From NCBI GenBank assembly GCA_035528575.1, contig DATKYK010000024.1, positions 66,420 to 130,419 on the forward strand: a stretch of DNA of 64,000 nucleotides, in the 5' to 3' direction. The notes beneath the pieces are model-generated. The model was not told the origin of the DNA. It made no database searches and saw only the letters and a program-made list of their open reading frames with translations. The position numbers were made by a program, and so were the translations under genes. Below are positions 1 to 64,000 of the stretch, one piece after another (position 1 is the stretch's first letter; each line of letters opens with the position of its first letter). This DNA is from Dehalococcoidia bacterium (GTDB lineage Bacteria; Chloroflexota; Dehalococcoidia; E44-bin15).

Positions 1-766
1 CCATGCTCCTTGGGTACATTGGCCAGAGACAATGCTTACCTATTTGAGAGAAGATAAAATATTTTTCACCTGTGATTTTCTGGGTTCTCATCTAGCCACA
101 ACAGACCTTTATTTAACTGACGAAGGGCAGGTCTATGAAGCAGCCAAGAGATACTTTGCGGAAATCATGATGCCCTTCCGAACGAATATCCAGAAGAACC
201 TGGAAAAAATAAAGGACTATGCAATTGACATCATCGCTCCTAGCCACGGGCCTATCCATGATAGACCGGAGTTCATCTTGAAAGCATATCATAGCTGGGT
301 CTTCGATGAACCTAAAAACATCGTTGTCTTGCCTTACATCTCAATGCATGGCAGCACCCATGAAATGGTAGGCTATCTTGTTGAAGCTTTAACCCAAAGA
401 GGCGTGACGGTGAAGCAATTCGATCTGACGGCAACAGATATCGGTAAACTCGCAATAGCTTTGGTGGATGCGGCGACTGTTATTATCGGTACCCCCACCG
501 TGCTAGCTGGTCCGCATCCAAACGTTGTATATGCTACCTTCCTGGCAAACGCCTTGAGGCCGAAGCTGAGCTTCGTCTCTGTTATTGGCTCTTACGGCTG
601 GGGGGGCAAGGCGGTTGAGCAACTCGCCGCGATGCTCACTAACCTGAAGGTAGAGATACTGGAGCCGGTGCTATGTAAAGGTTTCCCCACAAAAGACGAT
701 TTCAAGGCACTGGATAGTCTCGCAACTACTATTGCTGAAAAACACAAAGAGCACAACTTCACTTGA
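1..766 (+). CDS. Flavodiiron protein (FprA / rubredoxin:oxygen oxidoreductase family). 5'-truncated by the window edge; only the metallo-beta-lactamase-like and flavodoxin-like C-terminal part is present.
   Basis: The ORF is open from the window start. An HxHxD-like beta-lactamase remnant is followed by a flavodoxin-like segment with the motif VIGSYGWGG. Confidence 0.75.
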   Translation, partial: HAPWVHWPETMLTYLREDKIFFTCDFLGSHLATTDLYLTDEGQVYEAAKRYFAEIMMPFRTNIQKNLEKIKDYAIDIIAPSHGPIHDRPEFILKAYHSWVFDEPKNIVVLPYISMHGSTHEMVGYLVEALTQRGVTVKQFDLTATDIGKLAIALVDAATVIIGTPTVLAGPHPNVVYATFLANALRPKLSFVSVIGSYGWGGKAVEQLAAMLTNLKVEILEPVLCKGFPTKDDFKALDSLATTIAEKHKEHNFT

Positions 767-1047
767 TAGCATTCTACGAAATTATGTTAAAAATTAAATT
801 TCGAGATATTCTAAAAAGTCGAGAAACTGAGGGTAAGGAGAAACATGCCCCCATCATTTAGATTGATGGACTCAGGACTCGCATTAAAGTTCGTGCCCGA
901 TAAAGACGAAATAGAGAAATGTATTGACTTCGGCAAGATAATAGCGAAAAGTATCCATGAGACATAGTGCTTTATGTCGAGAAAAAACTTGTGTCTGCGA
1001 GAAATATGGATATGAGACACGACTAAGAATGAAAAGGGAGGTGGGAC

Positions 1048-1221
1048 ATGGTGCCTGATGACGAGAAAAAGACTTATATCTGCGAGAAATGTGGATGTGA
1101 AGCCGAGCTAAGGGTAAAAGAAGAGAAGGTCACGGATTCAAGCAAGGAAAGCCCGAAGCAGGCAACCCTGGTCTGCAAAGTTTGCCGAAGTGAAGCCGAT
1201 ACCATCTTCGAAGAGATTTAG
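1048..1221 (+). CDS. Small zinc-ribbon protein (about 57 aa) with two CxxC pairs.
   Basis: An ATG lies 7 nt after a GGAGGTG Shine-Dalgarno site. The sequence has CEKCGC...CKVCRS. It is below the 60-aa cutoff of the ORF track. Confidence 0.4.
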   Translation: MVPDDEKKTYICEKCGCEAELRVKEEKVTDSSKESPKQATLVCKVCRSEADTIFEEI

Positions 1222-1283
1222 CGTTAAAAGAGGTTCTTGAGATGTCGATACTACGATAGATCAACCTTATGAGGGATCTTAAT

Positions 1284-1739
1284 ATGAGTGATGAACTAAC
1301 CGAGTTACTAGAGACAGCAGTTTACAAAGAGGTTGCTGCCGAGGCGTTCTACTCAGCTGGGCAGAACAATACCGACGATCCCGGGGCCAAGGCATTGATG
1401 AAAGAGCTGGCAGAAGAGGAGCGTCGCCACGCGCATACGCTGAAAGATCTAAAAGAGAGGGACTGGAAAAAGGGACAGTGGCGCAGGGAGAAGATACACA
1501 ATCTGATGATAAGTGAGTACCTGACAGGCAGTGACAAGCTGGAAGGGGCCGGCTTGCAGGGCACGCTCGTTACTGCCATGAAGCGGGAGCAGCATGCTGT
1601 GGAGTTCTACTCCCGGATGATGAGCGCCCTCCGTGATGAGGAGGTCAAACACCTTTGCGAGAGGTTAGTCCACGACGAGCTGAAGCATAAATACAGGTTG
1701 GAGGTATTGTACGACACCCTCTTCTATCAGGAAGACTGA
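1284..1739 (+). CDS. Rubrerythrin/ferritin-like diiron-domain protein.
   Basis: An E..H helix pair pattern (EEERRHAHTL ... EVKHLCERLVHDELKH) is present. A GAGGGA Shine-Dalgarno site precedes an internal ATG. Confidence 0.6.
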   Translation: MSDELTELLETAVYKEVAAEAFYSAGQNNTDDPGAKALMKELAEEERRHAHTLKDLKERDWKKGQWRREKIHNLMISEYLTGSDKLEGAGLQGTLVTAMKREQHAVEFYSRMMSALRDEEVKHLCERLVHDELKHKYRLEVLYDTLFYQED

Positions 1740-1934
1740 TCCTGAATGCCTTCTATCCGAAATCCCTAACCAAAATAAGAATCCCTCCAGTGGATACGAG
1801 CGAGATTAGAGACGAAAAAAGGTGATGCAGGAGGTGGGCATTAACATCACTGGCCGATCGCCACTAGCCCTTACTCCGATGATGAGAGAGGGTGATGGAA
1901 TTAACAGAAATCTAGCCCACAGATGGAGGCTACG

Positions 1935-2474
1935 ATGTCCAAGGAAGTCGCTACACTCGCCGGTGGCTGTTTCTGGTGTCTTGAGGCTATTTTTGATAAA
2001 TTGAATGGTGTGGAGCAGGTGACATCAGGCTATTCGGGTGGTACTGTGGTAAACCCATCTTATAGTGAAGTGTGTAGGGGAACAACAGGGCATGCCGAGG
2101 CGGTTCAGATCACCTTTGATCCCAAGGTAACTTCCTTTAGAGAATTGCTGGAGGTTTTCTTTTCCATACATGACCCAACGACATTGAATAAACAGGGGTC
2201 GGATATAGGAACCCAGTATCGCTCTGCGATTTTCTATCATAATGATAGACAGAAGGTAATTACTGAGCAGGTAATCGAAGAATTGAACGCGGCAAGTGTT
2301 TGGGATGCTCCGATTGTTACAGAGGTCACGCCATTTAGGTCTTTCTATCCTGCAGAGGATTACCACCAAGAATACTTCATGCAAAACGCTGAACAACCTT
2401 ACTGCCTTGCCGTGATTGCGCCCAAGGTAGAGAAGTTTCGCAGACTTCATCATAACAAGCTGAAATATTTGTAG
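1935..2474 (+). CDS. msrA: Peptide-methionine (S)-S-oxide reductase MsrA.
   Basis: The GGCFWC active-site motif is present. A GGAGG Shine-Dalgarno site lies 5 nt upstream of the ATG at 1935. Confidence 0.9.
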   Translation: MSKEVATLAGGCFWCLEAIFDKLNGVEQVTSGYSGGTVVNPSYSEVCRGTTGHAEAVQITFDPKVTSFRELLEVFFSIHDPTTLNKQGSDIGTQYRSAIFYHNDRQKVITEQVIEELNAASVWDAPIVTEVTPFRSFYPAEDYHQEYFMQNAEQPYCLAVIAPKVEKFRRLHHNKLKYL

Positions 2475-2653
2475 AGCTAGCGCCATTAAAATGCGGGTGG
2501 CTATTATCTGCAACTTAGGCTATCGCGCAGCGACAAGAGCAAGGGTAACAAGGTTGCAGGACAATATGAGGTAATGAAAACCTATGAAGTGGGAATGTTT
2601 TTGGTAACAAGATCAAGGTTTATAGATTAGATTTGCAGTGAGGAATCAGTATT

Positions 2654-5332
2654 ATGGCAAAAGACCCGATATGCGGGATGGAGGTAGATGAGAAAACCGG
2701 GCTTCGGCTACAGTACGAGGGCGAGACTTACTACTTCTGTAGCCCGGGCTGCCGAGATAAATTTCTCTCCCAAAAGGGCTTGCTAGAGCCTATATCTAAC
2801 GAGCCAAAGCCTTCCGAGGAGCAAGAAGCGCTCAAACATCATTTAGAGAGAGCCACCCTATATATAAAGGGCATGCACTGTGCCGCCTGCGCAGTTACCA
2901 TAGAGTATTCTCTGAAAAAAGTAACCGGGGTCTCCAAAACTGCGGTGAACTTTGCCACTGAGAGGGCGTACGTGGAATACGACCCAGCGAAAGCGACTAC
3001 TCAGGAATTGGAGCAGGCGGTCGAAAAGGCAGGCTACAGCGTGATCAAGGAAGAAGCCGAGACGCTCAATCTCAAGGTGATCGGCATGGATAATGCTCAC
3101 TGCGTGGGCACCGTCGAGGCAGCGCTCAAGGGGATCAAGGGTATACTCTCCAGCCAGCTTTTCACCAATGAAAGGGCAATAATAGCCTTCGACCCGGCAT
3201 TGACTACCCCAGAAGCTATTAAAAAAGCAATAAAGGACGCTGGCTATACCCCTGTGGCAGAGACTACCGTTGACCGCGAGAAAGAGGCGCGGCAGCGTGA
3301 TATAAAGACCCTTAAAATAAAGCTCCTGGTGGCGGCAATTTTCGCTCTCCCCCTACTTTACTTTGCTATGGGCCACCATGTGGGGCTGCCCCTTCCCTCC
3401 CTTACCGATGGGAGTATGGCCCTGATCCAATTGCTGCTCGCAACCCCTATTGTGGCCGCCGGTTACCAGTTTTACACTGTGGGGCTCAGGACGGTGGTGA
3501 AGAACCGCAGTGCCAGTATGGATACTCTCATCGCCCTGGGCACCGGCACCGCCTATCTTTGGAGCCTAGCCTCGTCCATTTTGATATGGAGCGGTAATCC
3601 CAATTATGGAAGAGATGACCTTTACTATGAAATAGCGGGGATGCTTATCGCGTTTATCCTGCTCGGCAGGCTACTCGAGGCCCTTGCCAAGGGGAGAACC
3701 TCGGCTTCTATCCGCAAGCTTCTCGAACTACAGCCCAAAACAGCACTGGTGGTTAGAGATGAGCGGGAGCAAGAGATCCCAGTGGAGGAAGTCATCATGG
3801 GGGATGCGGTAATCGTAAAGCCAGGGGGTAGCGTCCCAGTAGACGGGGTAATTCTGGATGGAAGCTCTTCAGTTGACCAATCGCTCTTAACCGGTGAGAG
3901 CATCCCGGTAGAGAAGAACATCGGTGACGAGGTTATCGGCGGCACGATGAATAAGGGCGGATGGATCAAGTTCAAAGCCACCAAAGTGGGCAAAAACACC
4001 GCGCTGGCCCAGATCGTGAGGCTAGTAGAGGAGGCCCAGGGAAGTAAAGCCCCGGTACAGCGGCTGGCCGATAGGGTATCGGCCTATTTTGTCCCCGCTG
4101 TTTTGACTATTGGCGTGGTTACCTTTCTCGCCTGGTATCTATCGGGGTCCGGGCTGGTCTTTGGCCTCACCGCCTTTATCGCGGTACTTATTATTGCCTG
4201 CCCCTGTGCCCTTGGCCTGGCTACGCCTACAGCGGTAATAGTAGGAACTGGTCTTGGGGCAGAGAATGGCATCCTCATCAGGGACGCAGAGACTCTGGAG
4301 TGGGCCTGCCAGGTAGATACCATCGTATTCGATAAGACAGGAACACTGACCAGAGGCAAGCCCGAGGTCACGGATATAATCCCGCTCTCCAATCCTCAAT
4401 CCACCGATGACGTCCTGAAGCTGGCTGCCGCGGCTGAGAAGCGCTCGGAGCACCATCTCAGCGAGGCCATCGTTAGCAAGGCTGAGGAAAGGGAAATAGC
4501 TATTCCAGAGGTAGAGAGCTTCCTCGCTATACCGGGCAAGGGTGTGGAGGCAAGATATAACGGTACATCCATTCTTGTGGCAAACAGGAAGCTACTCGCT
4601 GACAAAGGCATAGATACGTCGGCTGCGGAGGAAAGGATAAGACAACTGGAGGAAGAAGGAAAAACAGTGGTGCTGGTAGCAACGGAGGGCAGGGTTATTG
4701 GGATAATTGCAGTTGCGGATACAGCAAAGGATTTTGCCGCCGAGACAGTTGCTGGGCTCAAGCGCCGAGGGAAGCAGGTGATCATGATCACCGGAGATAA
4801 TCGGGGGAGTGCGGAAAGTATCGCCCACAACCTGGGTATCGATCGGGTGCTGGCAGAGGTTTTGCCCCAGGATAAAGCCGCTGAGATAAAGAGGCTCCAG
4901 GAGCAGGGACATTCAGTAGCTATGGTTGGCGATGGTGTTAACGACGCACCGGCTTTGGTTCAGGCTGATGTCGGTATCGCTATCGGATCGGGTACCGATA
5001 TAGCTATCGAGTCGGGAGGCATAGTTCTAGTGAGAGATGACCTTCGAGACGTAGTTCGAACCCTGGACCTGAGCTGTTATACTATGCGTAAGATCAAGCA
5101 GAACCTCCTTTGGGCTTTTATCTACAATACCACAGGTATCCCGATCGCCGCCGGGATACTATATCCCTTCACCGGATTTTTACTCAATCCAATAATCGCC
5201 GGAGCAGCAATGGCCTTCAGTTCAGTAAGTGTGGTCACTAATTCCCTGAGTATGAGAAGATACCGTCTGCAAGAAAGTTTTAAGGAGGATAAAGGCGATG
5301 AACGAACAGGAAGCACTAAGCCTGGCTATTAA
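2654..5332 (+). CDS. copA: Copper-translocating P1B-type ATPase with an N-terminal TRASH/YHS-like domain and two heavy-metal-associated domains.
   Basis: The protein has DPICGM (TRASH), GMHCAACAV, a CPC transmembrane motif, DKTGTLT and GDGVNDAP. Confidence 0.9.
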   Translation: MAKDPICGMEVDEKTGLRLQYEGETYYFCSPGCRDKFLSQKGLLEPISNEPKPSEEQEALKHHLERATLYIKGMHCAACAVTIEYSLKKVTGVSKTAVNFATERAYVEYDPAKATTQELEQAVEKAGYSVIKEEAETLNLKVIGMDNAHCVGTVEAALKGIKGILSSQLFTNERAIIAFDPALTTPEAIKKAIKDAGYTPVAETTVDREKEARQRDIKTLKIKLLVAAIFALPLLYFAMGHHVGLPLPSLTDGSMALIQLLLATPIVAAGYQFYTVGLRTVVKNRSASMDTLIALGTGTAYLWSLASSILIWSGNPNYGRDDLYYEIAGMLIAFILLGRLLEALAKGRTSASIRKLLELQPKTALVVRDEREQEIPVEEVIMGDAVIVKPGGSVPVDGVILDGSSSVDQSLLTGESIPVEKNIGDEVIGGTMNKGGWIKFKATKVGKNTALAQIVRLVEEAQGSKAPVQRLADRVSAYFVPAVLTIGVVTFLAWYLSGSGLVFGLTAFIAVLIIACPCALGLATPTAVIVGTGLGAENGILIRDAETLEWACQVDTIVFDKTGTLTRGKPEVTDIIPLSNPQSTDDVLKLAAAAEKRSEHHLSEAIVSKAEEREIAIPEVESFLAIPGKGVEARYNGTSILVANRKLLADKGIDTSAAEERIRQLEEEGKTVVLVATEGRVIGIIAVADTAKDFAAETVAGLKRRGKQVIMITGDNRGSAESIAHNLGIDRVLAEVLPQDKAAEIKRLQEQGHSVAMVGDGVNDAPALVQADVGIAIGSGTDIAIESGGIVLVRDDLRDVVRTLDLSCYTMRKIKQNLLWAFIYNTTGIPIAAGILYPFTGFLLNPIIAGAAMAFSSVSVVTNSLSMRRYRLQESFKEDKGDERTGSTKPGY

Positions 5333-5822
5333 AAGAGAAAGGGAGGCCCACCGCTACTATAGCGATGCTGCTGCCAAGACTGCCAATGAGAGCGGTAGGA
5401 AGATGTTATCATGGCTGGCATCGGAGGAGAGGGGACATATAAACATACTGGAGAAGCAATGGGAAAAGGTTAAGGAAGATGGAACGTGGCTTTCGGAAGA
5501 AGGTTATTGCGAATATGGTGATATATCTCATCCTATCGAATGCACGGAATTTCCTTCAGCCTCAGAGGTCAAGTTTAAGCTTACTGAGGATGCCCCGGAA
5601 CTGGATATTCTAAAGCAAGCCATAGCTGCAGAGAGACAGGCGACTTCATTTTACACCGGTCTTGCTAAAAATACCCCAGATCCAAGTGGCAAGGCCATGT
5701 TTGAGAAGCTCTCCAAGGTTGAGCAAGGGCACCTGGATCTGCTGGAAGAGGAATATGAGTGGCTGAGGAGATCGAAAGAATATTTCACGGTACACCGCTT
5801 TACCTTGCCCTCCTCCGCGTGA
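5298..5822 (+). CDS. Ferritin-like/rubrerythrin-family protein with two ferritin-like half-domains.
   Basis: An AGGAGG Shine-Dalgarno site precedes the start. ExxH-type motifs occur in both halves. The gene overlaps the copA 3' end. Confidence 0.6.
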   Translation: MNEQEALSLAIKREREAHRYYSDAAAKTANESGRKMLSWLASEERGHINILEKQWEKVKEDGTWLSEEGYCEYGDISHPIECTEFPSASEVKFKLTEDAPELDILKQAIAAERQATSFYTGLAKNTPDPSGKAMFEKLSKVEQGHLDLLEEEYEWLRRSKEYFTVHRFTLPSSA

Positions 5823-5845
5823 TTTCTCGGTGAGAGGAGCCCAAA

Positions 5846-6553
5846 GTGAATATATGGACTACTGCCAAGGGAAGCCATCATCCCTTAGCCAGGCTTGAGG
5901 GCAAACCGCTTGGCGGGGCCACTATGGAAATAGAGCTTGGGCCCAAGAATCGCGTGGGTGCGCACTATTTTCGAATAAACTTGCGGGATCAGTTCGGTAA
6001 CACAAGTCAGCCTCTATTACTAGCGCTGCACCACTCCGGTCCCTATCCCAGCTATAACTGGGTTGAGGTGATAAAGCTGGTAAAAAATATTATTCACACG
6101 GAACGAGAGGTTATACTCTCGGATGCTGAAATAGAACGCCTTTTTCATTATCTCTCTGACCTTATCCCGCCCGGCGGACACATAATGGTAGAATACGAGA
6201 GTGAGGAGCAGGCGGAGACCAGGCTCGCCATCGGGTGCGGCATTCCCCCGGTAGCCACACCTTTGGGCAGTATGCTATTTCGGGTGGGCTGTGGCGTGGC
6301 CTTCAAAGACTGGCATTTTGCCGAGGGAGGCAGCGAAGGCCCGCGAAAGTTACAGGGATATAAAGCGCTTCATGAAGATCATCGCCGTGCCCGGGCTGCT
6401 GAGATGGCAGCGGAACTTCGCTCCTTTCTCCTCAGGGAAATGCCACCTAGCTGTTGCCAACTTTGGGAAGCAGCCCAGGAGCGGGCATTGCAGATACTAA
6501 ATATCCTATCCACTGATGATCCTTCCTTGGCCATAGCGGGAGGGAAAACGTGA
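5846..6553 (+). CDS. Conserved hypothetical protein. The start is uncertain, with an alternative internal Met.
   Basis: It is a long ORF with an upstream GAGAGGAG Shine-Dalgarno site. No confident family was recognised. Confidence 0.45.
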   Translation: MNIWTTAKGSHHPLARLEGKPLGGATMEIELGPKNRVGAHYFRINLRDQFGNTSQPLLLALHHSGPYPSYNWVEVIKLVKNIIHTEREVILSDAEIERLFHYLSDLIPPGGHIMVEYESEEQAETRLAIGCGIPPVATPLGSMLFRVGCGVAFKDWHFAEGGSEGPRKLQGYKALHEDHRRARAAEMAAELRSFLLREMPPSCCQLWEAAQERALQILNILSTDDPSLAIAGGKT

Positions 6554-6626
6554 GGAGGAGAGACGCCAAGATCGCCTATTTTAGTTGCCGTAGGCCCATA
6601 GGAAGCTGAAAGGAGGAAATCACCCC

Positions 6627-6857
6627 GTGACTACCGCATCACCCAAGTTGATCGAGTATGACAATATCCGATGGAATGCCTTCTGGTGCAAGCGTTGTCA
6701 CATCTGTGTGGAGGCCTGTCCCAGGCAGGCACTGGAGCTAAAGGACGATGCCATCATGGAGATAGAAGGCCGTTGTGACCGAACCGGCCTTTGCCAGAGA
6801 CTCTGTCCCGACCTAGCCATCGAGGTAATCAAGCCCAGGTCCCAGGAGGGACAATGA
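6627..6857 (+). CDS. 2-oxoacid:ferredoxin oxidoreductase delta subunit (2x[4Fe-4S] ferredoxin).
   Basis: The sequence has CKRCHICVEACP ... CDRTGLCQRLCP. An AGGAGG Shine-Dalgarno site is present. It overlaps the alpha-subunit start. Confidence 0.8.
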   Translation: MTTASPKLIEYDNIRWNAFWCKRCHICVEACPRQALELKDDAIMEIEGRCDRTGLCQRLCPDLAIEVIKPRSQEGQ

Positions 6858-7903
6858 TGAAGCACCTGGTTCAGGGCAATGAAGCATTCTTCCTCGGCAC
6901 CCTAAAGGCAGGCGCAAGCTTCTTCGCTGGCTACCCCATTAGCCCATCAACAGAGGTCCTGGTCATGGCCGCGGAACAGTCTGTCAAGGATCCAAACTTT
7001 AGGTTCATCCAGAGCGAGGACGAACTGGCTGCCGCCAATGCCATTATCGGCGCTTCGCTGGCCGGTGCCAAGTCTTTTACCGCAACTTCCGGTCCAGGCT
7101 TCACCCTGATGCAGGAGGCAATCGGCTACGCTCACGAGGTGGAGGTGCCGACGGTATTTCTAAATATTCAACGGGTGGGGCCAGCCACGGGGATGCCCAC
7201 CATGCCAGCACAGCAGGATATTGTGCAGACAAATTATGGTAGCAGCGGTGACTACTATCCCCTGGCTTTCTATCCCAACTCAGTTGCCGAGTGCTATCGT
7301 TATGCCATCACTGCGTTTAACGCCGCAGAAGAATCGCTGTCGCCCGTTGTCCTGCTCAGCGACGCCTTTGTGGGACATCTGAACGAGGTGGTCGACCTCG
7401 ATGTCATTAAGTTAGACGTTATCCCGCGTACCAGGCCACCTCTGGGGACCGGGAAGCGGTATTTTACCGGCCTGGCCCACGATGAGGAAGGTAACCCGCG
7501 AACTGCCGATGCCGGGGTGTATCGAGAATGGCTTACCAAAGTCAAGGCCCGACATGAAAAGGTGGCAGCCCACTATAGTGACTACGAGTTCAGCGGAAAC
7601 CCGGCGAGCGATACGCTACTCATTTCGTACGGTATCGTGTCGCGGGTGGTTGCCCCGCTCGGTTCCACCTTCGCGCTATTTCGGCCGATACGCATGTTCC
7701 CTATGCTCGGCGATGAGCTTCGTAACCATGCTCAGGGCTACGAGAAGGTTGCGGTCATCGAAGCCAACGATGGCCAGTATGCCTGTCTGGTGGAGCGGGA
7801 GCTTAAGAGAAATGTGATCCACGTACCGCTACTCGGCGGGAGGATCAACCTGGAGCTGGCCAAGCAAGGCTTGCGGGAAAAGCTTGAACGGGAGGTGTCT
7901 TGA
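6854..7903 (+). CDS. 2-oxoacid:ferredoxin oxidoreductase alpha subunit.
   Basis: It has GYPISPSTE and TATSGPGF motifs. It overlaps the delta-subunit stop by ATGA. Confidence 0.85.
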   Translation: MMKHLVQGNEAFFLGTLKAGASFFAGYPISPSTEVLVMAAEQSVKDPNFRFIQSEDELAAANAIIGASLAGAKSFTATSGPGFTLMQEAIGYAHEVEVPTVFLNIQRVGPATGMPTMPAQQDIVQTNYGSSGDYYPLAFYPNSVAECYRYAITAFNAAEESLSPVVLLSDAFVGHLNEVVDLDVIKLDVIPRTRPPLGTGKRYFTGLAHDEEGNPRTADAGVYREWLTKVKARHEKVAAHYSDYEFSGNPASDTLLISYGIVSRVVAPLGSTFALFRPIRMFPMLGDELRNHAQGYEKVAVIEANDGQYACLVERELKRNVIHVPLLGGRINLELAKQGLREKLEREVS

Positions 7904-8637
7904 TGTTCAAGGATCTTATTAAACTGGACACTTTGCCCACCAGTTGGTGTCCTGGCTGTGGGCTGGGGCAAATAATGATCCAGTTGGCGATGGTGATGGA
8001 TGAACTGGGACTTAATTATACTAACAGCACGGTTATATCCGGAGTGGGCTGCACCGGCAGGCTTGCCGGCTACATGAATGTCGATGGAGTATATACCTTA
8101 CATGGCCGCACGCTGCCCGTTGCTGAGGCTGTGAAGCTGGTGAACCCGGATCTCAAGGTGATAGTGGTCTCCGGAGACGGCGATCTGGCCAGCATCGGCG
8201 GCAACCACCTGCTGCATGCTACCCGGCGTAACCCGGACCTGACCTTGCTCTGTAATAATAATAATGTCTACGCCCTCACCGGAGGTCAGGCGGGGCCGAC
8301 AACTCCCCGCGACACCAAAACGGTGAGTTCACCTGCCGGCGCTGCCTATGATCCGGTAAATCTACAGAACCTGATGAAAGCCGGTTCTAGGTACTTCTAC
8401 GCCAAGACAACTGTATACCATCAACTCCACCTCCGCAACTGCATGAAGGAGGCGATTGCCTGGCCAGGCTTTGCCTTTATAGATATCGCCTGCCACTGCA
8501 TTGAGAACAACGGGCGCCGGCTGGGGTTCAACTCATCGTATGAAATGCTGCAGCACTTCCGCAGAACATATAAAAGGGCACCTGACGGTACCGAGACCCT
8601 GAGTCCCGAGGAAATCGGGATCGTCCGCCGCGGGTAG
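7900..8637 (+). CDS. 2-oxoacid:ferredoxin oxidoreductase beta subunit (TPP-binding).
   Basis: It has WCPGCG and GDGD TPP-binding motifs. A GGGAGGTG Shine-Dalgarno site precedes the start. Confidence 0.9.
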   Translation: MMFKDLIKLDTLPTSWCPGCGLGQIMIQLAMVMDELGLNYTNSTVISGVGCTGRLAGYMNVDGVYTLHGRTLPVAEAVKLVNPDLKVIVVSGDGDLASIGGNHLLHATRRNPDLTLLCNNNNVYALTGGQAGPTTPRDTKTVSSPAGAAYDPVNLQNLMKAGSRYFYAKTTVYHQLHLRNCMKEAIAWPGFAFIDIACHCIENNGRRLGFNSSYEMLQHFRRTYKRAPDGTETLSPEEIGIVRRG

Positions 8638-8650
8638 AAAGGAGTCCGCA

Positions 8651-9223
8651 ATGGTAAAGGTCTTCATCTCAGGAGAGGGGGGTCAGGGAGTGCGGGTGAT
8701 ATCTCATAGCCTGGCAACACTGCTGGCCAACCTCGGTTACGAGGTAAGCCTGCTCTATGATTACGACTCAGCAGTAAGAGGCGCTATGAGCGTAGCCTAC
8801 CTCACCTTCGATAAAGAGCCCATCGCCAACCCGGTGATTCAAGATGCCGATATCCTGCTTAAACTCTCCAACAAGGCAGAGGGACTTCACGCAGTAAAGA
8901 CGGTGTGCCAGACGGGACTCTGCACCGATGAGGAAATCCCCTTCAGCAGGCTGGGAATAGAGCAATTCGGCAGAGAGATCTTCGGCAACATGATTGCACT
9001 GGGACGCTTAATGGCCCTGGTAGATGTTAAAATATCTGAAGAGGAGTTGGCCAACGTGCTCCCCCTTAAATACAGGGAGGAAAACCTGAGTGCGGTCCAA
9101 TTTGGCTATCATCTAAAGGAGGAGGACCTGGAACGGGGGCTCAACTCCAGGAAGAAACGCGAGTTTGATTTCTCCAGTAAGCAGCCTGGTGAAATAGGAC
9201 TAGAAGCTGAAAGTCAGGCCTGA
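8651..9223 (+). CDS. 2-oxoacid:ferredoxin oxidoreductase gamma subunit.
   Basis: The GEGGQG motif is present. An AAAGGAG Shine-Dalgarno site precedes the start. Confidence 0.85.
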   Translation: MVKVFISGEGGQGVRVISHSLATLLANLGYEVSLLYDYDSAVRGAMSVAYLTFDKEPIANPVIQDADILLKLSNKAEGLHAVKTVCQTGLCTDEEIPFSRLGIEQFGREIFGNMIALGRLMALVDVKISEEELANVLPLKYREENLSAVQFGYHLKEEDLERGLNSRKKREFDFSSKQPGEIGLEAESQA

Positions 9224-9330
9224 CCAGACAGCATCGACCACGTTCTTAATATCAATTAGATTCGAGCACGCTTGTTCGTGAAAATATTTGCCTTGGTGAC
9301 CCAATATCCGAATAATTAAGGAGGAAGTAC

Positions 9331-11292
9331 ATGATTGATGATCGCGGATCAGACAGCGCCAGCTCTCTACCTACAGGTGCGCGTATGTGGCCATCAAAGC
9401 GCTATGCAGAAATCCACCAGCGCTCACTAGAGGACCCTGAGGGATTCTGGGCCGAGGAGGCGCGAAAGCTGGACTGGTACAAGACATGGGATCGCGTCCT
9501 TGACTGGGAGCCACCGTACGGGCGCTGGTTTGTCGGAGGTATGCTCAACGCCAGCTATCAGTGCGTTGACCGCCATGTACAGACATGGCGCAGGAGCAAG
9601 GTGGCGATATACTGGGAAGGGGAGAAGGGAGAGACCAGGGTGCTGAGCTATTCCACCCTCTTTCGGGAAGTCAACCGTTGCGCCTCGATGCTGAAGAATC
9701 TCGGCGTCAAGAAGGGGGATGCGGTCGCCCTCTATCTCTCCATGGTACCCGAACTCCCTATATTCATGCTCGCCTGCGCCCGCATAGGTGCTGTGCATAC
9801 GGTGATCTTCTCGGGATTCAGCTCCCAATCCATAGCGGACAGGGTCAACGACATAGGGGCAAAAGTGATCATCACCTCCGATGGCGCCTACCGCCGCGGC
9901 AAGCTCCTTGGGCTCAAGGAGATAGTCGATGAGGCGGCTAAATTGTCGCCTGTCATTGAGAAGATAGTCGTGGTTAAAAGAACAGGGGAGACGGTTCCTA
10001 TGCAGAGAGGAAGGGACTTCTACCTTTCAGACCTGCTGGACGAGGCCGATAGGATGGTTAAGCCCGAGCCGATGGAGTCTACTCATCCGCTATATATACT
10101 CTACACCTCAGGGACAACGGGAAAGCCCAAAGGTGTAATACATGGCACGGGAGGCTACCTTGTCTACAACCACTCGGCATATAAGTGGGTTTTCGATATA
10201 AAGGAGGAGTCGGTCTACTGGTGCACCGCCGATGTGGGATGGGTAACCGGCCACAGCTCCATCGTGTATGCTCCCCTTTCCCATGGCGCAGCCATTGTCC
10301 TGTACGACGGGGCTCCTGACTTCCCCACTGTGGACAGGTGGTGGGATATCGTGGAAAAGTACGGCGTCAGCATTTTCTACACGTCACCAACGGCAATACG
10401 CATGTTTATGCGCCATGGCGAGGAGATGCTGCAGAAACACGACTTCTCCAGCCTTGAGCTTCTGGGTAGTGTCGGCGAGCCGATAAACCCGGAGGCGTGG
10501 TACTGGTATTACAACAACATAGGTCAAGAGAGATGTCCCATCGTTGATACCTGGTGGCAAACGGAGACCGGGGGCACAATGCTATCACCTACACCGGGGA
10601 TTGAGTCAATGCCCCTTAAGCCGGGCTCTGCAGCTTTCCCATTACCAGGAATCGATGCAGCCGTTGTTGATCCCGAGGGAAACGAGCTTCCACCAAATCA
10701 GACGGGACTGCTAATAATAAGGAAGCCCTGGCCCGGCATGCTTCTCGATATATATGGCGACCCGCAGCGTTATAAGGATACCTACTGGTCACGCTTTCCC
10801 GGGTCATACTATACCGGCGACTTCGCTATGCGGGACGAGGATGGCTATTTCTGGCTCCTGGGTAGAGCCGATGAGGTGCTCAAGGTGGCGGGACATCGTA
10901 TCGGCACAGCGGAATTGGAAGATGCCGCCATATCACATCCCGCTGTGGCTGAGGCTGCCGTAGCCAGCAAACCGGATGAGATAAAAGGGGATGCTATTGT
11001 CCTCTTTATTACCCTCAAAGCTGACGTTTCGCCCTCACCTGATCTGAAGAAGGAGATCGGCAAGCACCTGCGTACTCTCGTCGGGCCTATCGCTACCCCT
11101 GAGGAGGTCTACTTCGTGGAGTCGCTTCCTAAGACGAGGAGCGGCAAAATCATGCGTCGCGTTCTCAAGGCAATAGCCATGGGTCAGAGCCCGGGCGACC
11201 TCACTACCCTCGAAGACGAGGCATCAGTAGAAGAGGTGATAAAGGCATACGAAACCATGAAGAAGGTATCTGAAACCGCTAAAGATGATTAA
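9331..11292 (+). CDS. acs: Acetyl-CoA synthetase (AMP-forming).
   Basis: It has the YTSGTTGKPKGV AMP-binding motif and is 653 aa. An AGGAGG Shine-Dalgarno site precedes the start. Confidence 0.9.
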   Translation: MIDDRGSDSASSLPTGARMWPSKRYAEIHQRSLEDPEGFWAEEARKLDWYKTWDRVLDWEPPYGRWFVGGMLNASYQCVDRHVQTWRRSKVAIYWEGEKGETRVLSYSTLFREVNRCASMLKNLGVKKGDAVALYLSMVPELPIFMLACARIGAVHTVIFSGFSSQSIADRVNDIGAKVIITSDGAYRRGKLLGLKEIVDEAAKLSPVIEKIVVVKRTGETVPMQRGRDFYLSDLLDEADRMVKPEPMESTHPLYILYTSGTTGKPKGVIHGTGGYLVYNHSAYKWVFDIKEESVYWCTADVGWVTGHSSIVYAPLSHGAAIVLYDGAPDFPTVDRWWDIVEKYGVSIFYTSPTAIRMFMRHGEEMLQKHDFSSLELLGSVGEPINPEAWYWYYNNIGQERCPIVDTWWQTETGGTMLSPTPGIESMPLKPGSAAFPLPGIDAAVVDPEGNELPPNQTGLLIIRKPWPGMLLDIYGDPQRYKDTYWSRFPGSYYTGDFAMRDEDGYFWLLGRADEVLKVAGHRIGTAELEDAAISHPAVAEAAVASKPDEIKGDAIVLFITLKADVSPSPDLKKEIGKHLRTLVGPIATPEEVYFVESLPKTRSGKIMRRVLKAIAMGQSPGDLTTLEDEASVEEVIKAYETMKKVSETAKDD

Positions 11293-11421
11293 GTTACCGG
11301 CACCCCCTCCACGATGGATGAATCCCCCGACGTTAATGGGCAGGATGAGCACTATCCTCACCCCCCAATGGCTGGTATAATGATTCATCGGGTGCCACCG
11401 CGGCGACCACGGTGAAGAGAT

Positions 11422-12093
11422 ATGGCTGTTCCAGTAGAGTTTTTACAGTCCATCCCCCACTTTTCGGGGCTCAGCCCCGCTGAATTCGATTCGATCAAGG
11501 AATTAATCTTTGAGAAAACCTTGCAGCGAGGGGAGTTGGTCCTGATCGAGGGGGGGCCCGCTGAGGTATTATATTTTGTAGCCTCCGGCGCGGTGAAGGT
11601 GTTCAAGAGCTCAGCCGAGGGTAAAGAGCAGATCCTGCGCATCGTGCGCCCCGGAGAGTCCATCAATGATGTTTCCATCTTCGATGGTGGCCCAAACCTC
11701 ACCAGTGCCCAGGCGATGGGGTCGGTGGTTCTTTATGGAATAAGAAGGGGTGAACTGGAGGTTATCCTCCGGGATCACCCGCAGGTAGCCCTTAATGTCA
11801 ATAAGGTCCTGGCAGGAAAAGTACGCATCCTTGCGTCACTGGTCGAGGACCTGTCCTTCAGACCAGTTATTGGTAGGGTAGCCAAGATACTCCTGGAACA
11901 CGCCAGAGATGGAGACGGCCCCCTGCCGCGGCTCACCCAGCAGGAGATGGCAGCCATGGCGGGCACCGTCCGCGAGGTAGTCGGCAGGTCGCTCAAAGCC
12001 CTGGAAGATGAAGGGGCGATCAGGTTGGAACGCCACCGCATCGTAATTACCGATCAAGAAGCCCTTAAAGACATGGTGGACGCATATTCTTGA
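11422..12093 (+). CDS. Crp/Fnr-family transcriptional regulator.
   Basis: A cNMP-binding beta-roll is followed by a C-terminal HTH (VREVVGRSLKALEDEG). Confidence 0.85.
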   Translation: MAVPVEFLQSIPHFSGLSPAEFDSIKELIFEKTLQRGELVLIEGGPAEVLYFVASGAVKVFKSSAEGKEQILRIVRPGESINDVSIFDGGPNLTSAQAMGSVVLYGIRRGELEVILRDHPQVALNVNKVLAGKVRILASLVEDLSFRPVIGRVAKILLEHARDGDGPLPRLTQQEMAAMAGTVREVVGRSLKALEDEGAIRLERHRIVITDQEALKDMVDAYS

Positions 12094-12157
12094 GATAAAA
12101 GTCGCATTCCGCCAGTCAGCTCTGGTGATATGATGATCACGGAGGAAAACTGAGAGA

Positions 12158-12370
12158 GTGGTTGAAATGCCGGTGATCGACAGGGACAAGTGTGATGGGT
12201 GTGGTTTATGTGTTGGCGTATGCCAGTGCAAAGTCCTGGTATTGGTCGATAACGTTGTAAATATAATAGGGAAAGAAAAGTGCAGCTCCTGCAATCATTG
12301 GTGTTCTCAGTGCGAAGACGTCTGCCCCACCGGAGCCATACGCTGGCCCCTTGAAATAGTTATCGAGTAG
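12158..12370 (+). CDS. Small 4Fe-4S ferredoxin.
   Basis: The sequence has CDGCGLCVGVC ... CSSCNHWCSQCEDVCP. Confidence 0.7.
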   Translation: MVEMPVIDRDKCDGCGLCVGVCQCKVLVLVDNVVNIIGKEKCSSCNHWCSQCEDVCPTGAIRWPLEIVIE

Positions 12371-12523
12371 CGCTGGCAACTCCCGCTATCCTCCTTTTCA
12401 TACTCCCCCTTTGGGTTGCCCCGTGCCTATCCTATCATCTCATCGCTGCCTCTATGCGATAAAAGTCGCATACAGTCGTCATCCCCTGACCTAGAATAAA
12501 TTTGGATATCAAACAGGGGATGC

Positions 12524-12778
12524 GTGATGGTAAAAAGACTGGAGACTGCGCCCCAAGAACCGGCTAGCAAAGGCAATTGTTGCCACTACTGGATAATCGA
12601 GCCTGCCGATGGCCCTACCAGCAAAGGCATGTGCCAGTTCTGCGGCGCAGAAAAGGAATTCGCTAATTGCGGGCCAGAACTATGGTCAGGGAGGGAACGT
12701 GATGCACTCACGCCTGCCCAATTCTCTGGCTCTGGCTCGCCAGCTGTCGCGACTGCGGAGAAGCAGGATGATTCTTAA
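12524..12778 (+). CDS. Cys-rich small protein (CCHYW...CQFCG...C) of unknown function.
   Basis: The ORF carries a clustered Cys motif and sits between the ferredoxin and the membrane Fe-S protein. Confidence 0.4.
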   Translation: MMVKRLETAPQEPASKGNCCHYWIIEPADGPTSKGMCQFCGAEKEFANCGPELWSGRERDALTPAQFSGSGSPAVATAEKQDDS

Positions 12779-12793
12779 CGCTATATTAGCCGG

Positions 12794-13507
12794 GTGTATA
12801 ACATGAATGACGATAATGTACGTGTAAAAAATTCAAGAAACAACCGTCGAATATTACACTGGGTCGTAGCAGGAGCCTTTTTTACACTATTAGCTACCGG
12901 CTTGATTATATACACACCCACTTTCTCAGCATTAGCCGCCGGTAGCTGGACCCGTCTTATCCACCGCATCGCTGCAGTCACCATTGTGAGCGCACCTATA
13001 ATCTATACATTAGTGAACCGCGGTGCCGCGCTACAGTGGCTTAAAGAAGCCGCAGTCTGGAGCAGAAAGGCCTCTACGACACCATCTATTAATAGCTGGA
13101 AGAGGAAACACAAGTTATTAATATCGATTGGTTTTATCATCGTCGTAACGACTGGAACGTTACAGTGGTTTCTGAAAGAGATAGTACCATCCAGCGTATT
13201 CAATGTGTCCTTATTCATTCATGATATCGCTTTCTTCTCCGCTATCATACTGCTGCTTTATCACATTTACTTCGAGTTCTACTGGTTTCACTGGAAGAGG
13301 AAGTACTGCAGTCGGTGCAGCTTTGCCTACTGCGCTGATGCATGCCCCGTTGGAGCCATGATTAGCAAGCAAGATGGCACCATCGAACGTATCTCCCAAA
13401 GGTGCAATAATTGCAGGCTCTGCATGGAGAACTGTCAACGTAATTCCTACTACAAGATTCAACCGAAGAAAGTAACTCAACAGATGAAGACAGAACCCAA
13501 GCAGTAG
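12794..13507 (+). CDS. Cytochrome b561/Ni-Fe hydrogenase b-type-like membrane protein fused to a C-terminal 2x[4Fe-4S] ferredoxin domain.
   Basis: It has an RRxLHW..AG..F..L..TG N-terminal signature and about 4 transmembrane helices. The C-terminus has CSRCS..C..ACP and CNNCRLCMENC. Confidence 0.6.
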   Translation: MYNMNDDNVRVKNSRNNRRILHWVVAGAFFTLLATGLIIYTPTFSALAAGSWTRLIHRIAAVTIVSAPIIYTLVNRGAALQWLKEAAVWSRKASTTPSINSWKRKHKLLISIGFIIVVTTGTLQWFLKEIVPSSVFNVSLFIHDIAFFSAIILLLYHIYFEFYWFHWKRKYCSRCSFAYCADACPVGAMISKQDGTIERISQRCNNCRLCMENCQRNSYYKIQPKKVTQQMKTEPKQ

Positions 13508-13532
13508 CGGCTGGACATTTAAAGTTTATCCT

Positions 13533-15008
13533 TTATTTTACCCATCGCTTAGACCGCTTCAGAGCCCTCAGCCAGCCCCGGTAAAGAGCCTTCCGCCTTT
13601 CCCGTTCCATTGAAGGCGTGAAGAGCTGACCAGCGGTCCAGAGCGAGGCTACCTCGTCACGATCTCTCCAAAACCCCACCGCCAGACCAGCAAGATACGC
13701 TGCGCCCAGTGCTGTAGTCTCCACTGTCAGTGGACGCAATAGCTTCACACCAAGCATATCGGCCTGGAACTGGGCCAGGAAATCGTTTGCGGCTGCTCCA
13801 CCATCCACGCGAATCTCGGTTGGTCTCAGCCTTGAGTCAGATGTCATTGCCTTTACCACGTCGCACACCTGGTAAGCTATAGACTCCAGTGCCGCTCTCA
13901 CCAAGTGACACTTGCGAGTGCCTCTGGTCAAACCTATGATAGTTCCTCTGGCGTACATATCCCAGTGAGGTGCACCCAAGCCTACGAAGGCAGGGACGAA
14001 ATAGACCCCACCTGTGTCCTCAACTTCATCTGCCAACCGCTCCGATTCCGCCGCATCGACGATCAGCCCCAGTTCATCCCTCAGCCACTTAATAACGGCT
14101 CCGGCAATAAAAATGCTGCCCTCTAGAGCATACTCCACATTGTCTTCTATTCCCCACGCTATGGTGGTTATCAAGCCGTGTTTGGAATGTGCTGGATCCT
14201 TTCCAGTGTTCATCAGCACGAAGGCACCGGTACCCAGGGTGACCTTGACCATACCAGGTTCAAAACAGGCCTGGCCGAAAAGCGCCGCTTGCTGGTCACC
14301 AGCTACGCCAGCCACCGGAATATCGCCGCGGGTATAGCCAAATACACCACTGGAAGGTTGAACCCTCGGCAGCATGGTTCGAGGGACCCCGAATAGTTGG
14401 AGTAGGTCATCGTCCCAATCAAGGGTATGGATGTTGAAGAGCATTGTCCGCGACGCGTTTGAAATATCGGTGGCGTGAACCGACCCGCCGCTAAGCTTCC
14501 ATATTAGCCAGGTATCAACAGTTGCAAATAGCGCTTTCCCCTGTTCAGCGAGTTTACGCACGCCCTGAACATTATTCAACATCCACTCCAGCTTGGTTCC
14601 GGAGAAGTACGCGTCTACTACCAGGCCTGTCTTGGCACGGATCATCTCAGCCAGCGATTGACCTCTCAGCTCGTCGCACCTGGGCGCGGTGCGGCGGCAC
14701 TGCCATACAATAGCGCGCCCTATAGCTTCGCCTGTCTCCCTGTTTATCAGCAGGGTGGTCTCGCGCTGGTTGGCAATCCCGATAGCTGCGATGTGTGCAT
14801 CGCTAGCACCGGCGCTTCCCTTTGCCTCCTCTATTGCCTGAAGGGTTCTCTGCCATATTTCCATGGGGTCCTGCTCTACCCAACCCGGCTGTGGATAGTA
14901 CTGTTTAACCTCCGCATATCCACGCCCCTTTACGCTGCCATCCCGACCGATTAAGAGGGCAGTTGTGCCGGTGGTTCCCTGGTCTATCGAAAGGATATAC
15001 TGCTTCAT
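13533..15008 (-). CDS. glpK: Glycerol kinase (FGGY family).
   Basis: It has DQGTTG and IVWQCRRTA motifs. The start was chosen at MKQY, which has a GGGAGGA Shine-Dalgarno site. The ORF extends upstream to 15053. Confidence 0.85.
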   Translation of the reverse strand: MKQYILSIDQGTTGTTALLIGRDGSVKGRGYAEVKQYYPQPGWVEQDPMEIWQRTLQAIEEAKGSAGASDAHIAAIGIANQRETTLLINRETGEAIGRAIVWQCRRTAPRCDELRGQSLAEMIRAKTGLVVDAYFSGTKLEWMLNNVQGVRKLAEQGKALFATVDTWLIWKLSGGSVHATDISNASRTMLFNIHTLDWDDDLLQLFGVPRTMLPRVQPSSGVFGYTRGDIPVAGVAGDQQAALFGQACFEPGMVKVTLGTGAFVLMNTGKDPAHSKHGLITTIAWGIEDNVEYALEGSIFIAGAVIKWLRDELGLIVDAAESERLADEVEDTGGVYFVPAFVGLGAPHWDMYARGTIIGLTRGTRKCHLVRAALESIAYQVCDVVKAMTSDSRLRPTEIRVDGGAAANDFLAQFQADMLGVKLLRPLTVETTALGAAYLAGLAVGFWRDRDEVASLWTAGQLFTPSMERERRKALYRGWLRALKRSKRWVK

Positions 15009-15143
15009 CGCTCTATTGGTATCCTCCCGGGCCTTCTTTATGAGTATTTCCATGACTTAGGAAGTATTTACCTGAGCCGGTAATGTAGCATATTATATGA
15101 GCTTATATATCAGTCTGCTGACCATTCAGGGTTTTGGGCCAGT

Positions 15144-16001
15144 TCAAATTCGAGTATCTAGCCACGCTCCCATGTCGGCCAGCACCTGCTTGTGCCCCGG
15201 CTCGTTGAAAATCTCGTGGTAGAAACCCTCATAGAGCTTAAGTGTCTTGTCCTTCGAGCTAACCCGCTCGTACAACAGTTGGCTACCATCAGGATCACAC
15301 AGGCGATCAGCGGTCCCATGCATAATCAATATGGGTATGTTAATCTGCGACATCTCAGACGGTAGCTCTTGTAACGTATTAAGCATCTCTGCGCCAAAGC
15401 GGCATGTGATCTTACCCCGGTAGACCAGCGGGTCATTTATGTATGCATCCACGACAGCCCTATCCTGGCTAATGGCAGAGGCGTCAAGAACCATCACACC
15501 CACCTTTGGAGTTAAAATGGACATTAATCGAGCCAGTGGAATCAGCGCAGATGACAGGCTTTGGCCAGGCTTAACACCCACTCCAGAAAGGATGAGCCCG
15601 GCCAGATCCTGTTGATGAGTGCCCGTAGCCGTATAGGCAGTGGCTACCGTAGCTCCCATGCTGTGGCCAACAAGGAAAATCTTCGTGTCAGCATATTCAT
15701 TTTTTACTATTCGGATAAATGTTTCGAGGTCATCCAGATAGTCTGAGAACCGCTCAACGTAGCCCCGCCTGCCCTCTGACATGCCATGACCTCGATGGTC
15801 GTGGGCATAGATAGCATAGCCCTTTGGTACGAGGTGATCGACCAGGTTTGTATATCGCCCGCTGTGCTCGGCCCAGCCGTGCACCACCAGCAAGATCGAC
15901 TTCGCTTCCGTCTCCGGCAACCAGCACCGATAGTAAAGGGTAAGTCCTCTGCACCCTGAGAACCTACCTTCTGTATGCTCCATACCTATGGCCTCTATCA
16001 C
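15144..16001 (-). CDS. Alpha/beta hydrolase, resembling a lysophospholipase or monoacylglycerol lipase.
   Basis: It has the GHSMG nucleophile elbow and an HGWAEHSGRY motif. Confidence 0.8.
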   Translation of the reverse strand: MIEAIGMEHTEGRFSGCRGLTLYYRCWLPETEAKSILLVVHGWAEHSGRYTNLVDHLVPKGYAIYAHDHRGHGMSEGRRGYVERFSDYLDDLETFIRIVKNEYADTKIFLVGHSMGATVATAYTATGTHQQDLAGLILSGVGVKPGQSLSSALIPLARLMSILTPKVGVMVLDASAISQDRAVVDAYINDPLVYRGKITCRFGAEMLNTLQELPSEMSQINIPILIMHGTADRLCDPDGSQLLYERVSSKDKTLKLYEGFYHEIFNEPGHKQVLADMGAWLDTRI

Positions 16002-16380
16002 GATATAAAGGTTCTGGCGATTTCCCCATGACCGCGCTTCTCCCCCCTGTCGCCGTCCGCCAAACTTTAGCAGCTTCCGCCTTGGTTATCAAGTTAACGT
16101 TACCTGACGGCTACTATCAACATCAGTCGCCATTCTGGAGGTTATATGAATGTGTTAAAGGCTTTGAATATTTAACATTATGTAAACAGTTAGCAACCGA
16201 TATATTTGCATATCACATACGTTCTGAATCGAGACCCGACAGCATTGAAGAAGTTCATAGTAGTGAACAGTGACAATTTCGCTTTCCCTTGTGATAAAAT
16301 AGCGCCTGGACATATGCCTATATTTCACGCTATTTCATCGTGACACGGGAGAGTGTTTGGTTGTATAGGGAGGAATAGTT

Positions 16381-16785
16381 ATGGGAGCGGAGAAGTACAA
16401 GTACTTAAGTCCGGAGTGGGCAGAGGAAGTCTGCAGGCGTGTCAACGAGAAACTTAGCCCAGAGCGGATGAAGCATATCACCTCATCCATGTTGACAGTA
16501 AATACCAGTTGCCCTGATGGAAAGGACCGGGCAGTCTACTACGAGATTGTCGATGGTGTTGTAACCGATGTTTCTATCAGGGAGGGTGAATTGACCCGGG
16601 CTGAGTTTACCATTACCGCAGATTACGAGCTATTTGCCAGGATTTCTCGGGGAGAGCTCAAGGCGAGGGCAGCGCTTATGTCTGGAAAGATGAAACTCAA
16701 AGGACCCCTGGTAAAAGCGCTGCGATTGTCACCGCTTGTTGACCGGCTGAACGAGGTGATAGCCACCATACCCACAGAGTATTGA
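16381..16785 (+). CDS. SCP2 sterol-carrier-like domain protein.
   Basis: The SCP2-like C-terminal segment (MSGKMKLKGPL) is present. A GGGAGG Shine-Dalgarno site precedes the start. Confidence 0.65.
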   Translation: MGAEKYKYLSPEWAEEVCRRVNEKLSPERMKHITSSMLTVNTSCPDGKDRAVYYEIVDGVVTDVSIREGELTRAEFTITADYELFARISRGELKARAALMSGKMKLKGPLVKALRLSPLVDRLNEVIATIPTEY

Positions 16786-16808
16786 AGCAGTAACACGCGG
16801 AGGGAGCA

Positions 16809-18035
16809 ATGCCTAAGAAGACCACACCCAACAACGACCCATATTATATCGACTTCGCCAAGAGGATCAAGGATATCCAGGCGGAGATGGCCAACGAGGG
16901 AATTGATGTCTATTTGGGATCGAGGCTGAGAACCCTATCCTGGACCCTGGGTGCTTTTTGCCCCTGGCGCTCATACGTGGTGATCCCACCGGAGGGCCTG
17001 CCCATAGCCTTAACCTTCGTTATCGATGCCTCCAGGGTAGCCGATGACTCCTGGCTGGATGAGGAGCATGTTATCGGATACGGCCCTATGGGGGGTCAGG
17101 ACCAGATTACCCTGCTGTCCAGCCTGATAGAGCCGCATCTCAGCAGCAATGGCGGAGTGATTGGCATTGAAAGCGGTATGGGCACCTATCTCCCCGAGGG
17201 GCATATCACCCAGTATGAGTATGAATGCTTGAAGGGTGCCCTTCCGGAGGCCCGGTTTCGTAATATCCACGACATCGTAGACCGGCTATCACTGATTAAA
17301 GACGAAGGAACTATCAATCGCTTCAGGGAAGCATCCCGCATCGTTGATACCGGGCATCAGGAGGTTTACAAAGCCATAAAAGACGGCGGCTACAAAGGAA
17401 TGACGGAGACCGAGATTGCCGGACTGGCCGCATATGCAATGAGGAAGTCCGGGAGTGAATGGGAATGGTCTTTCACCGGTGGCAACGAAATTGCCTCCGG
17501 GTACCGTACCGGACTGGCAGCAGGAGCCTGTACCCCCGCATCGAGAAGGAATCTCCAGCCGGGGGAACCACTGACGGTTGACCTGCACGCTATGTTTAAG
17601 CTGGCACTGGGCGACCATGCGCATAACTACCTGCTGGCACCAGTAACCAAGCGCCAGAAATGGCATGCCCGGAACTTCGTTGACCTGGTAAACCTTTGCC
17701 TTGCGACCTACCGCCCGGGCATAAGTCCATCTGCACTCGCCGATGAGATGCTCGATTTCTGCGAGGAACGGGGGTTTGCTGATTACATGGTGCCCGGCTT
17801 CGAGCACGGGATCGGGATGGCAGGAGATGAATGGCGTATCGGCCTCAACGATGGCCCGTTTCCCTATTGGACCAACCCGGACCACAGGTATCAGTCTGGG
17901 GAAATGATTATTTGTGCCATGCAATATGCCTGCCCAGAGGAAAACATTGGGTTCCGTTATGAGAACCCAATCCTCATAACAGCAACCGGCTGCGAGATAA
18001 TGTCGAAGTACCCGCTGGCAGTCGAGGAAATCTAG
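16809..18035 (+). CDS. M24-family metallopeptidase (Xaa-Pro aminopeptidase/creatinase-like).
   Basis: A creatinase-like N-terminal domain is joined to a pita-bread fold. A GGAGGGAG Shine-Dalgarno site precedes the start. Confidence 0.75.
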   Translation: MPKKTTPNNDPYYIDFAKRIKDIQAEMANEGIDVYLGSRLRTLSWTLGAFCPWRSYVVIPPEGLPIALTFVIDASRVADDSWLDEEHVIGYGPMGGQDQITLLSSLIEPHLSSNGGVIGIESGMGTYLPEGHITQYEYECLKGALPEARFRNIHDIVDRLSLIKDEGTINRFREASRIVDTGHQEVYKAIKDGGYKGMTETEIAGLAAYAMRKSGSEWEWSFTGGNEIASGYRTGLAAGACTPASRRNLQPGEPLTVDLHAMFKLALGDHAHNYLLAPVTKRQKWHARNFVDLVNLCLATYRPGISPSALADEMLDFCEERGFADYMVPGFEHGIGMAGDEWRIGLNDGPFPYWTNPDHRYQSGEMIICAMQYACPEENIGFRYENPILITATGCEIMSKYPLAVEEI

Positions 18036-18528
18036 ACCAACATCTAATGTCTATTCCTACCACTTCTGCTGTTCAGATAACGTGGTGCCCTCTCTTTATT
18101 AACAAGAACGCCACCGGTTACGATTTCATATTTCGAATTTCAACCCTAAAAAGAAAGGTTGTATACTAATTACTAATATCTTAACAAGTTCAAATTTCTA
18201 ATTTCCAAATTACACACCACTTTCTCTTCCTTTACCTTAGTGTGCATCTGGCAAATTGAAAGGCAGGGCCTAACACAAGCACTATGGCGATTCCTGCTAT
18301 TCTCATTGCATAACTCCGGCCATCTGTAGTAACATGGATACTCCTTTTATCTTTGCCTGTATATATGGGGGCGGTTATCATCCAGCCTGACGGAACCGAT
18401 ATGGACACTCCCAAGAGTAAACATCTGGATTTGTTACAGGACGCGATTCGTGCTATTCTAGTATAGTAAAGAGCCGCTATCTATCTCCAGTATTACTCCT
18501 TGTTATTCTTAAGAAGAGAGGACAAACG

Positions 18529-19329
18529 GTGATCATCGTTGGAGAGAAGATCAACACCAGCAGGAAGAGCATCGCGGGAGCTGTTAGGAAACGGGACACC
18601 GCATTTATCACCAGGGTGGCCCGGGATCAGGCCAAAGCCGGGGCACATTACATCGATGTCAACGCCGGCACTTTTCTGGATCAAGAGGCTGATTGCCTCT
18701 GCTGGCTGGTCAAGACAGTACAAAGTGAAGTGGACCTGCCCCTGTGCCTGGACAGTCCAAATCCCAAGGCTCTTTCTGAAGCGATCAAATGCCACAGGGG
18801 CGAACCGATGATAAATTCCATCTCACTGGAAGAGGCCCGCTTTCAAAACGTCCTTCCTATAATCACTTCTCAGCCCTGCCACGTGGTTGCCCTCTGTATG
18901 TCAAAAACGTTTATGCCCACCACCGTGGAAGAGAGAGTCCAGGTCGGCGAGGAGCTTATAGGTAAGCTCACCGATGAGGGGATTCCCCTTGAGAGGATTT
19001 ATGTGGACCCGCTGGTGCAGCCGGTTGCTGTGGAGACTCACATGGGCATCGCCACTCTGGGAGCCATCAGCAAAATCATGAACCAATTTCCCGGCGTTAA
19101 TACCGTCTGTGGACTCTCCAATGTCTCTTTCGGCCTTCCCGAACGCCGCCTGATCAACCGCAACTTCCTGGCCCTTTGTATATCCTATGGTCTGTCTGCC
19201 GCCATTTTAGACCCTACCGACAAGCAGCTCATGGCAACCCTGCTGGCAGTTGAGATGCTTCTGGGCCGGGATGAATACTGCGAAAACTTCATTAACGCCT
19301 ACCAAAGTGGTCTTATTAGCGGAGGATAA
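18529..19329 (+). CDS. Pterin-binding methyltransferase (MtrH/MtgA-like methylcorrinoid:tetrahydrofolate methyltransferase).
   Basis: It has a DHPS-like TIM-barrel signature (IIGEKINTSRK ... GLSNVSFGLP). Confidence 0.8.
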   Translation: MIIVGEKINTSRKSIAGAVRKRDTAFITRVARDQAKAGAHYIDVNAGTFLDQEADCLCWLVKTVQSEVDLPLCLDSPNPKALSEAIKCHRGEPMINSISLEEARFQNVLPIITSQPCHVVALCMSKTFMPTTVEERVQVGEELIGKLTDEGIPLERIYVDPLVQPVAVETHMGIATLGAISKIMNQFPGVNTVCGLSNVSFGLPERRLINRNFLALCISYGLSAAILDPTDKQLMATLLAVEMLLGRDEYCENFINAYQSGLISGG

Positions 19330-19366
19330 ATTATACTTAAACGAAACTTATCTAAGGAGGCTGAAA

Positions 19367-20005
19367 ATGGGTGAATACAAGACACTCATGGAATCTATAA
19401 TCAAGGGAGATATGAAGGCTGCTGCGGCGGAGACTCAGAGCTCTCTGGATGCCGGCGACAGTGCTCGGAGCATCCTCGATAACGGGCTAATTACCGCCAT
19501 GGACGAGGTGGGCGAGAGATATAGTAAGGGGCTTATATTCGTCCCCCAGATGCTGCGCTCCGCAAAGACAATGCAGGAGTGCATGAAAGTGCTCCAGCCT
19601 TTCTTTAAGGAAGGTGATGTCATCTCCAAGGGGAAGGTGCTGATCGGGACCGTCAAGGGCGACCTGCATGACATCGGCAAGAACCTGGTTTCCATGATGC
19701 TGGAGGGCGCCGGATTCACCATCACCGACCTGGGTGTAGATGTCTCCCCCGATAGCTTTGTCCAGAAGGCGAAAGAGGTCGAGCCGGACATCGTTGCCAT
19801 GTCGGCATTGCTCTCCACCACCATGCCATCGATGCCTAAGACTATCGATGCACTAAAGAAAGCCGGTATCAGGGCTAAAGTTAAGATTATGATTGGGGGA
19901 GCACCGGTTACTGATAAGTACGCCCATGAGATCAAGGCAGACTCTTACGCATCCGATGCCGGTTCGGCCGTAAGCAAAGCCAAAGACCTGCTGGGCATTT
20001 CTTGA
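19367..20005 (+). CDS. Cognate corrinoid (B12-binding) protein of the methyltransferase system.
   Basis: It has the DxHxxG B12-binding motif (GDLHDIGKN). An AAGGAGG Shine-Dalgarno site lies 7 nt upstream of the ATG. Confidence 0.85.
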   Translation: MGEYKTLMESIIKGDMKAAAAETQSSLDAGDSARSILDNGLITAMDEVGERYSKGLIFVPQMLRSAKTMQECMKVLQPFFKEGDVISKGKVLIGTVKGDLHDIGKNLVSMMLEGAGFTITDLGVDVSPDSFVQKAKEVEPDIVAMSALLSTTMPSMPKTIDALKKAGIRAKVKIMIGGAPVTDKYAHEIKADSYASDAGSAVSKAKDLLGIS

Positions 20006-20046
20006 AGATTTTTGTAATTGTTACCTTCATAAAGGAGTAAAAACCG

Positions 20047-21483
20047 ATGGATGTTCCCACCTTTCAACCACGGCTCAAGGTCTTGAACCGTGAACAGGCG
20101 ATGGCAATCCACGCTGCCGCTCTAGAGATCCTGGAAAAGACCGGATTCAAGATGGAGCACCCCGGCGCACTGGAAATGCTCGCCGATGCCGGCTGCCAGA
20201 TTTCCGCCGATTGGGTTAAGCTGCCCGCTTATATCTTTGAACAGGCCCTGAGTTCAGCCCCCAAACAGATCGACCTGTATGACCAGAAGGGGAACAAAAC
20301 GATGCCACTCGCGGACGGTAATACTTTCTATGGCACCGGTTCAGACGCTACCTTCACTCTGGATTTGGAAACCGGCGAGCGTCGCCGGACGGTCCTGAAA
20401 GATGCTACCAATTTCGCCAGGCTGGTGGACGGGCTGGAGAATATGGCTTTTGCCATGTCCATGGCCAACCCCGAGGATGTCCCAGTCGAGGATATTTACC
20501 TTTATGTCTTTGCCGAGATGGTCAAAAACACCAACAAGCCCATAGTATTCATCGCCGATAGTGGCCGAGACCTCGCCAAGATTTACGACATCGCCTGCCG
20601 GGTGGTGGGTGGTGAAACTAAGCTCCAAGAGAAGCCGTTTTTACTCAATTACTCAGAGGCCATCAGCCCCCTGCGCTTTCCCCAGAACGTTATGGAAAAG
20701 CTCATTTTCTGTGCTAAAAAAAAGATACCTATTTGCCTTCCCTCCGGATCTAATGCCGGAGGCGGAGCCCCGGTCACACTTGCCGGAGCCATGGCTTTAG
20801 GTATAGCGGAAAACCTGGTAGGACTCGTCGTACATCAGCTAGCTGGCAAAGGCTCCCCATTCCTCTTTGGCCCCAACGTCAGCGTTCTGGATATGAAGTC
20901 CACCGTGGTATCATATGGTTGCCCCGAGTGGAGCCTCACACAGGCCGCCCTTGCCGACATGCGCGATGAAATCTATGGGCTGCCCATCTGGGCTTTTGCC
21001 GGGGCTTCGGATGCTAAAATCATGGATGCACAGGCAGGGGCCGAAGCCATGTTTTCTATCATAAGTGCCATGCTTTCTCGAGCCAATCTAATCCACGATG
21101 TTGGTTTCCTAGAATACGGGAGTACCTCCTCGCTGGAGATGATTACCATGGCTGACGAACTTGTTGCCATGAGCCGCTTTTTCACCCGGGGAATTCCTGT
21201 AAGTGAGCAAACCCTTGCCCTAGAGGTAATAGAAAGGGTGACAAGCGGGGGTCCCGGCTCCATCTTCCTCATGGACGATCACACCTTTGAACATTTCATG
21301 CAGGCTCAGTTTCTGCCCAAGCTTCTGGACCGCTCCCGCTATGATTCCTGGGTAGAGGCAGGAGCAATGGACCTGTATAAGCGTTGCAATATCGAGGTCA
21401 AAAGGATCCTCTCAGAACATCAAGTGGAGCCTAAAACCGATGAAGTATTAGGAGGAATCGATCGCATCTTATACGGGCGATGA
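20047..21483 (+). CDS. MttB-superfamily substrate:corrinoid methyltransferase (non-pyrrolysine; glycine-betaine/quaternary-amine type), paralog 1.
   Basis: It is 478 aa with MttB-family architecture and a continuous ORF with no in-frame amber codon. Confidence 0.8.
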   Translation: MDVPTFQPRLKVLNREQAMAIHAAALEILEKTGFKMEHPGALEMLADAGCQISADWVKLPAYIFEQALSSAPKQIDLYDQKGNKTMPLADGNTFYGTGSDATFTLDLETGERRRTVLKDATNFARLVDGLENMAFAMSMANPEDVPVEDIYLYVFAEMVKNTNKPIVFIADSGRDLAKIYDIACRVVGGETKLQEKPFLLNYSEAISPLRFPQNVMEKLIFCAKKKIPICLPSGSNAGGGAPVTLAGAMALGIAENLVGLVVHQLAGKGSPFLFGPNVSVLDMKSTVVSYGCPEWSLTQAALADMRDEIYGLPIWAFAGASDAKIMDAQAGAEAMFSIISAMLSRANLIHDVGFLEYGSTSSLEMITMADELVAMSRFFTRGIPVSEQTLALEVIERVTSGGPGSIFLMDDHTFEHFMQAQFLPKLLDRSRYDSWVEAGAMDLYKRCNIEVKRILSEHQVEPKTDEVLGGIDRILYGR

Positions 21484-22934
21484 TGTGGATAGCAACTATG
21501 GGAACAAGTTTGCCATCATTCCAGCCGCTTACCCTTGAAGATGTGAAGCAGATCGACCGGACGGGACGCCGGATACTGGAACGCGTCGGGATCAGGGTTA
21601 ATGATAATACCTTTCTCAACGTAATGAAGAAGGCAGGGGCCCGGGTCGATTATGACAACCAGAGGGTTCGCTTTGAGCAGGACTGGCTTGATGGGTTCTT
21701 AAGGCAGGCCCCCTCCCGCTTTACCCTGTACTCTCGAGACGGCAGGAACGACCTTCACCTGGGGGAAGGCAACGTCTACTTCGCCAACGGGGGGCGGGTA
21801 TTCCGCATTCTCGATATGGCAACCGGCGGCTACCGTCTCACCATGTTGAGGGATGTAGCAAACACCGCCGCCCTGGTGGATCACCTGGATAATATTCATT
21901 CATATATAATCTCCTGCCAGGCACATGATGTAAAACCGGTAAACTACCACCTGCTCGATTTCTATAACGCTTTCAACCATACCACCAAGCACGTAATGGG
22001 GGGTTGCGATGATTTGCACGGCACCAAGCAGATGTGGAAACTTGCTAGTATCATCGCCGGGGGAGAGACCAAACTCCGCGAGAAGCCCTTCGTTTCTGTG
22101 ATTACCAATACTATAAGTCCCCTCTCCATTGATTCCAACACATTAAGAATTCTCAATTTCTGCACCACCCACGGCATTCCCGCAACCTGTGCGCCAGCAC
22201 CAATGGCTGGTGCTACCTCGCCCGCTACCCTAGCAGGGACCCTTTCCCAAATGCATGCAGAATCGCTCGCCGGTGTGGCCATCACCCAGGTACTCTCTCC
22301 CGGAGCCCATGTTCTCTATGGCGCTGTGCCTATGGCAATGGATTTACGCACCATGGAACTAACCATTGGCTCTGCAGAAATGGGTTTGATGAACGCTGCT
22401 GCGGTCCAACTGGCAAAGCTTTATAACCTGCCCATTTACGCCTCGGGCGGAATCACCGAGGCCAAAAGGCCCGACATCCAGGCTGGCTTTGAGAAGCATT
22501 TTTCCAATTTGACAGTGGCCCTGACAGGAGCAGACTACATTCACCTAGCAGCCGGAATGCTGGATTCGGGTAATTCAATCTCTTATGAACAATATGTAAT
22601 CGATAACGAGATTATCGGCATGATCCGCCGCATACTAGCGGGTATTAAGGTGAACCAAGATACTATGGGCTTCGATGTTATAGAGAAAGTGGGACCCGGC
22701 GGGGACTTCGTAACCGAAGACCACACCATCGATCATATGATGGACGAATTCTTCTATCCTAATCTAAGTGTGCGGTGTAACCTGGATATCTGGGAGGAAA
22801 GGGGCCGACCGGATATGTTGAGCCGGGCCCATGACCTGGTACAAACCATCCTGGAGGAGCACCAGGAAGGGCTTCTGGACCTGGATTTGATCTCAGAGAT
22901 AAAAAAGGCCTTTCCCGGTAGCCGACTTCTATAG
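21480..22934 (+). CDS. MttB-superfamily substrate:corrinoid methyltransferase, paralog 2.
   Basis: It is 484 aa and homologous in layout to the preceding gene. Its start overlaps the upstream stop. Confidence 0.8.
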   Translation: MMWIATMGTSLPSFQPLTLEDVKQIDRTGRRILERVGIRVNDNTFLNVMKKAGARVDYDNQRVRFEQDWLDGFLRQAPSRFTLYSRDGRNDLHLGEGNVYFANGGRVFRILDMATGGYRLTMLRDVANTAALVDHLDNIHSYIISCQAHDVKPVNYHLLDFYNAFNHTTKHVMGGCDDLHGTKQMWKLASIIAGGETKLREKPFVSVITNTISPLSIDSNTLRILNFCTTHGIPATCAPAPMAGATSPATLAGTLSQMHAESLAGVAITQVLSPGAHVLYGAVPMAMDLRTMELTIGSAEMGLMNAAAVQLAKLYNLPIYASGGITEAKRPDIQAGFEKHFSNLTVALTGADYIHLAAGMLDSGNSISYEQYVIDNEIIGMIRRILAGIKVNQDTMGFDVIEKVGPGGDFVTEDHTIDHMMDEFFYPNLSVRCNLDIWEERGRPDMLSRAHDLVQTILEEHQEGLLDLDLISEIKKAFPGSRLL

Positions 22935-22935
22935 C

Positions 22936-23541
22936 ATGAAAATAACGAAGATTTCCCATAAAACCTCAATCATCACACGCATTATTACCTGTGCCGTCTT
23001 CAAGCCAGCTATGGAGCATCTCCAGCTTGATTACAGATACCCCCATCTACGCTCGACCTATTTACCCTCCAATCTTCATCTGAGGCCACAATATCTAAAG
23101 GAACGCCTGAATAAAAAGATCGCTTCCGCCCAAAAAAGGAATGAGAAGATCATATGCCTCTATGGGAATTGTTTCCCTGGTATCGAAGTCTTCTGCCAAC
23201 AGCACGGCGCTATCAAAGTGCCCGGGCATTACTGCTATGAAATGCTTCTCGGCAGTGAGCGATTCCGTCAGCTCATTGAAGAGATCGCAGGCACCTATTT
23301 CCTTGAGAAAGACCTTATCCTTAACTTCGAGGAGTATTGCATTAAACCGCTTGAGCTTCATGATGAGGAGATGCGAAAATGTTGTTTTGAACACTACCAG
23401 AGATTGCTCTATGTTCGGCAGCCCTCGGACCCGGATCTGGCGCCCAGGGCAAGCGAAATAGCTGAATTCCTGTCGCTATTTCTGGAGACTAGCGATGCGG
23501 ATTATTCGTCTCTGGAAAAGAAACTCATCGAGATAATCTAG
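22936..23541 (+). CDS. DUF1638-like protein associated with corrinoid methyltransferase operons.
   Basis: It is translationally coupled to the MttB paralog. The family call rests on operon context. Confidence 0.5.
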   Translation: MKITKISHKTSIITRIITCAVFKPAMEHLQLDYRYPHLRSTYLPSNLHLRPQYLKERLNKKIASAQKRNEKIICLYGNCFPGIEVFCQQHGAIKVPGHYCYEMLLGSERFRQLIEEIAGTYFLEKDLILNFEEYCIKPLELHDEEMRKCCFEHYQRLLYVRQPSDPDLAPRASEIAEFLSLFLETSDADYSSLEKKLIEII

Positions 23542-23607
23542 CGTGTACTTATTAAAGATCGAAGCCTTATGATTGTACTTAAAAAAGATCGCCAACCTAA
23601 GTGAGCA

Positions 23608-25542
23608 GTGAATATGGAAAAGACTCAGAATAAAAAACTGGTTAAGGAAAAGCGACCTGCTATTACACCCGCTCCATCCAGGAAACAAAAAATAGCGTAT
23701 ATCTGGTTAAACGTCTTACCTGATGACCTCTGGCTTAAGGTTCGTCAGGGTGAGACCGTCTGGAATGCATTGCAGGAGGCGGATATAGAGCTAGCTGGAG
23801 AGTGCGGCGGACTGGGAAAATGCGGCAAATGTAAAATTAGAGTCATCTCAGCGATAGGTCCGCCATCCAATGAGGAAGAAGAGCTCCTTGATGATGAAGA
23901 GCTTGCACAAGGAATCCGCCTCGCCTGCCGCACCCAGGTGAACAAGGACTTAGTAATCCACACAGGGGAAGCTGTCTCTAACGCAGAATCTTATCAGATT
24001 CTCAAGTCAGGCCACCGGCCCTTTTTACATCCATTGCCACTTATCACCAAACGTCTGGTTACCTTGCCTCCCGAACTCCAGAATGAGGGGCTTTCAGATT
24101 TGGATATGATCAAAATGGCAATGGGTCCCGAATATGACGACATGGGAGCCTCGCTCCATTGTCTACGCACATTACCGCGGATGTTAGCAGAAACCGATTT
24201 CCACGGAGCAGCAGTGCTTCATGGAAACCACTTGATTGCTTGGCAGAGCTGGGAGGAAGTGGACTGTCACTTTGGGTTGGTCTTCGACCTGGGCACCAGT
24301 ACACTGGTAGGCAAGCTAATCAACTTAGCAGACGGGGTTGAAGCTTCCGTTGTTTCATTGCTCAATAGTCAGATGAAGTATGGCACAAACGTAATAAGTC
24401 GTCTTCATTACATAATAGATCACACATACGGACTGAAAAGGTTTCATAATCTTCTCATCAACGATCTGAATATGATTACAGCACGCCTTTTAAGAACTGC
24501 TGGGCTCGAAAGAGACGACATCTTTATTGCCGTCGCAGCGGGTAACACTACTATGCAGCATTTACTGCTGAACCTGAACCCTTCACGGATTGCCGAGGCA
24601 CCTTTCTCCCCGGTTTTAACCGACGGTCTGGTTTTGAAAGCAGCGGAGGTTGGCCTACAATTACATCCCGAGGCCCTATTCTACGTTATGCCCACGAGAT
24701 CCGGTTACATTGGCGGTGATTTGATCAGTGTCATTCTTGCCTCGGGCGCTTGGGAGCAGGAAGATGAAGTCATACTCGGGCTGGACCTTGGCACCAATGG
24801 AGAAATCTTCCTGGGAAATCGCAATAGACTGATGACGTGCTCAGCTGCTGCTGGTCCCGCCTTAGAGGGTGCCAGAATTTCCCACGGAATGATCGCCAAG
24901 GCCGGGGCGATTGAAGCTGTTAGGCTGGATGAAGGTAATCTTAATTATCAGGTCATTGGCAATATCACTCCCAAAGGCATCTGTGGGAGTGGATTAGTTG
25001 GATTGGTCGCCCTGCTCCTAGATTTAGGCATCATAGATCATGAGGGCCTCATTCGCCGGCACGAGGAAGGAGAAGCCGAGGGCTTGAGTTCAAGAGTAAT
25101 CCATCACTCCGGGGTCAATCATTTTCTAATCGCCTCGGCAGATGAAGGCTACGAACAAAAGCCTATCTACCTCACTCAAAAAGACGTCCGCGAGCTTCAG
25201 CTCGCCAAGGCGGCTATTGCTGCCGGCATAAAAACCTTAATGGATGAAATGAGTATCGAAACTAAGGACATCCAGCGTGTGTACCTGGCAGGTGCCCTTG
25301 GAAATTATGTCGACCCTTACAGCGCGGTGCGCATTGGCCTAATTCCCGGGTTCGATCCCGACTTAATCACATCTCTCGGCAACGCTGCTAGCACGGGGGC
25401 TTCCATGGTACTCTTATCCAAGAATTACTGGCAAATGGCTAACCAGCTTTCGAACTCCATTGAGCATATCGAGCTGTCCACCCGTCTCGACTTCAACCAC
25501 TATTTTATCCAACATATGGATTTTCCTGAAGAGGCAACTTGA
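23608..25542 (+). CDS. RACo-type ATP-dependent reductive activator of corrinoid proteins (N-terminal [2Fe-2S] ferredoxin plus an ASKHA/DUF4445 domain).
   Basis: The N-terminus has GECGGLGKCGKCKIRV ... LACRT. A roughly 500-aa ASKHA-like body follows. Confidence 0.8.
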   Translation: MNMEKTQNKKLVKEKRPAITPAPSRKQKIAYIWLNVLPDDLWLKVRQGETVWNALQEADIELAGECGGLGKCGKCKIRVISAIGPPSNEEEELLDDEELAQGIRLACRTQVNKDLVIHTGEAVSNAESYQILKSGHRPFLHPLPLITKRLVTLPPELQNEGLSDLDMIKMAMGPEYDDMGASLHCLRTLPRMLAETDFHGAAVLHGNHLIAWQSWEEVDCHFGLVFDLGTSTLVGKLINLADGVEASVVSLLNSQMKYGTNVISRLHYIIDHTYGLKRFHNLLINDLNMITARLLRTAGLERDDIFIAVAAGNTTMQHLLLNLNPSRIAEAPFSPVLTDGLVLKAAEVGLQLHPEALFYVMPTRSGYIGGDLISVILASGAWEQEDEVILGLDLGTNGEIFLGNRNRLMTCSAAAGPALEGARISHGMIAKAGAIEAVRLDEGNLNYQVIGNITPKGICGSGLVGLVALLLDLGIIDHEGLIRRHEEGEAEGLSSRVIHHSGVNHFLIASADEGYEQKPIYLTQKDVRELQLAKAAIAAGIKTLMDEMSIETKDIQRVYLAGALGNYVDPYSAVRIGLIPGFDPDLITSLGNAASTGASMVLLSKNYWQMANQLSNSIEHIELSTRLDFNHYFIQHMDFPEEAT

Positions 25543-25601
25543 GAGCGTAGTACCGCTTCCAAGGCTCTAACCGTAACAGAGAAAAACAGGAAGGAGGGTG
25601 C

Positions 25602-25703
25602 TATGAATTACATTAGTATAGATTACCGCAAGCAGTATTCCAACATGGTAGTTAAAGAGGTCGGAGGCAAGGTGGATCGAAGGTTCACAGTGAATAACAG
25701 CTA
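25602..25703 (+). CDS. Possible 33-aa small ORF.
   Basis: An ATG lies 6 nt after an AGGAAGGAGGG Shine-Dalgarno site. No homology is recognised. Confidence 0.2.
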
Positions 25704-25710
25704 GGAGGAA

Positions 25711-26154
25711 TTGAAGATTCGCCGCGAAGAGCTAGCTGATGTGATGAAGATAGTCAGGGTAAAAGAGGTAATGACCCGCGATTTCCCCACAATTTCTTCC
25801 ATCATGGCACTGAAGGAAGTAACTAACCTGGCTCGCAACACAGGTCATCATGGTTTCCCCATTCTTGACGATGAGGGGCGTCTGTTTGGCGTGGTTACAC
25901 TGGCAGACCTAGAACGTTCAATACAGAGTGGGAATACTGACCGTCCGGTAGGCGAAGTTGCCACTCAAGCACCAATAGTAGCTTACCCGGACCAAACCCT
26001 TTATGAGGTATTACAGGCTAGCGAGAAAGATTACGGGCGTATACCCGTCGTTGATCCCCAGGACCCGGGTCGCTTGCTTGGAGTTTTACGCCGTCATGAT
26101 ATTGTAAGGGCCTACCGTAGCAGGGTAGCACAAAAGCAGACGGATGAGAGATAG
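25711..26154 (+). CDS. CBS-domain pair protein.
   Basis: A CBS tandem signature is present. It has a TTG start with an AGGAGG Shine-Dalgarno site. Confidence 0.7.
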   Translation: MKIRREELADVMKIVRVKEVMTRDFPTISSIMALKEVTNLARNTGHHGFPILDDEGRLFGVVTLADLERSIQSGNTDRPVGEVATQAPIVAYPDQTLYEVLQASEKDYGRIPVVDPQDPGRLLGVLRRHDIVRAYRSRVAQKQTDER

Positions 26155-27850
26155 TTTAACCATCGGAATCGTGGGCGCTGGCGGCGATGGAGTAGTGGTG
26201 CTGGGCAGCCTGCTGCAAAGGCTTGCTGCCTGGCAAGGGTACTTCAGCCAGATGCCCCGCTATTATGGAGCCCAGATCAGGGGTGGAGGCTCAGCGGTAA
26301 AACTAGGTCTCGATGGTAGATGTCTCTCCCTACCCGAAGACAGTCTGGATATCTTGGTATGTTTTAACTGGGAAAAATATCTGGAGTTTGAGCACGAGCT
26401 GGAACTAAAAGGAGAAAGCCTGGTACTTTTCGAAAATAATCCCTCAACCGAATTCAATTTACCTGAGACTTCCTATCAGGTCGATTTTTCCAAGAGAAGT
26501 CACGAGGTAACCGGCTCCACCATAGATAAAAATATCGTGGCGCTCGGCGTATTACTTAGAATACTGGCCCTTGACGAAGACCAGGTGAAGATAGCGATTG
26601 ATGAGGATGAAGAGCTGAAACTATTGAAGCAGAATATACCGGCTCTCGAAGCGGGAGGGCAACTATTTACCGATTTCTCTTTTCCCGAGCTACGATTATC
26701 ACCAGCACGGGATAATTCCACCAAGCTGATTATGCATGGTAATGCCGCCATGGCGCGAGCAGCGATCCGTGCCGGTTGCCGGGTATTCTTTGGCTATCCC
26801 ATCACACCGGCAGCAGAAATTATGAATGAAATGCAGCTGGAGCTCTCCCTTGGAAAGGGTGTTTTTCTTCAGGCGGAGGATGAAATCGCTTCATCCGGGA
26901 TGGCTCTCGGGGCTTCACTAACCGGTGCAAAAGCAATGACCGCCACCAGCGGTCCAGGATTTGACCTCATGACCGAGATGCTGGGCTTAGCCACAGCCGC
27001 TGAGATACCGTTGGTGATTATCGATGTTCAGCGTTGTGGACCGTCCACGGGAATACCCTCCAGGTCCGAGCAATCAGACCTCAACCATGCCATCTACGGT
27101 GGTCATGGTGACGCCCCAAGGGTAGTTATTGCTCCCTACGACATGGAGGGATGTTACCGCTTAGCTATAGAGAGCATCAACATCGCCCAGCAATTTCAGA
27201 CACCGGTTATTCTCCTCTCCGACCAGTATCTAGGACAAACCTTTATTTCCACAAGCGATGAGTTTTTAAGAAAATACTACCCCGCCGAGAGCGCAAAACG
27301 TGCCACAAACACCCTTGATGAATATTATCGCTATAGATTAACCGAGGACTCTATTTCACCCATGGCAGATGTTGGTAGTGAAGGACTGGCATATCAAACC
27401 ACTGGCCTGGCTCACAACGAGAAGGGCGAACCATCTTTCGATTTCGAGACCAATCAAATAATGCACCTAAAAAGGTGGAGCAAGCTCATACCACTCTGCC
27501 ACCGGGATGAGCTGGTAAAGGTTTTAGGAAAAGAAGAATCAAGCAGGGGAGTAATAACCTGGGGCTCCTCCGCCCAGGTGGTTCTGGAAACAGTTAAAGA
27601 CCTGGGACTACAGGACACGATTAAGATATGCATTCCCGAGCTAATTCACCCCCTACCGGAGAGAGTCAAGGGGTTCATAAAATCGACAGAGAAAATGCTG
27701 GTGATAGAGATGAATTACTCTGGGCAACTTCATCGTTACCTCCGCTCTCAACTAGATTTACCCAAGTCAACCGAAATTTACGCCAGAGCCGGCGGTCAAA
27801 CCTTCCGGCGGAAAGAGCTGGCTGGTCCCATAACGGAGTTAACCAGGTGA
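26144..27850 (+). CDS. 2-oxoacid (2-oxoglutarate-type):ferredoxin oxidoreductase, fused gamma-alpha subunit (KorA-like).
   Basis: An N-terminal gamma domain (IGIVGAGGDG) is followed by an alpha domain (GYPITPAAE, TATSGPGF). Confidence 0.85.
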   Translation: MRDSLTIGIVGAGGDGVVVLGSLLQRLAAWQGYFSQMPRYYGAQIRGGGSAVKLGLDGRCLSLPEDSLDILVCFNWEKYLEFEHELELKGESLVLFENNPSTEFNLPETSYQVDFSKRSHEVTGSTIDKNIVALGVLLRILALDEDQVKIAIDEDEELKLLKQNIPALEAGGQLFTDFSFPELRLSPARDNSTKLIMHGNAAMARAAIRAGCRVFFGYPITPAAEIMNEMQLELSLGKGVFLQAEDEIASSGMALGASLTGAKAMTATSGPGFDLMTEMLGLATAAEIPLVIIDVQRCGPSTGIPSRSEQSDLNHAIYGGHGDAPRVVIAPYDMEGCYRLAIESINIAQQFQTPVILLSDQYLGQTFISTSDEFLRKYYPAESAKRATNTLDEYYRYRLTEDSISPMADVGSEGLAYQTTGLAHNEKGEPSFDFETNQIMHLKRWSKLIPLCHRDELVKVLGKEESSRGVITWGSSAQVVLETVKDLGLQDTIKICIPELIHPLPERVKGFIKSTEKMLVIEMNYSGQLHRYLRSQLDLPKSTEIYARAGGQTFRRKELAGPITELTR

Positions 27851-28665
27851 GGAAAACCGCTGACTACAGGACAAAATTGAAGCCCGTCTGGTGCCGGGGC
27901 TGCGGTAATTTCGGCATACTTAGCGCCCTCACCAGAATAGTGCTGCCTGACCTTGGGATACCCAAACATAAAACTCTCATTGTTTCCGGTATCGGTTGTT
28001 CATCAAGGATCCCCGCTTATGTTGACAGTTACGGCATCAATGCTCTCCACGGGCGGGCGGTGCCAATTGCACAGGGAGCAAAACTGGCCAGTCCTGAACT
28101 AACAGTGCTAGCTATAGGCGGGGATGGTGATTTATTCAGTATTGGAGCAGGACATCTTCCCCATGTGGTAAGGAGGAACATCGATATAACCTGTATCATG
28201 GTCAATAACTTTGTGTACGCCCTGACCAAAGGCCAGATCAGCCCTACCACTCCTCATCTGGAAAGGGGTGAAAGTCCGTTTCTATCCTGGCAACTCTATC
28301 CGCCAGTAGACCCAATGCTAGATATGCTAAGCTACAATGTTTCCACGCTGTCAAGCTTTATTGCCCAGGGAATTGCTACCAATGTCCCCCATCTCGCCGG
28401 GCTAATAGGTGAAGGGATTAAACACAAAGGGTTTTCCTTCATCCTCGTGCTGACTCCCTGTGCTACCTTCGATCCTCCGTTTCTATTCAGCCTACTGAAA
28501 GAGAGAGCAAGCTACCTGAGAGAGGGAGAACCGGTGGAGTTGCCAGATTCGTCAAAAGAGAAGCCATGGCTCCACGATCCCGACAACATCAATCTAGCCC
28601 TGAGGCTCGCTGAGAGCCCCTTATTGGAAAAGCCATATTTGGGAGTTTTTTTCCGCGGTAGATAA
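27847..28665 (+). CDS. 2-oxoacid:ferredoxin oxidoreductase beta subunit (KorB-like).
   Basis: It has WCRGCG and GGDGD motifs. The GTG start overlaps the korA stop. Confidence 0.85.
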   Translation: MRKTADYRTKLKPVWCRGCGNFGILSALTRIVLPDLGIPKHKTLIVSGIGCSSRIPAYVDSYGINALHGRAVPIAQGAKLASPELTVLAIGGDGDLFSIGAGHLPHVVRRNIDITCIMVNNFVYALTKGQISPTTPHLERGESPFLSWQLYPPVDPMLDMLSYNVSTLSSFIAQGIATNVPHLAGLIGEGIKHKGFSFILVLTPCATFDPPFLFSLLKERASYLREGEPVELPDSSKEKPWLHDPDNINLALRLAESPLLEKPYLGVFFRGR

Positions 28666-29004
28666 GACCGGGTAAACTAGACCCAAAATCCCGCTTCCTG
28701 TTGTAATTAACCACATCTTTGACTATTCCCCACCATATTAAAAGCTCGACAAGCTTAATCCTCGTCTATCTAGTTTTTTCATCTGGAGAATTTGCGCCAT
28801 AGGAATGCTAAAAAGAATCGCATGGCAAACTTAGCCTAGGGTATGGCTCTAAACTGCCAACTCGTGTGTGATTGGAGCAGCGGATTGATGGACTGATATC
28901 TCGATGACTATACTTTTACTACCCATTTACTACTGCCTGCCCTCATCATTGAGCCTAACATCCCTGCGACTCTTTAAACTTCAACCAATGTCATAGAGAT
29001 TAGT

Positions 29005-29553
29005 TTAAAGAGTAAAAGTATCCCATATCCTCCACCTCCCTATAGCAACGGGAAAGGCCAATAGAGTGATAATAATTAAGAAGACACCTCCCTGCCATTT
29101 TTCGTCAAATAGGATTACTGTACCGATAATAGTGAGACAAATGAGTAAAACTAATACTAGCGAACGGTACCTATGGGACGCTTGACTAACAAAAACCAAT
29201 AGAATTACTGCGAACCACGCTAACCCAATCCAGAATAAAGAATGAAATATAATGCCCTCAACTTCTGAAAAGCCTCCTATCCAACTAATAATGAAAGCTA
29301 ATAAGAATATTTCTAATGATATCAGTGATACTCTTGTTCTGTAGCGCCAATTATTTAACCAATTTGCGAAATGATAACACAGAACAGCCGACATGAGGAT
29401 TATTGCAAATGATAATGCAATCCATGCCAACACTATACTGTAAATATCCAGTTCGCCACGTGCCAGTAACGTAGCTCCTATTCCAAACCAGAGGATGCCA
29501 ACTCCTAGTGGACTAAAGCGTTCTCGTTCCTGTTTCGTTAGTTCATCATCCAT
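29005..29553 (-). CDS. Multi-pass membrane protein (about 5-6 transmembrane helices), hypothetical.
   Basis: It consists of hydrophobic helix segments and lies 94 bp downstream of the nuclease-like gene on the same strand. The region is AT-rich. Confidence 0.55.
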   Translation of the reverse strand: MDDELTKQERERFSPLGVGILWFGIGATLLARGELDIYSIVLAWIALSFAIILMSAVLCYHFANWLNNWRYRTRVSLISLEIFLLAFIISWIGGFSEVEGIIFHSLFWIGLAWFAVILLVFVSQASHRYRSLVLVLLICLTIIGTVILFDEKWQGGVFLIIITLLAFPVAIGRWRIWDTFTL

Positions 29554-29646
29554 TTCATAAACACCAACGCCATAATTTATTAATTCTAATCTTTATAGTT
29601 CGAGCTTATCATAGTAACGGTCAATACTTCGGTTGTTCTAGTGGCG

Positions 29647-30249
29647 TTATTTATTATGAGGTTGCATAGATTGTCTTACTAGCTCATCGACAGTCTGGGC
29701 ACCTTTAGGTATCACTATCCAATCATTAAGGTGTTTGGGATATGCATGATCTGATTTTGGATACGCTACTTGGAAGTTTCCACCGTAGTAATTTGCTCCT
29801 GTAAATTGCCATTCTAATTTCTCAAGTTCTTTAATACTATTTAAGAAGGATTTACTTGATTTAACGTCAATTAACCAGACTGGTGTTCGATTTTCCTTAC
29901 TGGGATACAGTATAAGAAAATCCGCATTCACTTGAGGAGCTACACGCTTGCCATCTACTATAAGCAACCTCGGAACAACTTCAAAAATTGGTACAATTTC
30001 CAAATCGATGGGGCCTTCCTGTGGCATTTCCATCCATCCCTGTAGAACAAACCAAGTGCCCTGTCTATATAAGCAAACCTGCTTTATTACACAGTAATAA
30101 AATAAGGCCTCATAAAACACACCATTCAGTCTCGGGAAGTGCTGCTTCAAATTGGGATTATTTACTATCTCGTTCCAGCGCTTTCGTAGTTCGCTGTAGA
30201 TATTATCACCCTTACCATTTTGTACTAGCTGGTTAGACCAGTCTACCAA
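29647..30249 (-). CDS. Hypothetical protein with a putative PD-(D/E)xK nuclease-like core (ADFLIL ... LIDVKSSK).
   Basis: The ORF is in the AT-rich island. The motif assignment is tentative. Confidence 0.45.
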   Translation of the reverse strand: MVDWSNQLVQNGKGDNIYSELRKRWNEIVNNPNLKQHFPRLNGVFYEALFYYCVIKQVCLYRQGTWFVLQGWMEMPQEGPIDLEIVPIFEVVPRLLIVDGKRVAPQVNADFLILYPSKENRTPVWLIDVKSSKSFLNSIKELEKLEWQFTGANYYGGNFQVAYPKSDHAYPKHLNDWIVIPKGAQTVDELVRQSMQPHNK

Positions 30250-30627
30250 CTCAAATTAATGTTTAATATAACCGAATAGCATTACCTTCAAGTAGTTATA
30301 ACAATCCCAGAACTTCCCTAAGCCTGATTTTGGCATTCTCTTATCATTCGCAAATTCCCACATGATCTTCACTAATCGTCTATATAACTTGAAATCGGGA
30401 TTTCTCTGGGACTATTATAGCACTCTACAAATAGAATCATAATTTAATAGGCCTCGAAGTTCGTATTAGGTTTTGCAATTAGCTAGGCTAACCACGTCAC
30501 GCAGGCTACCCGATAATGGGTGGCCCCTTCTCTTTTAACCACAGCATTGACAGCCAAAGCTATAAGAAGTATTATCACACCCGCAAGCAACGCTCAATGT
30601 TGATAAACTCTAAAAGGAGTTAATTGG

Positions 30628-31512
30628 ATGCCACTGTTTAACATTGACCAGGGAAAAGCCAAAACTATTCAGACGAAGGAATTTTCTAACGAAGCAGAAC
30701 TTCAAACACTATTCGATAAGAATCTAGAAGAGATTACAGGTGTTCGTCTGATAGCGAGCCAATTCCCCATTCCCAATGGGCGTATAGATAGTTTGGGTAT
30801 AGATGAGCACAATGTTCCCGTCGTAATTGAATACAAGTGGGGTCACGACCCTGGAGCGATAATACAAGGTTTATTCTATCTACAGTGGCTAACACAAAAC
30901 CGCAAAACATACGAGCTATTGGCAAAAGAGAAATTTGGACCTATAAAAGTCAACTGGTCCTCTGCGCCAAGGCTATTGATAATAGCAAAGAGTTATGACA
31001 TTAAAGAGTTGTCTGCAACTGATATGGTATTACCTTCAGTAGAACTTATGAGGTATTCTTTCTATGGGAATCTCCTCAGCATTGAAGATGTTACAGTACC
31101 TAGAAAAATAAAGCTCCCCAAAGGGGCAGAACCACCAAAAGAAGAGGTAGTAGAGAAAACTATTGAGGATATTATCGAGAAAGCTTCGCCCGAATTGAAA
31201 GGTATATTTTATGAGTTACGCAATAGAATCTTGGAACTTGGCGATGAAGTCCGTGAAAAAGTCGGTGGTTGGTACATTGATTATCGAAAAACCTCTACAT
31301 TCGCTACGATATTACCTCAGTCTAAGAATAATCGACTTGTTATTTACATCAAAATGGGCGATAAGAGAATTGGAGACCCTAAAAGATGGTCATCACAGAT
31401 CCCTACAAGTTGGAGATATGGCAAATTAAATACTCAATTTAATATTATCCAGGAAGACCAGCTCAACTATGCGATGCAATTAATACGACAAGCATACGAA
31501 TATGTCCCCTAG
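30628..31512 (+). CDS. DUF91/NucS-like PD-(D/E)xK nuclease-domain protein with a C-terminal domain of unknown function.
   Basis: The motif GRIDSLGIDEHNVPVVIEYKWG...QGLFYLQW matches the GRIDLLxxDxxGxxVVIElK..Q..Y signature of NucS/DUF91 RecB-like nuclease domains. Confidence 0.6.
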   Translation: MPLFNIDQGKAKTIQTKEFSNEAELQTLFDKNLEEITGVRLIASQFPIPNGRIDSLGIDEHNVPVVIEYKWGHDPGAIIQGLFYLQWLTQNRKTYELLAKEKFGPIKVNWSSAPRLLIIAKSYDIKELSATDMVLPSVELMRYSFYGNLLSIEDVTVPRKIKLPKGAEPPKEEVVEKTIEDIIEKASPELKGIFYELRNRILELGDEVREKVGGWYIDYRKTSTFATILPQSKNNRLVIYIKMGDKRIGDPKRWSSQIPTSWRYGKLNTQFNIIQEDQLNYAMQLIRQAYEYVP

Positions 31513-31662
31513 TGTAATACCCCCATAAAAATGGTGTACTTCAGATACATAGTTACTATTAGACCAAATTTCACCCCAATGGCGCCCTGTAAAACCTCAA
31601 GCTATCCTCAAATGTAACCGACCTGGCATATCGCTGCACCATCTCCAGGCCTTAAACACGAT

Positions 31663-32106
31663 TTATCCCAACTTCTCTCTATAATGCGTAAGGCAATCCT
31701 CAAAGCTTATAGATGCCGTGTATCTCTGCACCATCTGTAGGGATTCCCAACCACCAAGCCTTGCTAAACCTTTTCTATGAAGTCTACAGGCAAAGCCCCT
31801 TCTGAAGCTGTGAGGGTTATAACGAATCCCTGTTTTATCTTCGAGCCTGCGGAGGAGCATTTTAATCACTCGTTAGTAAACAAACTTACCATTTCCTAGC
31901 TGAGGTCGACTTAAGAATTGGTTAATACCTTCGGGGTTTAAACTGTAGCTGTAAGCGAAATTAGTGAGGCAATACTCATAAAGCTGTTTGGTGCTTTGTC
32001 TTAGTTGTGATTCCTTTGAGCAGAGGAATTTGTTAACAATTTCTGTTAACAGTGGATAACTATTTTGTATTTGATTTCTGGAGCGGGTGATGGGATTCGA
32101 ACCCAC
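31663..32106 (-). pseudogene. Decayed tyrosine recombinase/integrase. A 77-aa N-terminal piece and a 68-aa catalytic C-terminal piece are separated by a stop. The N-terminus reads through the tRNA-derived att repeat.
   Basis: The C-terminal piece has HSFRRGFA...LGGW...VQRYT (H/R/Y catalytic residues). The total length is far short of a full integrase. A GTG start lies inside the 46-bp repeat. Confidence 0.6.
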
Positions 32107-32123
32107 GACCCCTTGCTTGGGAA
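32078..32123. repeat. 46-bp direct repeat identical to the 3' portion of tRNA-Gly at 38202-38247 (att-type integration scar).
   Basis: An exact match of ctggagcgggtgatgggattcgaacccacgaccccttgcttgggaa was seen by eye. The sequence diverges immediately afterwards. Confidence 0.8.
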
Positions 32124-32377
32124 TTACCGGGGGCAGTTCACAAACGTAGATTGAGGAAAAATCCCCGTTTCAATACCCTGCCTTGGTGTCTCTCTGGCTC
32201 CTATATACTGACTAGTCAATGAGTCACCACCAAGACCCTCGACTAAGGATATTCTATGACTTAACGGCATTTTACACAATATGTGTGATGTCTGTGTGAT
32301 GTAAACCCGCATCACCCCTCCACCCTTTCCACCACCTCTTGTGTCCTGCGTAGCCAGTAGGATAGCTTACCGCGGCC

Positions 32378-33124
32378 CTAGTATAGTAATTCGACCCTGC
32401 GGAATGCCTCTGCTACTGGAACCCCTTGGTTTTGCCCTATCTTTGAATCCCTCTCCTCGATTCGCTGCTTTAACATCTCGGCATGTTGGCCTATCTGACT
32501 GACGTGGCAGCTAAGAGCAGCCAGCTTGATAGAGAAGGTTTCGCCGATGTCGATAAAGGTATCAGGCTCCTCCGAACCCCAGAAGTAGATCTCACTTACC
32601 CTGTGCGGTGTCAGCCCCTCAGCTATATGCTCTGGATAGGATAGGTGATCGCGGGCGTAGGGGAAGATGGCATCCATTGTGACAGTCCCGGTAATACGAT
32701 GGTCCCGGTGCCACCAGTATTTACGGTAGGGGTCAGTTGTTAGCACGACATCGGGACGATGCTTTCTAATTAGTCGCACCATTTCCCCTCGAAAAGCGGG
32801 GGTATCTTCCAAACCTCCATCAGGGTAGCCGAGAAATATAACTTCGCTTACACCTAGTATTTTGGCGGCTTCCATCTGCTCCTGCTGCCTGATTTTAGCC
32901 AGGGTCTCCGAGGTCATATTTGGATCTGAGCTCCCTTTGTCGCCGTTGGTGCAGACGACATAGAATACCTCTCGCCCTTGCTTAACCCAGGAGGCTATGG
33001 TTCCCCCAGCACCGATCTCTGCGTCATCGGGATGAGGGCTGACTACCATCACTTTGATCACCGATACTTCCATTGAGGAACTTCCTCCCCAGACGTTCTT
33101 CCGGATTGTATCACAGCAATCCAT
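32378..33124 (-). CDS. LmbE/PIG-L family N-acetylglucosaminyl deacetylase (MshB/BshB-like).
   Basis: It has the VVSPHPDDAEIGAGGT zinc-binding signature. Confidence 0.8.
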   Translation of the reverse strand: MDCCDTIRKNVWGGSSSMEVSVIKVMVVSPHPDDAEIGAGGTIASWVKQGREVFYVVCTNGDKGSSDPNMTSETLAKIRQQEQMEAAKILGVSEVIFLGYPDGGLEDTPAFRGEMVRLIRKHRPDVVLTTDPYRKYWWHRDHRITGTVTMDAIFPYARDHLSYPEHIAEGLTPHRVSEIYFWGSEEPDTFIDIGETFSIKLAALSCHVSQIGQHAEMLKQRIEERDSKIGQNQGVPVAEAFRRVELLY

Positions 33125-33171
33125 AAGCTACAATGAAACAGACTACTGTTTGAACCGATAAAGGCAGATAA

Positions 33172-34080
33172 TTGTTTACTATCCGCAACTTCCATACCCA
33201 TGACCTAATCCCCTATGTTCAGCTAGTCAACGAGATAGATGAGGTAGATGGGTTAGGTAAATCTACCTCTGTGGCACAATTCAAGCAGCGCCTGGAGCAA
33301 CCGGGGTATAACTGGGATGAGGACTTGATTCTCGCAGAAATAGATAGCCTTATAGTTGGCTATGCCGATATGGTGCGTGAACTGGAAATCGGCAGGGTAA
33401 TCCTCGACATTGCCGTTAGATCGACATACCGTGGTCGGGGGATAGGCAGCAGGCTACTAGAAAGTGATATAGATCATGGCCGCAAGCTGGGGGCGAAGGT
33501 TATCCATATCCCTATAGCTCAAGGGGTGCAGCCTGGTGAGCACTTCGTTCGAAAAAGAGGCTTTCGAGTGACGCGTCGTCACTGGCAGATGAGCCTAACC
33601 GAATATGGAGTAGGAGCGCTCCAGATTCCAAGCGGCTTCGAGCTTCGCCACTTCCGCCCTGGTGATGAGGAAAGCCTGTGCTTGCTTCAGAACCGCGTAT
33701 TCACAGGTAGCTGGGGATTTCGCCCTAATACAGTAGAAGAGATCCGTTACCTTGTAAACACAGGTTGGTGTCGTCCTGATGGTATCCTGTTTATCTGTGA
33801 GGGCCAAAGCAAGGTGGGCTATTGCTGGATGATGGATCACCCTATCGATAAGAAAAAGGGATACATACGAATGATGGGTATCAATCCCATTTATCGAGAT
33901 CAAGGGTTGGGTAAAGCGATACTAGTGGCTGGAATCAAGCATCTTAAGAAATGCGGAAAGAAGGAGCTAGAGCTTCTGGTGGATAGCAGGAACCAAAGCG
34001 CCAAGCGCCTTTACCAGTCTGTGGGATTCCAAAAAAAGGGGGTAACGCTATGGTATCAAAGGAACCTTTGTGGTTATTAG
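33172..34080 (+). CDS. Tandem-GNAT N-acetyltransferase (MshD-like architecture).
   Basis: Two acetyl-CoA-binding GNAT cores are present (RGRGIGSRLL and RDQGLGKAIL), and the protein is about 300 aa. Confidence 0.7.
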   Translation: MFTIRNFHTHDLIPYVQLVNEIDEVDGLGKSTSVAQFKQRLEQPGYNWDEDLILAEIDSLIVGYADMVRELEIGRVILDIAVRSTYRGRGIGSRLLESDIDHGRKLGAKVIHIPIAQGVQPGEHFVRKRGFRVTRRHWQMSLTEYGVGALQIPSGFELRHFRPGDEESLCLLQNRVFTGSWGFRPNTVEEIRYLVNTGWCRPDGILFICEGQSKVGYCWMMDHPIDKKKGYIRMMGINPIYRDQGLGKAILVAGIKHLKKCGKKELELLVDSRNQSAKRLYQSVGFQKKGVTLWYQRNLCGY

Positions 34081-35268
34081 CTCTTCATAGACGCCGAGAA
34101 CCTGACGTGCCACTATAGACCAAGCATAATCAATTACTGACGGGCGTGCCGCATTTCCCATCCGCCGCCTGAGCTCTTTGTCGCCCAGTAGCCATTCCAA
34201 GCGCTGGGCAAAGACCTCACTCGAGAACTCGTCAATGAGATATCCTGCCTCCCCATCCTTGATAATTGTCGCCAGGCCACCCACTCTCGGGGCTACCACC
34301 GGTGTGCCGCAAGCCAAAGCCTCAACAGCCACTAGACTAAAGCTCTCATAATATGAGGCAATAACGCAGGCATGGGCAGCATTGTAAAATATTGGCATTT
34401 TTTCATGCTCCACCGCACCCCAAAAGATAACCCTTCCTTCAATTCCCAGCTTACTGGCCAGGGAACGCAGACGCACCAATTCGCCATCGCTATCTGAATC
34501 TCCTCCCACGATGAGAAAACGCAGGTCTTTATTGTCCTCAAGGCGTGCCATGGCACGTAGAAGGGTATCGATTCCCTTGAAGGGCTCGATCCTGCCCACG
34601 TAAAGTAGGATATTGGAGTGTTCTGAAAGACCCAGCTCGCATAGCACCTTTTCTTTATCCATGGGTTGAAAAAGCCCAAGGTCAACTCCACAAGGGATGA
34701 CCTTGACATTGTCAGGCTGTGCGCCATAGATAGATATCAGGTTATCCTTCTCATCGGGGCTAACGGCGATTATACAGTCTGCTGTCGCTATTGCCTTTCT
34801 TTCCGCTTTGATGCGCAGCTCTGGCTCCATTTCAGCAGGCCGAGCCCGATTCTTAACTTCCCCTAACGTATGGAATGTGGCAACGTGCGGTATCATGAGT
34901 TGAGCCTGGAGTTGCTCCGCCGCCAACGCCGAGAGCCAGTAGTGACTGTGCAACAGGTCGTATACTAAACCTTCGCTCTCTATATAACGGATGAGATTCA
35001 TGGAGAACTGGGGAAGAATATTATAGATATCCGTCTTCAATATATCCTCCTGCTCACCAGCCGCTATATGGATGAGACGAGCCTTCTCGCCTATCTCCAC
35101 CACCTCAGACTCACTGTCGTCATGCCAGCGGGTGAATATATCCACCTCCACTCCCAGCCTCCCCAGTTCCTGGCTGAGCTCTCGTATGTAAAGGTGCATA
35201 CCTCCAGTATCCTTGCCTCCCAAAGGCCTCAGCGGGCAGCGGTTAACACATATCTTTGCGATTCGCAT
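34048..35268 (-). CDS. GT4-family glycosyltransferase (MshA/BshA-like).
   Basis: It has the GT-B fold with an EX7E-like C-terminal motif and is 406 aa. Confidence 0.8.
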   Translation of the reverse strand: MRIAKICVNRCPLRPLGGKDTGGMHLYIRELSQELGRLGVEVDIFTRWHDDSESEVVEIGEKARLIHIAAGEQEDILKTDIYNILPQFSMNLIRYIESEGLVYDLLHSHYWLSALAAEQLQAQLMIPHVATFHTLGEVKNRARPAEMEPELRIKAERKAIATADCIIAVSPDEKDNLISIYGAQPDNVKVIPCGVDLGLFQPMDKEKVLCELGLSEHSNILLYVGRIEPFKGIDTLLRAMARLEDNKDLRFLIVGGDSDSDGELVRLRSLASKLGIEGRVIFWGAVEHEKMPIFYNAAHACVIASYYESFSLVAVEALACGTPVVAPRVGGLATIIKDGEAGYLIDEFSSEVFAQRLEWLLGDKELRRRMGNAARPSVIDYAWSIVARQVLGVYEELITTKVPLIP

Positions 35269-35272
35269 AGAG

Positions 35273-36253
35273 TCAGCCCCTCGAAATCAAACAGCGATAT
35301 AAAGGCACATCCTGGCCACCGAGGTCATATTTATAGGGCTCGGCACCCCGGAGAAAATCGAAGCGCTTCTTTCCCTCAGAGATGCCCTCTTTGATACAGA
35401 ATACTTTGACTATCAAGCCCACGCTATAGGAAGCATAGTCTCGATTGTACCCACTGTTATATAGATAAAGCTCATTCTCATAGTCGAAGCATAGTGCAGA
35501 GGCCACTGGAATCCCTCCTAACTCGAGGAAGGACAATCTGATGTGGCCTTCCTCTGATAAAGAGTGTGCCATTGTTTCAAAGAAGCCCCTCCTCTGGTCG
35601 GACATGAACCCCGCCTTAGCATCTCCGCTTATTTTAAACAACTCAAAGAAACCCTCCAAAGCCTGGCGCAGCTGCTCTTGTTTAAGGATAGTATAGAAAC
35701 GGGCCGACTTCGCTCGTTCGAGGCGCCGCAGCTTGCGTCTGAGCTCGTGGCGATCTTTCCTCTCCAGCTGAGATAGGTACTTCTCCCAGCTTGAAGGAAG
35801 GAAAACCTGAGGGCTGACATCTTCCTTCGTCACCTCGACCAGATAGTTCCTCTGTTTCGCCAGGAAGGCAAAATAGCGCAGGGCGAGTGAGTTGGGAAGC
35901 AATGACCGGAGATCGATAACGTTCCAATTCATGGGTTCAAGATAATCCAAGAGCTGCGAAAAAACGGTGTCTTCCTCATCTCGTCGAACTATGAAATCCA
36001 TGTAGTCGCAAACATCACTACTGCCGATGAAGGATATATTCTCACCATGGCGCATCAAGGGAACGATACCAATAAGCTCTGTATCCCGCTTCACCGAGAG
36101 GAGCAATAGTTCGCTCCCGTTGCCAAAGGCCTGCCACCATGCCCTCTGCCATTGGGGTATTAGAAAGATATGATTTGTGGCGCAAGCCGCCAGAAGCTCG
36201 CGCCACGTCTTTTCCAAATCGGTGAAACTCTCCAGCACAATGGAATAGCCCAT
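35273..36253 (-). CDS. FemAB-like / BioF2-like (Acetyltransf_6) acyltransferase.
   Basis: It has a FemAB-type GNAT-fold layout. It is translationally adjacent to the GT4 gene. Confidence 0.55.
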   Translation of the reverse strand: MGYSIVLESFTDLEKTWRELLAACATNHIFLIPQWQRAWWQAFGNGSELLLLSVKRDTELIGIVPLMRHGENISFIGSSDVCDYMDFIVRRDEEDTVFSQLLDYLEPMNWNVIDLRSLLPNSLALRYFAFLAKQRNYLVEVTKEDVSPQVFLPSSWEKYLSQLERKDRHELRRKLRRLERAKSARFYTILKQEQLRQALEGFFELFKISGDAKAGFMSDQRRGFFETMAHSLSEEGHIRLSFLELGGIPVASALCFDYENELYLYNSGYNRDYASYSVGLIVKVFCIKEGISEGKKRFDFLRGAEPYKYDLGGQDVPLYRCLISRG

Positions 36254-36361
36254 CGCCCTTCGAGTATAGCATCTCTACACTTTTATGCCAATTAGCTTTT
36301 TGACAGTATGGCCTTTGTGTCTTATAGTTACACTGTCGGCTATGACGACTTGGGCAGTGAA

Positions 36362-37000
36362 ATGAGCTGGCAGTACAACGGAGAAGTTCGAATCAAGAAG
36401 CTGGAGATCCAACCCTTCGGCACGAATTGCTACATTGTGGTTTGCCCTATAAGTGGGGAGGCTGTGATCATAGATACCCCAGGAGAGGCTTCTAGGATTC
36501 TAGCCCAAACGAAGGACATGCGGGTAACATACGTAATAATTACACATACCCATCCCGATCACTTAGGAGCTTTTAGCGAGGTGAGGGATAAGCTCAAGGC
36601 CCCTATAGCCATTCACCCTTTAGAAGCAGCAGTTCTTCCTGCACCACCTGACCTCACCTTGGATGATAGCGATGTTGTGAACTTCGGCATGGTGAGCTTA
36701 AAGGTGCTGCATACCCCTGGCCATTCAGCGGGCAGCCTGTGCCTGCTCACTGGGAAGCACCTCTTCTCCGGTGATACCCTTTTCCCTGGGGGCCCGGGTA
36801 AGACGGGGACACCCGCAGCCTTTGAGCAGATCGTTAATTCGATCACTGAAAAACTCTTTACCCTACCCGATGATACACTGGTCTATCCCGGCCATGGCGA
36901 AGATACCATCCTGGGTAAGGAAAAACAAGAATTTGCCGTTTTTTCAAGCCGCGCCCCAACTGCAGGGCTCTGTGGTGATGTGCTATGGCTTTCTTCCTGA
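36362..37000 (+). CDS. MBL-fold hydrolase, glyoxalase-II-like (HxHxDH).
   Basis: It has ITHTHPDH and HTPGHS motifs and is about 213 aa from the chosen internal ATG. The ORF is open from 36308. Confidence 0.75.
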   Translation: MSWQYNGEVRIKKLEIQPFGTNCYIVVCPISGEAVIIDTPGEASRILAQTKDMRVTYVIITHTHPDHLGAFSEVRDKLKAPIAIHPLEAAVLPAPPDLTLDDSDVVNFGMVSLKVLHTPGHSAGSLCLLTGKHLFSGDTLFPGGPGKTGTPAAFEQIVNSITEKLFTLPDDTLVYPGHGEDTILGKEKQEFAVFSSRAPTAGLCGDVLWLSS

Positions 37001-37202
37001 CCAATAAGCCTATTAGGTTTATCGTGGCGGGCCTTTATGGGGATAGCGCCGACACAACCAGATCATGCACCCCAAATAGCGTAGGCGGTTAAAACCTCTC
37101 GCTATTATTTCTACCCTTTAATATAATGGGACACGGTTGCACAATTGCAACCAATGAAGCTGTCACATATCCTAACTAATGTAGCGAGAAAAGGAGGTAT
37201 CA

Positions 37203-37730
37203 ATGGAATGGTACGATCTGCTGGCTGACGGTTATGGGCGTGTGCTCGAGTTCCTCGAGAATGTGCTTGACGGACTTAATAAGGACGAATTGAACTGGCA
37301 GCCCCACCAGGATTGCAATAGCATTGGCTGGTTGACTTGGCATCTGACGCGTCAGCATGATGCCCAAATGGCTTCTTTGATGGGGAAGGAGCAATTGTGG
37401 ATCGAGGAGAAATGGTACGCCAAGTTCAATCGATCAGCTGACCTTCAGGATATTGGATTCGGTCACACACCGGGGCAGGTGGCAGCGTTTGAATCTCCCG
37501 ATATTCAGACGCTACTTGACTACCATCGCGCGGTACTAGAACGCTCAAAACAGTACTTCCTTACTCTATCAATAACTGACCTTGACCAAAAGATTGATGA
37601 ACCGTGGTTTCAGCCGTTACCCACGGTTGGCGTCCGTCTAATCAGCATCTTAGAAGATAGTCTACTACATGCGGGCCAAGCGGCTTATGTCCGCGGACTA
37701 CGCCAAGGCAAAGGATGGCAAAAGTACTGA
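37203..37730 (+). CDS. DinB/YfiT-family (DinB_2) protein, a putative thiol-dependent transferase.
   Basis: It has the W..HLxxH signature of DinB_2. An AGGAGG Shine-Dalgarno site precedes the start. Confidence 0.7.
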   Translation: MEWYDLLADGYGRVLEFLENVLDGLNKDELNWQPHQDCNSIGWLTWHLTRQHDAQMASLMGKEQLWIEEKWYAKFNRSADLQDIGFGHTPGQVAAFESPDIQTLLDYHRAVLERSKQYFLTLSITDLDQKIDEPWFQPLPTVGVRLISILEDSLLHAGQAAYVRGLRQGKGWQKY

Positions 37731-38160
37731 GAAGCACAACAGACGGAATTACTATGATATATAGGAAAAGGGCAGACATCCTCTCGGTGGAAGCAAGTCA
37801 AGACTAATAACCTGAACCTTGTATCCTAACGTACACGATATACATCGTGGTTGGTTTATTCCAAATCCAAGTTTGAAATGTCCATAATTCAGGGAGCACC
37901 TCTCTCCATATCCCCTGATCCTCCCATAATCGCAAATTGCCATATGCGCTTCGAACCCGCAACACCATAATCAGAAATTGGCGAGTCTACTTTTTATATC
38001 TACAGAGGACGAAAAACGAGTTTTCGACCCCATGCCTTGTTACAGGCAGGTTTCTGCAATTTCTGTGATGTTCATGTGAGCTCGGTATGATGTTAAGAAA
38101 ATGAGGCGAGGCAAGGAGTCGTAAAATATACAATTATCGACTCCTTGCCTGGGTGGAAAA

Positions 38161-38191
38161 TAAAAAGGGGACTTCTTCTTAAAAATCCCCT
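38161..38191 (-). terminator. Rho-independent terminator following the tRNA-Gly 3' end.
   Basis: A 6-bp AGGGGA/TCCCCT stem with a 14-nt loop is followed by T5 on the minus strand. Confidence 0.45.
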
Positions 38192-38202
38192 GTTTTACTA
38201 GC

Positions 38203-38277
38203 TGGAGCGGGTGATGGGATTCGAACCCACGACCCCTTGCTTGGGAAGCAAGTACTCTACCGCTGAGTTACACCCGC
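38203..38277 (-). tRNA. tRNA-Gly (anticodon CCC) with genome-encoded CCA.
   Basis: The reverse complement folds as a cloverleaf with acceptor GCGGGTG/CACCCGC, anticodon loop TTCCCAA and T-arm GGTTCGAATCC. Confidence 0.85.
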
Positions 38278-38656
38278 AAAATCCGTAGCTGATTTCGGCA
38301 GTTTGAGTAACTTATTTGCGCCGAAAAATTGACTAAGCAAGCACTCCTTTTTCACATCCTGCGACTTCTTTTTCTGCTATCTAATATTAAGACCATAACC
38401 ATCAGTAGTCAAGATGCATGATTTAAGCGTGAATAGAAGCTGAGGATTCTATATGGATATGATCGTTTATTGAACACTTTGGACAAAGGTGCACCCCGAA
38501 TGATCATCCTGAGGTAATCGTCAGTTATCCGGAGGCAGAACTGTGAAGAGAGCTACTGTGGTAGCACAGCATCCACCCTTTTCTATCCTGAGATGTGATA
38601 CCTTCAAACTGTACATTCTACCCCTGCCGTAGAAAAAACGAGCCCTGCAAAGTTCT

Positions 38657-39427
38657 CTAGTACTCTTTCTGCACCTCTTTAACGTTCAGCTTCATGTCAA
38701 ACTGAAAGTAGAGACCAGCCAATACCTCATCAATCTTGAGTTTGTGGACAGGATCAGACAGAGAGGGTGAGTCATAAGTAATAGATGCCGGGCCAATCCA
38801 TACCGCTTTCTCCCCCTTGGGATCCTTGTGGAAGTCCACCTCCGCATACCAGCTTATCAACTGCGTAAGATGCGTTAGACCCCCGCTAGGATTCTTCACA
38901 AAAGGAACATGTCTGACGGACAGTAAGGGGATTGGATACGGGATGTACGCATCTACTACACTGCCACCTGCCCGCTCTACTGGCTTGAAGGTAAAGGTGA
39001 TCAGCCTTTTACCTGATGGCCGCTCCAGGGTTCCCTGTATAAGGTCATATTCATTCTCAAGACTTATATCCGCCATCTTCTTGGGCGCTCCCGCCCACTC
39101 CCTTCCGGCGGCCATAGCAGCGTCATTGGTCACATAGATATAGGGGATGTAGTATCCCATTTCTCCATGTACGTCTCTTACTATGATCATCGAAATGTGC
39201 TCATTGTATGTTCCTACAGTGCTGAAAGGGTACCTGGATATCCATATCGCGCCTTGGGGAGGATCACTGTATGGCTCAAGCCCCTCCGGCAGAATATCAT
39301 CCACCTTTCCATCGATCAGAAAAACGGCAGCTAGCGCCTCGCAATTTCTGTACTCAATACCTCTCTCGGGGTTCAAATCATAGAGTGGAGCATCGAAAGG
39401 GGTGGACACACCTATTTTTAAAACCAT
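38657..39427 (-). CDS. Acetoacetate-decarboxylase-like (ADC family) protein.
   Basis: It matches ADC-fold family length and layout at 256 aa. The call is by recognition only. Confidence 0.55.
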   Translation of the reverse strand: MVLKIGVSTPFDAPLYDLNPERGIEYRNCEALAAVFLIDGKVDDILPEGLEPYSDPPQGAIWISRYPFSTVGTYNEHISMIIVRDVHGEMGYYIPYIYVTNDAAMAAGREWAGAPKKMADISLENEYDLIQGTLERPSGKRLITFTFKPVERAGGSVVDAYIPYPIPLLSVRHVPFVKNPSGGLTHLTQLISWYAEVDFHKDPKGEKAVWIGPASITYDSPSLSDPVHKLKIDEVLAGLYFQFDMKLNVKEVQKEY

Positions 39428-39480
39428 CTTGATATACCTCCTTGTTTATTGGGTTATCCCATGTGAGAACATATGAGGGA

Positions 39481-40752
39481 TTAACTCTTATACTCATCGA
39501 CAATGTTATATGCAGCTGCAATGCTTAAGATATCGTTGGCTCCATCCATTATTAATGAAGCCCGCGCATCCCTGAAGAGCTTTTCGATGAGAAAGTCCTT
39601 GGTGAGACCGTATCCTCCGTGGAGCTGCAAAGCTTCATGAGCCACCTCGAAGGCTGCATTTGTGCCATATATTTGTGCGGAAAGAGCATGTCGGGAAGAA
39701 GCATCAAATGTTTTCTCGATATAGATCTTGCTCCAGACGTGCTCCATTACCTTTCTCGTGTAGTACCTAGAGCTCTCGACCATTTCGAACATCCGGTAGA
39801 GCTTTTGCTTGACCGATTGGTGCTCGCATAGCGGTTTGCCGCCCTGAACCCTGTCCTTGGAGTACTTCAGTGCCTCCTCGAAGGCAGCCCGGGCTAGGCC
39901 GGTAAATGCTGCCGCCATGAAACAGCTCGTTACGCAGATTATCTGGCCTACGCGGTATTCATAGAAGGGGGGCCTGATGATCATGTAGTCATCCGGAATA
40001 TGCACATTATCAAAAGCGAGATCTCCTTGTGGAGAGTCCCTCAGCCCAAGCTTGTCGATAGGTTTCCCCTTGGTCACACCCTCTTGATCAAGCGAGACAA
40101 TGCAAAACGCCCCATTGGAAAGACAATCATGAGGCGGCAGGGTAACGTGGAGACCTACATGTGTCGCTGCAGGGGCTGAAGATATCCAGCTTGATTTGGG
40201 CCCGTTTATGATCCACCCATCGCCATCTTTCACAGCTCTAACTTGGCCGGGATGAAGCTCTCTTACATGAGGAAGAAAGCTTTCTTCACAAAGAAAGATG
40301 TAATCTGAGCCACACTCGGGCTCGGTCATACCCCAGCAGCTGTGGTATTCGGCTTCTGTATCTTCTACAAAGGGCTTCACCACTTTTTCAATTACATCTC
40401 CCATGCCAAATATCGAAGCCACTCCAGGCGGGACCTGATCCACGCCTATCGCCGTTGTCAGCCCCACACTTCCCCAGCCGAGCTCTTCCAGAATTATATG
40501 AGCTTCCGTTGCACTCAATCCCAGACCACCGTAGTCCGGGTCTATGAAGATCTTGTGATACCCCAACCTCTTCATCTGTTTTAAGACATCCCAATATGGT
40601 GAGTCTTCTTCTATCACCTTGGCCGGGTCGGACATACTATCTAATGCCGCCGCAGCAGGCCTCATTACCTCTTCAGCGAATCTATGTGTTTCCCGTCTTA
40701 GTAATGACAACCCCTTGTCCTCTGTGATTAGGGGGTCTATTTCAAAGTACAT
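39481..40752 (-). CDS. Acyl-CoA dehydrogenase family protein.
   Basis: It has the ACAD three-domain layout, with a C-terminal helical domain and the ALQLHGGYG motif. Confidence 0.85.
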   Translation of the reverse strand: MYFEIDPLITEDKGLSLLRRETHRFAEEVMRPAAAALDSMSDPAKVIEEDSPYWDVLKQMKRLGYHKIFIDPDYGGLGLSATEAHIILEELGWGSVGLTTAIGVDQVPPGVASIFGMGDVIEKVVKPFVEDTEAEYHSCWGMTEPECGSDYIFLCEESFLPHVRELHPGQVRAVKDGDGWIINGPKSSWISSAPAATHVGLHVTLPPHDCLSNGAFCIVSLDQEGVTKGKPIDKLGLRDSPQGDLAFDNVHIPDDYMIIRPPFYEYRVGQIICVTSCFMAAAFTGLARAAFEEALKYSKDRVQGGKPLCEHQSVKQKLYRMFEMVESSRYYTRKVMEHVWSKIYIEKTFDASSRHALSAQIYGTNAAFEVAHEALQLHGGYGLTKDFLIEKLFRDARASLIMDGANDILSIAAAYNIVDEYKS

Positions 40753-40803
40753 GGGGCTCCCTCCTCACGTTCAGAGTAACCTCTCTTCTATCGCTCAGTC
40801 AAA

Positions 40804-41415
40804 TTAGTCGATCGGAACTCCAGCAAGCACCTCTTTGGTTAACGCTACCACCGCTTTCATCCGCTTCATCATGTACTGCATATCGCCTTCGAGCTGCAAG
40901 CGGTTGCTCATTACCAGTCTCATAGTATCCTGCTGCCCTGAAACCAGCAGCTTCCAGGAGCTGTACTTCCCAGAGAGCTTGAAAGCGGCATCCTCGTGCT
41001 CACCCGGAGCCACACCAATCATGTCTCTGATGCTGCCATGCCAGAAATCCGCCCAGAAATACAGGGCCGCATTGCTCAAATCCTCAGCAGATAGCTTTGA
41101 GATTCTTGCCACCAGTTCATTTAGGTCCAACCTTGTGAGGGAAGCATCCAACGATATGCCCAGCTTCTTTTCCATGAAATCGCCCATAGGAGAGCCTTTG
41201 TACTTCTTTCGGCTCTCTTCGGGTATCATATTCAAGAAGCTCATGAAGCCTTCAATTACCTCTTTTCTACTCAGATCCCCCATAAACTCGTCGTCGCACT
41301 CGATGATACACAGGAAGTCACCTTCCCAATCCTTTGACGCTTCTTTGTACTCCTCGCTTCTCTTTGCGAGCTCCAACACCCCCTCTACCCATTCCTTTGA
41401 CGGGAATATAGCCAT
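40804..41415 (-). CDS. Hypothetical protein, possibly SCP2-like lipid-carrier.
   Basis: Similarity is weak. It lies within the acyl-CoA cluster. Confidence 0.4.
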   Translation of the reverse strand: MAIFPSKEWVEGVLELAKRSEEYKEASKDWEGDFLCIIECDDEFMGDLSRKEVIEGFMSFLNMIPEESRKKYKGSPMGDFMEKKLGISLDASLTRLDLNELVARISKLSAEDLSNAALYFWADFWHGSIRDMIGVAPGEHEDAAFKLSGKYSSWKLLVSGQQDTMRLVMSNRLQLEGDMQYMMKRMKAVVALTKEVLAGVPID

Positions 41416-41680
41416 TTCCCTACCTCCAATCTTATGTTTTCTTCCTTATACATAATAATCCCCCTCAGACAACAGAATCAATATTGAATCAGCTATATAT
41501 CCACCGAGACGACCACTCCTTGGTAGTTCATAAACTTAAAAAGCTTGGTTTTATAACGCCTTTGCTGCTTAACTGCACCCATATATTGCACGATGGTCTG
41601 CCCCTTAGCGAAAGCAGAGCGAAAAATTGGCAAACTAGATTGCGAGGAATAGAACGATTATTCTTGATGTGACCGTAATA

Positions 41681-41728
41681 TCACATTACAATCAATTTGT
41701 CAATTAGTTCCATTGACAAGTAATGTGA
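41681..41728. promoter_or_regulatory. Nested imperfect palindrome (TCACATTAC-n7-TTGTCAAT-n7-ATTGACAA-GTAATGTGA), a candidate operator in a divergent promoter region.
   Basis: The inverted repeats were read directly from the sequence. The site is about 100 bp upstream of the acyl-CoA dehydrogenase start at 41828. Confidence 0.4.
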
Positions 41729-41827
41729 AAAGAGCTACGCTACCACACAAGCTAAGCTGAACAAACTTAAATCTATTTTTACAAATGAGAGGATAGAGAG
41801 CAGTATCAACTAAATAAGGGTGAAGAA

Positions 41828-42973
41828 ATGAACCTAGACTTCAGTGAAGAGCAGAAAATGTTTCGGGCTGCGGCAAGAGATTTCCTAGCTAGTGAGTGCC
41901 CCAAGAGTAAGGTTAGAGAGCTTGAGGAAAGTGAGAAGGGACACGATCCAGAACTATGGAGAAAGGTAGCGGACCTGGGATGGATTGGGTTAATCATTCC
42001 TGAACAATATGGGGGTTCTGGATCGGAGTTCACAAGCCTTGTGGTCCTCTTCGAGGAGATAGGAAGGAACATTTTCCCATCTCCTCTTTTTTCTACAGTG
42101 GTTCTTGGTGCTCTGCTCATACTCCAATATGGAAATGAGGAGCAGAAGCAGAAGTTCCTTCCCCGCATAGCTCGTGGAGAGACTATTATGTCCCTGGCTC
42201 TTATTGAATCCTCTGCCAGTTATGAGCCATCGTCGATCAGAGTAAAGGCAGAGCTTCAGGAAGGCGGTTATGTTATCAATGGCATCAAGCTTTTTGTAAA
42301 CGATGCCGGGGTGGCAGATTACCTCTCGGTAGTGGCCAGGACTGCCGAGAAAGCGGACCCCAAGGAAGGGATCACGCTATTCCTAGTGGATGCTGAAAGC
42401 CCTGGGATAAGGATAGAAGTAATGCCCACTATAGCTCGTGATAAGCAATGTGAGGTTTCTTTCAGTGACGTCAGGGTACACCCAGGGGATATCTTGGGAG
42501 AGGAAGGCAGAGGTTGGAAGATAGTAGATAGAATCTTGGAGCAGGCTGCTGTGTTAAAATGCGCCGAGTCGGTGGGTGCGATGGAGGCGGTAGTGGATAT
42601 GACCACCGAATACGCAAAGGAAAGGGTGCAATATGGGAAGGCTATCGCTTCTTTCCAGGTTATTCAGCACTACCTAGCCAACATGACCGCCCGCACCCTT
42701 ACAGCTAAGGGCATGACCTATAGGGCATCCTGGATGGTTCAACAGGGTATGCCATGCACTGTAGAGGTCTCAGCAGCTAAAGCCTGGGCTAATGAGGCAT
42801 ATAAGTTCGTTACCGAAAGGGCAGTGCAAATTCACGGTGCCATTGGAATGACCAGAGACCACGATATAGGGCTTTACTACAGGAGAGCTAAAGCAGCAGA
42901 CGTAATCTTTGGGGATACTGATCTCCACCATGAAAGGGTAGCCCAGCAACTGTGGCCGGGCATTAGACCCTGA
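41828..42973 (+). CDS. Acyl-CoA dehydrogenase.
   Basis: It has ACAD motifs (QIHGAIGMTRD). Confidence 0.85.
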   Translation: MNLDFSEEQKMFRAAARDFLASECPKSKVRELEESEKGHDPELWRKVADLGWIGLIIPEQYGGSGSEFTSLVVLFEEIGRNIFPSPLFSTVVLGALLILQYGNEEQKQKFLPRIARGETIMSLALIESSASYEPSSIRVKAELQEGGYVINGIKLFVNDAGVADYLSVVARTAEKADPKEGITLFLVDAESPGIRIEVMPTIARDKQCEVSFSDVRVHPGDILGEEGRGWKIVDRILEQAAVLKCAESVGAMEAVVDMTTEYAKERVQYGKAIASFQVIQHYLANMTARTLTAKGMTYRASWMVQQGMPCTVEVSAAKAWANEAYKFVTERAVQIHGAIGMTRDHDIGLYYRRAKAADVIFGDTDLHHERVAQQLWPGIRP

Positions 42974-43249
42974 TGGTAAAATATAGCCGAAATTCTAAAG
43001 CAGGATGAGCAGGTTCAGCATTCTGTCTTTACCCCAAGCGATCACCCGTATGAGGGGAACTCGACGGTTTGGATTCAGGATTAATAAAAAGTTAGGGTAG
43101 TGTGATGCAGGTCTAATTTGGAGGTGGAGAAAGAAGCTCAAATGCCGTTTGTGCCAGCAGTATGTGATTACAACCCACAGACTGTTCCGCGCTGGCAGTG
43201 CAGTATTTAACCTATCTCATGAGTCTTTGTTAGATTTAGCTGAAAGGGA

Positions 43250-44590
43250 ATGGCGAAACATAATATGAAGACAAGAGAAGTAGTACTGGTAGACTATGCA
43301 CGAACTCCAGAAGGAAGAGGAGCAGCAAAGGGAAAGCCAGGGTTTTTCGATGCTTGCCGTTCCGATGATTTGGGCATAGTTGTAATAGAGGATTTAATAC
43401 GGAGAACAAACATAGACCGTAGCACAATTGACGGCATATACTCGGGCTCACCAAACCTGAGTTACATACAGGGTAATATGGGTAGAGCAATGGCCTTAAT
43501 GACCTGTGGTTATGACACACCTGGTCTGACTGTTGACCGGGCTTGTACTTCCGGCATGACCACCGGGATGATTGCCACAATGGAAATTATGTTGGGCTAC
43601 GGAGATATTTATATCGCCGGTGGGATAGAGAGCTGCTCTAGCTTTCCCATTCCTACAATCACTCCTGACTCCGATATAGCCGCAATGCTGGAGAAGTTTG
43701 GTAGGGAGCGCTACTGGCCAAATCCAAAGCTATTCAGCATGGTTGATATCAGTATATTGGTAGGTATGGGTCTAACTGCTGAAAGGCTGGCGAAAGACTA
43801 TAACCTTACCAGGGAGGACCATGACCAATGGGCATTGCGAAGCAATATGAGGGCCGCGGCGGCTCATCGAGAAGGTCGGTTTAAAAACGAGATAATCCCA
43901 ATGGAGGCGAAAACAGCGGGTGGGACTATACAGACTGTTGATTATGATGAAACTGTGAGACCTGATTCAAGCATTGAGAAGATACGCAGCCTGCCGCCAC
44001 TCTATTCGGCCGATGGGGTTATAACTGCTGCCAGTGCATCTACTGAGAATGATGCGGCCGCATTCGGTGTATACATGTCCAAAGAGAAAGCGAAGGAATT
44101 GGGATTGGTGCCAATGTGTACCATAAAGGAGATGGCCCATGTAGCATGTGAACCAGGGCTAATGGGATATAGCGCTATCAAAGCGACGAGGAAGGCTCTA
44201 GAGAGGTCGAATTTATCGGTGGATGAAATAGATGTGTGGCAGTCCAACGAGGCATTTGTCACTGTCCCTCTAGCACTATGCAAAGATTTGGGCATAGACC
44301 CGGAGAAGGTGAATGTTAATGGATGCGCATGTTGCATTGGACACGCTATAGGTGCAAGCGGGATGCGAGTGCTTGGAACTACTGCTTATGAAATTAACCG
44401 CACGAGGTCCAGATATGGCTGTTCATCTATATGTGGTGGCTGGGGTCAAGGAACGGCAGTCATTATGGAAAGGGAGGATTACCGGGATGGTCGTCGTGCC
44501 TGGGAACTGGGTGGAGTCCCAACACCAGCACGCTACCCATATACTGATCCATTCCCTGGGTTTCCCCCTGAAGCTTTGGCAGAATTTTAA
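43250..44590 (+). CDS. Thiolase-superfamily protein (SCP-x / lipid-transfer-protein-type thiolase).
   Basis: It has the thiolase fold with an active-site Cys (DRACTSGM) and C-terminal Cys/His/Gly-rich motifs. Confidence 0.75.
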   Translation: MAKHNMKTREVVLVDYARTPEGRGAAKGKPGFFDACRSDDLGIVVIEDLIRRTNIDRSTIDGIYSGSPNLSYIQGNMGRAMALMTCGYDTPGLTVDRACTSGMTTGMIATMEIMLGYGDIYIAGGIESCSSFPIPTITPDSDIAAMLEKFGRERYWPNPKLFSMVDISILVGMGLTAERLAKDYNLTREDHDQWALRSNMRAAAAHREGRFKNEIIPMEAKTAGGTIQTVDYDETVRPDSSIEKIRSLPPLYSADGVITAASASTENDAAAFGVYMSKEKAKELGLVPMCTIKEMAHVACEPGLMGYSAIKATRKALERSNLSVDEIDVWQSNEAFVTVPLALCKDLGIDPEKVNVNGCACCIGHAIGASGMRVLGTTAYEINRTRSRYGCSSICGGWGQGTAVIMEREDYRDGRRAWELGGVPTPARYPYTDPFPGFPPEALAEF

Positions 44591-44637
44591 ATAGGGCTGT
44601 TAGTAATGCAGGCACCCTTGAGATTCACCACTGATTT

Positions 44638-44853
44638 TTGTTTTCTACTGAGCGCGATATGGTTGTTGAGATTAACCATCCCACGTTGGGCAAAGTGAAG
44701 CAAGTGGGAATCCCTATAAAGTTGTCGGAGACGCCCGGAGCCATAAGACGGCCGCCTCCTCACCGCGGTGAACACACCGAGGAAATCCTTTTGGAGCTCG
44801 GCTACAACAGGCAAGCAATTGATAAACTTAGGTCAAGTGAAGCTATAAAATAG
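44638..44853 (+). pseudogene. C-terminal remnant (about 70 aa) of a third family-III CoA-transferase paralog.
   Basis: It aligns to the C-termini of the two downstream CaiB-like genes (GKVK.VGIPIKLSETPG ... LGEHTEEIL). No N-terminal body is present. Confidence 0.6.
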
Positions 44854-44877
44854 ATCGCTTTGGAAAGGGATTAGAAC

Positions 44878-46080
44878 ATGGCAAAGCCATTGGAAGGTAT
44901 AGTTGTATTAGATGACTCCATGTATGAGGTAGGACCCAGATCAACCATGTTCTTGTCTGATATGGGAGCTACAGTTATCAAGGTTGAGCCACCGGAAGGG
45001 GAGTTTTTTAGATCATATAGTAATCTTATGCCCGGGGCAGAGAGACAGCTTTCCATTTCAAACCGCAATAAGAAGGGAATCCGCCTGAACTTGAAAACTG
45101 AAAAGGGCAAGCAAATACTTATGGCGTTGGTTAAAAAGGCAGATATATTCGTTGAAGCCTTCCGCCCAGGGGTCACAAAGGAGCTGGGTATCGATTACCA
45201 AACCTTGAAGAAGATCAATCCCGGCATAATATACCTCTCCATAGCCATATATGGTCAAACCGGACCCTATCACCAGATTAGAGGATTCGATATCATAGCC
45301 CAAGCGATGGGAGGGATGCTATGCTATTATGACCCTCCTCCAAAAATGCAGTTCCTACCCATCTCAGACTTGACATCACCGGTTTATGCCGCTCTTGCCG
45401 TTCTATTGGCACTATACTACAGGCAGCAGACCGGCATAGGGCAGCACATTGACCTATCCTGCCAGGATGTGATGTATTCAACTAACTTTCTGGCTACAAG
45501 TTACAATTGCCTAAAGGGTCATGTAGATGAGTTTACACTGAACTCCATAGCTGGCGTCTACCCCCACGGACAATATCCCAAACTTATTTATGGCTTCTAT
45601 AAGACCAGGGATGAAAATTACCTATTTATTGCGCCCCTTAAGGAGGAGCACTGGGAGGGATTCGTGGATGCAATCGGAAGTAACGAGCTTATGGATAAAA
45701 AGAGGTATGGTAGTCTGATGCTGCGCGCACGGCACAGTGAAGAGGGTGCTCGCATTGCAGAACATTGGGTAGCTGCTAGGAGCAGTGATGAAGTGAAGAG
45801 GATAATGGATGAGGCGGGAGTACCTTGCGAACCAGTAATTACCGAGGATGAATTGAAAGAAGATCCGCAGCTTAATGCCAGAGAGATGTTGGTTGAAGTG
45901 GAGTGTGCTGACCTCGGCAAGTTCAAGATACCCGGCGTGCCAATAAAGCTTTCAGAGACACCTGGCGGCATAGAATCACCAGCCCCCAAATTGGGTGAGC
46001 ACACCGAAGAGATACTTACCACCTTATTAGGTTACAGCAAGGAGGAGATAGTCAGACTGAGAGAGCAAGAGGTTATATAG
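44878..46080 (+). CDS. Family III CoA-transferase (CaiB/BaiF/FRC-like).
   Basis: The CoA-transferase III fold is recognisable at 400 aa. Confidence 0.85.
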   Translation: MAKPLEGIVVLDDSMYEVGPRSTMFLSDMGATVIKVEPPEGEFFRSYSNLMPGAERQLSISNRNKKGIRLNLKTEKGKQILMALVKKADIFVEAFRPGVTKELGIDYQTLKKINPGIIYLSIAIYGQTGPYHQIRGFDIIAQAMGGMLCYYDPPPKMQFLPISDLTSPVYAALAVLLALYYRQQTGIGQHIDLSCQDVMYSTNFLATSYNCLKGHVDEFTLNSIAGVYPHGQYPKLIYGFYKTRDENYLFIAPLKEEHWEGFVDAIGSNELMDKKRYGSLMLRARHSEEGARIAEHWVAARSSDEVKRIMDEAGVPCEPVITEDELKEDPQLNAREMLVEVECADLGKFKIPGVPIKLSETPGGIESPAPKLGEHTEEILTTLLGYSKEEIVRLREQEVI

Positions 46081-46090
46081 GCGGAAAGCA

Positions 46091-47269
46091 ATGGCAATGG
46101 CACTAGAAGATGTGCGAGTACTCGATTTATCAGGGTTCATAGCGGGTGCCTACGGCACCAGGATCTTAGCAAGCTTTGGGGCAGAGGTAATTATGGTCGA
46201 ACCCGTAACGGGATCATTTATGAGGTCAATAGTTTCAATTGAACCGGGAGTGCTGCCCCTGTCTTCGCTGGTAAACCACGATAAAAAGAGTGTGGCCTTG
46301 AACCTGAAGTATAAAAATGGCAAGGATATATTCAAGGAATTGGCAGCCAAGGCAGATGTGCTGGTAGAGACTTTCAGGCCGGGGACAATGGCCACGCTAG
46401 GTCTTGATTACGAGAGCCTAAGGAAGGTCAACCCAAGGCTTGTATATTTGTCGCAAACAGCGTATGGACAAACCGGGCCTTATTCCAGGGATATAGGATA
46501 TGATGGTGGCGTTCAAGCCACATCGGGTATGCACACTCTACGCGAGCATCCCGAGGTAGCGCCCCCTATATTTGCCGACATTGTATCATCTGTTTACGGG
46601 GTATTGGGGGTTATGATTGCTTTACTCTATCGACAGAAAACCGGGCAGGGACAATATATCGACCTATCAATGAACGATGCTATCTTTAGCCAGAACTACT
46701 TGGAACACTTGAAGATTGTCTGGGAAGGCCTACCCAATTTCATAATAGACATGTCTTGCCACCCGCCAAGGTGCTTACTGGGTAGCTTCAAGTGTAAGGA
46801 TGGGTATGTAGTGAACTCCTTCCTTCAAGAGAAACAGTGGGCAGCAGCAGCAGATGTAATAGGGGAAAAACAGATGGTGGAAGACGAAAGGTTTGCTAAC
46901 ATACTTAGTCGGGCGCAGAATGATGAAGCTGCCAGCTCTATAATAGAGGGTTGGACCAGTAACCACACGAGGGATGAAATCGTAGATGCGATGGTGGAGG
47001 CGGGAGTTCCCTGTGCCAAAGTTCTCACCCTGGAGGAAGTGGAGGAAGACCCCCAGCTTCGCTCAAGGGATATGCTGCTCGAGCTAAATGACCCTGATTT
47101 TGGCAAGGTTAAAGTGGTTGGGATTCCGTTCAAGCTTTCGGAGACACCTTCCATAATAAGGACCCCCGCCCCCAGGTTGGGTGAGCATACTGAAGAGATA
47201 CTTATCTCCCTACTAGGTTACAGCAAAGAGGAAATTGCTAAACTGAGAGGACATGGCGTCATAGCTTAG
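46091..47269 (+). CDS. Family III CoA-transferase, paralog 2.
   Basis: It is colinear with the preceding gene. Confidence 0.85.
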   Translation: MAMALEDVRVLDLSGFIAGAYGTRILASFGAEVIMVEPVTGSFMRSIVSIEPGVLPLSSLVNHDKKSVALNLKYKNGKDIFKELAAKADVLVETFRPGTMATLGLDYESLRKVNPRLVYLSQTAYGQTGPYSRDIGYDGGVQATSGMHTLREHPEVAPPIFADIVSSVYGVLGVMIALLYRQKTGQGQYIDLSMNDAIFSQNYLEHLKIVWEGLPNFIIDMSCHPPRCLLGSFKCKDGYVVNSFLQEKQWAAAADVIGEKQMVEDERFANILSRAQNDEAASSIIEGWTSNHTRDEIVDAMVEAGVPCAKVLTLEEVEEDPQLRSRDMLLELNDPDFGKVKVVGIPFKLSETPSIIRTPAPRLGEHTEEILISLLGYSKEEIAKLRGHGVIA

Positions 47270-47285
47270 TCAAGGAGGTTAAAGG

Positions 47286-48497
47286 ATGGACTTCCAGTTT
47301 ACCCCGGAGGAAGAGGCATTAAGGAAGGAACTTGATGATTTCTTCAAGAGGGAGATGAAGGATGCCCCAAGTCAATGGGGCGCATCGATGGAGGCTATTT
47401 TCAGCGAAGAATGTTGGGGCTTCTTTAAGGAGATGGCCAGGAAGCTTGGAGATAAGGGGTGGCTCTCCCGTCCATGGCCCAAGGAATATGGAGGGGTGGA
47501 TGCCCCCCTGACGGAGCAGTATATCTTCAGCGATGTGCAGGGATATAATCTTGGGGCAGGGGTCGACCCAATGGGCATACTTATGCTCGCCCCGACCCTT
47601 GTATTCTGGGGGACGCATGAGCAGAAGAAAGAATACTTGCTTCCCATGGCACGGGGAGAGCTATTTTGGGCTCAGTTGTGGAGCGAGCCCAATGCAGGCT
47701 CGGACCTTGCGTCCCTCACCACCAGCGCCGTAAGGGAGGGGGACTACTATATAATAAATGGGCAAAAGACTTGGAGCAGTGGGGCCCACCATGCCGATTG
47801 GGGTTTTGGAGTTTTCAGGACCGGGTTTGATCCCGAGATTCACCGAAGGGGGCGGGGGCTTTCATTTATCCTTGTCGATATGAAGACGCCAGGCATTTCG
47901 GTACGTCCTATACTCAGTATGAACAGTGCCCACCTGTTCAACGAGGTCTTTTTCGATAATGTGAGGGTTCCGGTACGTAACCTCGTTGGTGAGGAGAACA
48001 ATGGTTGGACTGTTTCCCAAATCACCTCGAACTACGAGCGATCTATGGTTATGCTGACTTCCGGGCTGAGACGCATCTTTGATGATTTAGCGGAATTTTG
48101 CGGGGAGAAACAATGGGATGGTAGAATCCTGGCTGAAGACCCCCTTGTCCGGAATAGAATGGGGGAGTTAGCAGTCGAAATGGAGGTAGCCCGCAGCCTT
48201 TCTCTACATGTGCTGTGGAAGCAGATGACAGTTACAACTATTGAAGACGTTGCAACTCCGGCCTGCACCGCTAAGGTCTTGGTCACCGAGCTAAATGAGC
48301 ACCTTACCAATACCGGCTGTCAAATCATGGGACATTATGGGACACTAAAGGATTCCAAATGGGCACCGCTTAAGGGTTACTTCGAGAATAGCTATCAGAT
48401 ATGCAAGGGTTTGAGTATTGCAATGGGCAGCAACGAGATTATGAGAAATATTATCTGTTGGGTCGGGATGGGTCTTCCCAGAATAAGAGGAGGTTGA
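47286..48497 (+). CDS. Acyl-CoA dehydrogenase.
   Basis: It has the ACAD layout and is 403 aa. Confidence 0.85.
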   Translation: MDFQFTPEEEALRKELDDFFKREMKDAPSQWGASMEAIFSEECWGFFKEMARKLGDKGWLSRPWPKEYGGVDAPLTEQYIFSDVQGYNLGAGVDPMGILMLAPTLVFWGTHEQKKEYLLPMARGELFWAQLWSEPNAGSDLASLTTSAVREGDYYIINGQKTWSSGAHHADWGFGVFRTGFDPEIHRRGRGLSFILVDMKTPGISVRPILSMNSAHLFNEVFFDNVRVPVRNLVGEENNGWTVSQITSNYERSMVMLTSGLRRIFDDLAEFCGEKQWDGRILAEDPLVRNRMGELAVEMEVARSLSLHVLWKQMTVTTIEDVATPACTAKVLVTELNEHLTNTGCQIMGHYGTLKDSKWAPLKGYFENSYQICKGLSIAMGSNEIMRNIICWVGMGLPRIRGG

Positions 48498-48530
48498 CCA
48501 GGAATGGGATATGCTGTTCTAGCCTTTCGC

Positions 48531-48693
48531 CCTCGCTAGTGAGTGCCCCAAGAGTAAGGTTAGAGAGCTTGAGGAAACTGAGAAGGGAAATGTCCCATGA
48601 CTATAAAGGACGATAGCGGACCTGGAATGGATAGGGTTAATCCTTCCTTAACAATATGGGAGTTCTAAAGCGGAGTTCACAAGAATTGCACGG
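48531..48693 (+). pseudogene. Degenerate roughly 165-bp copy of the 5' end of the acyl-CoA dehydrogenase gene at 41888-42040.
   Basis: Nucleotide similarity (ctagtgagtgccccaagagtaaggttagagagcttgaggaaa...) was seen by eye, with indels. Confidence 0.55.
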
Positions 48694-48912
48694 TGACTCA
48701 TGGTGGTTTGCCCTTATCATTCACCCCTTATATAACATAGCTATTATGGCCGAGTTGCAATTGCAGATAACATGAATCGGCCAGACCTGGCGGTCTCTCC
48801 TAACCCTACCTGCCCAATCATAGGGATGCACTCCACAGTTTCATCCAATAACCCGTCGGATTGTAGATAACATACCTATCGAGATATACATCGAGATACA
48901 CACCACAAGATA

Positions 48913-50370
48913 CTATGCTTCCTCATCCGGGTACTGTGGCGACGCCTCACCTTGGCTTTCTACTATGCGTGGATACCTGCCTTTTGATACCTCCTCCTTG
49001 ATGCCAAGTAGCTGAACGGAGTGCCACCAATTATCCCCAAAGTCGAATAGATAGAGAAACCTCTTCTTTTCCTGCAAACCCAGCGAGTCAATCGTCGCTT
49101 CTCTAGAGTTCCTGGCATCGCTTTCTGGATCGGGAAGCCCGTACTCTGATGAATGATCCCAGGGCTTATTACTTAAGAAGAAGGCATAGAGATGTTCATC
49201 GTAGCGTTCGTATGCTTTGAATATAGCCTGGTGCAGGTGATGGAGCGTCTGGGTGCCCTTTACCTCAATCTTGCGCCATACCCGGAGCGATTCCTTGAGG
49301 CTAACCTTAAATGTGTAGATCGTCACCGACTTACCCTTTGGTGGCTGCGGCGTTTTGTTTTTGGATTCAAAGGCCTGCAGAAATGCTTCAGGAATATCTT
49401 GGTGCTCAGTTTGAGCCTGTCGCATTGTCTGCTCGCTTCGGCATACGGATATAAGCCAGCTAATAGCGCCCTTGGCATCGAGCCAGCCGATGCCAAACAT
49501 GGCAACATAGGTAATGGCCTCATTTTTATCGCCAAAGCCCACATATTCCGGTAATTGCTTGGGTAAACTCTTTTCACCGGTGAGGTATAGCACAACATGG
49601 CGGTTATGCTCCAATGCTTTTAGAAGGCGCTTTCGAGATTCCGGACTATCGCCCTGTTTAATAAAGGTAACCAGCGCCTCCGTATAGAGCCAATCTGCTG
49701 TAGGCTCATCATACTGCCCCAATAGCCCTTGCAGGGCATCAATTTCACCCAATTCCAGTAGAGACGCAGCCAGGGCGTAGCGGATTCCCTGGTTGTCACT
49801 AGGATTAAGCCTGAGCATGTCCCGATAGTGCCCTACAGCCTCCCAGCGTTTTCCCACATCCCACAGACACTGGGCAAGTCCGACTCGGGCTCGCATATAC
49901 GGGCGTGTTTCCAGGATACCCCAAAACCCCCCGACATCTTCAGTGAATGTACTGGCTCCTAGGGCTCGCTCCCCAGCCTCAACTCCAGCCCGGTAAAGCT
50001 CGAGTGCCCGCTCGACATTCTGGCCGGTTTCCTCGGCTAAAAGCACATAAGCATCAGCGCAGTCAGCAGAAATCTTCAGTGCTCTATGGGCCTCTTTTAC
50101 CCTATCCCTCTTACTCTGCATATCCCACGCTTGATATATTATTTCTTGTGCCTCCTCTAATGGACCGCTTGGTGCCCACTCGGGTAACCCCCCAGAGGAC
50201 ATGAGGTTCTTCAGGTATTTTTCTAGCTCATCCTCAGATTCGAATTCACGCTCCTCAGCGAGCTTTTTTATGATAGCCATCTCCTTTTCCATGGCGAGAC
50301 GAGCCTTATGTACATCGAAATTCTCAGGAACATTTTTATTGGTTTTTTTCTTTTTATCTCTCTCCGACAT
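48913..50370 (-). CDS. TPR-repeat protein with a C-terminal pRiA4b ORF-3-like domain.
   Basis: TPR-like helical repeats are present. The C-terminal IYTFKVSLKESLRVWRKIEV..LHHLHQAIFKAY resembles the PF07929 family. The start was chosen at MSERD with a GAGGGGG Shine-Dalgarno site. Confidence 0.55.
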   Translation of the reverse strand: MSERDKKKKTNKNVPENFDVHKARLAMEKEMAIIKKLAEEREFESEDELEKYLKNLMSSGGLPEWAPSGPLEEAQEIIYQAWDMQSKRDRVKEAHRALKISADCADAYVLLAEETGQNVERALELYRAGVEAGERALGASTFTEDVGGFWGILETRPYMRARVGLAQCLWDVGKRWEAVGHYRDMLRLNPSDNQGIRYALAASLLELGEIDALQGLLGQYDEPTADWLYTEALVTFIKQGDSPESRKRLLKALEHNRHVVLYLTGEKSLPKQLPEYVGFGDKNEAITYVAMFGIGWLDAKGAISWLISVCRSEQTMRQAQTEHQDIPEAFLQAFESKNKTPQPPKGKSVTIYTFKVSLKESLRVWRKIEVKGTQTLHHLHQAIFKAYERYDEHLYAFFLSNKPWDHSSEYGLPDPESDARNSREATIDSLGLQEKKRFLYLFDFGDNWWHSVQLLGIKEEVSKGRYPRIVESQGEASPQYPDEEA

Positions 50371-51341
50371 TCCTGACCCCCTCATAAAACTTGATGCCCT
50401 AATTTTATCACGTCCCCTAAACCTCTGCATATAGGATATACCCTCTATAAATGTGAAAGTAGAAATATAAATAGGTTTAAACTGGAAACTGGCGAGGCAC
50501 GGTGTAGCATTCATGAGAATATTTAAATTCCCATTCTCGAGCCTCAGTTCCTGAATTGGTTCCTGCTACGCCCGGCACAGTTGCGGCATGGCACTCAACC
50601 CGCCAAGCCGCTTTCTGCTATGCCTACCCATAATGCGTAGCTGCGGGAGATATGGCACACTGAGATTGGCGCTCCCCAGAACAGGATTGTAGAACTCTGC
50701 GAACTATGCCCTGATGCCCCAGATTTTTTCAACCTCTGACCTGATATTCGGGCCTGTGCTTCACCACCCCAGCATGAACACTGACCTTTTCATTACAGTG
50801 GGGAACTAGCTCCCATCGGAAGGCTTATCTTAAGTCCAATAGTGGAGCCATCATGCCATTATGACAGTGATTTTAGCAGAGCCTGGTGGGGTAATTTATT
50901 AAAGCTCTTTCCTTTTCTAAAGGCGCACAACGCCAGGTTTAATGCACTAACCTCAAGTAAGAGGGCTGGGTGGAAAAAGCTTTTCTTTCCAACAGAGGGA
51001 GAACCGTAGTGACATCGAACCCCAGGTTACCTTAATCAGGGCAATGTCACAAACTATTATCTCAATCCATTCTACACTGGCGGTTCCCAGCTAGCAAGAA
51101 GCGTCAGCCCAGTAAAATCAACCAAACACCACACAACACTTTATTGTTGTACCGCCTGTTTCTATGGTAAACTGTACTGGCGATATCACTAAACAATTGG
51201 GTTTTTAGTCGCCCACAATAGGCCTCAAAAGGTCTCCTGGACACACTATTCTGAAATGGCGAAGGTTAATCCTCGACTCAAATAGACTTATAGCGGCATA
51301 TACGAAGGCGTTTCTAAGCTCTGAAAAAGTAGGAGGTGACA

Positions 51342-52790
51342 ATGATAGGGATAACATCGTACGGTGCCTACATCCCTTGGCACCGGATAGACCGGCAGAA
51401 TTTCCTTAAAGCCTGGGGGGGCTTTGCCATGCCAGGAGAGAAGGCGGTGGCCAGCTATGATGAGGATAGCCTGACCATGGCAGTAGAGGCAGCCATAGAC
51501 TGCCTGAAAGATATAGATCCACATAACGTAGATGGCCTCTATTTTGCCACTACCACCTCTCCCTATAAGGAGAAGCAATGCTCTGCCTTAATGGCCTTGC
51601 CCCTCGATCTGCGTCGGGATATACGCACTGCTGATATAACCACCTCGCTACGCTCGGGGACAACCGCTATGTCCCTGGCCCTGGATACTATTAAAGCCGG
51701 TACGGCAAATAGCATCCTGGTAACCGCGGCTGATAGCCGCATGGCAGCCCCGGGCGGCATGCTGGAGCAGGGCCTGGGCGATGGCGCCGCCGCCCTTCTC
51801 CTGGGCAGGGATAATGTCATTGCCGAGATTAAGGAGAGCTATTCCATATCGGATGAGCTGGCGGGGACCTGGCGTTCTGAGAGCGACACCTTTGTTCGCG
51901 CCTGGGAAGACCGCATGGTGCTGGACGAGGGCTACTCCAAGGTTTTACCCGATGCCATATCCGGCTTGATGGGTAAGTGTGGCCTCTCGCCCAAAGACCT
52001 CACCAAGGTCGTTTTCGACCCCTCCGGCGATGTGAGAAGGCACGGCCGTGCAGCGGCGGCGCTGGGTTTTGACCCCTCTCAGCTCCAGGACCCGTTTAGC
52101 CTCTTTATGAGTGTGGGTATAACCGGCTGTGCTATGGCTCCGATGATGCTGGTGAGCGCCCTGGAGGAGGCCAAGCCGGGAGATAAGATACTCTTTGCCG
52201 GATACGGAAATGGCGCCGATGCGTTTCTTATGGAGGTAACCGAAGCCATAGAAAAGCTGGGGGAGCGCCGCGGGATGAAAAGCCATTTGGAGTCCAAGCG
52301 GATGCTGGAAAACTATAATGACTATCTGCGCTGGCGTGAGCTGGTCCCGCTGGAGATGGCGAGGAGGCCCGAGAAGCAGCACATCCGCTTATCGGCCATA
52401 TGGCGGGAGAGGAGGGTGCTCCTCGGACTGTGGGGCGTCAAGTGCAGGCGCTGCGGCACCCCGCAGTATGACAACGGTGCCATGAGCACGTCACCCATCC
52501 GCGTGTGTGCCAAGTGCCAGGCGCAGGATGATTTCGAGGACTATAACTTTGCTGGGAGGAAAGCCAAGGTCTTCAGCTTCACCCATGATCAACTGGCCCA
52601 GGTCGCCGATCCACCCGCCTCGGTCGTGCTGATCGACTTCGAGGGAGGGGGAAGGGCGTTCTTCGATCTCACCGATCGGGCCCCGGACAAGATCGAGGTG
52701 GGGACTGAGGTGGAGATGACCTTCAGGAAGCTGCAATTCGATCGGGGCATCACCAACTACTTCTGGAAGGCCAGGCCGATAAGGTGTTAA
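51342..52790 (+). CDS. HMG-CoA-synthase-like condensing enzyme fused to a C-terminal DUF35 zinc-ribbon/OB-fold domain.
   Basis: A thiolase-fold N-terminus is followed by CRRCGTPQ...CAKCQ and an OB fold. A TAGGAGG Shine-Dalgarno site precedes the start. Confidence 0.75.
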   Translation: MIGITSYGAYIPWHRIDRQNFLKAWGGFAMPGEKAVASYDEDSLTMAVEAAIDCLKDIDPHNVDGLYFATTTSPYKEKQCSALMALPLDLRRDIRTADITTSLRSGTTAMSLALDTIKAGTANSILVTAADSRMAAPGGMLEQGLGDGAAALLLGRDNVIAEIKESYSISDELAGTWRSESDTFVRAWEDRMVLDEGYSKVLPDAISGLMGKCGLSPKDLTKVVFDPSGDVRRHGRAAAALGFDPSQLQDPFSLFMSVGITGCAMAPMMLVSALEEAKPGDKILFAGYGNGADAFLMEVTEAIEKLGERRGMKSHLESKRMLENYNDYLRWRELVPLEMARRPEKQHIRLSAIWRERRVLLGLWGVKCRRCGTPQYDNGAMSTSPIRVCAKCQAQDDFEDYNFAGRKAKVFSFTHDQLAQVADPPASVVLIDFEGGGRAFFDLTDRAPDKIEVGTEVEMTFRKLQFDRGITNYFWKARPIRC

Positions 52791-52802
52791 AGGAGGCAAG
52801 AG

Positions 52803-53972
52803 ATGTCAGGGAGTATTAAGGATAGAGTCGCCATTGTAGGTATGGGCTGCACCAGGTTTGGCGAGCTGTGGGATAAAGGCCCCGGCGACCTGATTGTGGA
52901 TGCGGTGAGCGAGGCCTACGCCGATGCCGGCGTCGAGGCTAAAGATATCGAGGCCGTGTGGGTAGGCACCCTTTTCAGTGGAATGGGAGGTCGCTCCGTC
53001 AGCGAGCCGTTGAAGCTGCAGTACCTTCCGGTTACCCGGGTAGAGAATGCCTGCAGCTCTGGCCACGAGGCGATAAGGGGTGCCTCCTATGCTGTAGCCG
53101 CCGGTATTCACGACGTTTGCCTTGCGGTAGGCTTCGAGAAGCTGAAAGACGAGGGCATGAGCGGCCTACCGGGCATGGAGAATCGCACCAATACCCACTA
53201 CCAGTCGAGCATGCCCGGGGTCTTCGCTATTATGGCCACCAGGTACTTCAACCGCTACGGCTTGAGCCCCGAAGAGGGTAAGACCATGCTGGCCAAGATA
53301 TCGATCAAGAGCCACCACAACGGCACACTCAATCCCAAGGCCCATTTGAGAAGGGAGTTAACCCTGGAGCAGGTTTTAAACGCTCCAATTATCGCCTGGC
53401 CACTGGGTCTGTTCGACTGCTGTGGCGTCTCCGACGGCGCTTCCGCCGCTATCATCACCCGCGCTGATATTGCCAAGAAGTTCCGCCCCGATCCGGTGTA
53501 CATAAAGGCACTTCAGATATGCGCCAGCCCTACATCGGGCCGGATGACCTCAGAATATGACTATACCCACGTCGAAGAGGCTTACCGTGCCGGCGTGGCT
53601 GCCTACGAGGAGGCGGGTATTAAAGATCCCCGAAAGGAGATAAGCATGGCCGAGGTCCACGACTGCTTCTCCATCACTGAGGCAGTCACTATGGAGGACA
53701 TGCAGTTCAGTCCCAGGGGGCGGGTGAAGGATGACATTGAGGCGGGCACTTTCCACCTCGACGGCGCTCTGCCGGTGCAACCCGATGGAGGGCTGAAGTG
53801 CTTCGGACACCCCATAGGTGCTTCCGGTATCAGGATGATATACGAGCTATACCTCCAGCTTCAGGGCAGGGCTGATAAGCGTCAGATAAAGGAGCCGAAG
53901 ATGGGCCTCGCTCATAACATGGGCAGTGAGCCCTACGCTCCTGTAGTTAGCGTCTGCATTGTTGGGCTCTAG
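52803..53972 (+). CDS. Thiolase (archaeal/SCP-x-type acetyl-CoA acetyltransferase), partner of the HMGCS-DUF35 protein.
   Basis: It is thiolase-like with VGMGCTRFGE ... NACSSG and is 389 aa. Confidence 0.85.
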   Translation: MSGSIKDRVAIVGMGCTRFGELWDKGPGDLIVDAVSEAYADAGVEAKDIEAVWVGTLFSGMGGRSVSEPLKLQYLPVTRVENACSSGHEAIRGASYAVAAGIHDVCLAVGFEKLKDEGMSGLPGMENRTNTHYQSSMPGVFAIMATRYFNRYGLSPEEGKTMLAKISIKSHHNGTLNPKAHLRRELTLEQVLNAPIIAWPLGLFDCCGVSDGASAAIITRADIAKKFRPDPVYIKALQICASPTSGRMTSEYDYTHVEEAYRAGVAAYEEAGIKDPRKEISMAEVHDCFSITEAVTMEDMQFSPRGRVKDDIEAGTFHLDGALPVQPDGGLKCFGHPIGASGIRMIYELYLQLQGRADKRQIKEPKMGLAHNMGSEPYAPVVSVCIVGL

Positions 53973-54214
53973 CCCCACATACTCCACTTCCAGACTTACC
54001 CCATGCCAGCAAAGAGAAGGAGCGGGACGGCACGAAATTCGACCTCGAGTTTCCCGATGAGTCAAATGTTGCCGTTGCTCTGAAGATGCTTAACTTAGTA
54101 CATTGCTCGCCATGCCAACCAGAGTATTATCCAAGCTCCGACCCTATAATTAGACGAGCAGGATAAGGTAAGGAAGAGTTTAAACTATCGAGGGTAATAG
54201 TATGGAGGTGTAGT

Positions 54215-55882
54215 GTGTTTGACCGGCAGAAGCTCGCGGAGATTAAAAAATCCCGGGCAGAATGGGAAAGGGAAGCCTCTGAGTCTCCCCAGAGGCGAGA
54301 TCGTTTCGTTACCACCTCGGGGATTCCCATTGAAAGGCTCTACACCCCGGAGGACATCGCCGGGCTTAACTACCTAGCAGAGCTTGGCTTCCCCGGCAAA
54401 TACCCTTTTACCCGTGGCATTCACCACACAGGGCATCGCGGACAGCTCTGGACCATGCGCATGTTCGCTGGCTACGGTAGCGCAGAGGAGACCAATGCCC
54501 GCTTCAAATACCTTCTTGATCATGGGGAAACCGGTCTAAGCGTTGCCTTCGATATGCCTACCCTCATGGGCTACGATACCGACGCCCCCCAGGCGGCTGG
54601 GGAGTTTGGCAAGTGTGGCGTTGCCATCTCATCCCTCGCCGATATGGAGGTGCTTTGGGATGGCATCCCCCTCGACCGGGTAACCACATCGATGACCATC
54701 AACAGCCCTGCCGGTATCATCTGGGCCATGTACATCGCCGCCGCTGAGAAGCGGGGCATTCCCATGCAGAGGCTCGGAGGTACCATACAGAACGACATCC
54801 TCAAGGAATATATCGCCCAGAATGAGTACATCTTCCCTCCGATACCTTCCATGCGCCTCATTGTAGACACCTTCGAGTTCGGGACGAGGAACCTGCCCAA
54901 CTGGAACACCATCAGCATCAGCGGCTATCATATTCGGGAGGCGGGAGCCACTGCTGCCCAGGAGCTGGCCTTCACTCTCGCTGACGGGCTGACCTATGTC
55001 CAGGCAGGTGTGGACCGGGGCCTGAAGGTGGACGACTTCGCCCCCAAGCTCAGCTTCTTCTTCAATGTGCACAACGACTTCTTCGAGGAGATCGCCAAGT
55101 TCCGCGCCGCCCGCCGTATCTGGGCCAGGGAGATAGAGCGCCGTTTTAAACCCCAAAGTGAGCGCTCCCTGTGGTTTCGCTTCCATACCCAGACCGCGGG
55201 CTGCTCCCTGACCGCACAACAGCCGGAGAACAATATCGTGCGCGTCACCCTTCAAGCACTGGCCTCAGTTCTGGGAGGGACCCAGTCGCTGCACACCAAC
55301 TCCATGGATGAGGCCTGGGCGCTCCCCGCGGAGAAGGCAGCCCTCATCGCGCTTCGGACCCAACAGGTCATCGCCCATGAGAGCGGGGTCACCTCAAGCA
55401 TCGACCCCCTTGGTGGCAGCTTTATGGTGGAGGCGCTCACCGAAAAAATGGAGCAGGCTTGCTATAGCTACTTCCAAAGGATCGATTCCCTGGGCGGGGT
55501 GCTCCCCGCTATCGAGAAGGGCTTCTTCCAGCGGGAGATCGCCGAGGCTGCACACCGCTACCAGCGAGAGATCGAGAGCGGGGAGCGTATCATTGTCGGC
55601 ATAAACGACTATGTTATCTCAGAACCCGTGACCATCCCTATCCTAGAGATGGATAAGGCAGGGGAGAAAAGGCACCTGGATAGGTTGAATCGGGTGCGCC
55701 AGGAGCGAAGCGCTACCGATGTTACTGAAAGGCTTAGCGAGCTAAAACGAGCCGCCCAGGGCACTGAGAACCTCATGCCCCATATCCTGGAAGCGGTGCG
55801 ATCCTATGCCACCCTGGGCGAGATCTGCGGCGTTCTGCGAGAGGTCTTCGGGGAATACAGGCCGACTGAGTTCATATCATAA
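54215..55882 (+). CDS. Methylmalonyl-CoA mutase family, catalytic (substrate-binding TIM barrel) subunit without a fused B12-binding domain.
   Basis: It has MCM N-terminal domain motifs and is 555 aa, too short to include a B12 domain. Confidence 0.85.
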
Positions 55883-56001
55883 GGTGGTAGTGGGAGCACA
55901 TCGCCTCCGATTTAAACCACAAGGCAGCTCAGGATACGGCTGTCCTGTGACTTGACTTCATAGCCACAATAAACAGCAATGAATTGAAAGTGAGAAGAGC
56001 G

Positions 56002-56955
56002 ATGAAAGTGCTACTGACGGGGCCATTCGGAAACATCGGTACCGTTACCATCGAAAACCTGCTCCAGCAGGGGCACCAGGTGAGATGTTTCGATCTTAAA
56101 ACGAGTGATAACGAAGAAAAGGCGATGAGATTCGAACACAAGATAGAGACGACGTGGGGAGATGTACGCAAGCCTGAGGACATGGCAGTTGCTATGCAGG
56201 ATCGGGATGTGGTTATCCACCTGGCGTTTATTATCCCGATCACCAGTGAGATTGACCCCGAGGGGTCTCGGAAGGTAAACGTGGAGGGCACCCGGAACCT
56301 TCTCGACGCTATGAAGAAGGCCTCTCCGACGCCCAGGATCTTGTTCGCTTCATCGACCACGGTCTTCGGCCCGACGCAGGATCAACCGCCGCCGCGGAAG
56401 GCCTCCGATCCGGTCAACCCAACACAGCACTACACCCGCCATAAAGTGGAGTGCGAACAGATGGTCAGGGACTCTGGATTGGACTGGGTCATCCTCCGTT
56501 TCTCTGCTGTAACCCCAGTAGCATTCAGGTTTGATCCTACCATGTTCTACCTCTCTCCAGATTCGCGTATAGAGTTCGCTCATTTTCGAGATGTAGGCCT
56601 GGCAGTGGCAAATGCCATAAGCTGTAATGAGGCGTGGGGCAAGGTACTACTCATCGGAGGAGGTCCGGGGAGCCAGATGTACTATCGAGACTACATCAGG
56701 CGTTCCATGGAGACCGTTGGTGTAGGCAGGTTACCAGATAATGCCTTTGGAACTATACCCTCTTCATTAGATTGGATAGATACGACCGAGAGCCAGAGGC
56801 TTCTTAATTACCAGAAACACACTTTCGAGGATTGGCTCAAGGAGAGGGCAGCGTTACTGGGGTTCAAGCGGTATATGATTCGTGCGCTCCGTCCTATATA
56901 CCGGGGCCGGATGTTGCGGCAATCACCTTTTTATAGAGCTAAGGGCGAGGATTAA
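56002..56955 (+). CDS. NAD-dependent epimerase/dehydratase (extended SDR).
   Basis: It has the N-terminal Rossmann signature VLLTGPFGNIG. Confidence 0.7.
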   Translation: MKVLLTGPFGNIGTVTIENLLQQGHQVRCFDLKTSDNEEKAMRFEHKIETTWGDVRKPEDMAVAMQDRDVVIHLAFIIPITSEIDPEGSRKVNVEGTRNLLDAMKKASPTPRILFASSTTVFGPTQDQPPPRKASDPVNPTQHYTRHKVECEQMVRDSGLDWVILRFSAVTPVAFRFDPTMFYLSPDSRIEFAHFRDVGLAVANAISCNEAWGKVLLIGGGPGSQMYYRDYIRRSMETVGVGRLPDNAFGTIPSSLDWIDTTESQRLLNYQKHTFEDWLKERAALLGFKRYMIRALRPIYRGRMLRQSPFYRAKGED

Positions 56956-57072
56956 TGAAGGTGGCGTGTAACGGGCGTTCAGGGAATCGATTAACTCCCT
57001 CAGGAAGATAACCCCCCGCAACACCGGACCAAAGACCAAACAGCAGCGACATCCCTTTTAGATCTATTATTT

Positions 57073-58119
57073 TTACATCCTGATATATTTCTTTTCGCCC
57101 ATGCCGCTGAACCCGTCAAAACAGATCTGGTTGCCATCGGGATCGACGATGTAACCTTCAAAGCTGCCGGTCGGGCCATGGTAACGAGTCTCCATAAGAA
57201 CCAGATTTAGATAGACCGGCATGTCCTCAAGTGGCGTGAAGTGTAGCCGGACCATGCCGTAGTCATCCCGCACTTCCCAGATTTGCTCAACGCCCGAGGG
57301 CCTAGTGATCTTAATAGGTGGCAGCGTATACATTTTACCATCCAGCCACAGGCAGTTTTCATTGTATTTCTCGTGGTTCCGTACCTGATTGTCTGTAAGG
57401 TTGAAGCCGACAAGTCGGCCCCTGTCATCATAGCCGAGGGCCGTGACCCAGTCATATTTCATGACATATGGATAGTAGCCCTTGTGGTCATCGATGATCA
57501 TGCAGCTTGAGTTTTTAGTAAATTCAGTCGTTTGATCGCCAATTGTGAGACTACCATCAGCTGGCATGAGGGCTTTATGTGAGTAAAGAGGGCGGTTTTC
57601 CGCAAAGGGCTGTACGATCACAATGGGCTCGGTTTCGTGGTAACCGGTAAAGGAGGCCCGGCAGTCCGGCAGACCCTGAAAGCTATGCATGTTGAAATCC
57701 ACAGTAATTCGGCCGTATTTAAGCTTGTTATAGATATCTATATTGAAATTGCCGCTGTGATAGTAACAGTGCGAATCACCGAGACCACTGGGAACCTTGA
57801 GCTGCCAAAAGGGAACCTTGCGCTCATAGCGGTACATGCGGCCCTCACTCTTGTGATAGGCCATGACAAGGGCAATTCCGATTATCTTGGCGTTGTAAAC
57901 TGCCAGGCAGACGAACCATTCCTCGTTGGCGATTTGGAAAGCCTCCCATTCCTTAAGCCTCAGGTATTTAAATACCCGGGGCAAGCTAAAGCCAAGCGGC
58001 TTTTCAGCATCCAGCAGGTTGATATACTCAATAAGCCCGCTAAAGGTGCCCATGTTGCAGCGTCCGTTGGTCACTGCTTCCCTTGGAGCGGGTAAGACTT
58101 CTCTTCTGTATTTCTTCAT
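57073..58119 (-). CDS. Conserved hypothetical protein. The ORF extends upstream to 58206.
   Basis: It is a long ORF with no confident family. Confidence 0.45.
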   Translation of the reverse strand: MKKYRREVLPAPREAVTNGRCNMGTFSGLIEYINLLDAEKPLGFSLPRVFKYLRLKEWEAFQIANEEWFVCLAVYNAKIIGIALVMAYHKSEGRMYRYERKVPFWQLKVPSGLGDSHCYYHSGNFNIDIYNKLKYGRITVDFNMHSFQGLPDCRASFTGYHETEPIVIVQPFAENRPLYSHKALMPADGSLTIGDQTTEFTKNSSCMIIDDHKGYYPYVMKYDWVTALGYDDRGRLVGFNLTDNQVRNHEKYNENCLWLDGKMYTLPPIKITRPSGVEQIWEVRDDYGMVRLHFTPLEDMPVYLNLVLMETRYHGPTGSFEGYIVDPDGNQICFDGFSGMGEKKYIRM

Positions 58120-58480
58120 AAAAAATCCACTGTTTGCTCGGTTAACAGTTGGTATGCACCCACATGACTGTACAGGCAGGGTTAAGAGAGTCTGGCGGTG
58201 TACCACGGTCTCTACCTAAACAAGCAGAGACTCTTCAAACTCATTCGGTGAGTGCTAACCCAGAGCCAAATGAATAATGCGCTATACCATGACCTAGTTA
58301 ACAATTTCATCTTGTGTGCTATCCTTGATAGTCTTCTGAAAGAAGAGAGCTTATCCTGAAGATATTAACTGCCGCTGAGAACCAAGAGGGTTCTAATAAG
58401 AATTACTGTCACAATTTGGGTTCTCCCCGTTTTATTGCTATCTCACCGCAGCAAATCCTATTAAAGCGCACACAAGGATA

Positions 58481-60679
58481 TTAATGAAGAAATACCACCT
58501 CAATACCAGCCTTGTTCTCAGTTACCTCGCATGTAGTCCCTTTGCCACGGCGTTCGAATCGCAGGTTTATGGTCCCTCTGCCAATATGTAGATTTTGCAC
58601 TGAGGCAGCGCCAATCCATTGTGGCAATCTGGGGTTTACGTAGAGCCTTTTCGAGTGAATATCAGCCTTCAAGCCCAGCATCGATTGAAAGAGCAATATG
58701 GCACTGCCGGCAGCCCAAGCTTGAGGACTGCAGCTAACGGGATATGCTACTGGTACAGCAGGAATCTCCCTCTCACGAGCGAATCCACAGAAGAGTTCCG
58801 GTAGGCGGTTACTGGTAAAGAACATGCTAGCCTCGAAGAGCTGTGACGTTATCGCTTCCATCTCGTCAAAGTAGCCATATCGCCTCATACCAGCTATAAT
58901 CAGGGAGTTGTCGTGGGGCCAAATACTCCCCTGATGGTAGCTCATCGGGTTGAACCTGGGGCTTCTGCTGGTGACAGTTCGTATACCCCAGCCACAAGAC
59001 ATATCCCGTGCACTAAGACGCTTAACCAGTCGTCGTGCCTTCTCATCGTCGACTATCCCGCAAAACAGGCAATGCCCCGGATTCGACGTCACCAGGTCTA
59101 TTGGCTTTTTGTTACCATCGATTCCCTGGGCAAAGAACTGCTTATCTTCCAGCCAGAAATCGCGGTTAAATCTACTCTTCAAGCTTGACGCCTTTTCGGT
59201 AAGCCCATGAGCAATATCGGTATCTCCCTTTTGGCGCAAGAGCTCCGCCATATCAGAGAGGGCTCTATAGGCATAGCCCTGGACTTCAACCAGGGCTACC
59301 GGTGGCTCAACGGGAGTACCATCCGGGTAGGTAATTGAGGCACGGCTATCCTTCCAGCCCTGATTTCTTATTCCGCCTGAGGAACGGCTAAAATATTCTA
59401 TGTAGCCATCGCTATCAAGGTCACCATAGCTTTCCATCCACTTAAGAGCGCCCTTTGCTGCCGGTATTATTTCCTCGTATAGTACGTTATCATCAAGCCA
59501 CCTCATCGTTTCGGCGAACAAGATCAAAAAGAGAGGGGTAGCGTCAACGCTGCCATAATATGCAGAGTGGGGGACCTCTCCCAACCTCGCCATTTCCCCC
59601 TTGCGTATCTCATGCACGATCTTGCCTGGCTCTTCATCACGCCATGGGTCAACCTTAGTCCCCTGGTGCTTTGCTAAGAAGCGTAGGGTACCGGTAGCGA
59701 TCTTTGGGTTCAACATTAGCGTCTGTAGTGATGTGATGAGGCTGTCCCGACCAAATACACAGGCAAACCACGGTATCCCTGCAACGGGTACCAGCCCCTC
59801 TGGCGTGTCCTCCATAAGGAGACGCATGTCAAGGACGCTGCGCTTAAGTAGTCTGTTAAAGGTTTCGTTATCCGTCTCCAGCGTGGTACATCCCTGCCAC
59901 CATTTATGATAGTAATCCCGCATCTTAGTTAGGCTTCTTTCGAAAGAGCCTACCTTGCGGATATCTTCCCCTTCAGCGGCCTGGATATGGAAAGTAATGT
60001 CCAGGGGTGTTCGAGGTTTTAGGTTTAGGTCCCAACTGACGTTAGCGCAGGGAGGCCGACTTATTGTTATGGGTGTGGCTTCTAATGTTTCAGGAAGGAG
60101 GGTGCTTATACGGCGTCTTGGCCGATGATACGCGCACTCAGGTTCCATCTCCATTTTTTTAGGGGGCATTTCGAAGGTAATCACAGTACGCCGCCGAACA
60201 CCATCCAATCCGTGGTAACCTAGCACCACTCCGGATTTTGTAGCCTCTGGAATACTTACTTCGCCACTCGCATTACGCTCCCATCCGCGTACCTCGAATA
60301 TGTCGAGGAAATCGCTCCCAAAAGTGATTGTTATCTCAAGCGGTACATTGAATCGGTTGTGGTTGTAAAAGCTAATACGCTCATAAATTGCATCCGTGAT
60401 AGTGCGAGTGCGACGGATACTGATGGTTCGTGCCAGAGCCACATTGCCATCGGGAAGTTCCATGGTCGGGTTAGCCATCTGAGCGATGGCAACGTAATTT
60501 TCATCAGCAGATGAGGACAGAAACCGCGGTTCTTTCCCATTGAGCCTCATCTCGAGTATACTGAGGTAGCGAGTGTCCTGATAATAGATGCCAAGCCGCC
60601 GACGCCCCTCCGGCATGTCTCCCATATCATCGCTAACCGCTAAAAGTTCCCCCTCTTTCAGAACAAGCTGTTCAGGCAT
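58481..60679 (-). CDS. Amylo-alpha-1,6-glucosidase / glycogen-debranching-enzyme-type glycoside hydrolase.
   Basis: It has a GDE N-terminal domain followed by an (alpha/alpha)6 barrel and is 732 aa. Confidence 0.8.
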   Translation of the reverse strand: MPEQLVLKEGELLAVSDDMGDMPEGRRRLGIYYQDTRYLSILEMRLNGKEPRFLSSSADENYVAIAQMANPTMELPDGNVALARTISIRRTRTITDAIYERISFYNHNRFNVPLEITITFGSDFLDIFEVRGWERNASGEVSIPEATKSGVVLGYHGLDGVRRRTVITFEMPPKKMEMEPECAYHRPRRRISTLLPETLEATPITISRPPCANVSWDLNLKPRTPLDITFHIQAAEGEDIRKVGSFERSLTKMRDYYHKWWQGCTTLETDNETFNRLLKRSVLDMRLLMEDTPEGLVPVAGIPWFACVFGRDSLITSLQTLMLNPKIATGTLRFLAKHQGTKVDPWRDEEPGKIVHEIRKGEMARLGEVPHSAYYGSVDATPLFLILFAETMRWLDDNVLYEEIIPAAKGALKWMESYGDLDSDGYIEYFSRSSGGIRNQGWKDSRASITYPDGTPVEPPVALVEVQGYAYRALSDMAELLRQKGDTDIAHGLTEKASSLKSRFNRDFWLEDKQFFAQGIDGNKKPIDLVTSNPGHCLFCGIVDDEKARRLVKRLSARDMSCGWGIRTVTSRSPRFNPMSYHQGSIWPHDNSLIIAGMRRYGYFDEMEAITSQLFEASMFFTSNRLPELFCGFAREREIPAVPVAYPVSCSPQAWAAGSAILLFQSMLGLKADIHSKRLYVNPRLPQWIGAASVQNLHIGRGTINLRFERRGKGTTCEVTENKAGIEVVFLH

Positions 60680-60845
60680 GACGTATCCCTTGGTAATCTC
60701 CAGGTGTGGTTTCTAGTTTTTGCTCGCGCCGGTTTGATCCGGACCTTCCTGCTCCGCTTCTCACGGTGATACTGGCTTTAAGGAATATTCCCGAATATCG
60801 TGTGTCATATCCAGGGCTGAAGGTGCTAAGAGTTTTTTAGCAAAG

Positions 60846-61952
60846 TCATTTGTAACTCTGGGTACTTTGAAACACTTCGTGGACAGGCATTTTAAATATG
60901 TGGTAACGCTTGGTGATAGCCGCACTGCTATTGAGCACCCTCTCGTAAGCATCGAGATAGCCCTTGATCATCCGTGGATTGTCGAAATTGCGCTCAACAT
61001 GCTCCCGGCAGTAGTGAGGCTCGATCTGGTCAACGAGGTATACCGCCTTTACCATCTCATCAATATTTGACACAAGATAGCCAGTTTTCCCATGAATGAT
61101 CAGCTCTGGTGCCGCACCCCTGGAAAATGCTATGACCGGCGTGCCGCAGGCCATGGCTTCGATCATGGTCAGACCGAAAGGCTCTTCCCAGGTAATCGGC
61201 ATTAGAAGGCAGTAGGCTCCAGCGTAAAGAGCGCGCTTCTGTTCAGAATCAGCTTCACCCAAAAATTGAATTTGCTTTCCATCGATCTTCGGCTTAATAT
61301 CCTTGTCAAAATACTCTTTGTCCACGCGGTCGACCTTTCCAGCCATGACAAGCTTTTTACCAAGCCTCTTTGCTACCTCAATTGCATGATGAGTACCTTT
61401 TTCGGGAGAAATCCGTGCTAGGAACAGGAGGTAGTCATCTTTCTTTTCACAGTAAGGGAAGGTTTCCACCTTTATAGCATTGTAGACGACCCCGATAAAG
61501 TTCCTGTTTGATACAATTGGCATGGATTTCCGCTGAGAATAGCTAATAGTGTTGTAGAACCAGTCATAGTGGTCCCAGATTATTTTGGTGTTTGGCGTGA
61601 CGTGACCGTGTATAGTAGTTAGCATTGGTGTTTTTATAAGGTGGCTCATGGCCATTGCCAGTTCACCACTGTGATTATGTACAATATCGAACCCCTTAGC
61701 CTGAGAGAGAGCAATAGCGCTATGTAACCATTCATAGGGGCTGGGGTCTGTTATGTCATAGGCCGTGCGTAAACTGCGATGTTGGACCCATTCAAGATTA
61801 CCCTTAGTTGTAGAGTCCCCCGAAGCAAACAAGGTCACATCATGACCAGCAAGAGTAAGCCCATCGCTCAGCAGGCTAACAACTGCCTCCGTACCACCAT
61901 AGGCAGGCGGGGGAACAGTTTCCCAGAGCGGAGCTAGCAATAAGATCTTCAT
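60846..61952 (-). CDS. GT4-family glycosyltransferase.
   Basis: It has an N-terminal MKILLLAP...GG signature and a GT-B fold. Confidence 0.8.
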   Translation of the reverse strand: MKILLLAPLWETVPPPAYGGTEAVVSLLSDGLTLAGHDVTLFASGDSTTKGNLEWVQHRSLRTAYDITDPSPYEWLHSAIALSQAKGFDIVHNHSGELAMAMSHLIKTPMLTTIHGHVTPNTKIIWDHYDWFYNTISYSQRKSMPIVSNRNFIGVVYNAIKVETFPYCEKKDDYLLFLARISPEKGTHHAIEVAKRLGKKLVMAGKVDRVDKEYFDKDIKPKIDGKQIQFLGEADSEQKRALYAGAYCLLMPITWEEPFGLTMIEAMACGTPVIAFSRGAAPELIIHGKTGYLVSNIDEMVKAVYLVDQIEPHYCREHVERNFDNPRMIKGYLDAYERVLNSSAAITKRYHIFKMPVHEVFQSTQSYK

Positions 61953-62359
61953 GACACACCTCCCACAGTCATAGTTTGATTAAATACATACAACTATAGG
62001 TTTTTAGTCATTATGGCTAACAAGCCTTGCTTACTTTCTCAACGATACTGCAAACCAATTGTATTGCAGTCTTAACATTGGAGTTATGGATGCTTTGTGA
62101 GGAGTGATATTTGCCTGGAGTCACGACTGCCGTAGTGCGGAAACGTACTAAATGTCAAATCCGCGAGGATAACTCCTTCTAACTACGCATGTCCGAAGAG
62201 CTTTCAGATACACCTTAGCTTGATGAGGGTCATCTGAAAGCTAGGAAAGTTGTGCAATGATTTCTGCTGGTTACAGCATAGACTTTTACGGTAGTATTGT
62301 CAACAGTTCCCTGAGCGGTGTCCAGGACATACTATAAACTTTAACTCCTCTGTTTCCCT

Positions 62360-63222
62360 ATGGCTAGATCCTCTCTATCCCTTATTATGCCTGACTCGAC
62401 CCTGCGAAACATTCATAACCCGAAGTATCCACTTTCAGGGGTTCACTCCAGGCCATCCTTGAAGGATATCGGAGGGCAAGTTCTCACTACAACCGGCGTT
62501 GAGAACTACATGTGCTATCAGTATATTAAGGGCTTTGAGCTGATGCAGAAGTTCGAGGATCAGGTCAAGCAATTTCTACTGGAGCAGAAGCTAGGTCAGG
62601 GAGTAGCTGGGTTATCATCACTGGATGCGGGATTTGAGGTCACGATAGACAATGTTGAAAGCCATCAGGCAAAGGCGGTTATTGTCGCTACCGGAAAACG
62701 TCCCCGCACGCTAAATGTTCCAGGAGAGGAGCAGCTTAAGGGTAGGGTGTGACATACTGTGCTATTTGCGATGGCCCGCTATTTTCCGGGCAGAAGGTGG
62801 CTGTTATCGGCGGGGGCAACTCCGCCCTAGAGGCTGCTGACGACATGGTTAAGATAGCACAGCATGTTTATCTTGTGTCTCTGACATCGGTAACCGGCGA
62901 CCAGATACTCATTGAAAAAGTTAAAGATGCCTTAAATCTAACCCTATTTTTAGAGCATGAGGTGTTAGAGATTGAGGGCCCAAACAGTGTGGAAGCTATT
63001 CTCATCAGGGATTTGAAAAGCGGCGAAGAAAAGAGGCTTTTTGTTGGTGGCATCTTTATCGAGATCGGGCTGCTCCCTAACTCGAAGTTTACTGGTGGTA
63101 TCGCCAGGCTCAATAAGTTTGGTGAGATTAGTGAAGCAGGATTGCCCGGTCTCTTTGCTGCAGGCAATGTAAACAATGTTGTGGAGACAAATGTCACAGA
63201 CAAAGGCTATATCCCAACCTAA
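62360..63222 (+). pseudogene. trxB: Thioredoxin-disulfide reductase, frameshifted and rearranged. The central NADPH and redox-active CAICDG portion is split across two frames. The N-terminal FAD-binding piece is displaced to 63541-63650.
   Basis: It has CAICDG and VAVIGGGNSALEAA motifs. The GSGPAGLTATIYAA-like N-terminus is found 3' of the glutaredoxin gene in another frame. Confidence 0.55.
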
Positions 63223-63288
63223 AATGTATTATTGAGTTAGGGACCTGAAGTTAGAAAGGCTTTACCAAGTAGAGTACAGGATGAGGAG

Positions 63289-63528
63289 ATGAGTGCCAAA
63301 GAGGTGAAGGTCTATTCCACCCCCACATGCCCCTGTTGTAGGAGGGTCAAGCAATTCCTTGAGGATAACGGCATCAAGTATAAAGACTTCAATGTCGCTG
63401 AAGATCCTGCCGCCCGCGAGGAGATGATCAATAAATGCAAACGATTGGCAGTTCCAACCATTTGCATTTATGGGGAGGTCATCTTGGGTTTCAACGAAGC
63501 GCAGCTTAAAGAGAAATTAGGCCTCTAA
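63289..63528 (+). CDS. Glutaredoxin/NrdH-like small redoxin.
   Basis: It has a CPCC active site in a thioredoxin fold and is 79 aa. Confidence 0.75.
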   Translation: MSAKEVKVYSTPTCPCCRRVKQFLEDNGIKYKDFNVAEDPAAREEMINKCKRLAVPTICIYGEVILGFNEAQLKEKLGL

Positions 63529-64000
63529 TTTGCCGGAGGAGCTTATGCGTGCACTAATCACTATTGGCAGCGGCCCGGCCAGGGCTGACAGCCACGATCT
63601 ATGCCGCCCAGAAGCGGATAGATGCCCTGCTCCTCAGTTCGGGATAGCAACGGACGTCTACATCCCCAAGAATGGGGAGGAAATGTATAGATAAAGAAGG
63701 ATTATGCAAATTGACTATTACGAAGAAATATAATACGTTTATTAATAGAATATTTATATATTCAGAAAGATGCATTCGATAATGTTATATCACAGGAGCT
63801 ATGCAGAGCTAAAGCTACATGACAGGGAACGAATCTCCAATATAGGATGCAATTTAGCTATAGAACCAAAAACGGCACTAATCGGATTAGCTAAAACGAG
63901 AAGGTCGAAATGACTAATAATTACAAGAAGTGGTTTGGTCAGAGTGCCTGGGTTTACGCCGATGAAGATGAGGATTTCTTGCCCGGGCTCTTGAAGACCA

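Follow-up and report, generated by a model that had tools for sequence, protein, structure and literature searches.

Gene content of the cassette

The window analysed here is a stretch of 64,000 nt taken from a Dehalococcoidia MAG. Between positions 18529 and 25542 of its + strand lie six intact genes, all of whose ORFs were found uninterrupted in an ORF check, and a gene for a CBS-pair protein is located downstream:

18529..19329, + strand: MT2, methyl-corrinoid:tetrahydrofolate methyltransferase (266 aa, GTG start)
19367..20005, + strand: corrinoid (B12-binding) protein (212 aa; B12-binding_2 and B12-binding)
20047..21483, + strand: MttB-1, non-pyrrolysine MttB-superfamily MT1 (478 aa; Pfam MTTB)
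21480..22934, + strand: MttB-2, non-pyrrolysine MttB-superfamily MT1 (484 aa, or 478 aa from 21498; Pfam MTTB)
22936..23541, + strand: DUF1638 protein (201 aa; Pfam PF07796)
23608..25542, + strand: RACo/RamA-type activase (644 aa; Fer2, RACo_linker, Raco_middle, RACo_C_ter)
25711..26154, + strand: CBS-pair protein (136-147 aa; Pfam CBS)

The domain assignments of the six genes are far beyond chance, and the inventory given in an earlier note on this DNA (pterin methyltransferase, corrinoid protein, two MttBs, DUF1638 and RACo) is borne out by the intact ORFs and the strong domain matches. All six genes are under purifying selection (dN/dS 0.04-0.30). As judged from their sequences, they are well supported as a complete MT1, corrinoid protein, MT2 and reactivation system.

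On the methyl acceptor side, the MT2 protein matches Pfam Pterin_bind (5.9e-23) and scores 336.3 bits with NF005719, the NCBIfam model of methyl-THF:corrinoid methyltransferases (cut-off 259), which places it in this family; it is classified here as an MtgA/AcsE/MtrH-like pterin-binding TIM barrel of the predicted methyl-THF type. The corrinoid protein exceeds the thresholds of both B12-binding_2 (6e-18) and B12-binding (1e-28), and combines a cap domain with a Rossmann B12 domain carrying the DxHxxG His-on motif, read as GDLHDIG, which assigns it to the methyltransferase-cognate corrinoid proteins (TIGR02370 / MtgC-like). Its best NCBIfam match is the MtgC model NF047996, at 209 bits for a cut-off of 370. 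The listed ORF spans 19250-20005, but the true start is most likely the ATG at 19367, which is preceded by an AAGGAGG ribosome-binding site and yields a product of 212 aa matching the calls in related contigs. Similarly, MttB-2 may start at 21498 instead of 21480, giving the 478 aa found in most orthologues.

The remaining genes are related to reactivation. The product of 23608..25542 is, from its domains, a predicted ATP-dependent reductive activase with an N-terminal [2Fe-2S] ferredoxin domain and a C-terminal ASKHA ATPase domain. Its matches to Raco_middle (3e-48), RACo_C_ter (5e-81) and Fer2 all exceed the Pfam gathering scores and assign it to the RACo/RamA family, with RACo_linker (23.3 bits) slightly below its cut-off of 26.2 and the AcsV-like model NF040756 (400 bits) also below cut-off. 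The DUF1638 protein (PF07796, 4e-27) possesses five invariant residues, Cys19, His48, Cys79, Cys100 and Cys135, and its AF2 model (pLDDT 84) matched no PDB fold at E <= 1e-3. Genetic evidence links DUF1638 and a RamA-like protein to B12 reactivation (10.1101/192971; PMC12478193), and the DUF1638 protein of the cassette probably works with the activase in reactivating the corrinoid. The CBS-pair protein (Pfam CBS, 1.3e-24) is encoded a few nucleotides after RACo in seven loci, several of them from Dehalococcoidia (L009, L012, L013, L016, L017, L072 and L075), and in two others (L085 and L086) the CBS domain is fused to RACo in a 784-aa protein. The unit probably extends to this gene in the present lineage, where its product would probably be a lineage-specific accessory that senses adenine nucleotides in concert with the activase.

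Two divergent MttB paralogs

Both paralogs belong to the MttB superfamily (PF06253 / COG5598), with Pfam MTTB matches of 4e-83 (279.5 bits) for MttB-1 and 9e-112 (374.1 bits) for MttB-2 against a gathering score of 25. In the AF2 model of MttB-1 (pLDDT 68.6, with low confidence precisely in the pocket loops), a TIM barrel is extended at both the N and the C terminus, like that of 2QNE and 7XCL. The model matches the MttB-superfamily entries 2qne, 9yce, 7xcl/7xcm/7xcn and 4yyc best among PDB structures (TM 0.68-0.72, E down to 1e-29). The two proteins are 33% identical and are separated by the deepest split in the tree built here, in agreement with their earlier description as divergent tandem paralogs. 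Each is about 31-34% identical to MtgB, to Pyl-MttB and to the other. The clade of MttB-1 is a discrete one: the protein shares 76% identity with the representative of its own cluster, a value that drops to 46% for the next representative. No in-frame stop was found inside either ORF; there is no in-frame UAG and hence no pyrrolysine, and the Pyl334 column of Methanosarcina barkeri MttB holds Ala in MttB-1, as it does in 78 of 81 orthologues, and Ile in MttB-2, where V, L or I is found in 68 of 71.

MtgB binds glycine betaine through Y97, R312, H348 and F356 (PMC13080624). R312 forms a salt bridge to the acid group of the substrate, the R312L variant is inactive, and the residue is conserved in MtgB, MtpB, MtcB, MtyB and MthB, whose substrates are all acidic quaternary amines (PMC13080624). 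At these four columns MttB-1 has S, W, H and G, invariant in 81 orthologues, and MttB-2 has G, Y, H or L (L with an adjacent H) and G; the columns were assigned by aligning the sequences with two crystal structures, and near MtgB Y97/G98 and H348 the register is uncertain by one residue. The Trp at the 312 column is found in 81/81 MttB-1 orthologues, and the Tyr of MttB-2 at the same column (MttB Y329) in 67/71. The complete pocket signatures are S-D / G / W / A / H / G for MttB-1, the pocket columns being invariant over the 81 orthologues aligned, and G-R / A / Y / V,L,I / H / G for MttB-2 (71 orthologues aligned). The columns of MttB G110-T111 thus read S-D in one paralog and G-R in the other, so that a single pocket column holds an invariant Asp in MttB-1 versus an invariant Arg in MttB-2, and that of Y364 is His in both.

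Several identities were rejected on these grounds. Neither protein is MtgB, since Y97, R312 and F356 are all replaced and the His alone is kept. The Pyl-dependent trimethylamine methyltransferase MttB (TIGR02369) was discarded given the lack of UAG, the scores of 372 bits (MttB-1) and 439 bits (MttB-2) under the equivalog cut-off of 525, and the loss of G110-T111 / Y364. The acidic quaternary-amine MT1 group (MtgB, MtpB, MtcB, MtyB, MthB) was set aside because Arg-312 is absent from both paralogs, a separation that relies for MtpB, MtcB, MtyB and MthB on the published statement about R312 (PMC13080624) rather than on an alignment made here. Neither paralog is read as an orthologue of any of these five enzymes or of Pyl-MttB, and the expectation that the pair would not cluster with one characterised enzyme holds in the tree, where neither groups with MtgB or Pyl-MttB. 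Since each MttB shows purifying selection (dN/dS 0.04-0.10 for MttB-1 and 0.05-0.14 for MttB-2) and invariant pocket columns, both enzymes are likely active.

Conservation and linkage across genomes

Of 80 related species genomes, nearly all show the same order, MT2-CoP-MttB1-MttB2-DUF1638-RACo, and the six-gene cassette occurs in Chloroflexota, Desulfobacterota and Nitrospirota. Among the loci testable for each gene, MT2 is upstream of the corrinoid gene in 56/59, the corrinoid gene is present in 68/70, DUF1638 in 62/67 and RACo in 48/51. In 73 of the 74 loci that could be tested, drawn from the three phyla, MttB-1 is immediately followed by MttB-2, with a median gap of 23 nt, and three look-ups begun from MttB-2 homologues returned the same cassette. 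The coupling of the pair is not absolute, as one locus (L073) has two adjacent MttB-1 copies and no MttB-2, and another (L043) has an extra corrinoid-protein / MttB-2 / DUF1638 set without MttB-1. The paralogs appear to be ancient, non-redundant and travelling together. The pair is also fixed across many sediment bacteria.

No other conserved neighbours of the cassette were found among the related loci, and the six genes can therefore be considered a functional unit. The mean identity of MttB-1 is 0.76 between phyla versus 0.77-0.78 within phyla, which points to a horizontally mobile cassette. Transporter genes are sparse among the 80 loci: three (L039, L045, L055) have a gene for an OpuAC-type substrate-binding protein and four (the same three and L056) one for an ABC permease, located about 2.4-6.2 kb upstream of the cassette and in members of two phyla. 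In Desulfoferrobacter suflitae, the cassette is flanked by osmoadaptation and SAM-cycle genes, with MetK and SAH hydrolase upstream. Such neighbours would suit a role in quaternary-amine metabolism.

Comparison with known systems

Among the closest known systems is MtgB/MtgC/MtgA of Desulfitobacterium hafniense (PDB 2QNE, 9YCE), in which a non-Pyl MT1, an MtgC-like corrinoid protein and a pterin MT2 deliver methyl groups to THF. MtgB shares the TIM-barrel fold of the MttB-1 model (TM ~0.72) and is the best sequence match among solved structures. This system, however, has one MT1 gene where the cassette has two, is separated from it by the low identity and the replaced pocket residues (Y97, R312 and F356 becoming S, W and G in MttB-1, and G, Y and G in MttB-2), and differs from a cassette that holds activase and DUF1638 inside the operon and whose corrinoid protein falls below the MtgC cut-off. 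In M. barkeri, MttB/MttC/RamA (PDB 7XCL-7XCN) belongs to the same superfamily, with the same fold and an ATP-dependent activase of RamA/RACo type, and MttB-2 shares with its MttB the Gly at G110 and the Tyr at Y329. In contrast, Pyl is replaced by Ala or Ile in the cassette, Y364 by His, and T111 by Asp (MttB-1) or Arg (MttB-2), and the acceptor is coenzyme M there whereas it would be THF here.

The quaternary-amine MT1 genes of Eubacterium limosum occupy separate locations and are separately induced, and are not known to form a fixed tandem pair. In this organism, several MT1s of different specificity (MtpB, MtcB and MtyB with MtqC/MtqA; MthB/MthC/MthA/MthK) share a single corrinoid protein and a single THF methyltransferase (PMC12478193; PMC12155760), as would the two MttBs of the cassette. 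These MT1s, unlike both cassette MttBs, retain R312 and have acidic substrates (PMC13080624), and choline must first be phosphorylated (PMC12155760). The split methionine synthase / MtgBCDE of Phaeobacter, Ruegeria and Sinorhizobium also comprises separate pterin and B12 modules, MttB-family proteins, a RamA-like activase and DUF1638, but the cassette is devoid of its homocysteine-binding module. The S. meliloti MttB homologue 4YYC keeps an MtgB-like Y / R / H signature, which is missing from both window paralogs.

Proposed function and alternative explanations

On balance, and by a modest preference, the locus is read as a self-contained, corrinoid-dependent methyl-transfer cassette in which two distinct MT1s act on one or more methyl-onium donors and pass the methyl group to THF. 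One of the two MttB-family MT1s would bind a methylated 'onium' compound; quaternary amines, or cationic methyl donors closely related to them, are the likeliest candidates. The shared corrinoid protein, in its Co(I) state, would accept a methyl group from this compound. The pterin methyltransferase would then move it from CH3-Co(III) to tetrahydrofolate, while RACo and DUF1638, with the CBS protein in this lineage, would spend ATP and low-potential electrons on restoring Co(I) from the Co(II) formed by accidental oxidation. Because each MttB has an invariant pocket of its own (Ser-Asp, Trp, His versus Gly-Arg, Tyr, His), the two are taken to be distinct MT1 activities feeding one corrinoid protein, an arrangement with a precedent in Eubacterium (PMC12478193); they may divide between them two related co-occurring substrates or successive methyl groups of one substrate. 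The genes present, their families, the residues of the pockets and the conservation and linkage of the genes are shown directly. The direction of methyl flow and the division of labour between the two MttBs are inferred, and the substrate class is suggested by family membership and the sparse transporter neighbours. The earlier proposal of demethylation to THF is thus retained for its architecture and its methyl-to-THF mechanism, which are well supported, but not for the betaines that it listed, given the pocket replacements. Its suggestion of two substrates for the two paralogs is possible and yet in need of revision: a pair fixed in so many loci of three phyla argues for functional coupling rather than for two independently acquired specificities.

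A heteromer would explain the strict co-inheritance of the pair no less well than two separate activities would. MttB-1 and MttB-2 could form an obligate heteromer acting on one substrate, for example a heterodimer replacing the MtgB/MttB homodimer, with one subunit perhaps mainly structural or docking the corrinoid protein. The family unit is a dimer in which the rim of the active site is built in part by the C-terminal loop of the partner, a loop that also holds the corrinoid protein (PMC9842639; PMC13080624), and the near-absolute linkage with gaps of tens of nucleotides, the single MttB of other MttB clusters in the same genomes and the two adjacent MttB genes kept even in L073 are all compatible with it. 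Invariant pocket residues and very low dN/dS in both proteins would be unexpected for a purely structural subunit, however, and together with the L043 set that dispenses with MttB-1 and the absence of MttB-MttB fusions among the 150 nearest family representatives, they make a heteromer rather unlikely. An ordinary betaine system, in which at least one of the MttBs uses a convergent pocket to demethylate glycine betaine or a different known acidic quaternary amine, could be proposed from the rank of MtgB as top-scoring solved structure for both paralogs, the MtgC model as best match of the corrinoid protein, and the nearby OpuAC-type protein (glycine-betaine ABC transporter family) in a few loci. 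The invariant Arg of MttB-2, in the column beside MtgB Y97 / MttB G110, could bind a carboxylate, and such genes of Chloroflexi and Deltaproteobacteria are labelled mtgB in PMC6081815, the usual annotation in environmental genomics papers. Such a system is nonetheless distinctly improbable: three of the four experimentally validated glycine-betaine residues are missing in both proteins (H348 is kept in MttB-1, with an adjacent His in MttB-2), the R312L substitution inactivates MtgB, identity to MtgB is low, the MtgC score is far under its cut-off, and the Asp in the MttB-1 pocket would disfavour a carboxylate-bearing substrate.

A non-catabolic methyl shuttle, supplying methyl-THF for methionine/SAM synthesis as in the roseobacter split methionine synthase MtgBCDE, or running in reverse to methylate amines, would account for the DUF1638 and RamA-like activase that accompany that synthase and for the MetK and SAH hydrolase genes of D. 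suflitae; a relative (P0417) even fuses an MttB domain, a homocysteine S-methyltransferase and a B12-binding domain. [quoted passage not shown]

Whatever the division of labour between the two putative MT1s may be, the MttB pair is a conserved unit in three phyla and not a local quirk of one genome, and both of its members are devoid of the residues that define every characterised relative.

A conserved six-gene methyltransferase cassette

Six closely packed, uninterrupted ORFs occupy window 18529-25542 on the plus strand, and their family matches confirm the gene set that the earlier note had read in this interval. They are listed here with the gene that follows the last of them.

18529-19329, +, pterin-binding methyltransferase (MT2); NF005719 methyl-THF:corrinoid methyltransferase, 336 bits against a cut-off of 259
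19367-20005, +, corrinoid protein of 212 aa; cap and B12 domains, GDLHDIG motif in the sequence
20047-21483, +, MttB-1; MTTB, 4e-83
21480 or 21498-22934, +, MttB-2; MTTB, 9e-112
22936-23541, +, DUF1638 protein; 4e-27
23608-25542, +, RACo-type corrinoid activase; [2Fe-2S], middle and ASKHA domains
25711-26154, +, CBS-pair protein, 3' of RACo

The corrinoid protein gene most likely starts at ATG 19367, which is preceded by AAGGAGG. MttB-1 is 100% identical to an NCBI protein attributed to a Dehalococcoidia MAG, an exact-sequence look-up of the 484-aa form of MttB-2 returned no match, and the operon is also carried by a 56-kb ENA contig and by other contigs. Rfam gave no match at gathering thresholds over the whole window, with no riboswitch in or before the operon; a leader RNA or riboswitch was also sought in the 490-nt gap 5' of the operon, with no Rfam match at E <= 1 for 17950-18600. 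Promoter and terminator scans yielded counts not above those of shuffled sequence.

The cassette is a widespread, mobile six-gene unit in which two deeply divergent MttB enzymes occur as a fixed pair. In a scan of one genome per species, 180 stretches encode an MttB-1 relative; such relatives are thus present in at least 180 species-level genomes, and related metagenomic proteins number in the thousands. The best 80 of the 180 stretches are 75-94% identical and belong to Dehalococcoidia and other Chloroflexota, to Nitrospirota and to Desulfobacterota, the latter including Syntrophobacterales, Desulfobacterales, Desulfomonilaceae and the cultured Desulfoferrobacter suflitae DRH4. When the window proteins were used as tblastn queries, the order MT2, corrinoid protein, MttB-1, MttB-2, DUF1638, RACo was recovered wherever the contig is long enough. 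Among testable loci, that is, those with enough room on the contig, MttB-2 lies directly 3' of MttB-1 in 73 of 74 (median gap 23 nt), and the other components are found in 68/70 (corrinoid protein), 56/59 (MT2), 62/67 (DUF1638) and 48/51 (RACo). The same six genes were obtained in three out of three look-ups that took MttB-2 homologues as the starting point. No further conserved neighbour was detected among the related loci, and no conserved transporter or regulator adjoins the cassette among the 80 loci. SCP2, M24/creatinase-like, lipase and FGGY kinase genes located upstream were rejected as pathway parts, being limited to the closest relatives (L001, L002 and L005). The identity of MttB-1 between phyla (mean 0.76, maximum 0.91) equals that within phyla (0.77-0.78), which indicates that the cassette spread horizontally, with the proviso that some MAG bins may be mislabelled. 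Purifying selection acts on all six genes (dN/dS 0.04-0.30), MttB-1 being under the strongest constraint.

Several loci carry additional or partial sets. L043 holds a second corrinoid-protein/MttB-2/DUF1638 set without MttB-1 (8550-11306), and L005 a tandem RACo pair (13561-17679) whose second copy is only 67% identical to the window RACo. In a Caldilineaceae MAG (L073, 8408-11425), two adjacent MttB-1 copies are found with the other cassette components absent, and the surroundings contain signalling genes only.

Pockets of the two MttB paralogs

MttB-1 and MttB-2 are 33% identical, and each is 31-34% identical to the glycine betaine enzyme MtgB of D. hafniense and to the pyrrolysine-dependent trimethylamine enzyme of M. 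barkeri (Pyl-MttB). The family comprises 7011 members at E <= 1e-3 in a representative library of 1.84 billion proteins, where the MttB-1 clade forms one 50%-identity cluster; its own representative is 76% identical and the next neighbour only 46%. In a neighbour-joining tree, indicative only since its sequences were sampled by similarity to MttB-1, this protein grouped with MtgB, Pyl-MttB or MttB-2 in 0 of 25 bootstraps, and MttB-2 fell in the other half of the tree, among uncharacterised paralogs of the same genomes and loosely near MtgB and Pyl-MttB (~1.5 substitutions per site). The divergence of the paralogs claimed previously is borne out in this tree, where they do not both cluster with one characterised enzyme. 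An AF2 model of MttB-1 displays the MttB fold, with a TM of about 0.7 to all solved superfamily members; its pLDDT is 68.6, and the pocket loops, its weakest part, are too uncertain for residue-level inference.

Two long relatives of MttB-1 in the library are fusions. P0417 (1136 aa) combines MTTB, homocysteine S-methyltransferase, B12 cap and B12-binding domains, in the manner of a MetH with an N-terminal MttB domain, and P0466 (972 aa) joins MTTB, B12-binding and Pterin_bind domains. Their domain make-up suggests quaternary-amine-dependent single-chain methionine synthases or THF methyltransferases.

The contacts of MtgB with glycine betaine were assigned to four residues by mutagenesis and a ligand-bound structure: Y97 and F356 provide cation-pi contacts, and the carboxylate is held by R312 and H348. 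According to the same paper (PMC13080624), MtgB, MtpB, MtcB, MtyB and MthB all conserve R312 and all have acidic substrates. The active site of Pyl-MttB is surrounded by Gly110-Thr111, Met249, Pyl334 and Tyr364 (PMC9842639). The equivalent columns were extracted from an alignment of 81 MttB-1 and 71 MttB-2 orthologues with three solved sequences, the register near Y97/G98 and H348 carrying a one-residue uncertainty between alignments.

Table. Residues in the pocket columns, in the order Y97 (MttB G110), G98 (MttB T111), MttB M249, R312 (MttB Y329), Pyl334, H348 / MttB Y364, F356
MtgB: Y, G, L, R, L, H, F
Pyl-MttB: G, T, M, Y, Pyl, Y, G
MttB-1: S, D, G, W, A, H, G
MttB-2: G, R, A, Y, V/L/I, H, G

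All MttB-1 columns are invariant in the 81 orthologues, except for the Ala of the Pyl334 column (78/81); in MttB-2, the Arg of the G98/T111 column is present in 71 of 71 orthologues and the Tyr of the R312 column in 67 of 71. It follows from these columns that both paralogs lack pyrrolysine, the two aromatic residues of MtgB and its acid-binding Arg. Compared with MtgB, the residues Y97, R312 and F356 are replaced by S, W and G in MttB-1 and by G, Y and G in MttB-2, the His being retained. Compared with Pyl-MttB, MttB-2 shares the Gly (G110) and the Tyr (Y329). A single column (G98/T111) opposes an invariant Asp in MttB-1 to an invariant Arg in MttB-2. To judge by the alignment, the pockets of both paralogs match no characterised member, MtpB, MtcB, MtyB and MthB being set apart by the published statement on R312. 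Since the pocket residues fit those of no characterised enzyme, the betaine-type substrates put forward in the earlier note (glycine betaine, proline betaine, carnitine, gamma-butyrobetaine) are wrong or unsupported. Among about 140 nearest MttB-1 representatives, the R312 column contains F 61, W 49, Y 15, M 7 and R 1 times, and the prevailing signature is S-D ... W/F ... C/A ... H ... G; these counts place MttB-1 in a large branch of the superfamily that has no characterised member at all.

Proposed mechanism and reactivation

Systems composed of an MT1, a corrinoid protein and an MT2 are well established. The family matches provide the complete parts list of such a system, whose kind had been correctly recognised beforehand, and the mechanism class is ordinary. 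Most likely, an MttB enzyme would present the corrinoid protein, in its Co(I) state, with a methyl-onium substrate, the methyl group would be transferred from CH3-Co(III) to THF by the pterin methyltransferase, and Co(II) would be re-reduced by RACo at the cost of ATP.

The DUF1638 family is genetically linked to B12 reactivation: in Phaeobacter it has been tied to a RamA-like activase by co-fitness and phylogenetic profile (10.1101/192971), and it is co-induced on N-osmolytes in Ruegeria (PMC12478193). In 58 sequences of 46-91% identity (the window protein and orthologues from L005-L084), Cys19, His48, Cys79, Cys100 and Cys135 are invariant, and Cys87 is present in 56/58 and Cys74 in 50/58; a metal or Fe-S site is suggested. 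A confident AF2 alpha/beta model (pLDDT 84) found no PDB fold match at E <= 1e-3. It is reasonable to suppose that DUF1638 assists the activase in a redox or metal-binding capacity. The CBS-pair protein is probably a nucleotide-sensing accessory of the same enzyme, since several Dehalococcoidia loci have its gene directly 3' of RACo, only a few nucleotides away, and since both are fused into a single 784-aa protein in two related contigs, L085 and L086 (10062-12416).

The interval between RACo and the CBS gene contains a 33-codon ORF, MNYISIDYRKQYSNMVVKEVGGKVDRRFTVNNS, preceded by a strong ribosome-binding site, GGAAGGAGGG (window 25604-25705, +), and a 52-aa gene is called just 3' of the RACo-CBS fusion in L085 and L086. 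In L021, L022, L050 and L057, a 228-aa protein encoded 2.6-8 kb from the cassette resembles the B12-dependent methionine synthase reactivation domain (PF02965, E 1.4e-07).

Substrate class and the meaning of the pair

The genomic neighbourhood points, weakly, to quaternary amines as the substrate class. About 2.4-6.2 kb upstream of the cassette, an OpuAC-type binding protein is encoded in L039, L045 and L055 and an ABC permease in these loci and L056, in two phyla among the 80 loci. In D. suflitae DRH4 (L044, 18-8124), the upstream region contains two Asn-synthase-like genes, MetK, SAH hydrolase and TrkH/TrkA K+ uptake, which is an osmoadaptation and SAM-cycle context. A literature search for Desulfoferrobacter on methylated substrates returned nothing. 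The chloromethane dehalogenase CdmB was discarded as a non-amine precedent because it belongs to the UroD superfamily and not to the MttB superfamily.

Other MttB clusters are found within 10 kb of the cassette in L021, L030, L033, L050, L057, L077 and L084; their MttB proteins are 29-42% identical to MttB-2 and carry a Tyr at the R312 column. The flanking cluster adjoins an Asn-synthase-like gene and a 420-aa SAM-methyltransferase-like gene in L030, L033, L077 and L084, with MetK nearby in L077; in L055, only a corrinoid-protein gene was detected beside these two genes. Such flanking genes may constitute an island for osmolyte synthesis and turnover.

The favoured explanation of the pair is that it provides two non-redundant MT1 activities feeding one corrinoid protein, which would act on two co-occurring substrates or remove methyl groups in succession: each pocket is invariant yet unlike the other, and the extra set of L043 lacks MttB-1. 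An obligate MttB-1/MttB-2 heteromer would be a plausible, though less likely, alternative: members of the family act as dimers, and it is the partner subunit that gives the active-site rim its shape and holds the corrinoid protein (PMC13080624, PMC9842639), and the linkage of the two genes is near-absolute. However, the 150 nearest representatives include no MttB-MttB fusion; both of the long proteins are fused to B12, pterin or homocysteine modules instead. The residue data speak against a third reading, that of ordinary betaine enzymes whose pockets arose by convergence, although it keeps some probability for MttB-2, whose alternative Arg could bind a carboxylate. The suggestion of the earlier note that the two paralogs have two substrates may hold, but it gave an incomplete account of a pair that is conserved as a fixed unit (73/74). 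No precedent for such a fixed pairing was found among the characterised systems consulted.

To our knowledge, the characterised MttB-family enzymes other than Pyl-MttB act on acidic quaternary amines only. It is conceivable, although we consider it improbable, that at least one enzyme of the cassette, most plausibly MttB-1, transfers methyl groups from a non-acidic methylamine independently of pyrrolysine; the candidates are trimethylamine, choline, tetramethylammonium or, once a first methyl group has been removed, the remaining protonated tertiary amine. Choline needs prior phosphorylation in E. limosum (PMC12155760), and Methanococcoides relies on a non-Pyl MtmB homologue for tetramethylammonium and choline. 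The MttB-1 pocket combines an invariant Asp, Trp and His with otherwise small residues, and this Asp would keep the amine cationic and thereby take over the job of pyrrolysine in methanogens. The pair would then demethylate one compound successively, MttB-2 with its Arg taking the zwitterionic quaternary amine and MttB-1 with its Asp the protonated product. By its S-D ... W/F ... H signature, MttB-1 falls into a large sub-superfamily that supplies the majority of its roughly 140 nearest cluster representatives (50% identity), and if this reading were true the whole group would share this chemistry.

Other genes of the window

Besides the cassette, the window carries genes for 2-oxoacid:ferredoxin oxidoreductases, acetyl-CoA synthetase, beta-oxidation enzymes, CoA-transferases and methylmalonyl-CoA mutase, and no C1/THF pathway gene was found there. 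The 2-oxoacid:ferredoxin oxidoreductase genes form two separate sets (6791-9223 and 26144-28665), one split into alpha, beta and gamma and the other made of a fused gamma-alpha and a beta; the second set also lies 3' of the cassette in a Dehalococcoidia subset (L005, L009, L074, L078) and is inverted in L053. A stretch of low GC (28000-32000, 0.40-0.43 against about 0.50 elsewhere) contains two minus-strand ORFs without Pfam match (29005-29553 and 29647-30249) and a DUF5655/NucS-like protein (30628-31512), and may be a small acquired island. A tRNA is located at 38206-38277 (-). The large acyl-CoA metabolism cluster at 39481-55882 includes three acyl-CoA dehydrogenases, two thiolases, two family-III CoA-transferases, a ChsH2-like OB-fold protein and methylmalonyl-CoA mutase, and is interrupted by a PRiA4_ORF3/ST7-like protein on the minus strand (48913-50514).

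Implications for the annotation of MttB homologues

Anoxic sediments and soils are very rich in MttB homologues of the non-pyrrolysine type. These are routinely annotated in metagenome studies, for example PMC6081815 and PMC12484752, as mtgB (glycine betaine) or mttB (trimethylamine). On the strength of their pocket residues, neither annotation is justified for the cassette genes; a widespread cassette fits neither label at residue level, and conclusions on the carbon and methane cycles that rest on such annotations may thus be in error. The six-gene unit constitutes a concrete target, present also in the cultured sulfate reducer D. suflitae DRH4. Work on it could explain the fixed MttB pairing, give a first handle on the role of DUF1638 and uncover new substrates of methylotrophy that compete with methylotrophic methanogenesis.

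Follow-up and report, generated by a model that had tools for sequence, protein, structure and literature searches.

A presumed tRNA-Gly(CCC) island remnant in a Dehalococcoidia genome, with an intact candidate defence nuclease of the PDC-S18 family, a disrupted nuclease-like gene and a membrane ORFan

The window analysed here, a stretch of 64,000 nucleotides from a Dehalococcoidia bacterium, reaches its lowest GC content (0.376-0.403) at 29-32 kb, the part that an earlier note on this DNA had already singled out as the most AT-rich. GC values at 200-bp resolution limit the low-GC tract to 28,700 to 32,100, and it is flanked by the stop codon of a 2-oxoacid:ferredoxin oxidoreductase gene on one side and a copy of the 3′ half of a tRNA-Gly on the other. 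Three open reading frames are found exactly where that note had placed them, and will be referred to in the following as gene A, gene B and gene C (Table 1). These ORFs, like the six hydrophobic segments of A, the low GC content and the integrase remnant, go beyond what chance would produce. They had been proposed to form a candidate defence module, in which a nuclease-like protein (B) is paired with a membrane partner (A) and accompanied by a second, NucS-like nuclease (C).

Table 1. Coordinates of the features described, in positions of the window.
Feature	Position	Strand	Remarks
Low-GC tract, proposed eroded integrative island	28666..32077	.	GC 0.39; from the oxidoreductase stop codon to the tRNA-Gly copy
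Gene A	29005..29553	-	182 aa; six hydrophobic (TM-like) segments
Gene B ORF	29647..30249	-	200 aa; C-terminal 84% of a PD-(D/E)xK-like protein
Severed 5′ part of ancestral gene B	30250..30363	-	ATG at 30363-30361, 35 codons, then TAA at 30258-30256
Promoter-like site	30547..30575	+	TTGACA-17-TATTAT, 11/12; consensus match only
Gene C	30628..31512	+	294 aa, intact; NucS/EndoMS-like PD-(D/E)xK domain ~1-155, DUF5655 179-292
Second tyrosine-integrase C-terminal tail	31571..31651	-	out of frame (GLEMVQRYARSVTFEDSLRFYRAPLG)
Integrase remnant	31663..32106	-	two ORFs in one frame, stop between them
att-like repeat	32078..32123	-	exact 46-bp copy of tRNA-Gly(CCC), anticodon loop to 3′ end; identical to 38202-38247
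Intact tRNA-Gly(CCC)	38203..38277	-	3′ part (38202-38247) is the second repeat copy

The tRNA-Gly repeat lies immediately upstream of an integrase remnant, which opens within or just past the repeat and has the same orientation. In this remnant an N-terminal piece runs directly into the end of the catalytic domain (~65 residues, HxxR…RY); its Pfam match is to the C-terminal part of Phage_integrase (E 1.9e-7), in agreement with the integrase remnant noticed earlier. As the whole remnant amounts to ~140 aa, a large internal deletion is indicated. A repeat of the 3′ part of a tRNA next to an integrase gene of the same orientation, together with a deviant GC content, is also what is seen in tRNA-targeting islands with tyrosine integrases. 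In contrast to typical islands of this kind, the integrase is fragmented here, the repeat is not present on both sides, and the two repeat copies enclose neither the integrase nor the cassette. The 6 kb between these copies contain no integrase, and a search for a third copy near the left end, at ~28.7 kb, gave nothing above noise. Likewise, a general repeat scan revealed no convincing flanking repeats, and an Rfam scan of 28-33 kb detected no RNA family. Because there are just two repeat copies, with the cassette outside their interval and the left end unmarked, the history of the island can only be reconstructed indirectly: we infer that the 28.7-32.1 kb tract is an eroded integrative island that was acquired horizontally.

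In the case of gene A, six hydrophobic segments of ~19 residues each were computed, consistent with the five to six transmembrane helices claimed before. Like the two other ORFs, it is longer than any ORF obtained when the 3.4-kb tract was shuffled 500 times with its dinucleotides preserved (maximum 164 aa; none of at least 182 aa). A search of 5.8 billion proteins matched the identical sequence alone, and Pfam, PADLOC, NCBIfam and PHROG returned no match. Gene A is an ORFan specific to its lineage that encodes a membrane protein of six helices, and nothing connects it to gene B. A match to DUF2070 membrane proteins was discarded, since its 13.5 bits (E 0.023) fall short of the cut-off of 30.

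The reading frame of gene B, one of the supposed pair, is broken at 30256-30258 by a TAA stop; homologues carry Ser or Arg codons at this position. The ancestral gene had 238 codons. Its 35-codon 5′ part is homologous to the N-termini of two related proteins (P0002 and P0003), the flanks of the TAA are colinear, and the ‘TTG start’ of the 200-aa ORF coded for an internal Leu before the gene was broken. The same 200-aa ORF was called in a separately assembled contig that has 2 mismatches to the window over 15,791 bases. Through this nonsense codon gene B has lost a conserved N-terminal helix and is either inactive or at any rate truncated; a shortened product may arise from an internal start codon.

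Regarding the putative nuclease core of gene B, conserved residues are E47, D110, D128-V-K130 and Q160, corresponding to a motif E…D…DxK; a comparison of 29 relatives shows V129 without exception, and D110 and K130 each in at least 90% of them. The structural model (pLDDT 85) has the element order αβββαβ (H41-69, E84-87, E111-114, E124-129, H139-154, E157-164), in which D110 opens β2 and D128-x-K130 lies within β3, i.e. the core, the acidic β2 residue and the (D/E)xK of β3 that characterize the PD-(D/E)xK superfamily. The Foldseek lists are made up mostly of Hjc, RecU, Cas4, TnsA, restriction enzymes and UL24, with weak statistics for each single match (best E 2e-3 to 2e-2, and 2e-2 at best against the PDB). 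Core and motif are shared with minimal nucleases of the archaeal Hjc, RecU and Cas4 type, which stand at the top of these lists. Gene B has in addition a helical domain at its N-terminus, and most of its relatives end in a CxxC…CxxC zinc ribbon. No sequence-family match was obtained in Pfam, NCBIfam, PADLOC or PHROGs, and a sequence search of solved structures gave nothing significant for gene B or gene C. A relation to RT-Protease_XI was rejected (E 0.03). Overall, motif and modelled fold support a PD-(D/E)xK-type core in an ORF that is itself incomplete, and the ancestral protein would be predicted to act as a nuclease.

The gene B family is rare, with 8 matches in 5.8 billion proteins and 44 representatives in 1.84 billion, and no homologues in IMG/VR, the PLSDB plasmids or PHROGs. 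To describe its surroundings, 32 loci were fetched (27 from metagenomes, 1 from a genome, 4 from look-ups; ~22 non-redundant), the neighbours were compared to A and C by BLASTP, and all neighbours were then clustered. A co-occurrence of the pair across genomes, suggested by the earlier note as a check, was not seen: in the 31 other fetched loci (~22 non-redundant) no protein resembling A or C was found, and clustering gave no conserved neighbour family, duplicate contigs aside. A Pfam and PADLOC scan of 78 neighbours yielded three AAA_15 ATPases and a few restriction-modification (R-M) genes alongside housekeeping genes, purine genes included, with no recurrent partner among them.

These data bear directly on the possibility of a two-gene system of the abortive-infection type, in which B would be the nuclease or sensor and A the multi-pass membrane effector, possibly together with C. 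Genes A and B point the same way, and the 93 nt that separate them contain no predicted terminator, so that co-transcription is possible; B has a nuclease fold, A has its six TM-like segments, and the setting is that of a horizontally acquired island. Nevertheless, such a system is very unlikely: A is an ORFan in the 5.8 billion proteins, neither an A-like nor a C-like neighbour accompanies the family in the 31 other fetched loci, and the gene downstream of the closest intact homologues encodes an unrelated secreted-type protein of 184 aa. In addition, B carries a nonsense codon in the window, and neither A nor B is matched by a PADLOC model.

A different origin for gene B would be an orphan type II restriction endonuclease that lost its methyltransferase; such an enzyme would be toxic on its own, and its inactivation by a nonsense codon would be expected. 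The PD-(D/E)xK fold with its D…DxK motif and the rarity and fast divergence of the family, typical of restriction endonucleases, are compatible with this origin, as is one homologue (L034) that directly follows the gene of an Eco57I/TaqI_C-type N6-adenine methylase on the same strand. There is also a weak profile match to the nuclease domain of BpuSI (E 0.5), which appears in the Foldseek lists as well. But a methylase adjoins a gene B homologue in just one of the ~22 non-redundant loci and is not adjacent to the closest intact homologues (L002, L003 and L017); many members have instead the zinc ribbon and stand beside ABC-type ATPases. We therefore consider this origin improbable. On some contigs members of the family share an operon with an AAA_15 ATPase of the ABC type (NsnB/AriA-like), a HerA-like ATPase or an Eco57I-type methylase. 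It is conceivable, though on the whole unlikely, that the B family represents a new defence nuclease family, either stand-alone or coupled to an ATPase, whose copy in the window was recently killed. More remotely, gene A might be a lineage-specific membrane effector that was recruited to it.

In the case of gene C, the picture is different from the earlier statement that none of the three genes matches a named system. While A and B are unmatched by PADLOC, gene C belongs to PDC-S18: residues 2-291 align to positions 22-321 of the 365 of profile PDLC04946 (E 1.4e-69), a match that runs end to end with the same architecture, and PDLC04945 is matched as well (E 9.8e-51). Pfam detects the DUF5655 domain (E 4.5e-12). 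More than 2,000 homologues have the same two-domain architecture and size, and an identical protein is annotated as deriving from a Dehalococcoidia MAG. The motif GRID(54)…IE(68)YK(70)…Q(80)GLFY(84) is invariant or nearly so in 120 homologues, which upholds the NucS/DUF91-like signature of the earlier note. Upstream of the gene, at ~50 nt, lies the promoter-like site of Table 1; the overall number of such sites is not above chance. In the model of gene C (pLDDT 89.7), the top Foldseek match is EndoMS (5gke_A, E 2e-5, prob 1.00), and further matches include the Shedu nuclease SduA (prob 1.00) and FokI. The structural check proposed before thus recovered nuclease folds for both B and C, the matches of B being the weak ones.

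This top match would also fit a housekeeping repair endonuclease of the NucS/EndoMS type, acting in non-canonical mismatch repair rather than in defence. Gene C and NucS/EndoMS (PDB 5gke, 2vld) have the fold of the nuclease domain and the motif D…ExK…Q…Y in common, Pfam NucS_C (PF01939) is weakly matched (19.8 against a GA of 24), and the closer homologues stand amid metabolic genes. However, gene C scores 15.9 bits with the NucS equivalog model NF003270 (cut-off 216) and 15 bits with NF002876 (cut-off 252). The structural alignment covers only the nuclease domain (~130 columns): the N-terminal DNA-binding domain of NucS is missing from gene C, and the remainder of gene C is the C-terminal DUF5655, which is absent from NucS. 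Further points against a repair role are that family members are carried by plasmids, turn up in two phage records and lie within type I R-M operons, and that gene C itself is part of the low-GC island. Altogether, a repair enzyme has a slim chance of being the right description.

Gene C may also be compared to Shedu. SduA (DUF4263, PDB 8ps5) is a stand-alone defence nuclease in which a NucS-like PD-(D/E)xK domain is combined with a regulatory domain, and gene C is likewise a two-domain protein that superposes on it with an rmsd of 3.5 Å over 140 columns. Compared to SduA, the two domains come in the opposite order, the nuclease domain of gene C being N-terminal, and its second domain is DUF5655; no match at E ≤ 1 was obtained against the SduA models of PADLOC or the DUF4263 family of Pfam.

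PDCs are defined by their embedding in BREX, DISARM or type I R-M systems, and the 145 PDCs, PDC-S18 included, are candidates (Payne et al., bioRxiv 10.1101/2024.01.29.577857). Literature searches found nothing on PDC-S18 and just an unrelated genome note on DUF5655, and the supplements of the PDC paper gave no text match. The closer homologues of gene C (L012-L015) stand alone amid unrelated metabolic, non-defence genes, and the neighbours differ among these and three plasmid loci, as befits a single-gene candidate. Since homologues occur alone in unrelated contexts, nothing ties gene C functionally to A or B. One relative is embedded in the order hsdM-hsdS-DUF5655-hsdR on a Cupriavidus plasmid (NZ_CP038637) and another adjoins a type I R-M system on a Rhizobium plasmid. 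As relatives are repeatedly found within or next to type I R-M operons, gene C may serve as a back-up defence against phages or plasmids, with the reservation that embedding is seen in distant relatives only, whereas gene C of the window is not embedded in a defence system but lies in the presumed tRNA island remnant of a Dehalococcoidia MAG. Of the three genes, C alone is both intact and backed by a family, a known candidate defence family, with a putative defence role and a predicted nuclease activity. What is left of the defence setting described in the earlier note is the low-GC island beside an integrase remnant and this recognised candidate; the nuclease-membrane module is not supported.

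Taken together, we consider it likely that the tract is the remnant of an element integrated at tRNA-Gly(CCC) and that the three genes are independent cargo at differing stages of decay, not one system. The element would have integrated into the tRNA-Gly(CCC) of a Dehalococcoidia genome and then eroded to the present 3.4-kb tract. Gene C would act alone as a DNA endonuclease, with D54, E68 and K70 binding metal and Q80 and Y84 completing the site. Its DUF5655 α/β domain may bind DNA or a ligand and so gate the nuclease, much as a sensor domain gates the nuclease of Shedu SduA. It could be argued that the tract in its entirety is decaying and without function, with gene C non-functional though intact and gene A a leftover or spurious ORF, given the fragmented integrase and second integrase tail, the nonsense codon in gene B and the ORFan status of gene A. 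There is little likelihood of this, as gene C is full length, retains all catalytic and family-invariant residues and has a well-placed promoter-like site, and the ORF of gene A is longer than any obtained by shuffling.

In conclusion, the closeness of genes inside an AT-rich island should not be taken as evidence that they form a system. For the field little changes, in that one more example of the PDC-S18 candidate nuclease, now from Dehalococcoidia, is added, in what is probably a small tRNA-Gly island caught mid-decay. The models provide a structural argument that PDC-S18 may consist of a NucS/Shedu-like nuclease joined to DUF5655, with D54, E68 and K70 as predicted catalytic residues. Finally, the rare and unannotated gene B nuclease family is described here for the first time, by its motif, its predicted fold, its zinc ribbon and its occasional ATPase and methylase neighbours.

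ORF calling returned the three genes of the AT-rich cassette, here called A, B and C, with the positions, strands and lengths that the earlier note had read from the sequence, and each is longer than the longest ORF (164 aa) seen in 500 dinucleotide-preserving shuffles of the tract. The cassette also lies, as had been claimed, in the most AT-rich part of the window, with a GC minimum of 0.376-0.403 at 29-32 kb. At 200-bp resolution, the low-GC tract extends from about 28,700 to about 32,100 and starts directly past the stop, at 28665, of a 2-oxoacid:ferredoxin oxidoreductase gene. Two other assemblies of this locus, each from another source, match the window at 99.987% across 15.8 kb (L001) and at 100% across 5.7 kb (L011), and NCBI annotates a protein identical to C in a Dehalococcoidia MAG. 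As a side observation, the mechanical ORF of the oxidoreductase β subunit overlaps the upstream α-subunit gene by ~220 bp; since the gene call on L001 has 272 aa, the true start is probably internal.

Features in the window and in loci carrying B or C relatives
Feature	Coordinates	Strand	Remark
A	29005..29553	-	182 aa ORF
B	29647..30249	-	200 aa ORF
C	30628..31512	+	294 aa ORF
Oxidoreductase β subunit	27628-28665	+	mechanical ORF, 345 aa
Second integrase C-terminal tail	31571-31651	-	GLEMVQRYARSVTFEDSLRFYRAPLG; out of frame, directly after first tail SLQMVQRYTASISFEDCLTHYREKLG
Tyrosine integrase pieces	31873..32106, 31663..31869	-	Phage_integrase, E 1.9e-7
tRNA-Gly(CCC)	38203..38277	-	repeat copy 38202-38247 covers anticodon loop to 3′ end
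L005, operon with B homologue	7068-10786		also on L006-L010
L016, archaeal B homologue and downstream genes	1303-7869		JANZKB010000035.1
L034, methylase and B homologue	2-2426		co-directional
L045, DUF5655 gene	82385-83317		NZ_CP038637.1

The earlier note had proposed a defence system in which a nuclease-like B is paired with a multi-pass membrane partner, A. B-family loci were gathered from look-ups, one genome scan and one metagenome scan, which gave 32 loci including that of the window, about 22 of them non-redundant. When A and C were compared by BLASTP with every ORF of ≥60 aa in the collected loci, A- or C-like ORFs occurred only at the window's own locus, and all-against-all clustering gave no neighbour family common to the B loci beyond duplicate contigs. 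Within this collection, B is thus paired outside the window neither with an A-like membrane protein nor with C. With no A-like neighbour in the 31 other loci, and with B itself interrupted by a TAA codon, the nuclease-plus-membrane system was not borne out.

The neighbours of the B homologues are of several types. In the case of the closest intact homologues (L003, L004, L017), guaA lies before the gene and an unrelated 184-aa secreted-type protein after it; in the case of L002, the neighbours are hypothetical proteins, a small SNase and a LexA-like gene. Some copies of the distant zinc-ribbon branch (L005-L010) are the last gene of an operon; the genes before them encode a 348-aa protein, then an AAA_15/AAA_21 ABC-type ATPase (NsnB/AriA-like) and a protein of 205 aa. 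An archaeal copy (L016, Ca. Culexmicrobium) stands upstream of a HerA-like ATPase. On L034, a 240-aa homologue comes directly after an Eco57I/TaqI_C-type N6-adenine methylase gene; this is the sole such case seen and could be an R-M-like pairing. The remaining copies adjoin housekeeping genes. Altogether, these varied neighbours indicate that the B family is loosely tied to defence or mobile contexts and has no fixed partner.

The four-gene operon is conserved among the metagenome contigs L005-L010. Its zinc-ribbon B homologue has 261 aa, its 348-aa protein has a weak transglutaminase-like match, and on L005 the adjoining genes are DUF1156 and DUF499; by its appearance, this would be a so far undescribed operon of the defence type. 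In the Ca. Culexmicrobium thermophilum MAG, three further genes, all co-directional with the B homologue (244 aa), stand downstream of it; their products have 211, 634 and 1092 aa, and the longest carries a HerA/DUF87 ATPase domain.

B itself matched nothing in Pfam, NCBIfam, PADLOC or PHROGs. Its family is rare, with 8 matches among 5.8 billion proteins and 44 representatives among 1.84 billion cluster representatives in a profile search. The homologues have 240-270 aa, the additional length being N-terminal, and the distant branch also carries an extra C-terminal CxxC…CxxC zinc ribbon. Upstream of the apparent TTG start, which is an internal Leu codon common to the intact homologue P0002, the frame of B continues and reads MWEFANDKRMPKSGLGKFWDCYNYLKVMLFGYIKH, a stop, then FELVDW…; along this stretch it is colinear with P0002 and P0003 at their N-termini. 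The stop is a TAA (30258-30256) at a position that holds a Ser (AGT) or Arg (CGG) codon in the homologues. B is thus a gene of 238 codons (30363..29647), the first 35 of which precede the nonsense codon. The identical ORF was called on L001, which was assembled separately.

Conserved positions in B are E47 (YEALFY), D110 (ADF), D128-V129-K130 (IDVKS), Q160 and P164. In the predicted structure (pLDDT 85, pTM 0.82), E47 is on a long helix followed by β-strands, D110 opens β2 and DVK lies in β3, the canonical PD-(D/E)xK arrangement. Foldseek gave no match below 1e-3 against PDB and BFVD, yet its lists consist almost entirely of PD-(D/E)xK proteins: Hjc (prob 0.93), RecU, Cas4 and tRNA-splicing endonuclease, as well as TnsA, HincII, BpuSI, MspI, herpesvirus UL24 and phage resolvases. 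The putative PD-(D/E)xK core is supported at the superfamily level only, a specific family not being assignable. For intact B, a metal-dependent nuclease activity is predicted; the window's copy is a pseudogene and most likely dead.

A has six hydrophobic stretches of ~19 residues each and no family match; an assignment to DUF2070 was rejected (E 0.023, far below cut-off). It is an ORFan, its sole match among 5.8 billion proteins being the same sequence, called in truncated form in another assembly of the locus.

The island setting beside an integrase remnant was confirmed. An exact 46-bp direct repeat links 32078-32123 to 38202-38247. The minus strand reads full tRNA, ~6 kb of genes, tRNA 3′-half copy, directly after it the integrase remnant, then C, B and A. 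In the remnant, an N-terminal piece shares one frame with the final ~65 residues, from which a stop separates it; most of the catalytic domain is gone. The two C-terminal tails are left over either from two separate integrases or from a local duplication. The ~6 kb between the repeat copies has normal GC, encodes PIG-L, GNAT, GT4, FemAB-like, β-lactamase-fold and DinB proteins and contains no integrase; no third repeat copy was found at the left GC boundary. The most economical reading would be that elements integrated at tRNA-Gly in succession and that the low-GC cassette is the older one, by now eroded; the 6-kb interval may be the product of tandem integrations at a single tRNA.

In the case of C, the earlier note had recognised no named system, and this does not hold: C is a further member of an already known PADLOC candidate family, PDC-S18 (full-length match, E 1.4e-69), and is as such a listed defence candidate. 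Residues 179-292 match Pfam DUF5655 (E 4.5e-12) and residues 22-89 give a sub-threshold NucS_C match. Among >2,000 relatives found, nearly all have 289-301 aa and the same architecture; in 120 homologues, E68, K70, Q80 and Y84 are invariant and D54 nearly so. The AlphaFold model (pLDDT 89.7, pTM 0.85) has two domains separated by a disordered linker (161-172). Its N-terminal domain resembles EndoMS/NucS (5gke_A, E 2.1e-5, also 2vld; prob 1.00) and the Shedu nuclease SduA (8ps5_A, prob 1.00, rmsd 3.5 Å), with further matches to FokI, Card1 and HamA. The predicted nuclease fold stands. C falls far short of the NucS equivalog models (15.9 bits vs a cut-off of 216). Some weaker matches are to small α/β proteins (among them the MotA DNA-binding domain, type III secretion chaperones, DUF1801 and frataxin); judged by their size, we take these matches to concern the C-terminal domain.

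The 145 PDC families are 'phage defence candidates', picked for members embedded in BREX, DISARM or type I R-M operons (bioRxiv 10.1101/2024.01.29.577857). This pattern was reproduced with distant C relatives (about 28-30% identity): a Cupriavidus plasmid has the order hsdM-hsdS-DUF5655-hsdR, and on a Rhizobium plasmid the relative adjoins hsdMSR; near a Staphylococcus plasmid copy, R-M is absent. On the Cupriavidus oxalaticus plasmid (L045), the DUF5655 gene lies between hsdS, which it overlaps by 4 bp, and an hsdR-like helicase, a textbook 'embedded' arrangement for this family. The closer homologues (64-65% identity) stand alone among unrelated, mostly metabolic neighbours, which makes C a stand-alone gene. 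Full-length DUF5655 proteins of the C family (about 28% identity) are also encoded in two short phage records that lack annotation (OR850898.1, MT836554.1), so the family occurs on phage-like DNA too.

Of the three components, only C gives reasonable grounds for proposing a working mechanism. It would be an Mg²⁺-dependent NucS/Shedu-type DNA endonuclease, single-chain and probably oligomeric, in which the DUF5655 domain may bind nucleic acid or a signal and control access to the active site. The family context suggests a role for C as an accessory to R-M-type immunity.

Follow-up and report, generated by a model that had tools for sequence, protein, structure and literature searches.

The stretch of DNA analysed here (the window, 64 kb in all) comes from an uncultured anaerobic Dehalococcoidia bacterium and holds six neighbouring genes that the first-pass annotation had likened to a low-molecular-weight thiol cluster. 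All six are intact open reading frames at the coordinates originally given, and Pfam and NCBIfam searches returned the domains that had been named for them, with PIG-L, GT4 (MshA), Acetyltransf_6, Lactamase_B and DinB_2 each matching the expected frame (Table 1). Hydropathy analysis detected no membrane-like segments in any of the six proteins. In the NCBIfam scan the mycothiol equivalog models scored below their curated cutoffs, MST being the sole exception. No credible gene was found at 32124-32377.

Table 1. Genes and other features of the locus, numbered from the first nucleotide of the window
Feature	Position	Strand	Supporting match
Degraded tyrosine-recombinase (integrase) gene, two ORF fragments	31663..32106	-	PF00589 1.9e-7
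Exact 46-nt copy of tRNA-Gly 3' part (anticodon loop to CCA)	32078..32123	-	
PIG-L/LmbE family GlcNAc-conjugate de-N-acetylase, 231 aa	32378..33073	-	PF02585 1.1e-36
Tandem-GNAT acetyltransferase, MshD-like, 302 aa	33172..34080	+	TIGR03448 106 bits
GT4 retaining glycosyltransferase, MshA-like, 406 aa	34048..35268	-	TIGR03449 350.8 bits
Fem-like double-GNAT transferase, Acetyltransf_6 family, 326 aa	35273..36253	-	Acetyltransf_6 3.9e-32
Candidate divergent control region, Fem-like/GT4 unit vs MBL/DinB unit	36254..36361	.	sigma-70-like matches
MBL-fold hydrolase, glyoxalase II / ETHE1 group, 230 aa ORF	36308..37000	+	Lactamase_B 4.8e-25
DinB-superfamily thiol S-transferase, MST (Rv0443)-like, 175 aa	37203..37730	+	NF047843 181.3 bits
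tRNA-Gly(CCC), intact, one boundary of repeat-bracketed segment	38203..38277	-	ARAGORN; Rfam 71.4 bits

The LmbE reading frame extends to 33124, and the start MEVSV is favoured by homologues and by gene callers on identical contigs; the MBL protein probably starts at 36362, giving 212 aa. Within the control region the best sigma-70-like matches are TTGACA-17-TATAGT (11/12) on the forward strand and TTGGCA-17-TATACT (10/12, with TG) on the reverse strand, both pointing outwards. Because the total of such matches does not exceed shuffled expectation, divergent promoters between the two units are only suggested.

The tRNA-bracketed segment

The genes had been placed inside a tRNA-flanked island. 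ARAGORN and Rfam both identified tRNA-Gly(CCC) as the sole tRNA gene, and a 46-nt exact direct repeat links it to the opposite border (32078-32123 = 38202-38247, 6124 nt apart). Shuffled sequence gave an expectation of zero such matches, and no third copy occurs in the window. Thus, the six genes are indeed bracketed, with a tRNA gene on one side and a fragment of one on the other, not with two tRNA genes. Immediately outside the repeat lies the integrase remnant, whose Phage_integrase match covers a 68-aa fragment, and bordering this remnant is a low-GC segment (0.39-0.42; ~28.7-32.0 kb). The tRNA-Gly gene and the copy of its 3' end, beside a decayed integrase, constitute the footprint of site-specific integration. 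The island is thus upheld as a structure. GC within the segment is, however, host-like (0.49-0.50), no integrase was found inside it, and both the integrase remnant and the low-GC DNA lie just outside, so that recent horizontal acquisition is possible but not established.

Relationships of the encoded proteins

The GT4 gene starts 4 nt past the stop codon of the Fem-like gene. Its product matched MshA (E 9e-105, under the 462.5-bit cutoff) far better than any other NCBIfam family, the next scoring 164 bits and BshA 113 bits. Among solved structures Corynebacterium glutamicum MshA was closest over the full length (3c48/3c4q, 1.6e-77), followed by sucrose-phosphate synthase (6kih, 1.9e-68), and soluble MshA outscored PimA by 264 to 64 bits. 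An E-x7-E motif is readable in the sequence, and MshA residues K78, Y110, H133, T134 and R154, which we take to be functionally important, are all kept in the alignment. The protein therefore groups with MshA and sucrose-phosphate synthase, which both take sugar-phosphate acceptors, and not with cell-wall or LPS glycosylation enzymes. By homology it would transfer GlcNAc from UDP-GlcNAc to inositol-phosphate, yielding GlcNAc-inositol-phosphate; sucrose-phosphate synthase is scarcely more distant from it than MshA, so a different sugar phosphate or a polyol phosphate may be the acceptor.

The LmbE protein carries readable metal motifs (HPDD and HRDH) and scored 119 bits against BshB1 and 58.6 bits against MshB, both under cutoff. 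Its family membership suggests that it would convert GlcNAc-inositol to GlcN-inositol. The closest solved relative is an archaeal diacetylchitobiose deacetylase (5.5e-41), with BshB1 (2e-20) and MshB (2e-11) further away; this greater proximity to the chitobiose enzyme than to MshB counts against a mycothiol-type reading.

The FemAB-like/BioF2-like protein noted earlier beside the GT4 belongs to Acetyltransf_6, and NCBIfam FemAB_like scored just below threshold (26.4 bits vs cutoff 27). Its predicted structure (pLDDT 93) has as nearest folds the aminoacyl-tRNA-dependent transferases FemA/FemX, MprF and Sbb17, the last of which aminoacylates an amino sugar, in line with the relatives first proposed for it. 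An Arg/Lys-rich helix (residues 165-180) and a Tyr307-Lys308 pair close to the C-terminus are invariant among homologues and agree with features given for Fem-type enzymes (PMC12945691). At the sequence level no match to any solved Fem enzyme was found. The likeness in fold consists mainly of the double-GNAT architecture. The only Acetyltransf_6 protein that NCBIfam names, BspF, carries the annotation of an acyl-CoA (crotonyl) transferase. We infer that the Fem-like protein may transfer an aminoacyl group, probably cysteinyl, from aminoacyl-tRNA to the GlcN amine in place of MshC, on the grounds of its fold, the position of its gene and the missing ligase.

The tandem GNAT comprises two Acetyltransf_1/7 domains and aligns with MshD (TIGR03448) almost end to end, residues 16-293 covering model positions 15-292 of 294 at a score below the 163-bit cutoff. 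Its structural matches were 3tt2 (Sphaerobacter GNAT, 1.6e-10) and MshD (2c27/1ozp, 1.4e-8), and the acetyl-CoA motif R/Q-x-x-G-x-G/A is present in both halves (residues 87 and 242), consistent with a role in N-acetylating the added amino acid with acetyl-CoA. The MBL protein, in which THTHPDH is readable, has GloB as its best NCBIfam family (TIGR03413, 88 bits, cutoff 200.8) and matches YcbL/GloB (2xf4, 1.5e-24) and ETHE1-type structures (4ysb, 4chl); it may hydrolyse thioesters or persulfides of the thiol. The DinB protein (DinB_2/MST) exceeds the 170-bit cutoff of the 'mycothiol transferase' model and is nearest to Mycobacterium tuberculosis mycothiol-S-transferase (8f5v/8fx9, 2e-31), with the His/Asp/His positions kept in the alignment. 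Together with the GT4, this match bears out the assignment of the set to enzyme classes of mycothiol and bacillithiol metabolism.

Gene neighbourhoods in related genomes

Among related loci with enough sequence available, 55 of 58 have a GT4 gene no more than 500 nt from the Fem-like gene, and 27 of 36 have an LmbE gene within 8 kb of it. The carriers range over Dehalococcoidia, SAR202, Desulfobacterota, Bacillota, Poribacteria and Pseudomonadota MAGs. The genes are syntenic across several phyla, and those flanking the cluster vary from genome to genome; the grouping is far beyond chance. Besides these three genes only the tandem GNAT (21/58 loci) and the MBL gene (adjoining the cluster in 15 loci) recur broadly. 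Linkage of the DinB gene was seen only in this locus and, distantly, in one other (L014). That MST and MBL join the cluster in a minority of loci only counts against the explanation preferred below.

Several relatives add further genes. An inositol-3-phosphate synthase, Ino1 (TIGR03450 'mycothiol_INO1', 533 bits, below the curated cutoff), and a PHP phosphatase adjoin the cluster in three loci (L047, L012 and L010); Ino1 is also found next to the cluster in L049 and in L060, a Bacillota MAG, making five loci only, and is not in this window. GlmU-like and GlmS genes lie downstream of LmbE in five loci, the GT4 gene of L041 is followed by a HAD phosphatase, and in a Poribacteria locus (L034) a protein of the TIGR03084/MDMPI_N family of mycothiol-dependent enzymes is encoded between the Fem-like gene and the tandem GNAT. 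The additions of Ino1, phosphatase and GlmU/GlmS suggest a GlcN-inositol scaffold.

As first reported, the window contains no MshC- or BshC-like gene, the ORFs of suitable size encoding other enzymes, and neighbour clustering with Pfam scans of selected ORFs revealed no recurrent CysRS-, MshC- or BshC-like gene in ~70 related loci. The clusters of 6 of 7 Desulfobacterota-type loci encode a ~417-aa protein joining peptidase S51 to a CysRS C-terminal anticodon-binding domain (PF23493, 2.6e-10; TIGR00435 positions 362-464), which was found neither in the window nor in any Dehalococcoidia locus. Where present this protein could itself handle cysteine, in which case the Fem-like protein might have another role. 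With Ino1, phosphatase and GlmU/GlmS, these CysRS-domain neighbours strengthen the case for the glucosamine-based thiol originally suggested as plausible.

A proposed pathway and its alternatives

The reading we prefer, held with about as much confidence as doubt, is that the cluster encodes a mycothiol-type low-molecular-weight thiol pathway on glucosaminyl-inositol with tRNA-dependent cysteinylation; product and aminoacyl donor are inferred rather than shown. According to the model, the MshA-like GT4 would join GlcNAc to inositol-phosphate, and a phosphatase, of which none is encoded in this window and a PHP or HAD type stands beside the cluster in relatives, would remove the phosphate. LmbE would then take off the acetyl group to expose the 2-amine, which the Fem-like protein would acylate from aminoacyl-tRNA, most likely Cys-tRNA(Cys), replacing the ATP-dependent CysRS paralogue MshC. 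The MshD-like GNAT would acetylate the new alpha-amine, and the glyoxalase-II-type hydrolase and MST-like transferase would use the thiol. If true, this would amount to a novel route to a redox cofactor, with a Fem relative substituting for the usual cysteine-joining enzyme, in an anaerobic host; mycothiol itself is an antioxidant thiol.

A mycothiol- or bacillithiol-like thiol might instead be completed by an ATP-dependent cysteine ligase encoded elsewhere, leaving the Fem-like enzyme to make some other decoration, such as adding a second or a non-cysteine amino acid. The sequence read, 64 kb of this genome and at most 21 kb of each related one, leaves room for such a gene, the msh genes of actinobacteria are scattered, and the Desulfobacterota CysRS-domain protein could be a cysteine-specific component. 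We nevertheless consider this unlikely: the Fem-like gene is the most constant neighbour of the GT4, no MshC-like gene was found in the window and none recurs in ~70 loci from several phyla, and the only new nucleophile that LmbE would create is the GlcN amine, of the type that Fem enzymes acylate.

Equally unlikely, in our view, is a product that is not a thiol: a glucosaminyl-inositol bearing an N-acyl or N-aminoacyl group, or a related sugar-phosphate conjugate, which would act either as a compatible solute or, in a GPI-like or MprF-like modified lipid, as the head group. The Fem-like enzyme would then use acyl-CoA or a non-cysteine aminoacyl-tRNA. The solubility of all six proteins by hydropathy and the closer match of the GT4 to soluble MshA than to PimA speak against this, and three independent thiol-dependent families (MST, GloB/ETHE1-type MBL and TIGR03084/MDMPI-like) occur with the cluster in different phyla. 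The CysRS anticodon-binding domain points the same way, and an MshD-like tandem GNAT suits N-acetylation of an added amino acid. Ordinary envelope or polysaccharide glycosylation genes, a GT4 and a FemAB peptide-bridge enzyme brought together by chance or operon shuffling, are very improbable. Envelope biosynthesis commonly involves GT4 and Fem-type proteins, and JGI labels homologues 'CelD/BcsL family acetyltransferase involved in cellulose biosynthesis'; however, genes for flippases, polymerases, lipid-carrier transferases or secretion do not recur around the cluster in related loci, the proteins lack membrane-like segments, the best GT4 matches are cytoplasmic enzymes with sugar-phosphate acceptors, and a deacetylase, Ino1, phosphatases and enzymes related to thiols make up the conserved partners.

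The proposed mycothiol-type pathway shares its enzyme classes and chemical order with actinobacterial mycothiol biosynthesis (Ino1, MshA, MshA2, MshB, MshC and MshD; users MST, Mca and MDMPI), including a full-length MshD-like GNAT, an MST homologue above cutoff and, in relatives, Ino1 and a phosphatase. It differs in having a Fem-like double-GNAT protein and no MshC, in MshA, MshB, MshD and Ino1 scores that all fall below curated cutoffs, in an LmbE from a different PIG-L lineage, and in genes that are clustered, not scattered, in anaerobic Dehalococcoidia, Desulfobacterota and other hosts outside the Actinobacteria. Bacillithiol synthesis (BshA, BshB and BshC) likewise combines a GT4, an LmbE (here scoring higher with BshB1 than with MshB) and cysteine addition on a GlcN scaffold, with DinB-family S-transferases and glyoxalase II as thiol users. 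Here, however, MshA far outscores BshA (351 vs 113 bits), BshC is missing, linkage to Ino1 and a phosphatase suggests inositol-phosphate rather than malate as acceptor, and the MshD-like acetyltransferase has no counterpart step.

Solved Fem enzymes, of the FemAB rather than the Acetyltransf_6 family, show no detectable sequence similarity to the Fem-like protein and serve antibiotic or cell-wall synthesis, whereas primary, cofactor-type metabolism is proposed here. MprF and the aminoacyl-phosphatidylglycerol synthases (DUF2156) act on a lipid hydroxyl; the Fem-like protein is soluble, lacks a flippase/membrane domain and has a predicted soluble amino-sugar amine as acceptor. The early steps of GPI-anchor and archaeal GlcN-inositol-lipid synthesis (PIG-A GT4 and PIG-L) also add GlcNAc to an inositol acceptor and then deacetylate it; unlike these, the present GT4 is much nearer to soluble MshA than to the phosphatidylinositol-using PimA, no membrane proteins are involved, and the accessory genes are thiol-related.

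Six-gene cluster and its relatives

The first-pass annotation had described six genes of a thiol-like cluster at 32.1–37.7 kb, a description confirmed by Pfam and NCBIfam, which agree on the domains. All six open reading frames are intact and retain their catalytic motifs; they are listed below together with neighbouring features and with features of related loci in other genomes.

Coordinates of features in the window and in related loci that carry Fem-like relatives (locus numbers prefixed L)
Feature	Position	Strand	Family match or remark
LmbE/PIG-L deacetylase	32378-33073	-	Pfam and NCBIfam domains; gene intact
Tandem GNAT (MshD-like)	33172-34080	+	MshD model TIGR03448 aligned end to end, 106.4 bits (cutoff 163.1)
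GT4 glycosyltransferase (MshA-like)	34048-35268	-	Top family MshA (TIGR03449), 350.8 bits, E 9e-105 (cutoff 462.5)
Acetyltransf_6/FemAB_like protein (Fem-like)	35273-36253	-	Pfam; stop 4 nt ahead of GT4 start
Metallo-beta-lactamase-fold (MBL) hydrolase	36308-37000	+	Top NCBIfam family GloB
DinB protein	37203-37730	+	NCBI 'mycothiol transferase' NF047843, 181.3 bits (above cutoff 170)
Low-GC (0.39-0.42) block of hypothetical genes	28700-32106		Just outside the partial tRNA copy
Genes without family match	29005-29553; 29647-30249		In low-GC block
DUF5655/NucS-like gene	30628-31512		In low-GC block
Tyrosine-recombinase gene, degraded, two fragments	31663-32106		Just outside the partial tRNA copy
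S51/CysS_C protein	L029:151-1455; L067:5769-7022; L070:8001-9251; L071:8001-9269; L072:8001-9260; L073:8001-9254; L074:8001-9290
GFO/IDH/MocA pair	L067:7177-9838; L035:56-1871; L070:9280-11935; L071:9478-12187; L073:9391-12046; L074:9405-12063

In NCBIfam the GT4 protein falls to MshA by a wide margin (the runner-up family scored 164 bits, and BshA 113 bits against a cutoff of 273.7), at a score below the TIGR03449 equivalog cutoff. The LmbE protein reached neither the MshB model TIGR03445 (58.6 bits, cutoff 224) nor BshB1 (119 bits, cutoff 182.5); its nearest solved relative is an archaeal diacetylchitobiose deacetylase and its metal motifs are intact. Judged from its sequence, it is a genuine PIG-L deacetylase and not an MshB orthologue. 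The tandem GNAT, which is below the TIGR03448 cutoff, carries acetyl-CoA motifs in both halves, and this fits an enzyme that would acetylate the amino acid newly put on the sugar. The MBL hydrolase scored 88.3 bits against GloB TIGR03413 (cutoff 200.8), contains the THxHxDH metal motif and has YcbL/GloB and ETHE1-type enzymes as its nearest structures. Translation of this protein probably starts at an internal methionine (36362), giving 212 aa as in its homologues. The best promoter-like match of a scan, TTGACA-17-TATAGT, overlaps the first annotated ATG of the same open reading frame (36308-36362); match counts in the promoter and terminator scan were not above shuffled expectation. The DinB protein matched M. 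tuberculosis MST (8f5v/8fx9) at 2e-31 and keeps the metal-binding His/Asp/His positions, which, together with its score above the equivalog cutoff, places it among the Rv0443-type, mycothiol S-transferase-like proteins of the DinB superfamily.

Relatives of the Fem-like protein were sought in one genome per species, yielding 64 loci, and their neighbouring genes were compared by tblastn and all-against-all clustering. Of the 58 loci with enough sequence, 55 have a GT4 gene no more than 500 nt from the Fem-like gene, and an LmbE gene is found at a distance of up to 8 kb in 27 of 36 loci; neighbour clustering placed the tandem GNAT in 21 loci and the MBL hydrolase in 15. Homologues are therefore syntenic elsewhere, a point on which the first-pass annotation had let its interpretation depend. 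No further family recurs in more than seven of the related loci, and the outer flanking genes are not conserved among them. Carriers are chiefly Dehalococcoidia, including SAR202, with Desulfobacterales and other Deltaproteobacteria, and one metagenome-assembled genome (MAG) each of Bacillota, Poribacteria and Pseudomonadota. The Fem-like family comprises 2430 clusters at 50% identity (E<=1e-30). The organism of the window is anaerobic, uncultured and of Dehalococcoidia type; contigs identical to that of the window were found in several metagenomes, with homologues named Dehalococcoidales or Chloroflexota. The cluster is clearly portable in evolutionary terms.

Proposed cysteine ligation and the Fem-like protein

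During mycothiol synthesis, cysteine is coupled with GlcN-Ins by MshC, a paralogue of CysRS (PMC9437257). Among the open reading frames of the 64-kb window we found no resemblance to MshC, BshC or CysRS, and no MshC-type ligase occurs as a recurrent gene in the approximately 70 related loci, so that the proposed absence of an MshC/BshC-type ligase stands within this range. Compared with the mycothiol pathway, the cluster thus lacks MshC and falls below the cutoffs of the MshA, MshB and MshD models; compared with the bacillithiol pathway, it falls below those of BshA and BshB1 and has no BshC-like open reading frame in the window. Because the MshA, MshB, MshD, BshA and BshB cutoffs were missed and MshC is lacking, we do not class the cluster as the mycothiol pathway itself.

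The tightest position beside GT4 is held by the Fem-like gene. Its product belongs to Pfam family PF13480 (Acetyltransf_6), another member of which carries an acyl-CoA transferase annotation; the Fem-like protein scored 26.4 bits for PF04339 (FemAB_like, cutoff 27) and gave no match to PF02388 (FemAB). Searched by sequence against solved structures, both as a single protein and as a 46-sequence profile, it returned no meaningful match. The AlphaFold model (pLDDT 93.2) predicts two GNAT domains with an intervening substrate cleft, its nearest neighbours in fold being Fem enzymes, and Foldseek returned the same fold ranking (TM-scores 0.57-0.67 versus 0.37-0.54). It is only by comparison of the modelled fold that the protein would be kin to the Fem enzymes.

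Hallmarks of that class are two GNAT domains, a cleft between them for the substrate, a catalytic lysine and, in domain 2, a basic helix that binds tRNA, with K305 of FemX and F328-K329 of DhpH-C as reference positions (PMC12945691). A basic helix at residues 165-180 of the Fem-like protein has R173 and R176 invariant and R168 near-invariant. Near the C-terminus, Y307-K308 is invariant in 58 members that are 35-100% identical, and may correspond to the FemX and DhpH-C positions. The acetyl-CoA motif is absent from both beta4-alpha3 junctions. The helix, the Tyr-Lys pair and the missing acetyl-CoA motif are consistent with tRNA dependence, short of proof.

A further pointer comes from the Desulfobacterota version of the cluster, where a protein of ~417 aa combines a peptidase-S51/cyanophycinase-like domain, in which the Ser/His motif residues are conserved, with a C-terminal region resembling CysRS. 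Its last ~100 residues match the CysRS anticodon-binding end (PF23493 at 2.6e-10, above cutoff; TIGR00435 positions 362-464), and among solved structures the same part matched CysRS of E. coli and of Coxiella (about 3e-4). This S51/CysS_C family is highly conserved and has at least 8000 members, with 65-79% identity among the best matches. The gene sits with Fem-like, GT4 and PIG-L genes in six of the seven carrying loci (L029, L067, L070, L071, L072 and L073). Of the indirect signs that point to cysteine and to tRNA, the strongest is this tRNA(Cys)-recognition module in a ligase-less cluster; neither S51 nor CysS_C domains were found in the window or in any of the Dehalococcoidia loci, and hence its relevance to the window is by analogy. 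The S51/CysS_C protein could itself be a tRNA(Cys)-dependent enzyme, and it, rather than the Fem-like protein, could handle cysteine in the Desulfobacterota carriers. In one Desulfobacterales locus (L067), a seryl-tRNA synthetase gene (L067:3327-4661) lies two genes upstream of the S51/CysS_C gene, which may be a coincidental housekeeping linkage. In the clusters of Desulfobacterota, what comes after the S51/CysS_C gene is always a pair of genes for oxidoreductases of GFO/IDH/MocA, the family of inositol dehydrogenases, and the first of the two also has a ThuA-like domain as a fusion. This pair hints at use of a modified cyclitol or sugar in these clusters.

Proposed sugar scaffold and pathway

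The closest solved structure to GT4 is C. glutamicum MshA (1.6e-77 over the full length), followed by a cyanobacterial sucrose-phosphate synthase (1.9e-68), with BshA and PimA far weaker; MshA and sucrose-phosphate synthase have phosphorylated acceptors in common. In the alignment K78, Y110, H133, T134 and R154 of MshA, which we take to be inositol-phosphate/acceptor-site residues, are identical in GT4. More telling for the scaffold is comparative gene context. Upstream of the cluster in the closest Dehalococcoidales relatives (L047, L012 and L010) are genes for inositol-3-phosphate synthase (Ino1) and a PHP-family phosphatase; this Ino1 scored 533 bits with TIGR03450 'mycothiol_INO1' (cutoff 638). 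Two further loci have Ino1 next to the cluster, namely L049 and, as an independent case, L060 of the Bacillota MAG; it is absent from the 64-kb window. GlmU-like and GlmS genes, for making UDP-GlcNAc, lie downstream of the cluster in five loci, and a HAD phosphatase follows GT4 in L041. Thus genes to supply the donor, genes to supply the acceptor and a candidate phosphatase for the 'MshA2' step, long missing to our knowledge, have each been recruited to the cluster in some lineage.

The pathway that we propose, as the reading with most support, is of the mycothiol type, with the Fem-like transferase replacing MshC and probably using Cys-tRNA(Cys); for this full chain, read from sequence, we put the case for and against at about equal weight. 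Considerably safer is the view that the conserved module of GT4, deacetylase and Fem-like protein would generate an N-acylated or N-aminoacylated GlcN conjugate of an inositol-type acceptor. A broader and more tentative reading includes the Desulfobacterota: a Fem-type transferase would pass cysteine from Cys-tRNA(Cys) to glucosaminyl-inositol, giving a tRNA-dependent mycothiol or close analogue in strict anaerobes (Dehalococcoidia, SAR202, Desulfobacterota and others), with the S51/CysS_C fusion as a dedicated tRNA(Cys)-handling partner in the Desulfobacterota. As far as sequence analysis reaches, the interpretation of the first-pass annotation is supported.

A conventional cysteine ligase could instead be encoded elsewhere in the genome, outside the window in which none was detected, and we judge this unlikely. 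It also seems improbable that the product is a non-thiol conjugate; thiol-dependent enzymes of three kinds join the core and would suggest a thiol, namely the MST-like DinB protein of the window, the glyoxalase-II/ETHE1-type MBL hydrolase (15 loci) and, in the Poribacteria locus, a TIGR03084/MDMPI_N protein. The last belongs to a family whose enzymes depend on mycothiol, and its gene has the Fem-like gene on one side and that of the tandem GNAT on the other. That these are envelope glycosylation genes is highly improbable, and this reading was dropped because no recurrent envelope genes occur near the cluster.

Mycothiol and bacillithiol are lineage-specific substitutes for glutathione. For many anaerobes, among them the marine and the organohalide-respiring Dehalococcoidia and the sulfate reducers of the Desulfobacterota, we are aware of no identified main thiol, and we know of no dedicated low-molecular-weight thiol in the strict anaerobes that carry the cluster. 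A literature search returned no paper combining mycothiol with Dehalococcoidia and none describing this system. If the tRNA-dependent route is correct, its product would be the first redox cofactor known to draw on charged tRNA for its synthesis. If a GlcN-inositol thiol is made, mycothiol-type chemistry would extend far beyond the Actinobacteria, and the cluster would be a source of candidate genes with which poorly cultivable, environmentally important groups buffer their redox state and detoxify electrophiles. An aminoacyl-tRNA synthetase-like ligase would then have been replaced non-orthologously by a user of the synthetase product, charged tRNA, tying translation directly to cofactor supply.

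Repeat-bounded segment and surrounding genes

The first-pass annotation had also placed the cluster in a tRNA-flanked island. The sole tRNA detected by ARAGORN and Rfam is Gly-CCC (38203-38277, minus strand), and an exact 46-nt direct repeat of its 3' part (32078-32123 and 38202-38247) brackets the six genes. A tRNA gene paired with a partial copy of itself is what integration at such a gene classically leaves behind. Between the repeats there is no integrase, and the GC content (0.49-0.50) is like that of the rest of the window, whereas the degraded integrase and the low-GC DNA lie outside the repeats; these points count against a straightforward island, as does the setting of the cluster in related genomes. 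The low-GC block with its recombinase fragments borders the tRNA-Gly fragment and resembles an integrative element that has decayed; a search allowing up to 3 mismatches found no further copy of the repeat that would bound this block. Tandem integration at one tRNA fits the layout, a later segment without integrase having displaced an older element that carried one, and the layout may also have originated by rearrangement. None of 47 related loci has tRNA-Gly beside the cluster, so the tRNA association is specific to the window genome. A second tRNA or other RNA at 32.1–32.4 kb was considered and rejected, Rfam (gathering and E-value thresholds) giving only an 18-nt T-arm match that is part of the tRNA-Gly fragment; a 63-aa open reading frame at 32124-32315 was dismissed as spurious.

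Genes for RACo, MttB-type methyltransferases, 2-oxoacid:ferredoxin oxidoreductases and acyl-CoA metabolism surround the cluster. A set related to oxidative stress and metals (1-5822) encodes a truncated flavodiiron-type protein (ODP and flavodoxin), two rubrerythrin-domain proteins, MsrA and a copper P-type ATPase, and is a relevant setting for an anaerobe possibly having a protective thiol. The corrinoid methyltransferase module at 18529-25542 (pterin-binding and B12-binding proteins, two MttB-family proteins of 478 and 484 aa, DUF1638 and the corrinoid activase RACo) has the usual composition of modules that demethylate methylated amines or betaine and so feed the Wood-Ljungdahl pathway. The acyl-CoA metabolism run (38657-56000) includes an acetoacetate decarboxylase-family protein, three acyl-CoA dehydrogenases, SCP2, thiolases, two family-III CoA-transferases, a ChsH2-like OB-fold protein and methylmalonyl-CoA mutase. 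Between metabolic operons lies a 533-aa protein (48913-50514, minus strand) with an odd combination of an ST7-like region and a plasmid pRiA4b ORF-3-like domain. Another GT4, not related to that of the cluster (60846-61952), adjoins a glycogen-debranching/mannosylglycerate-hydrolase-like protein (58481-60679), and the pair may belong to compatible-solute or glycogen metabolism.
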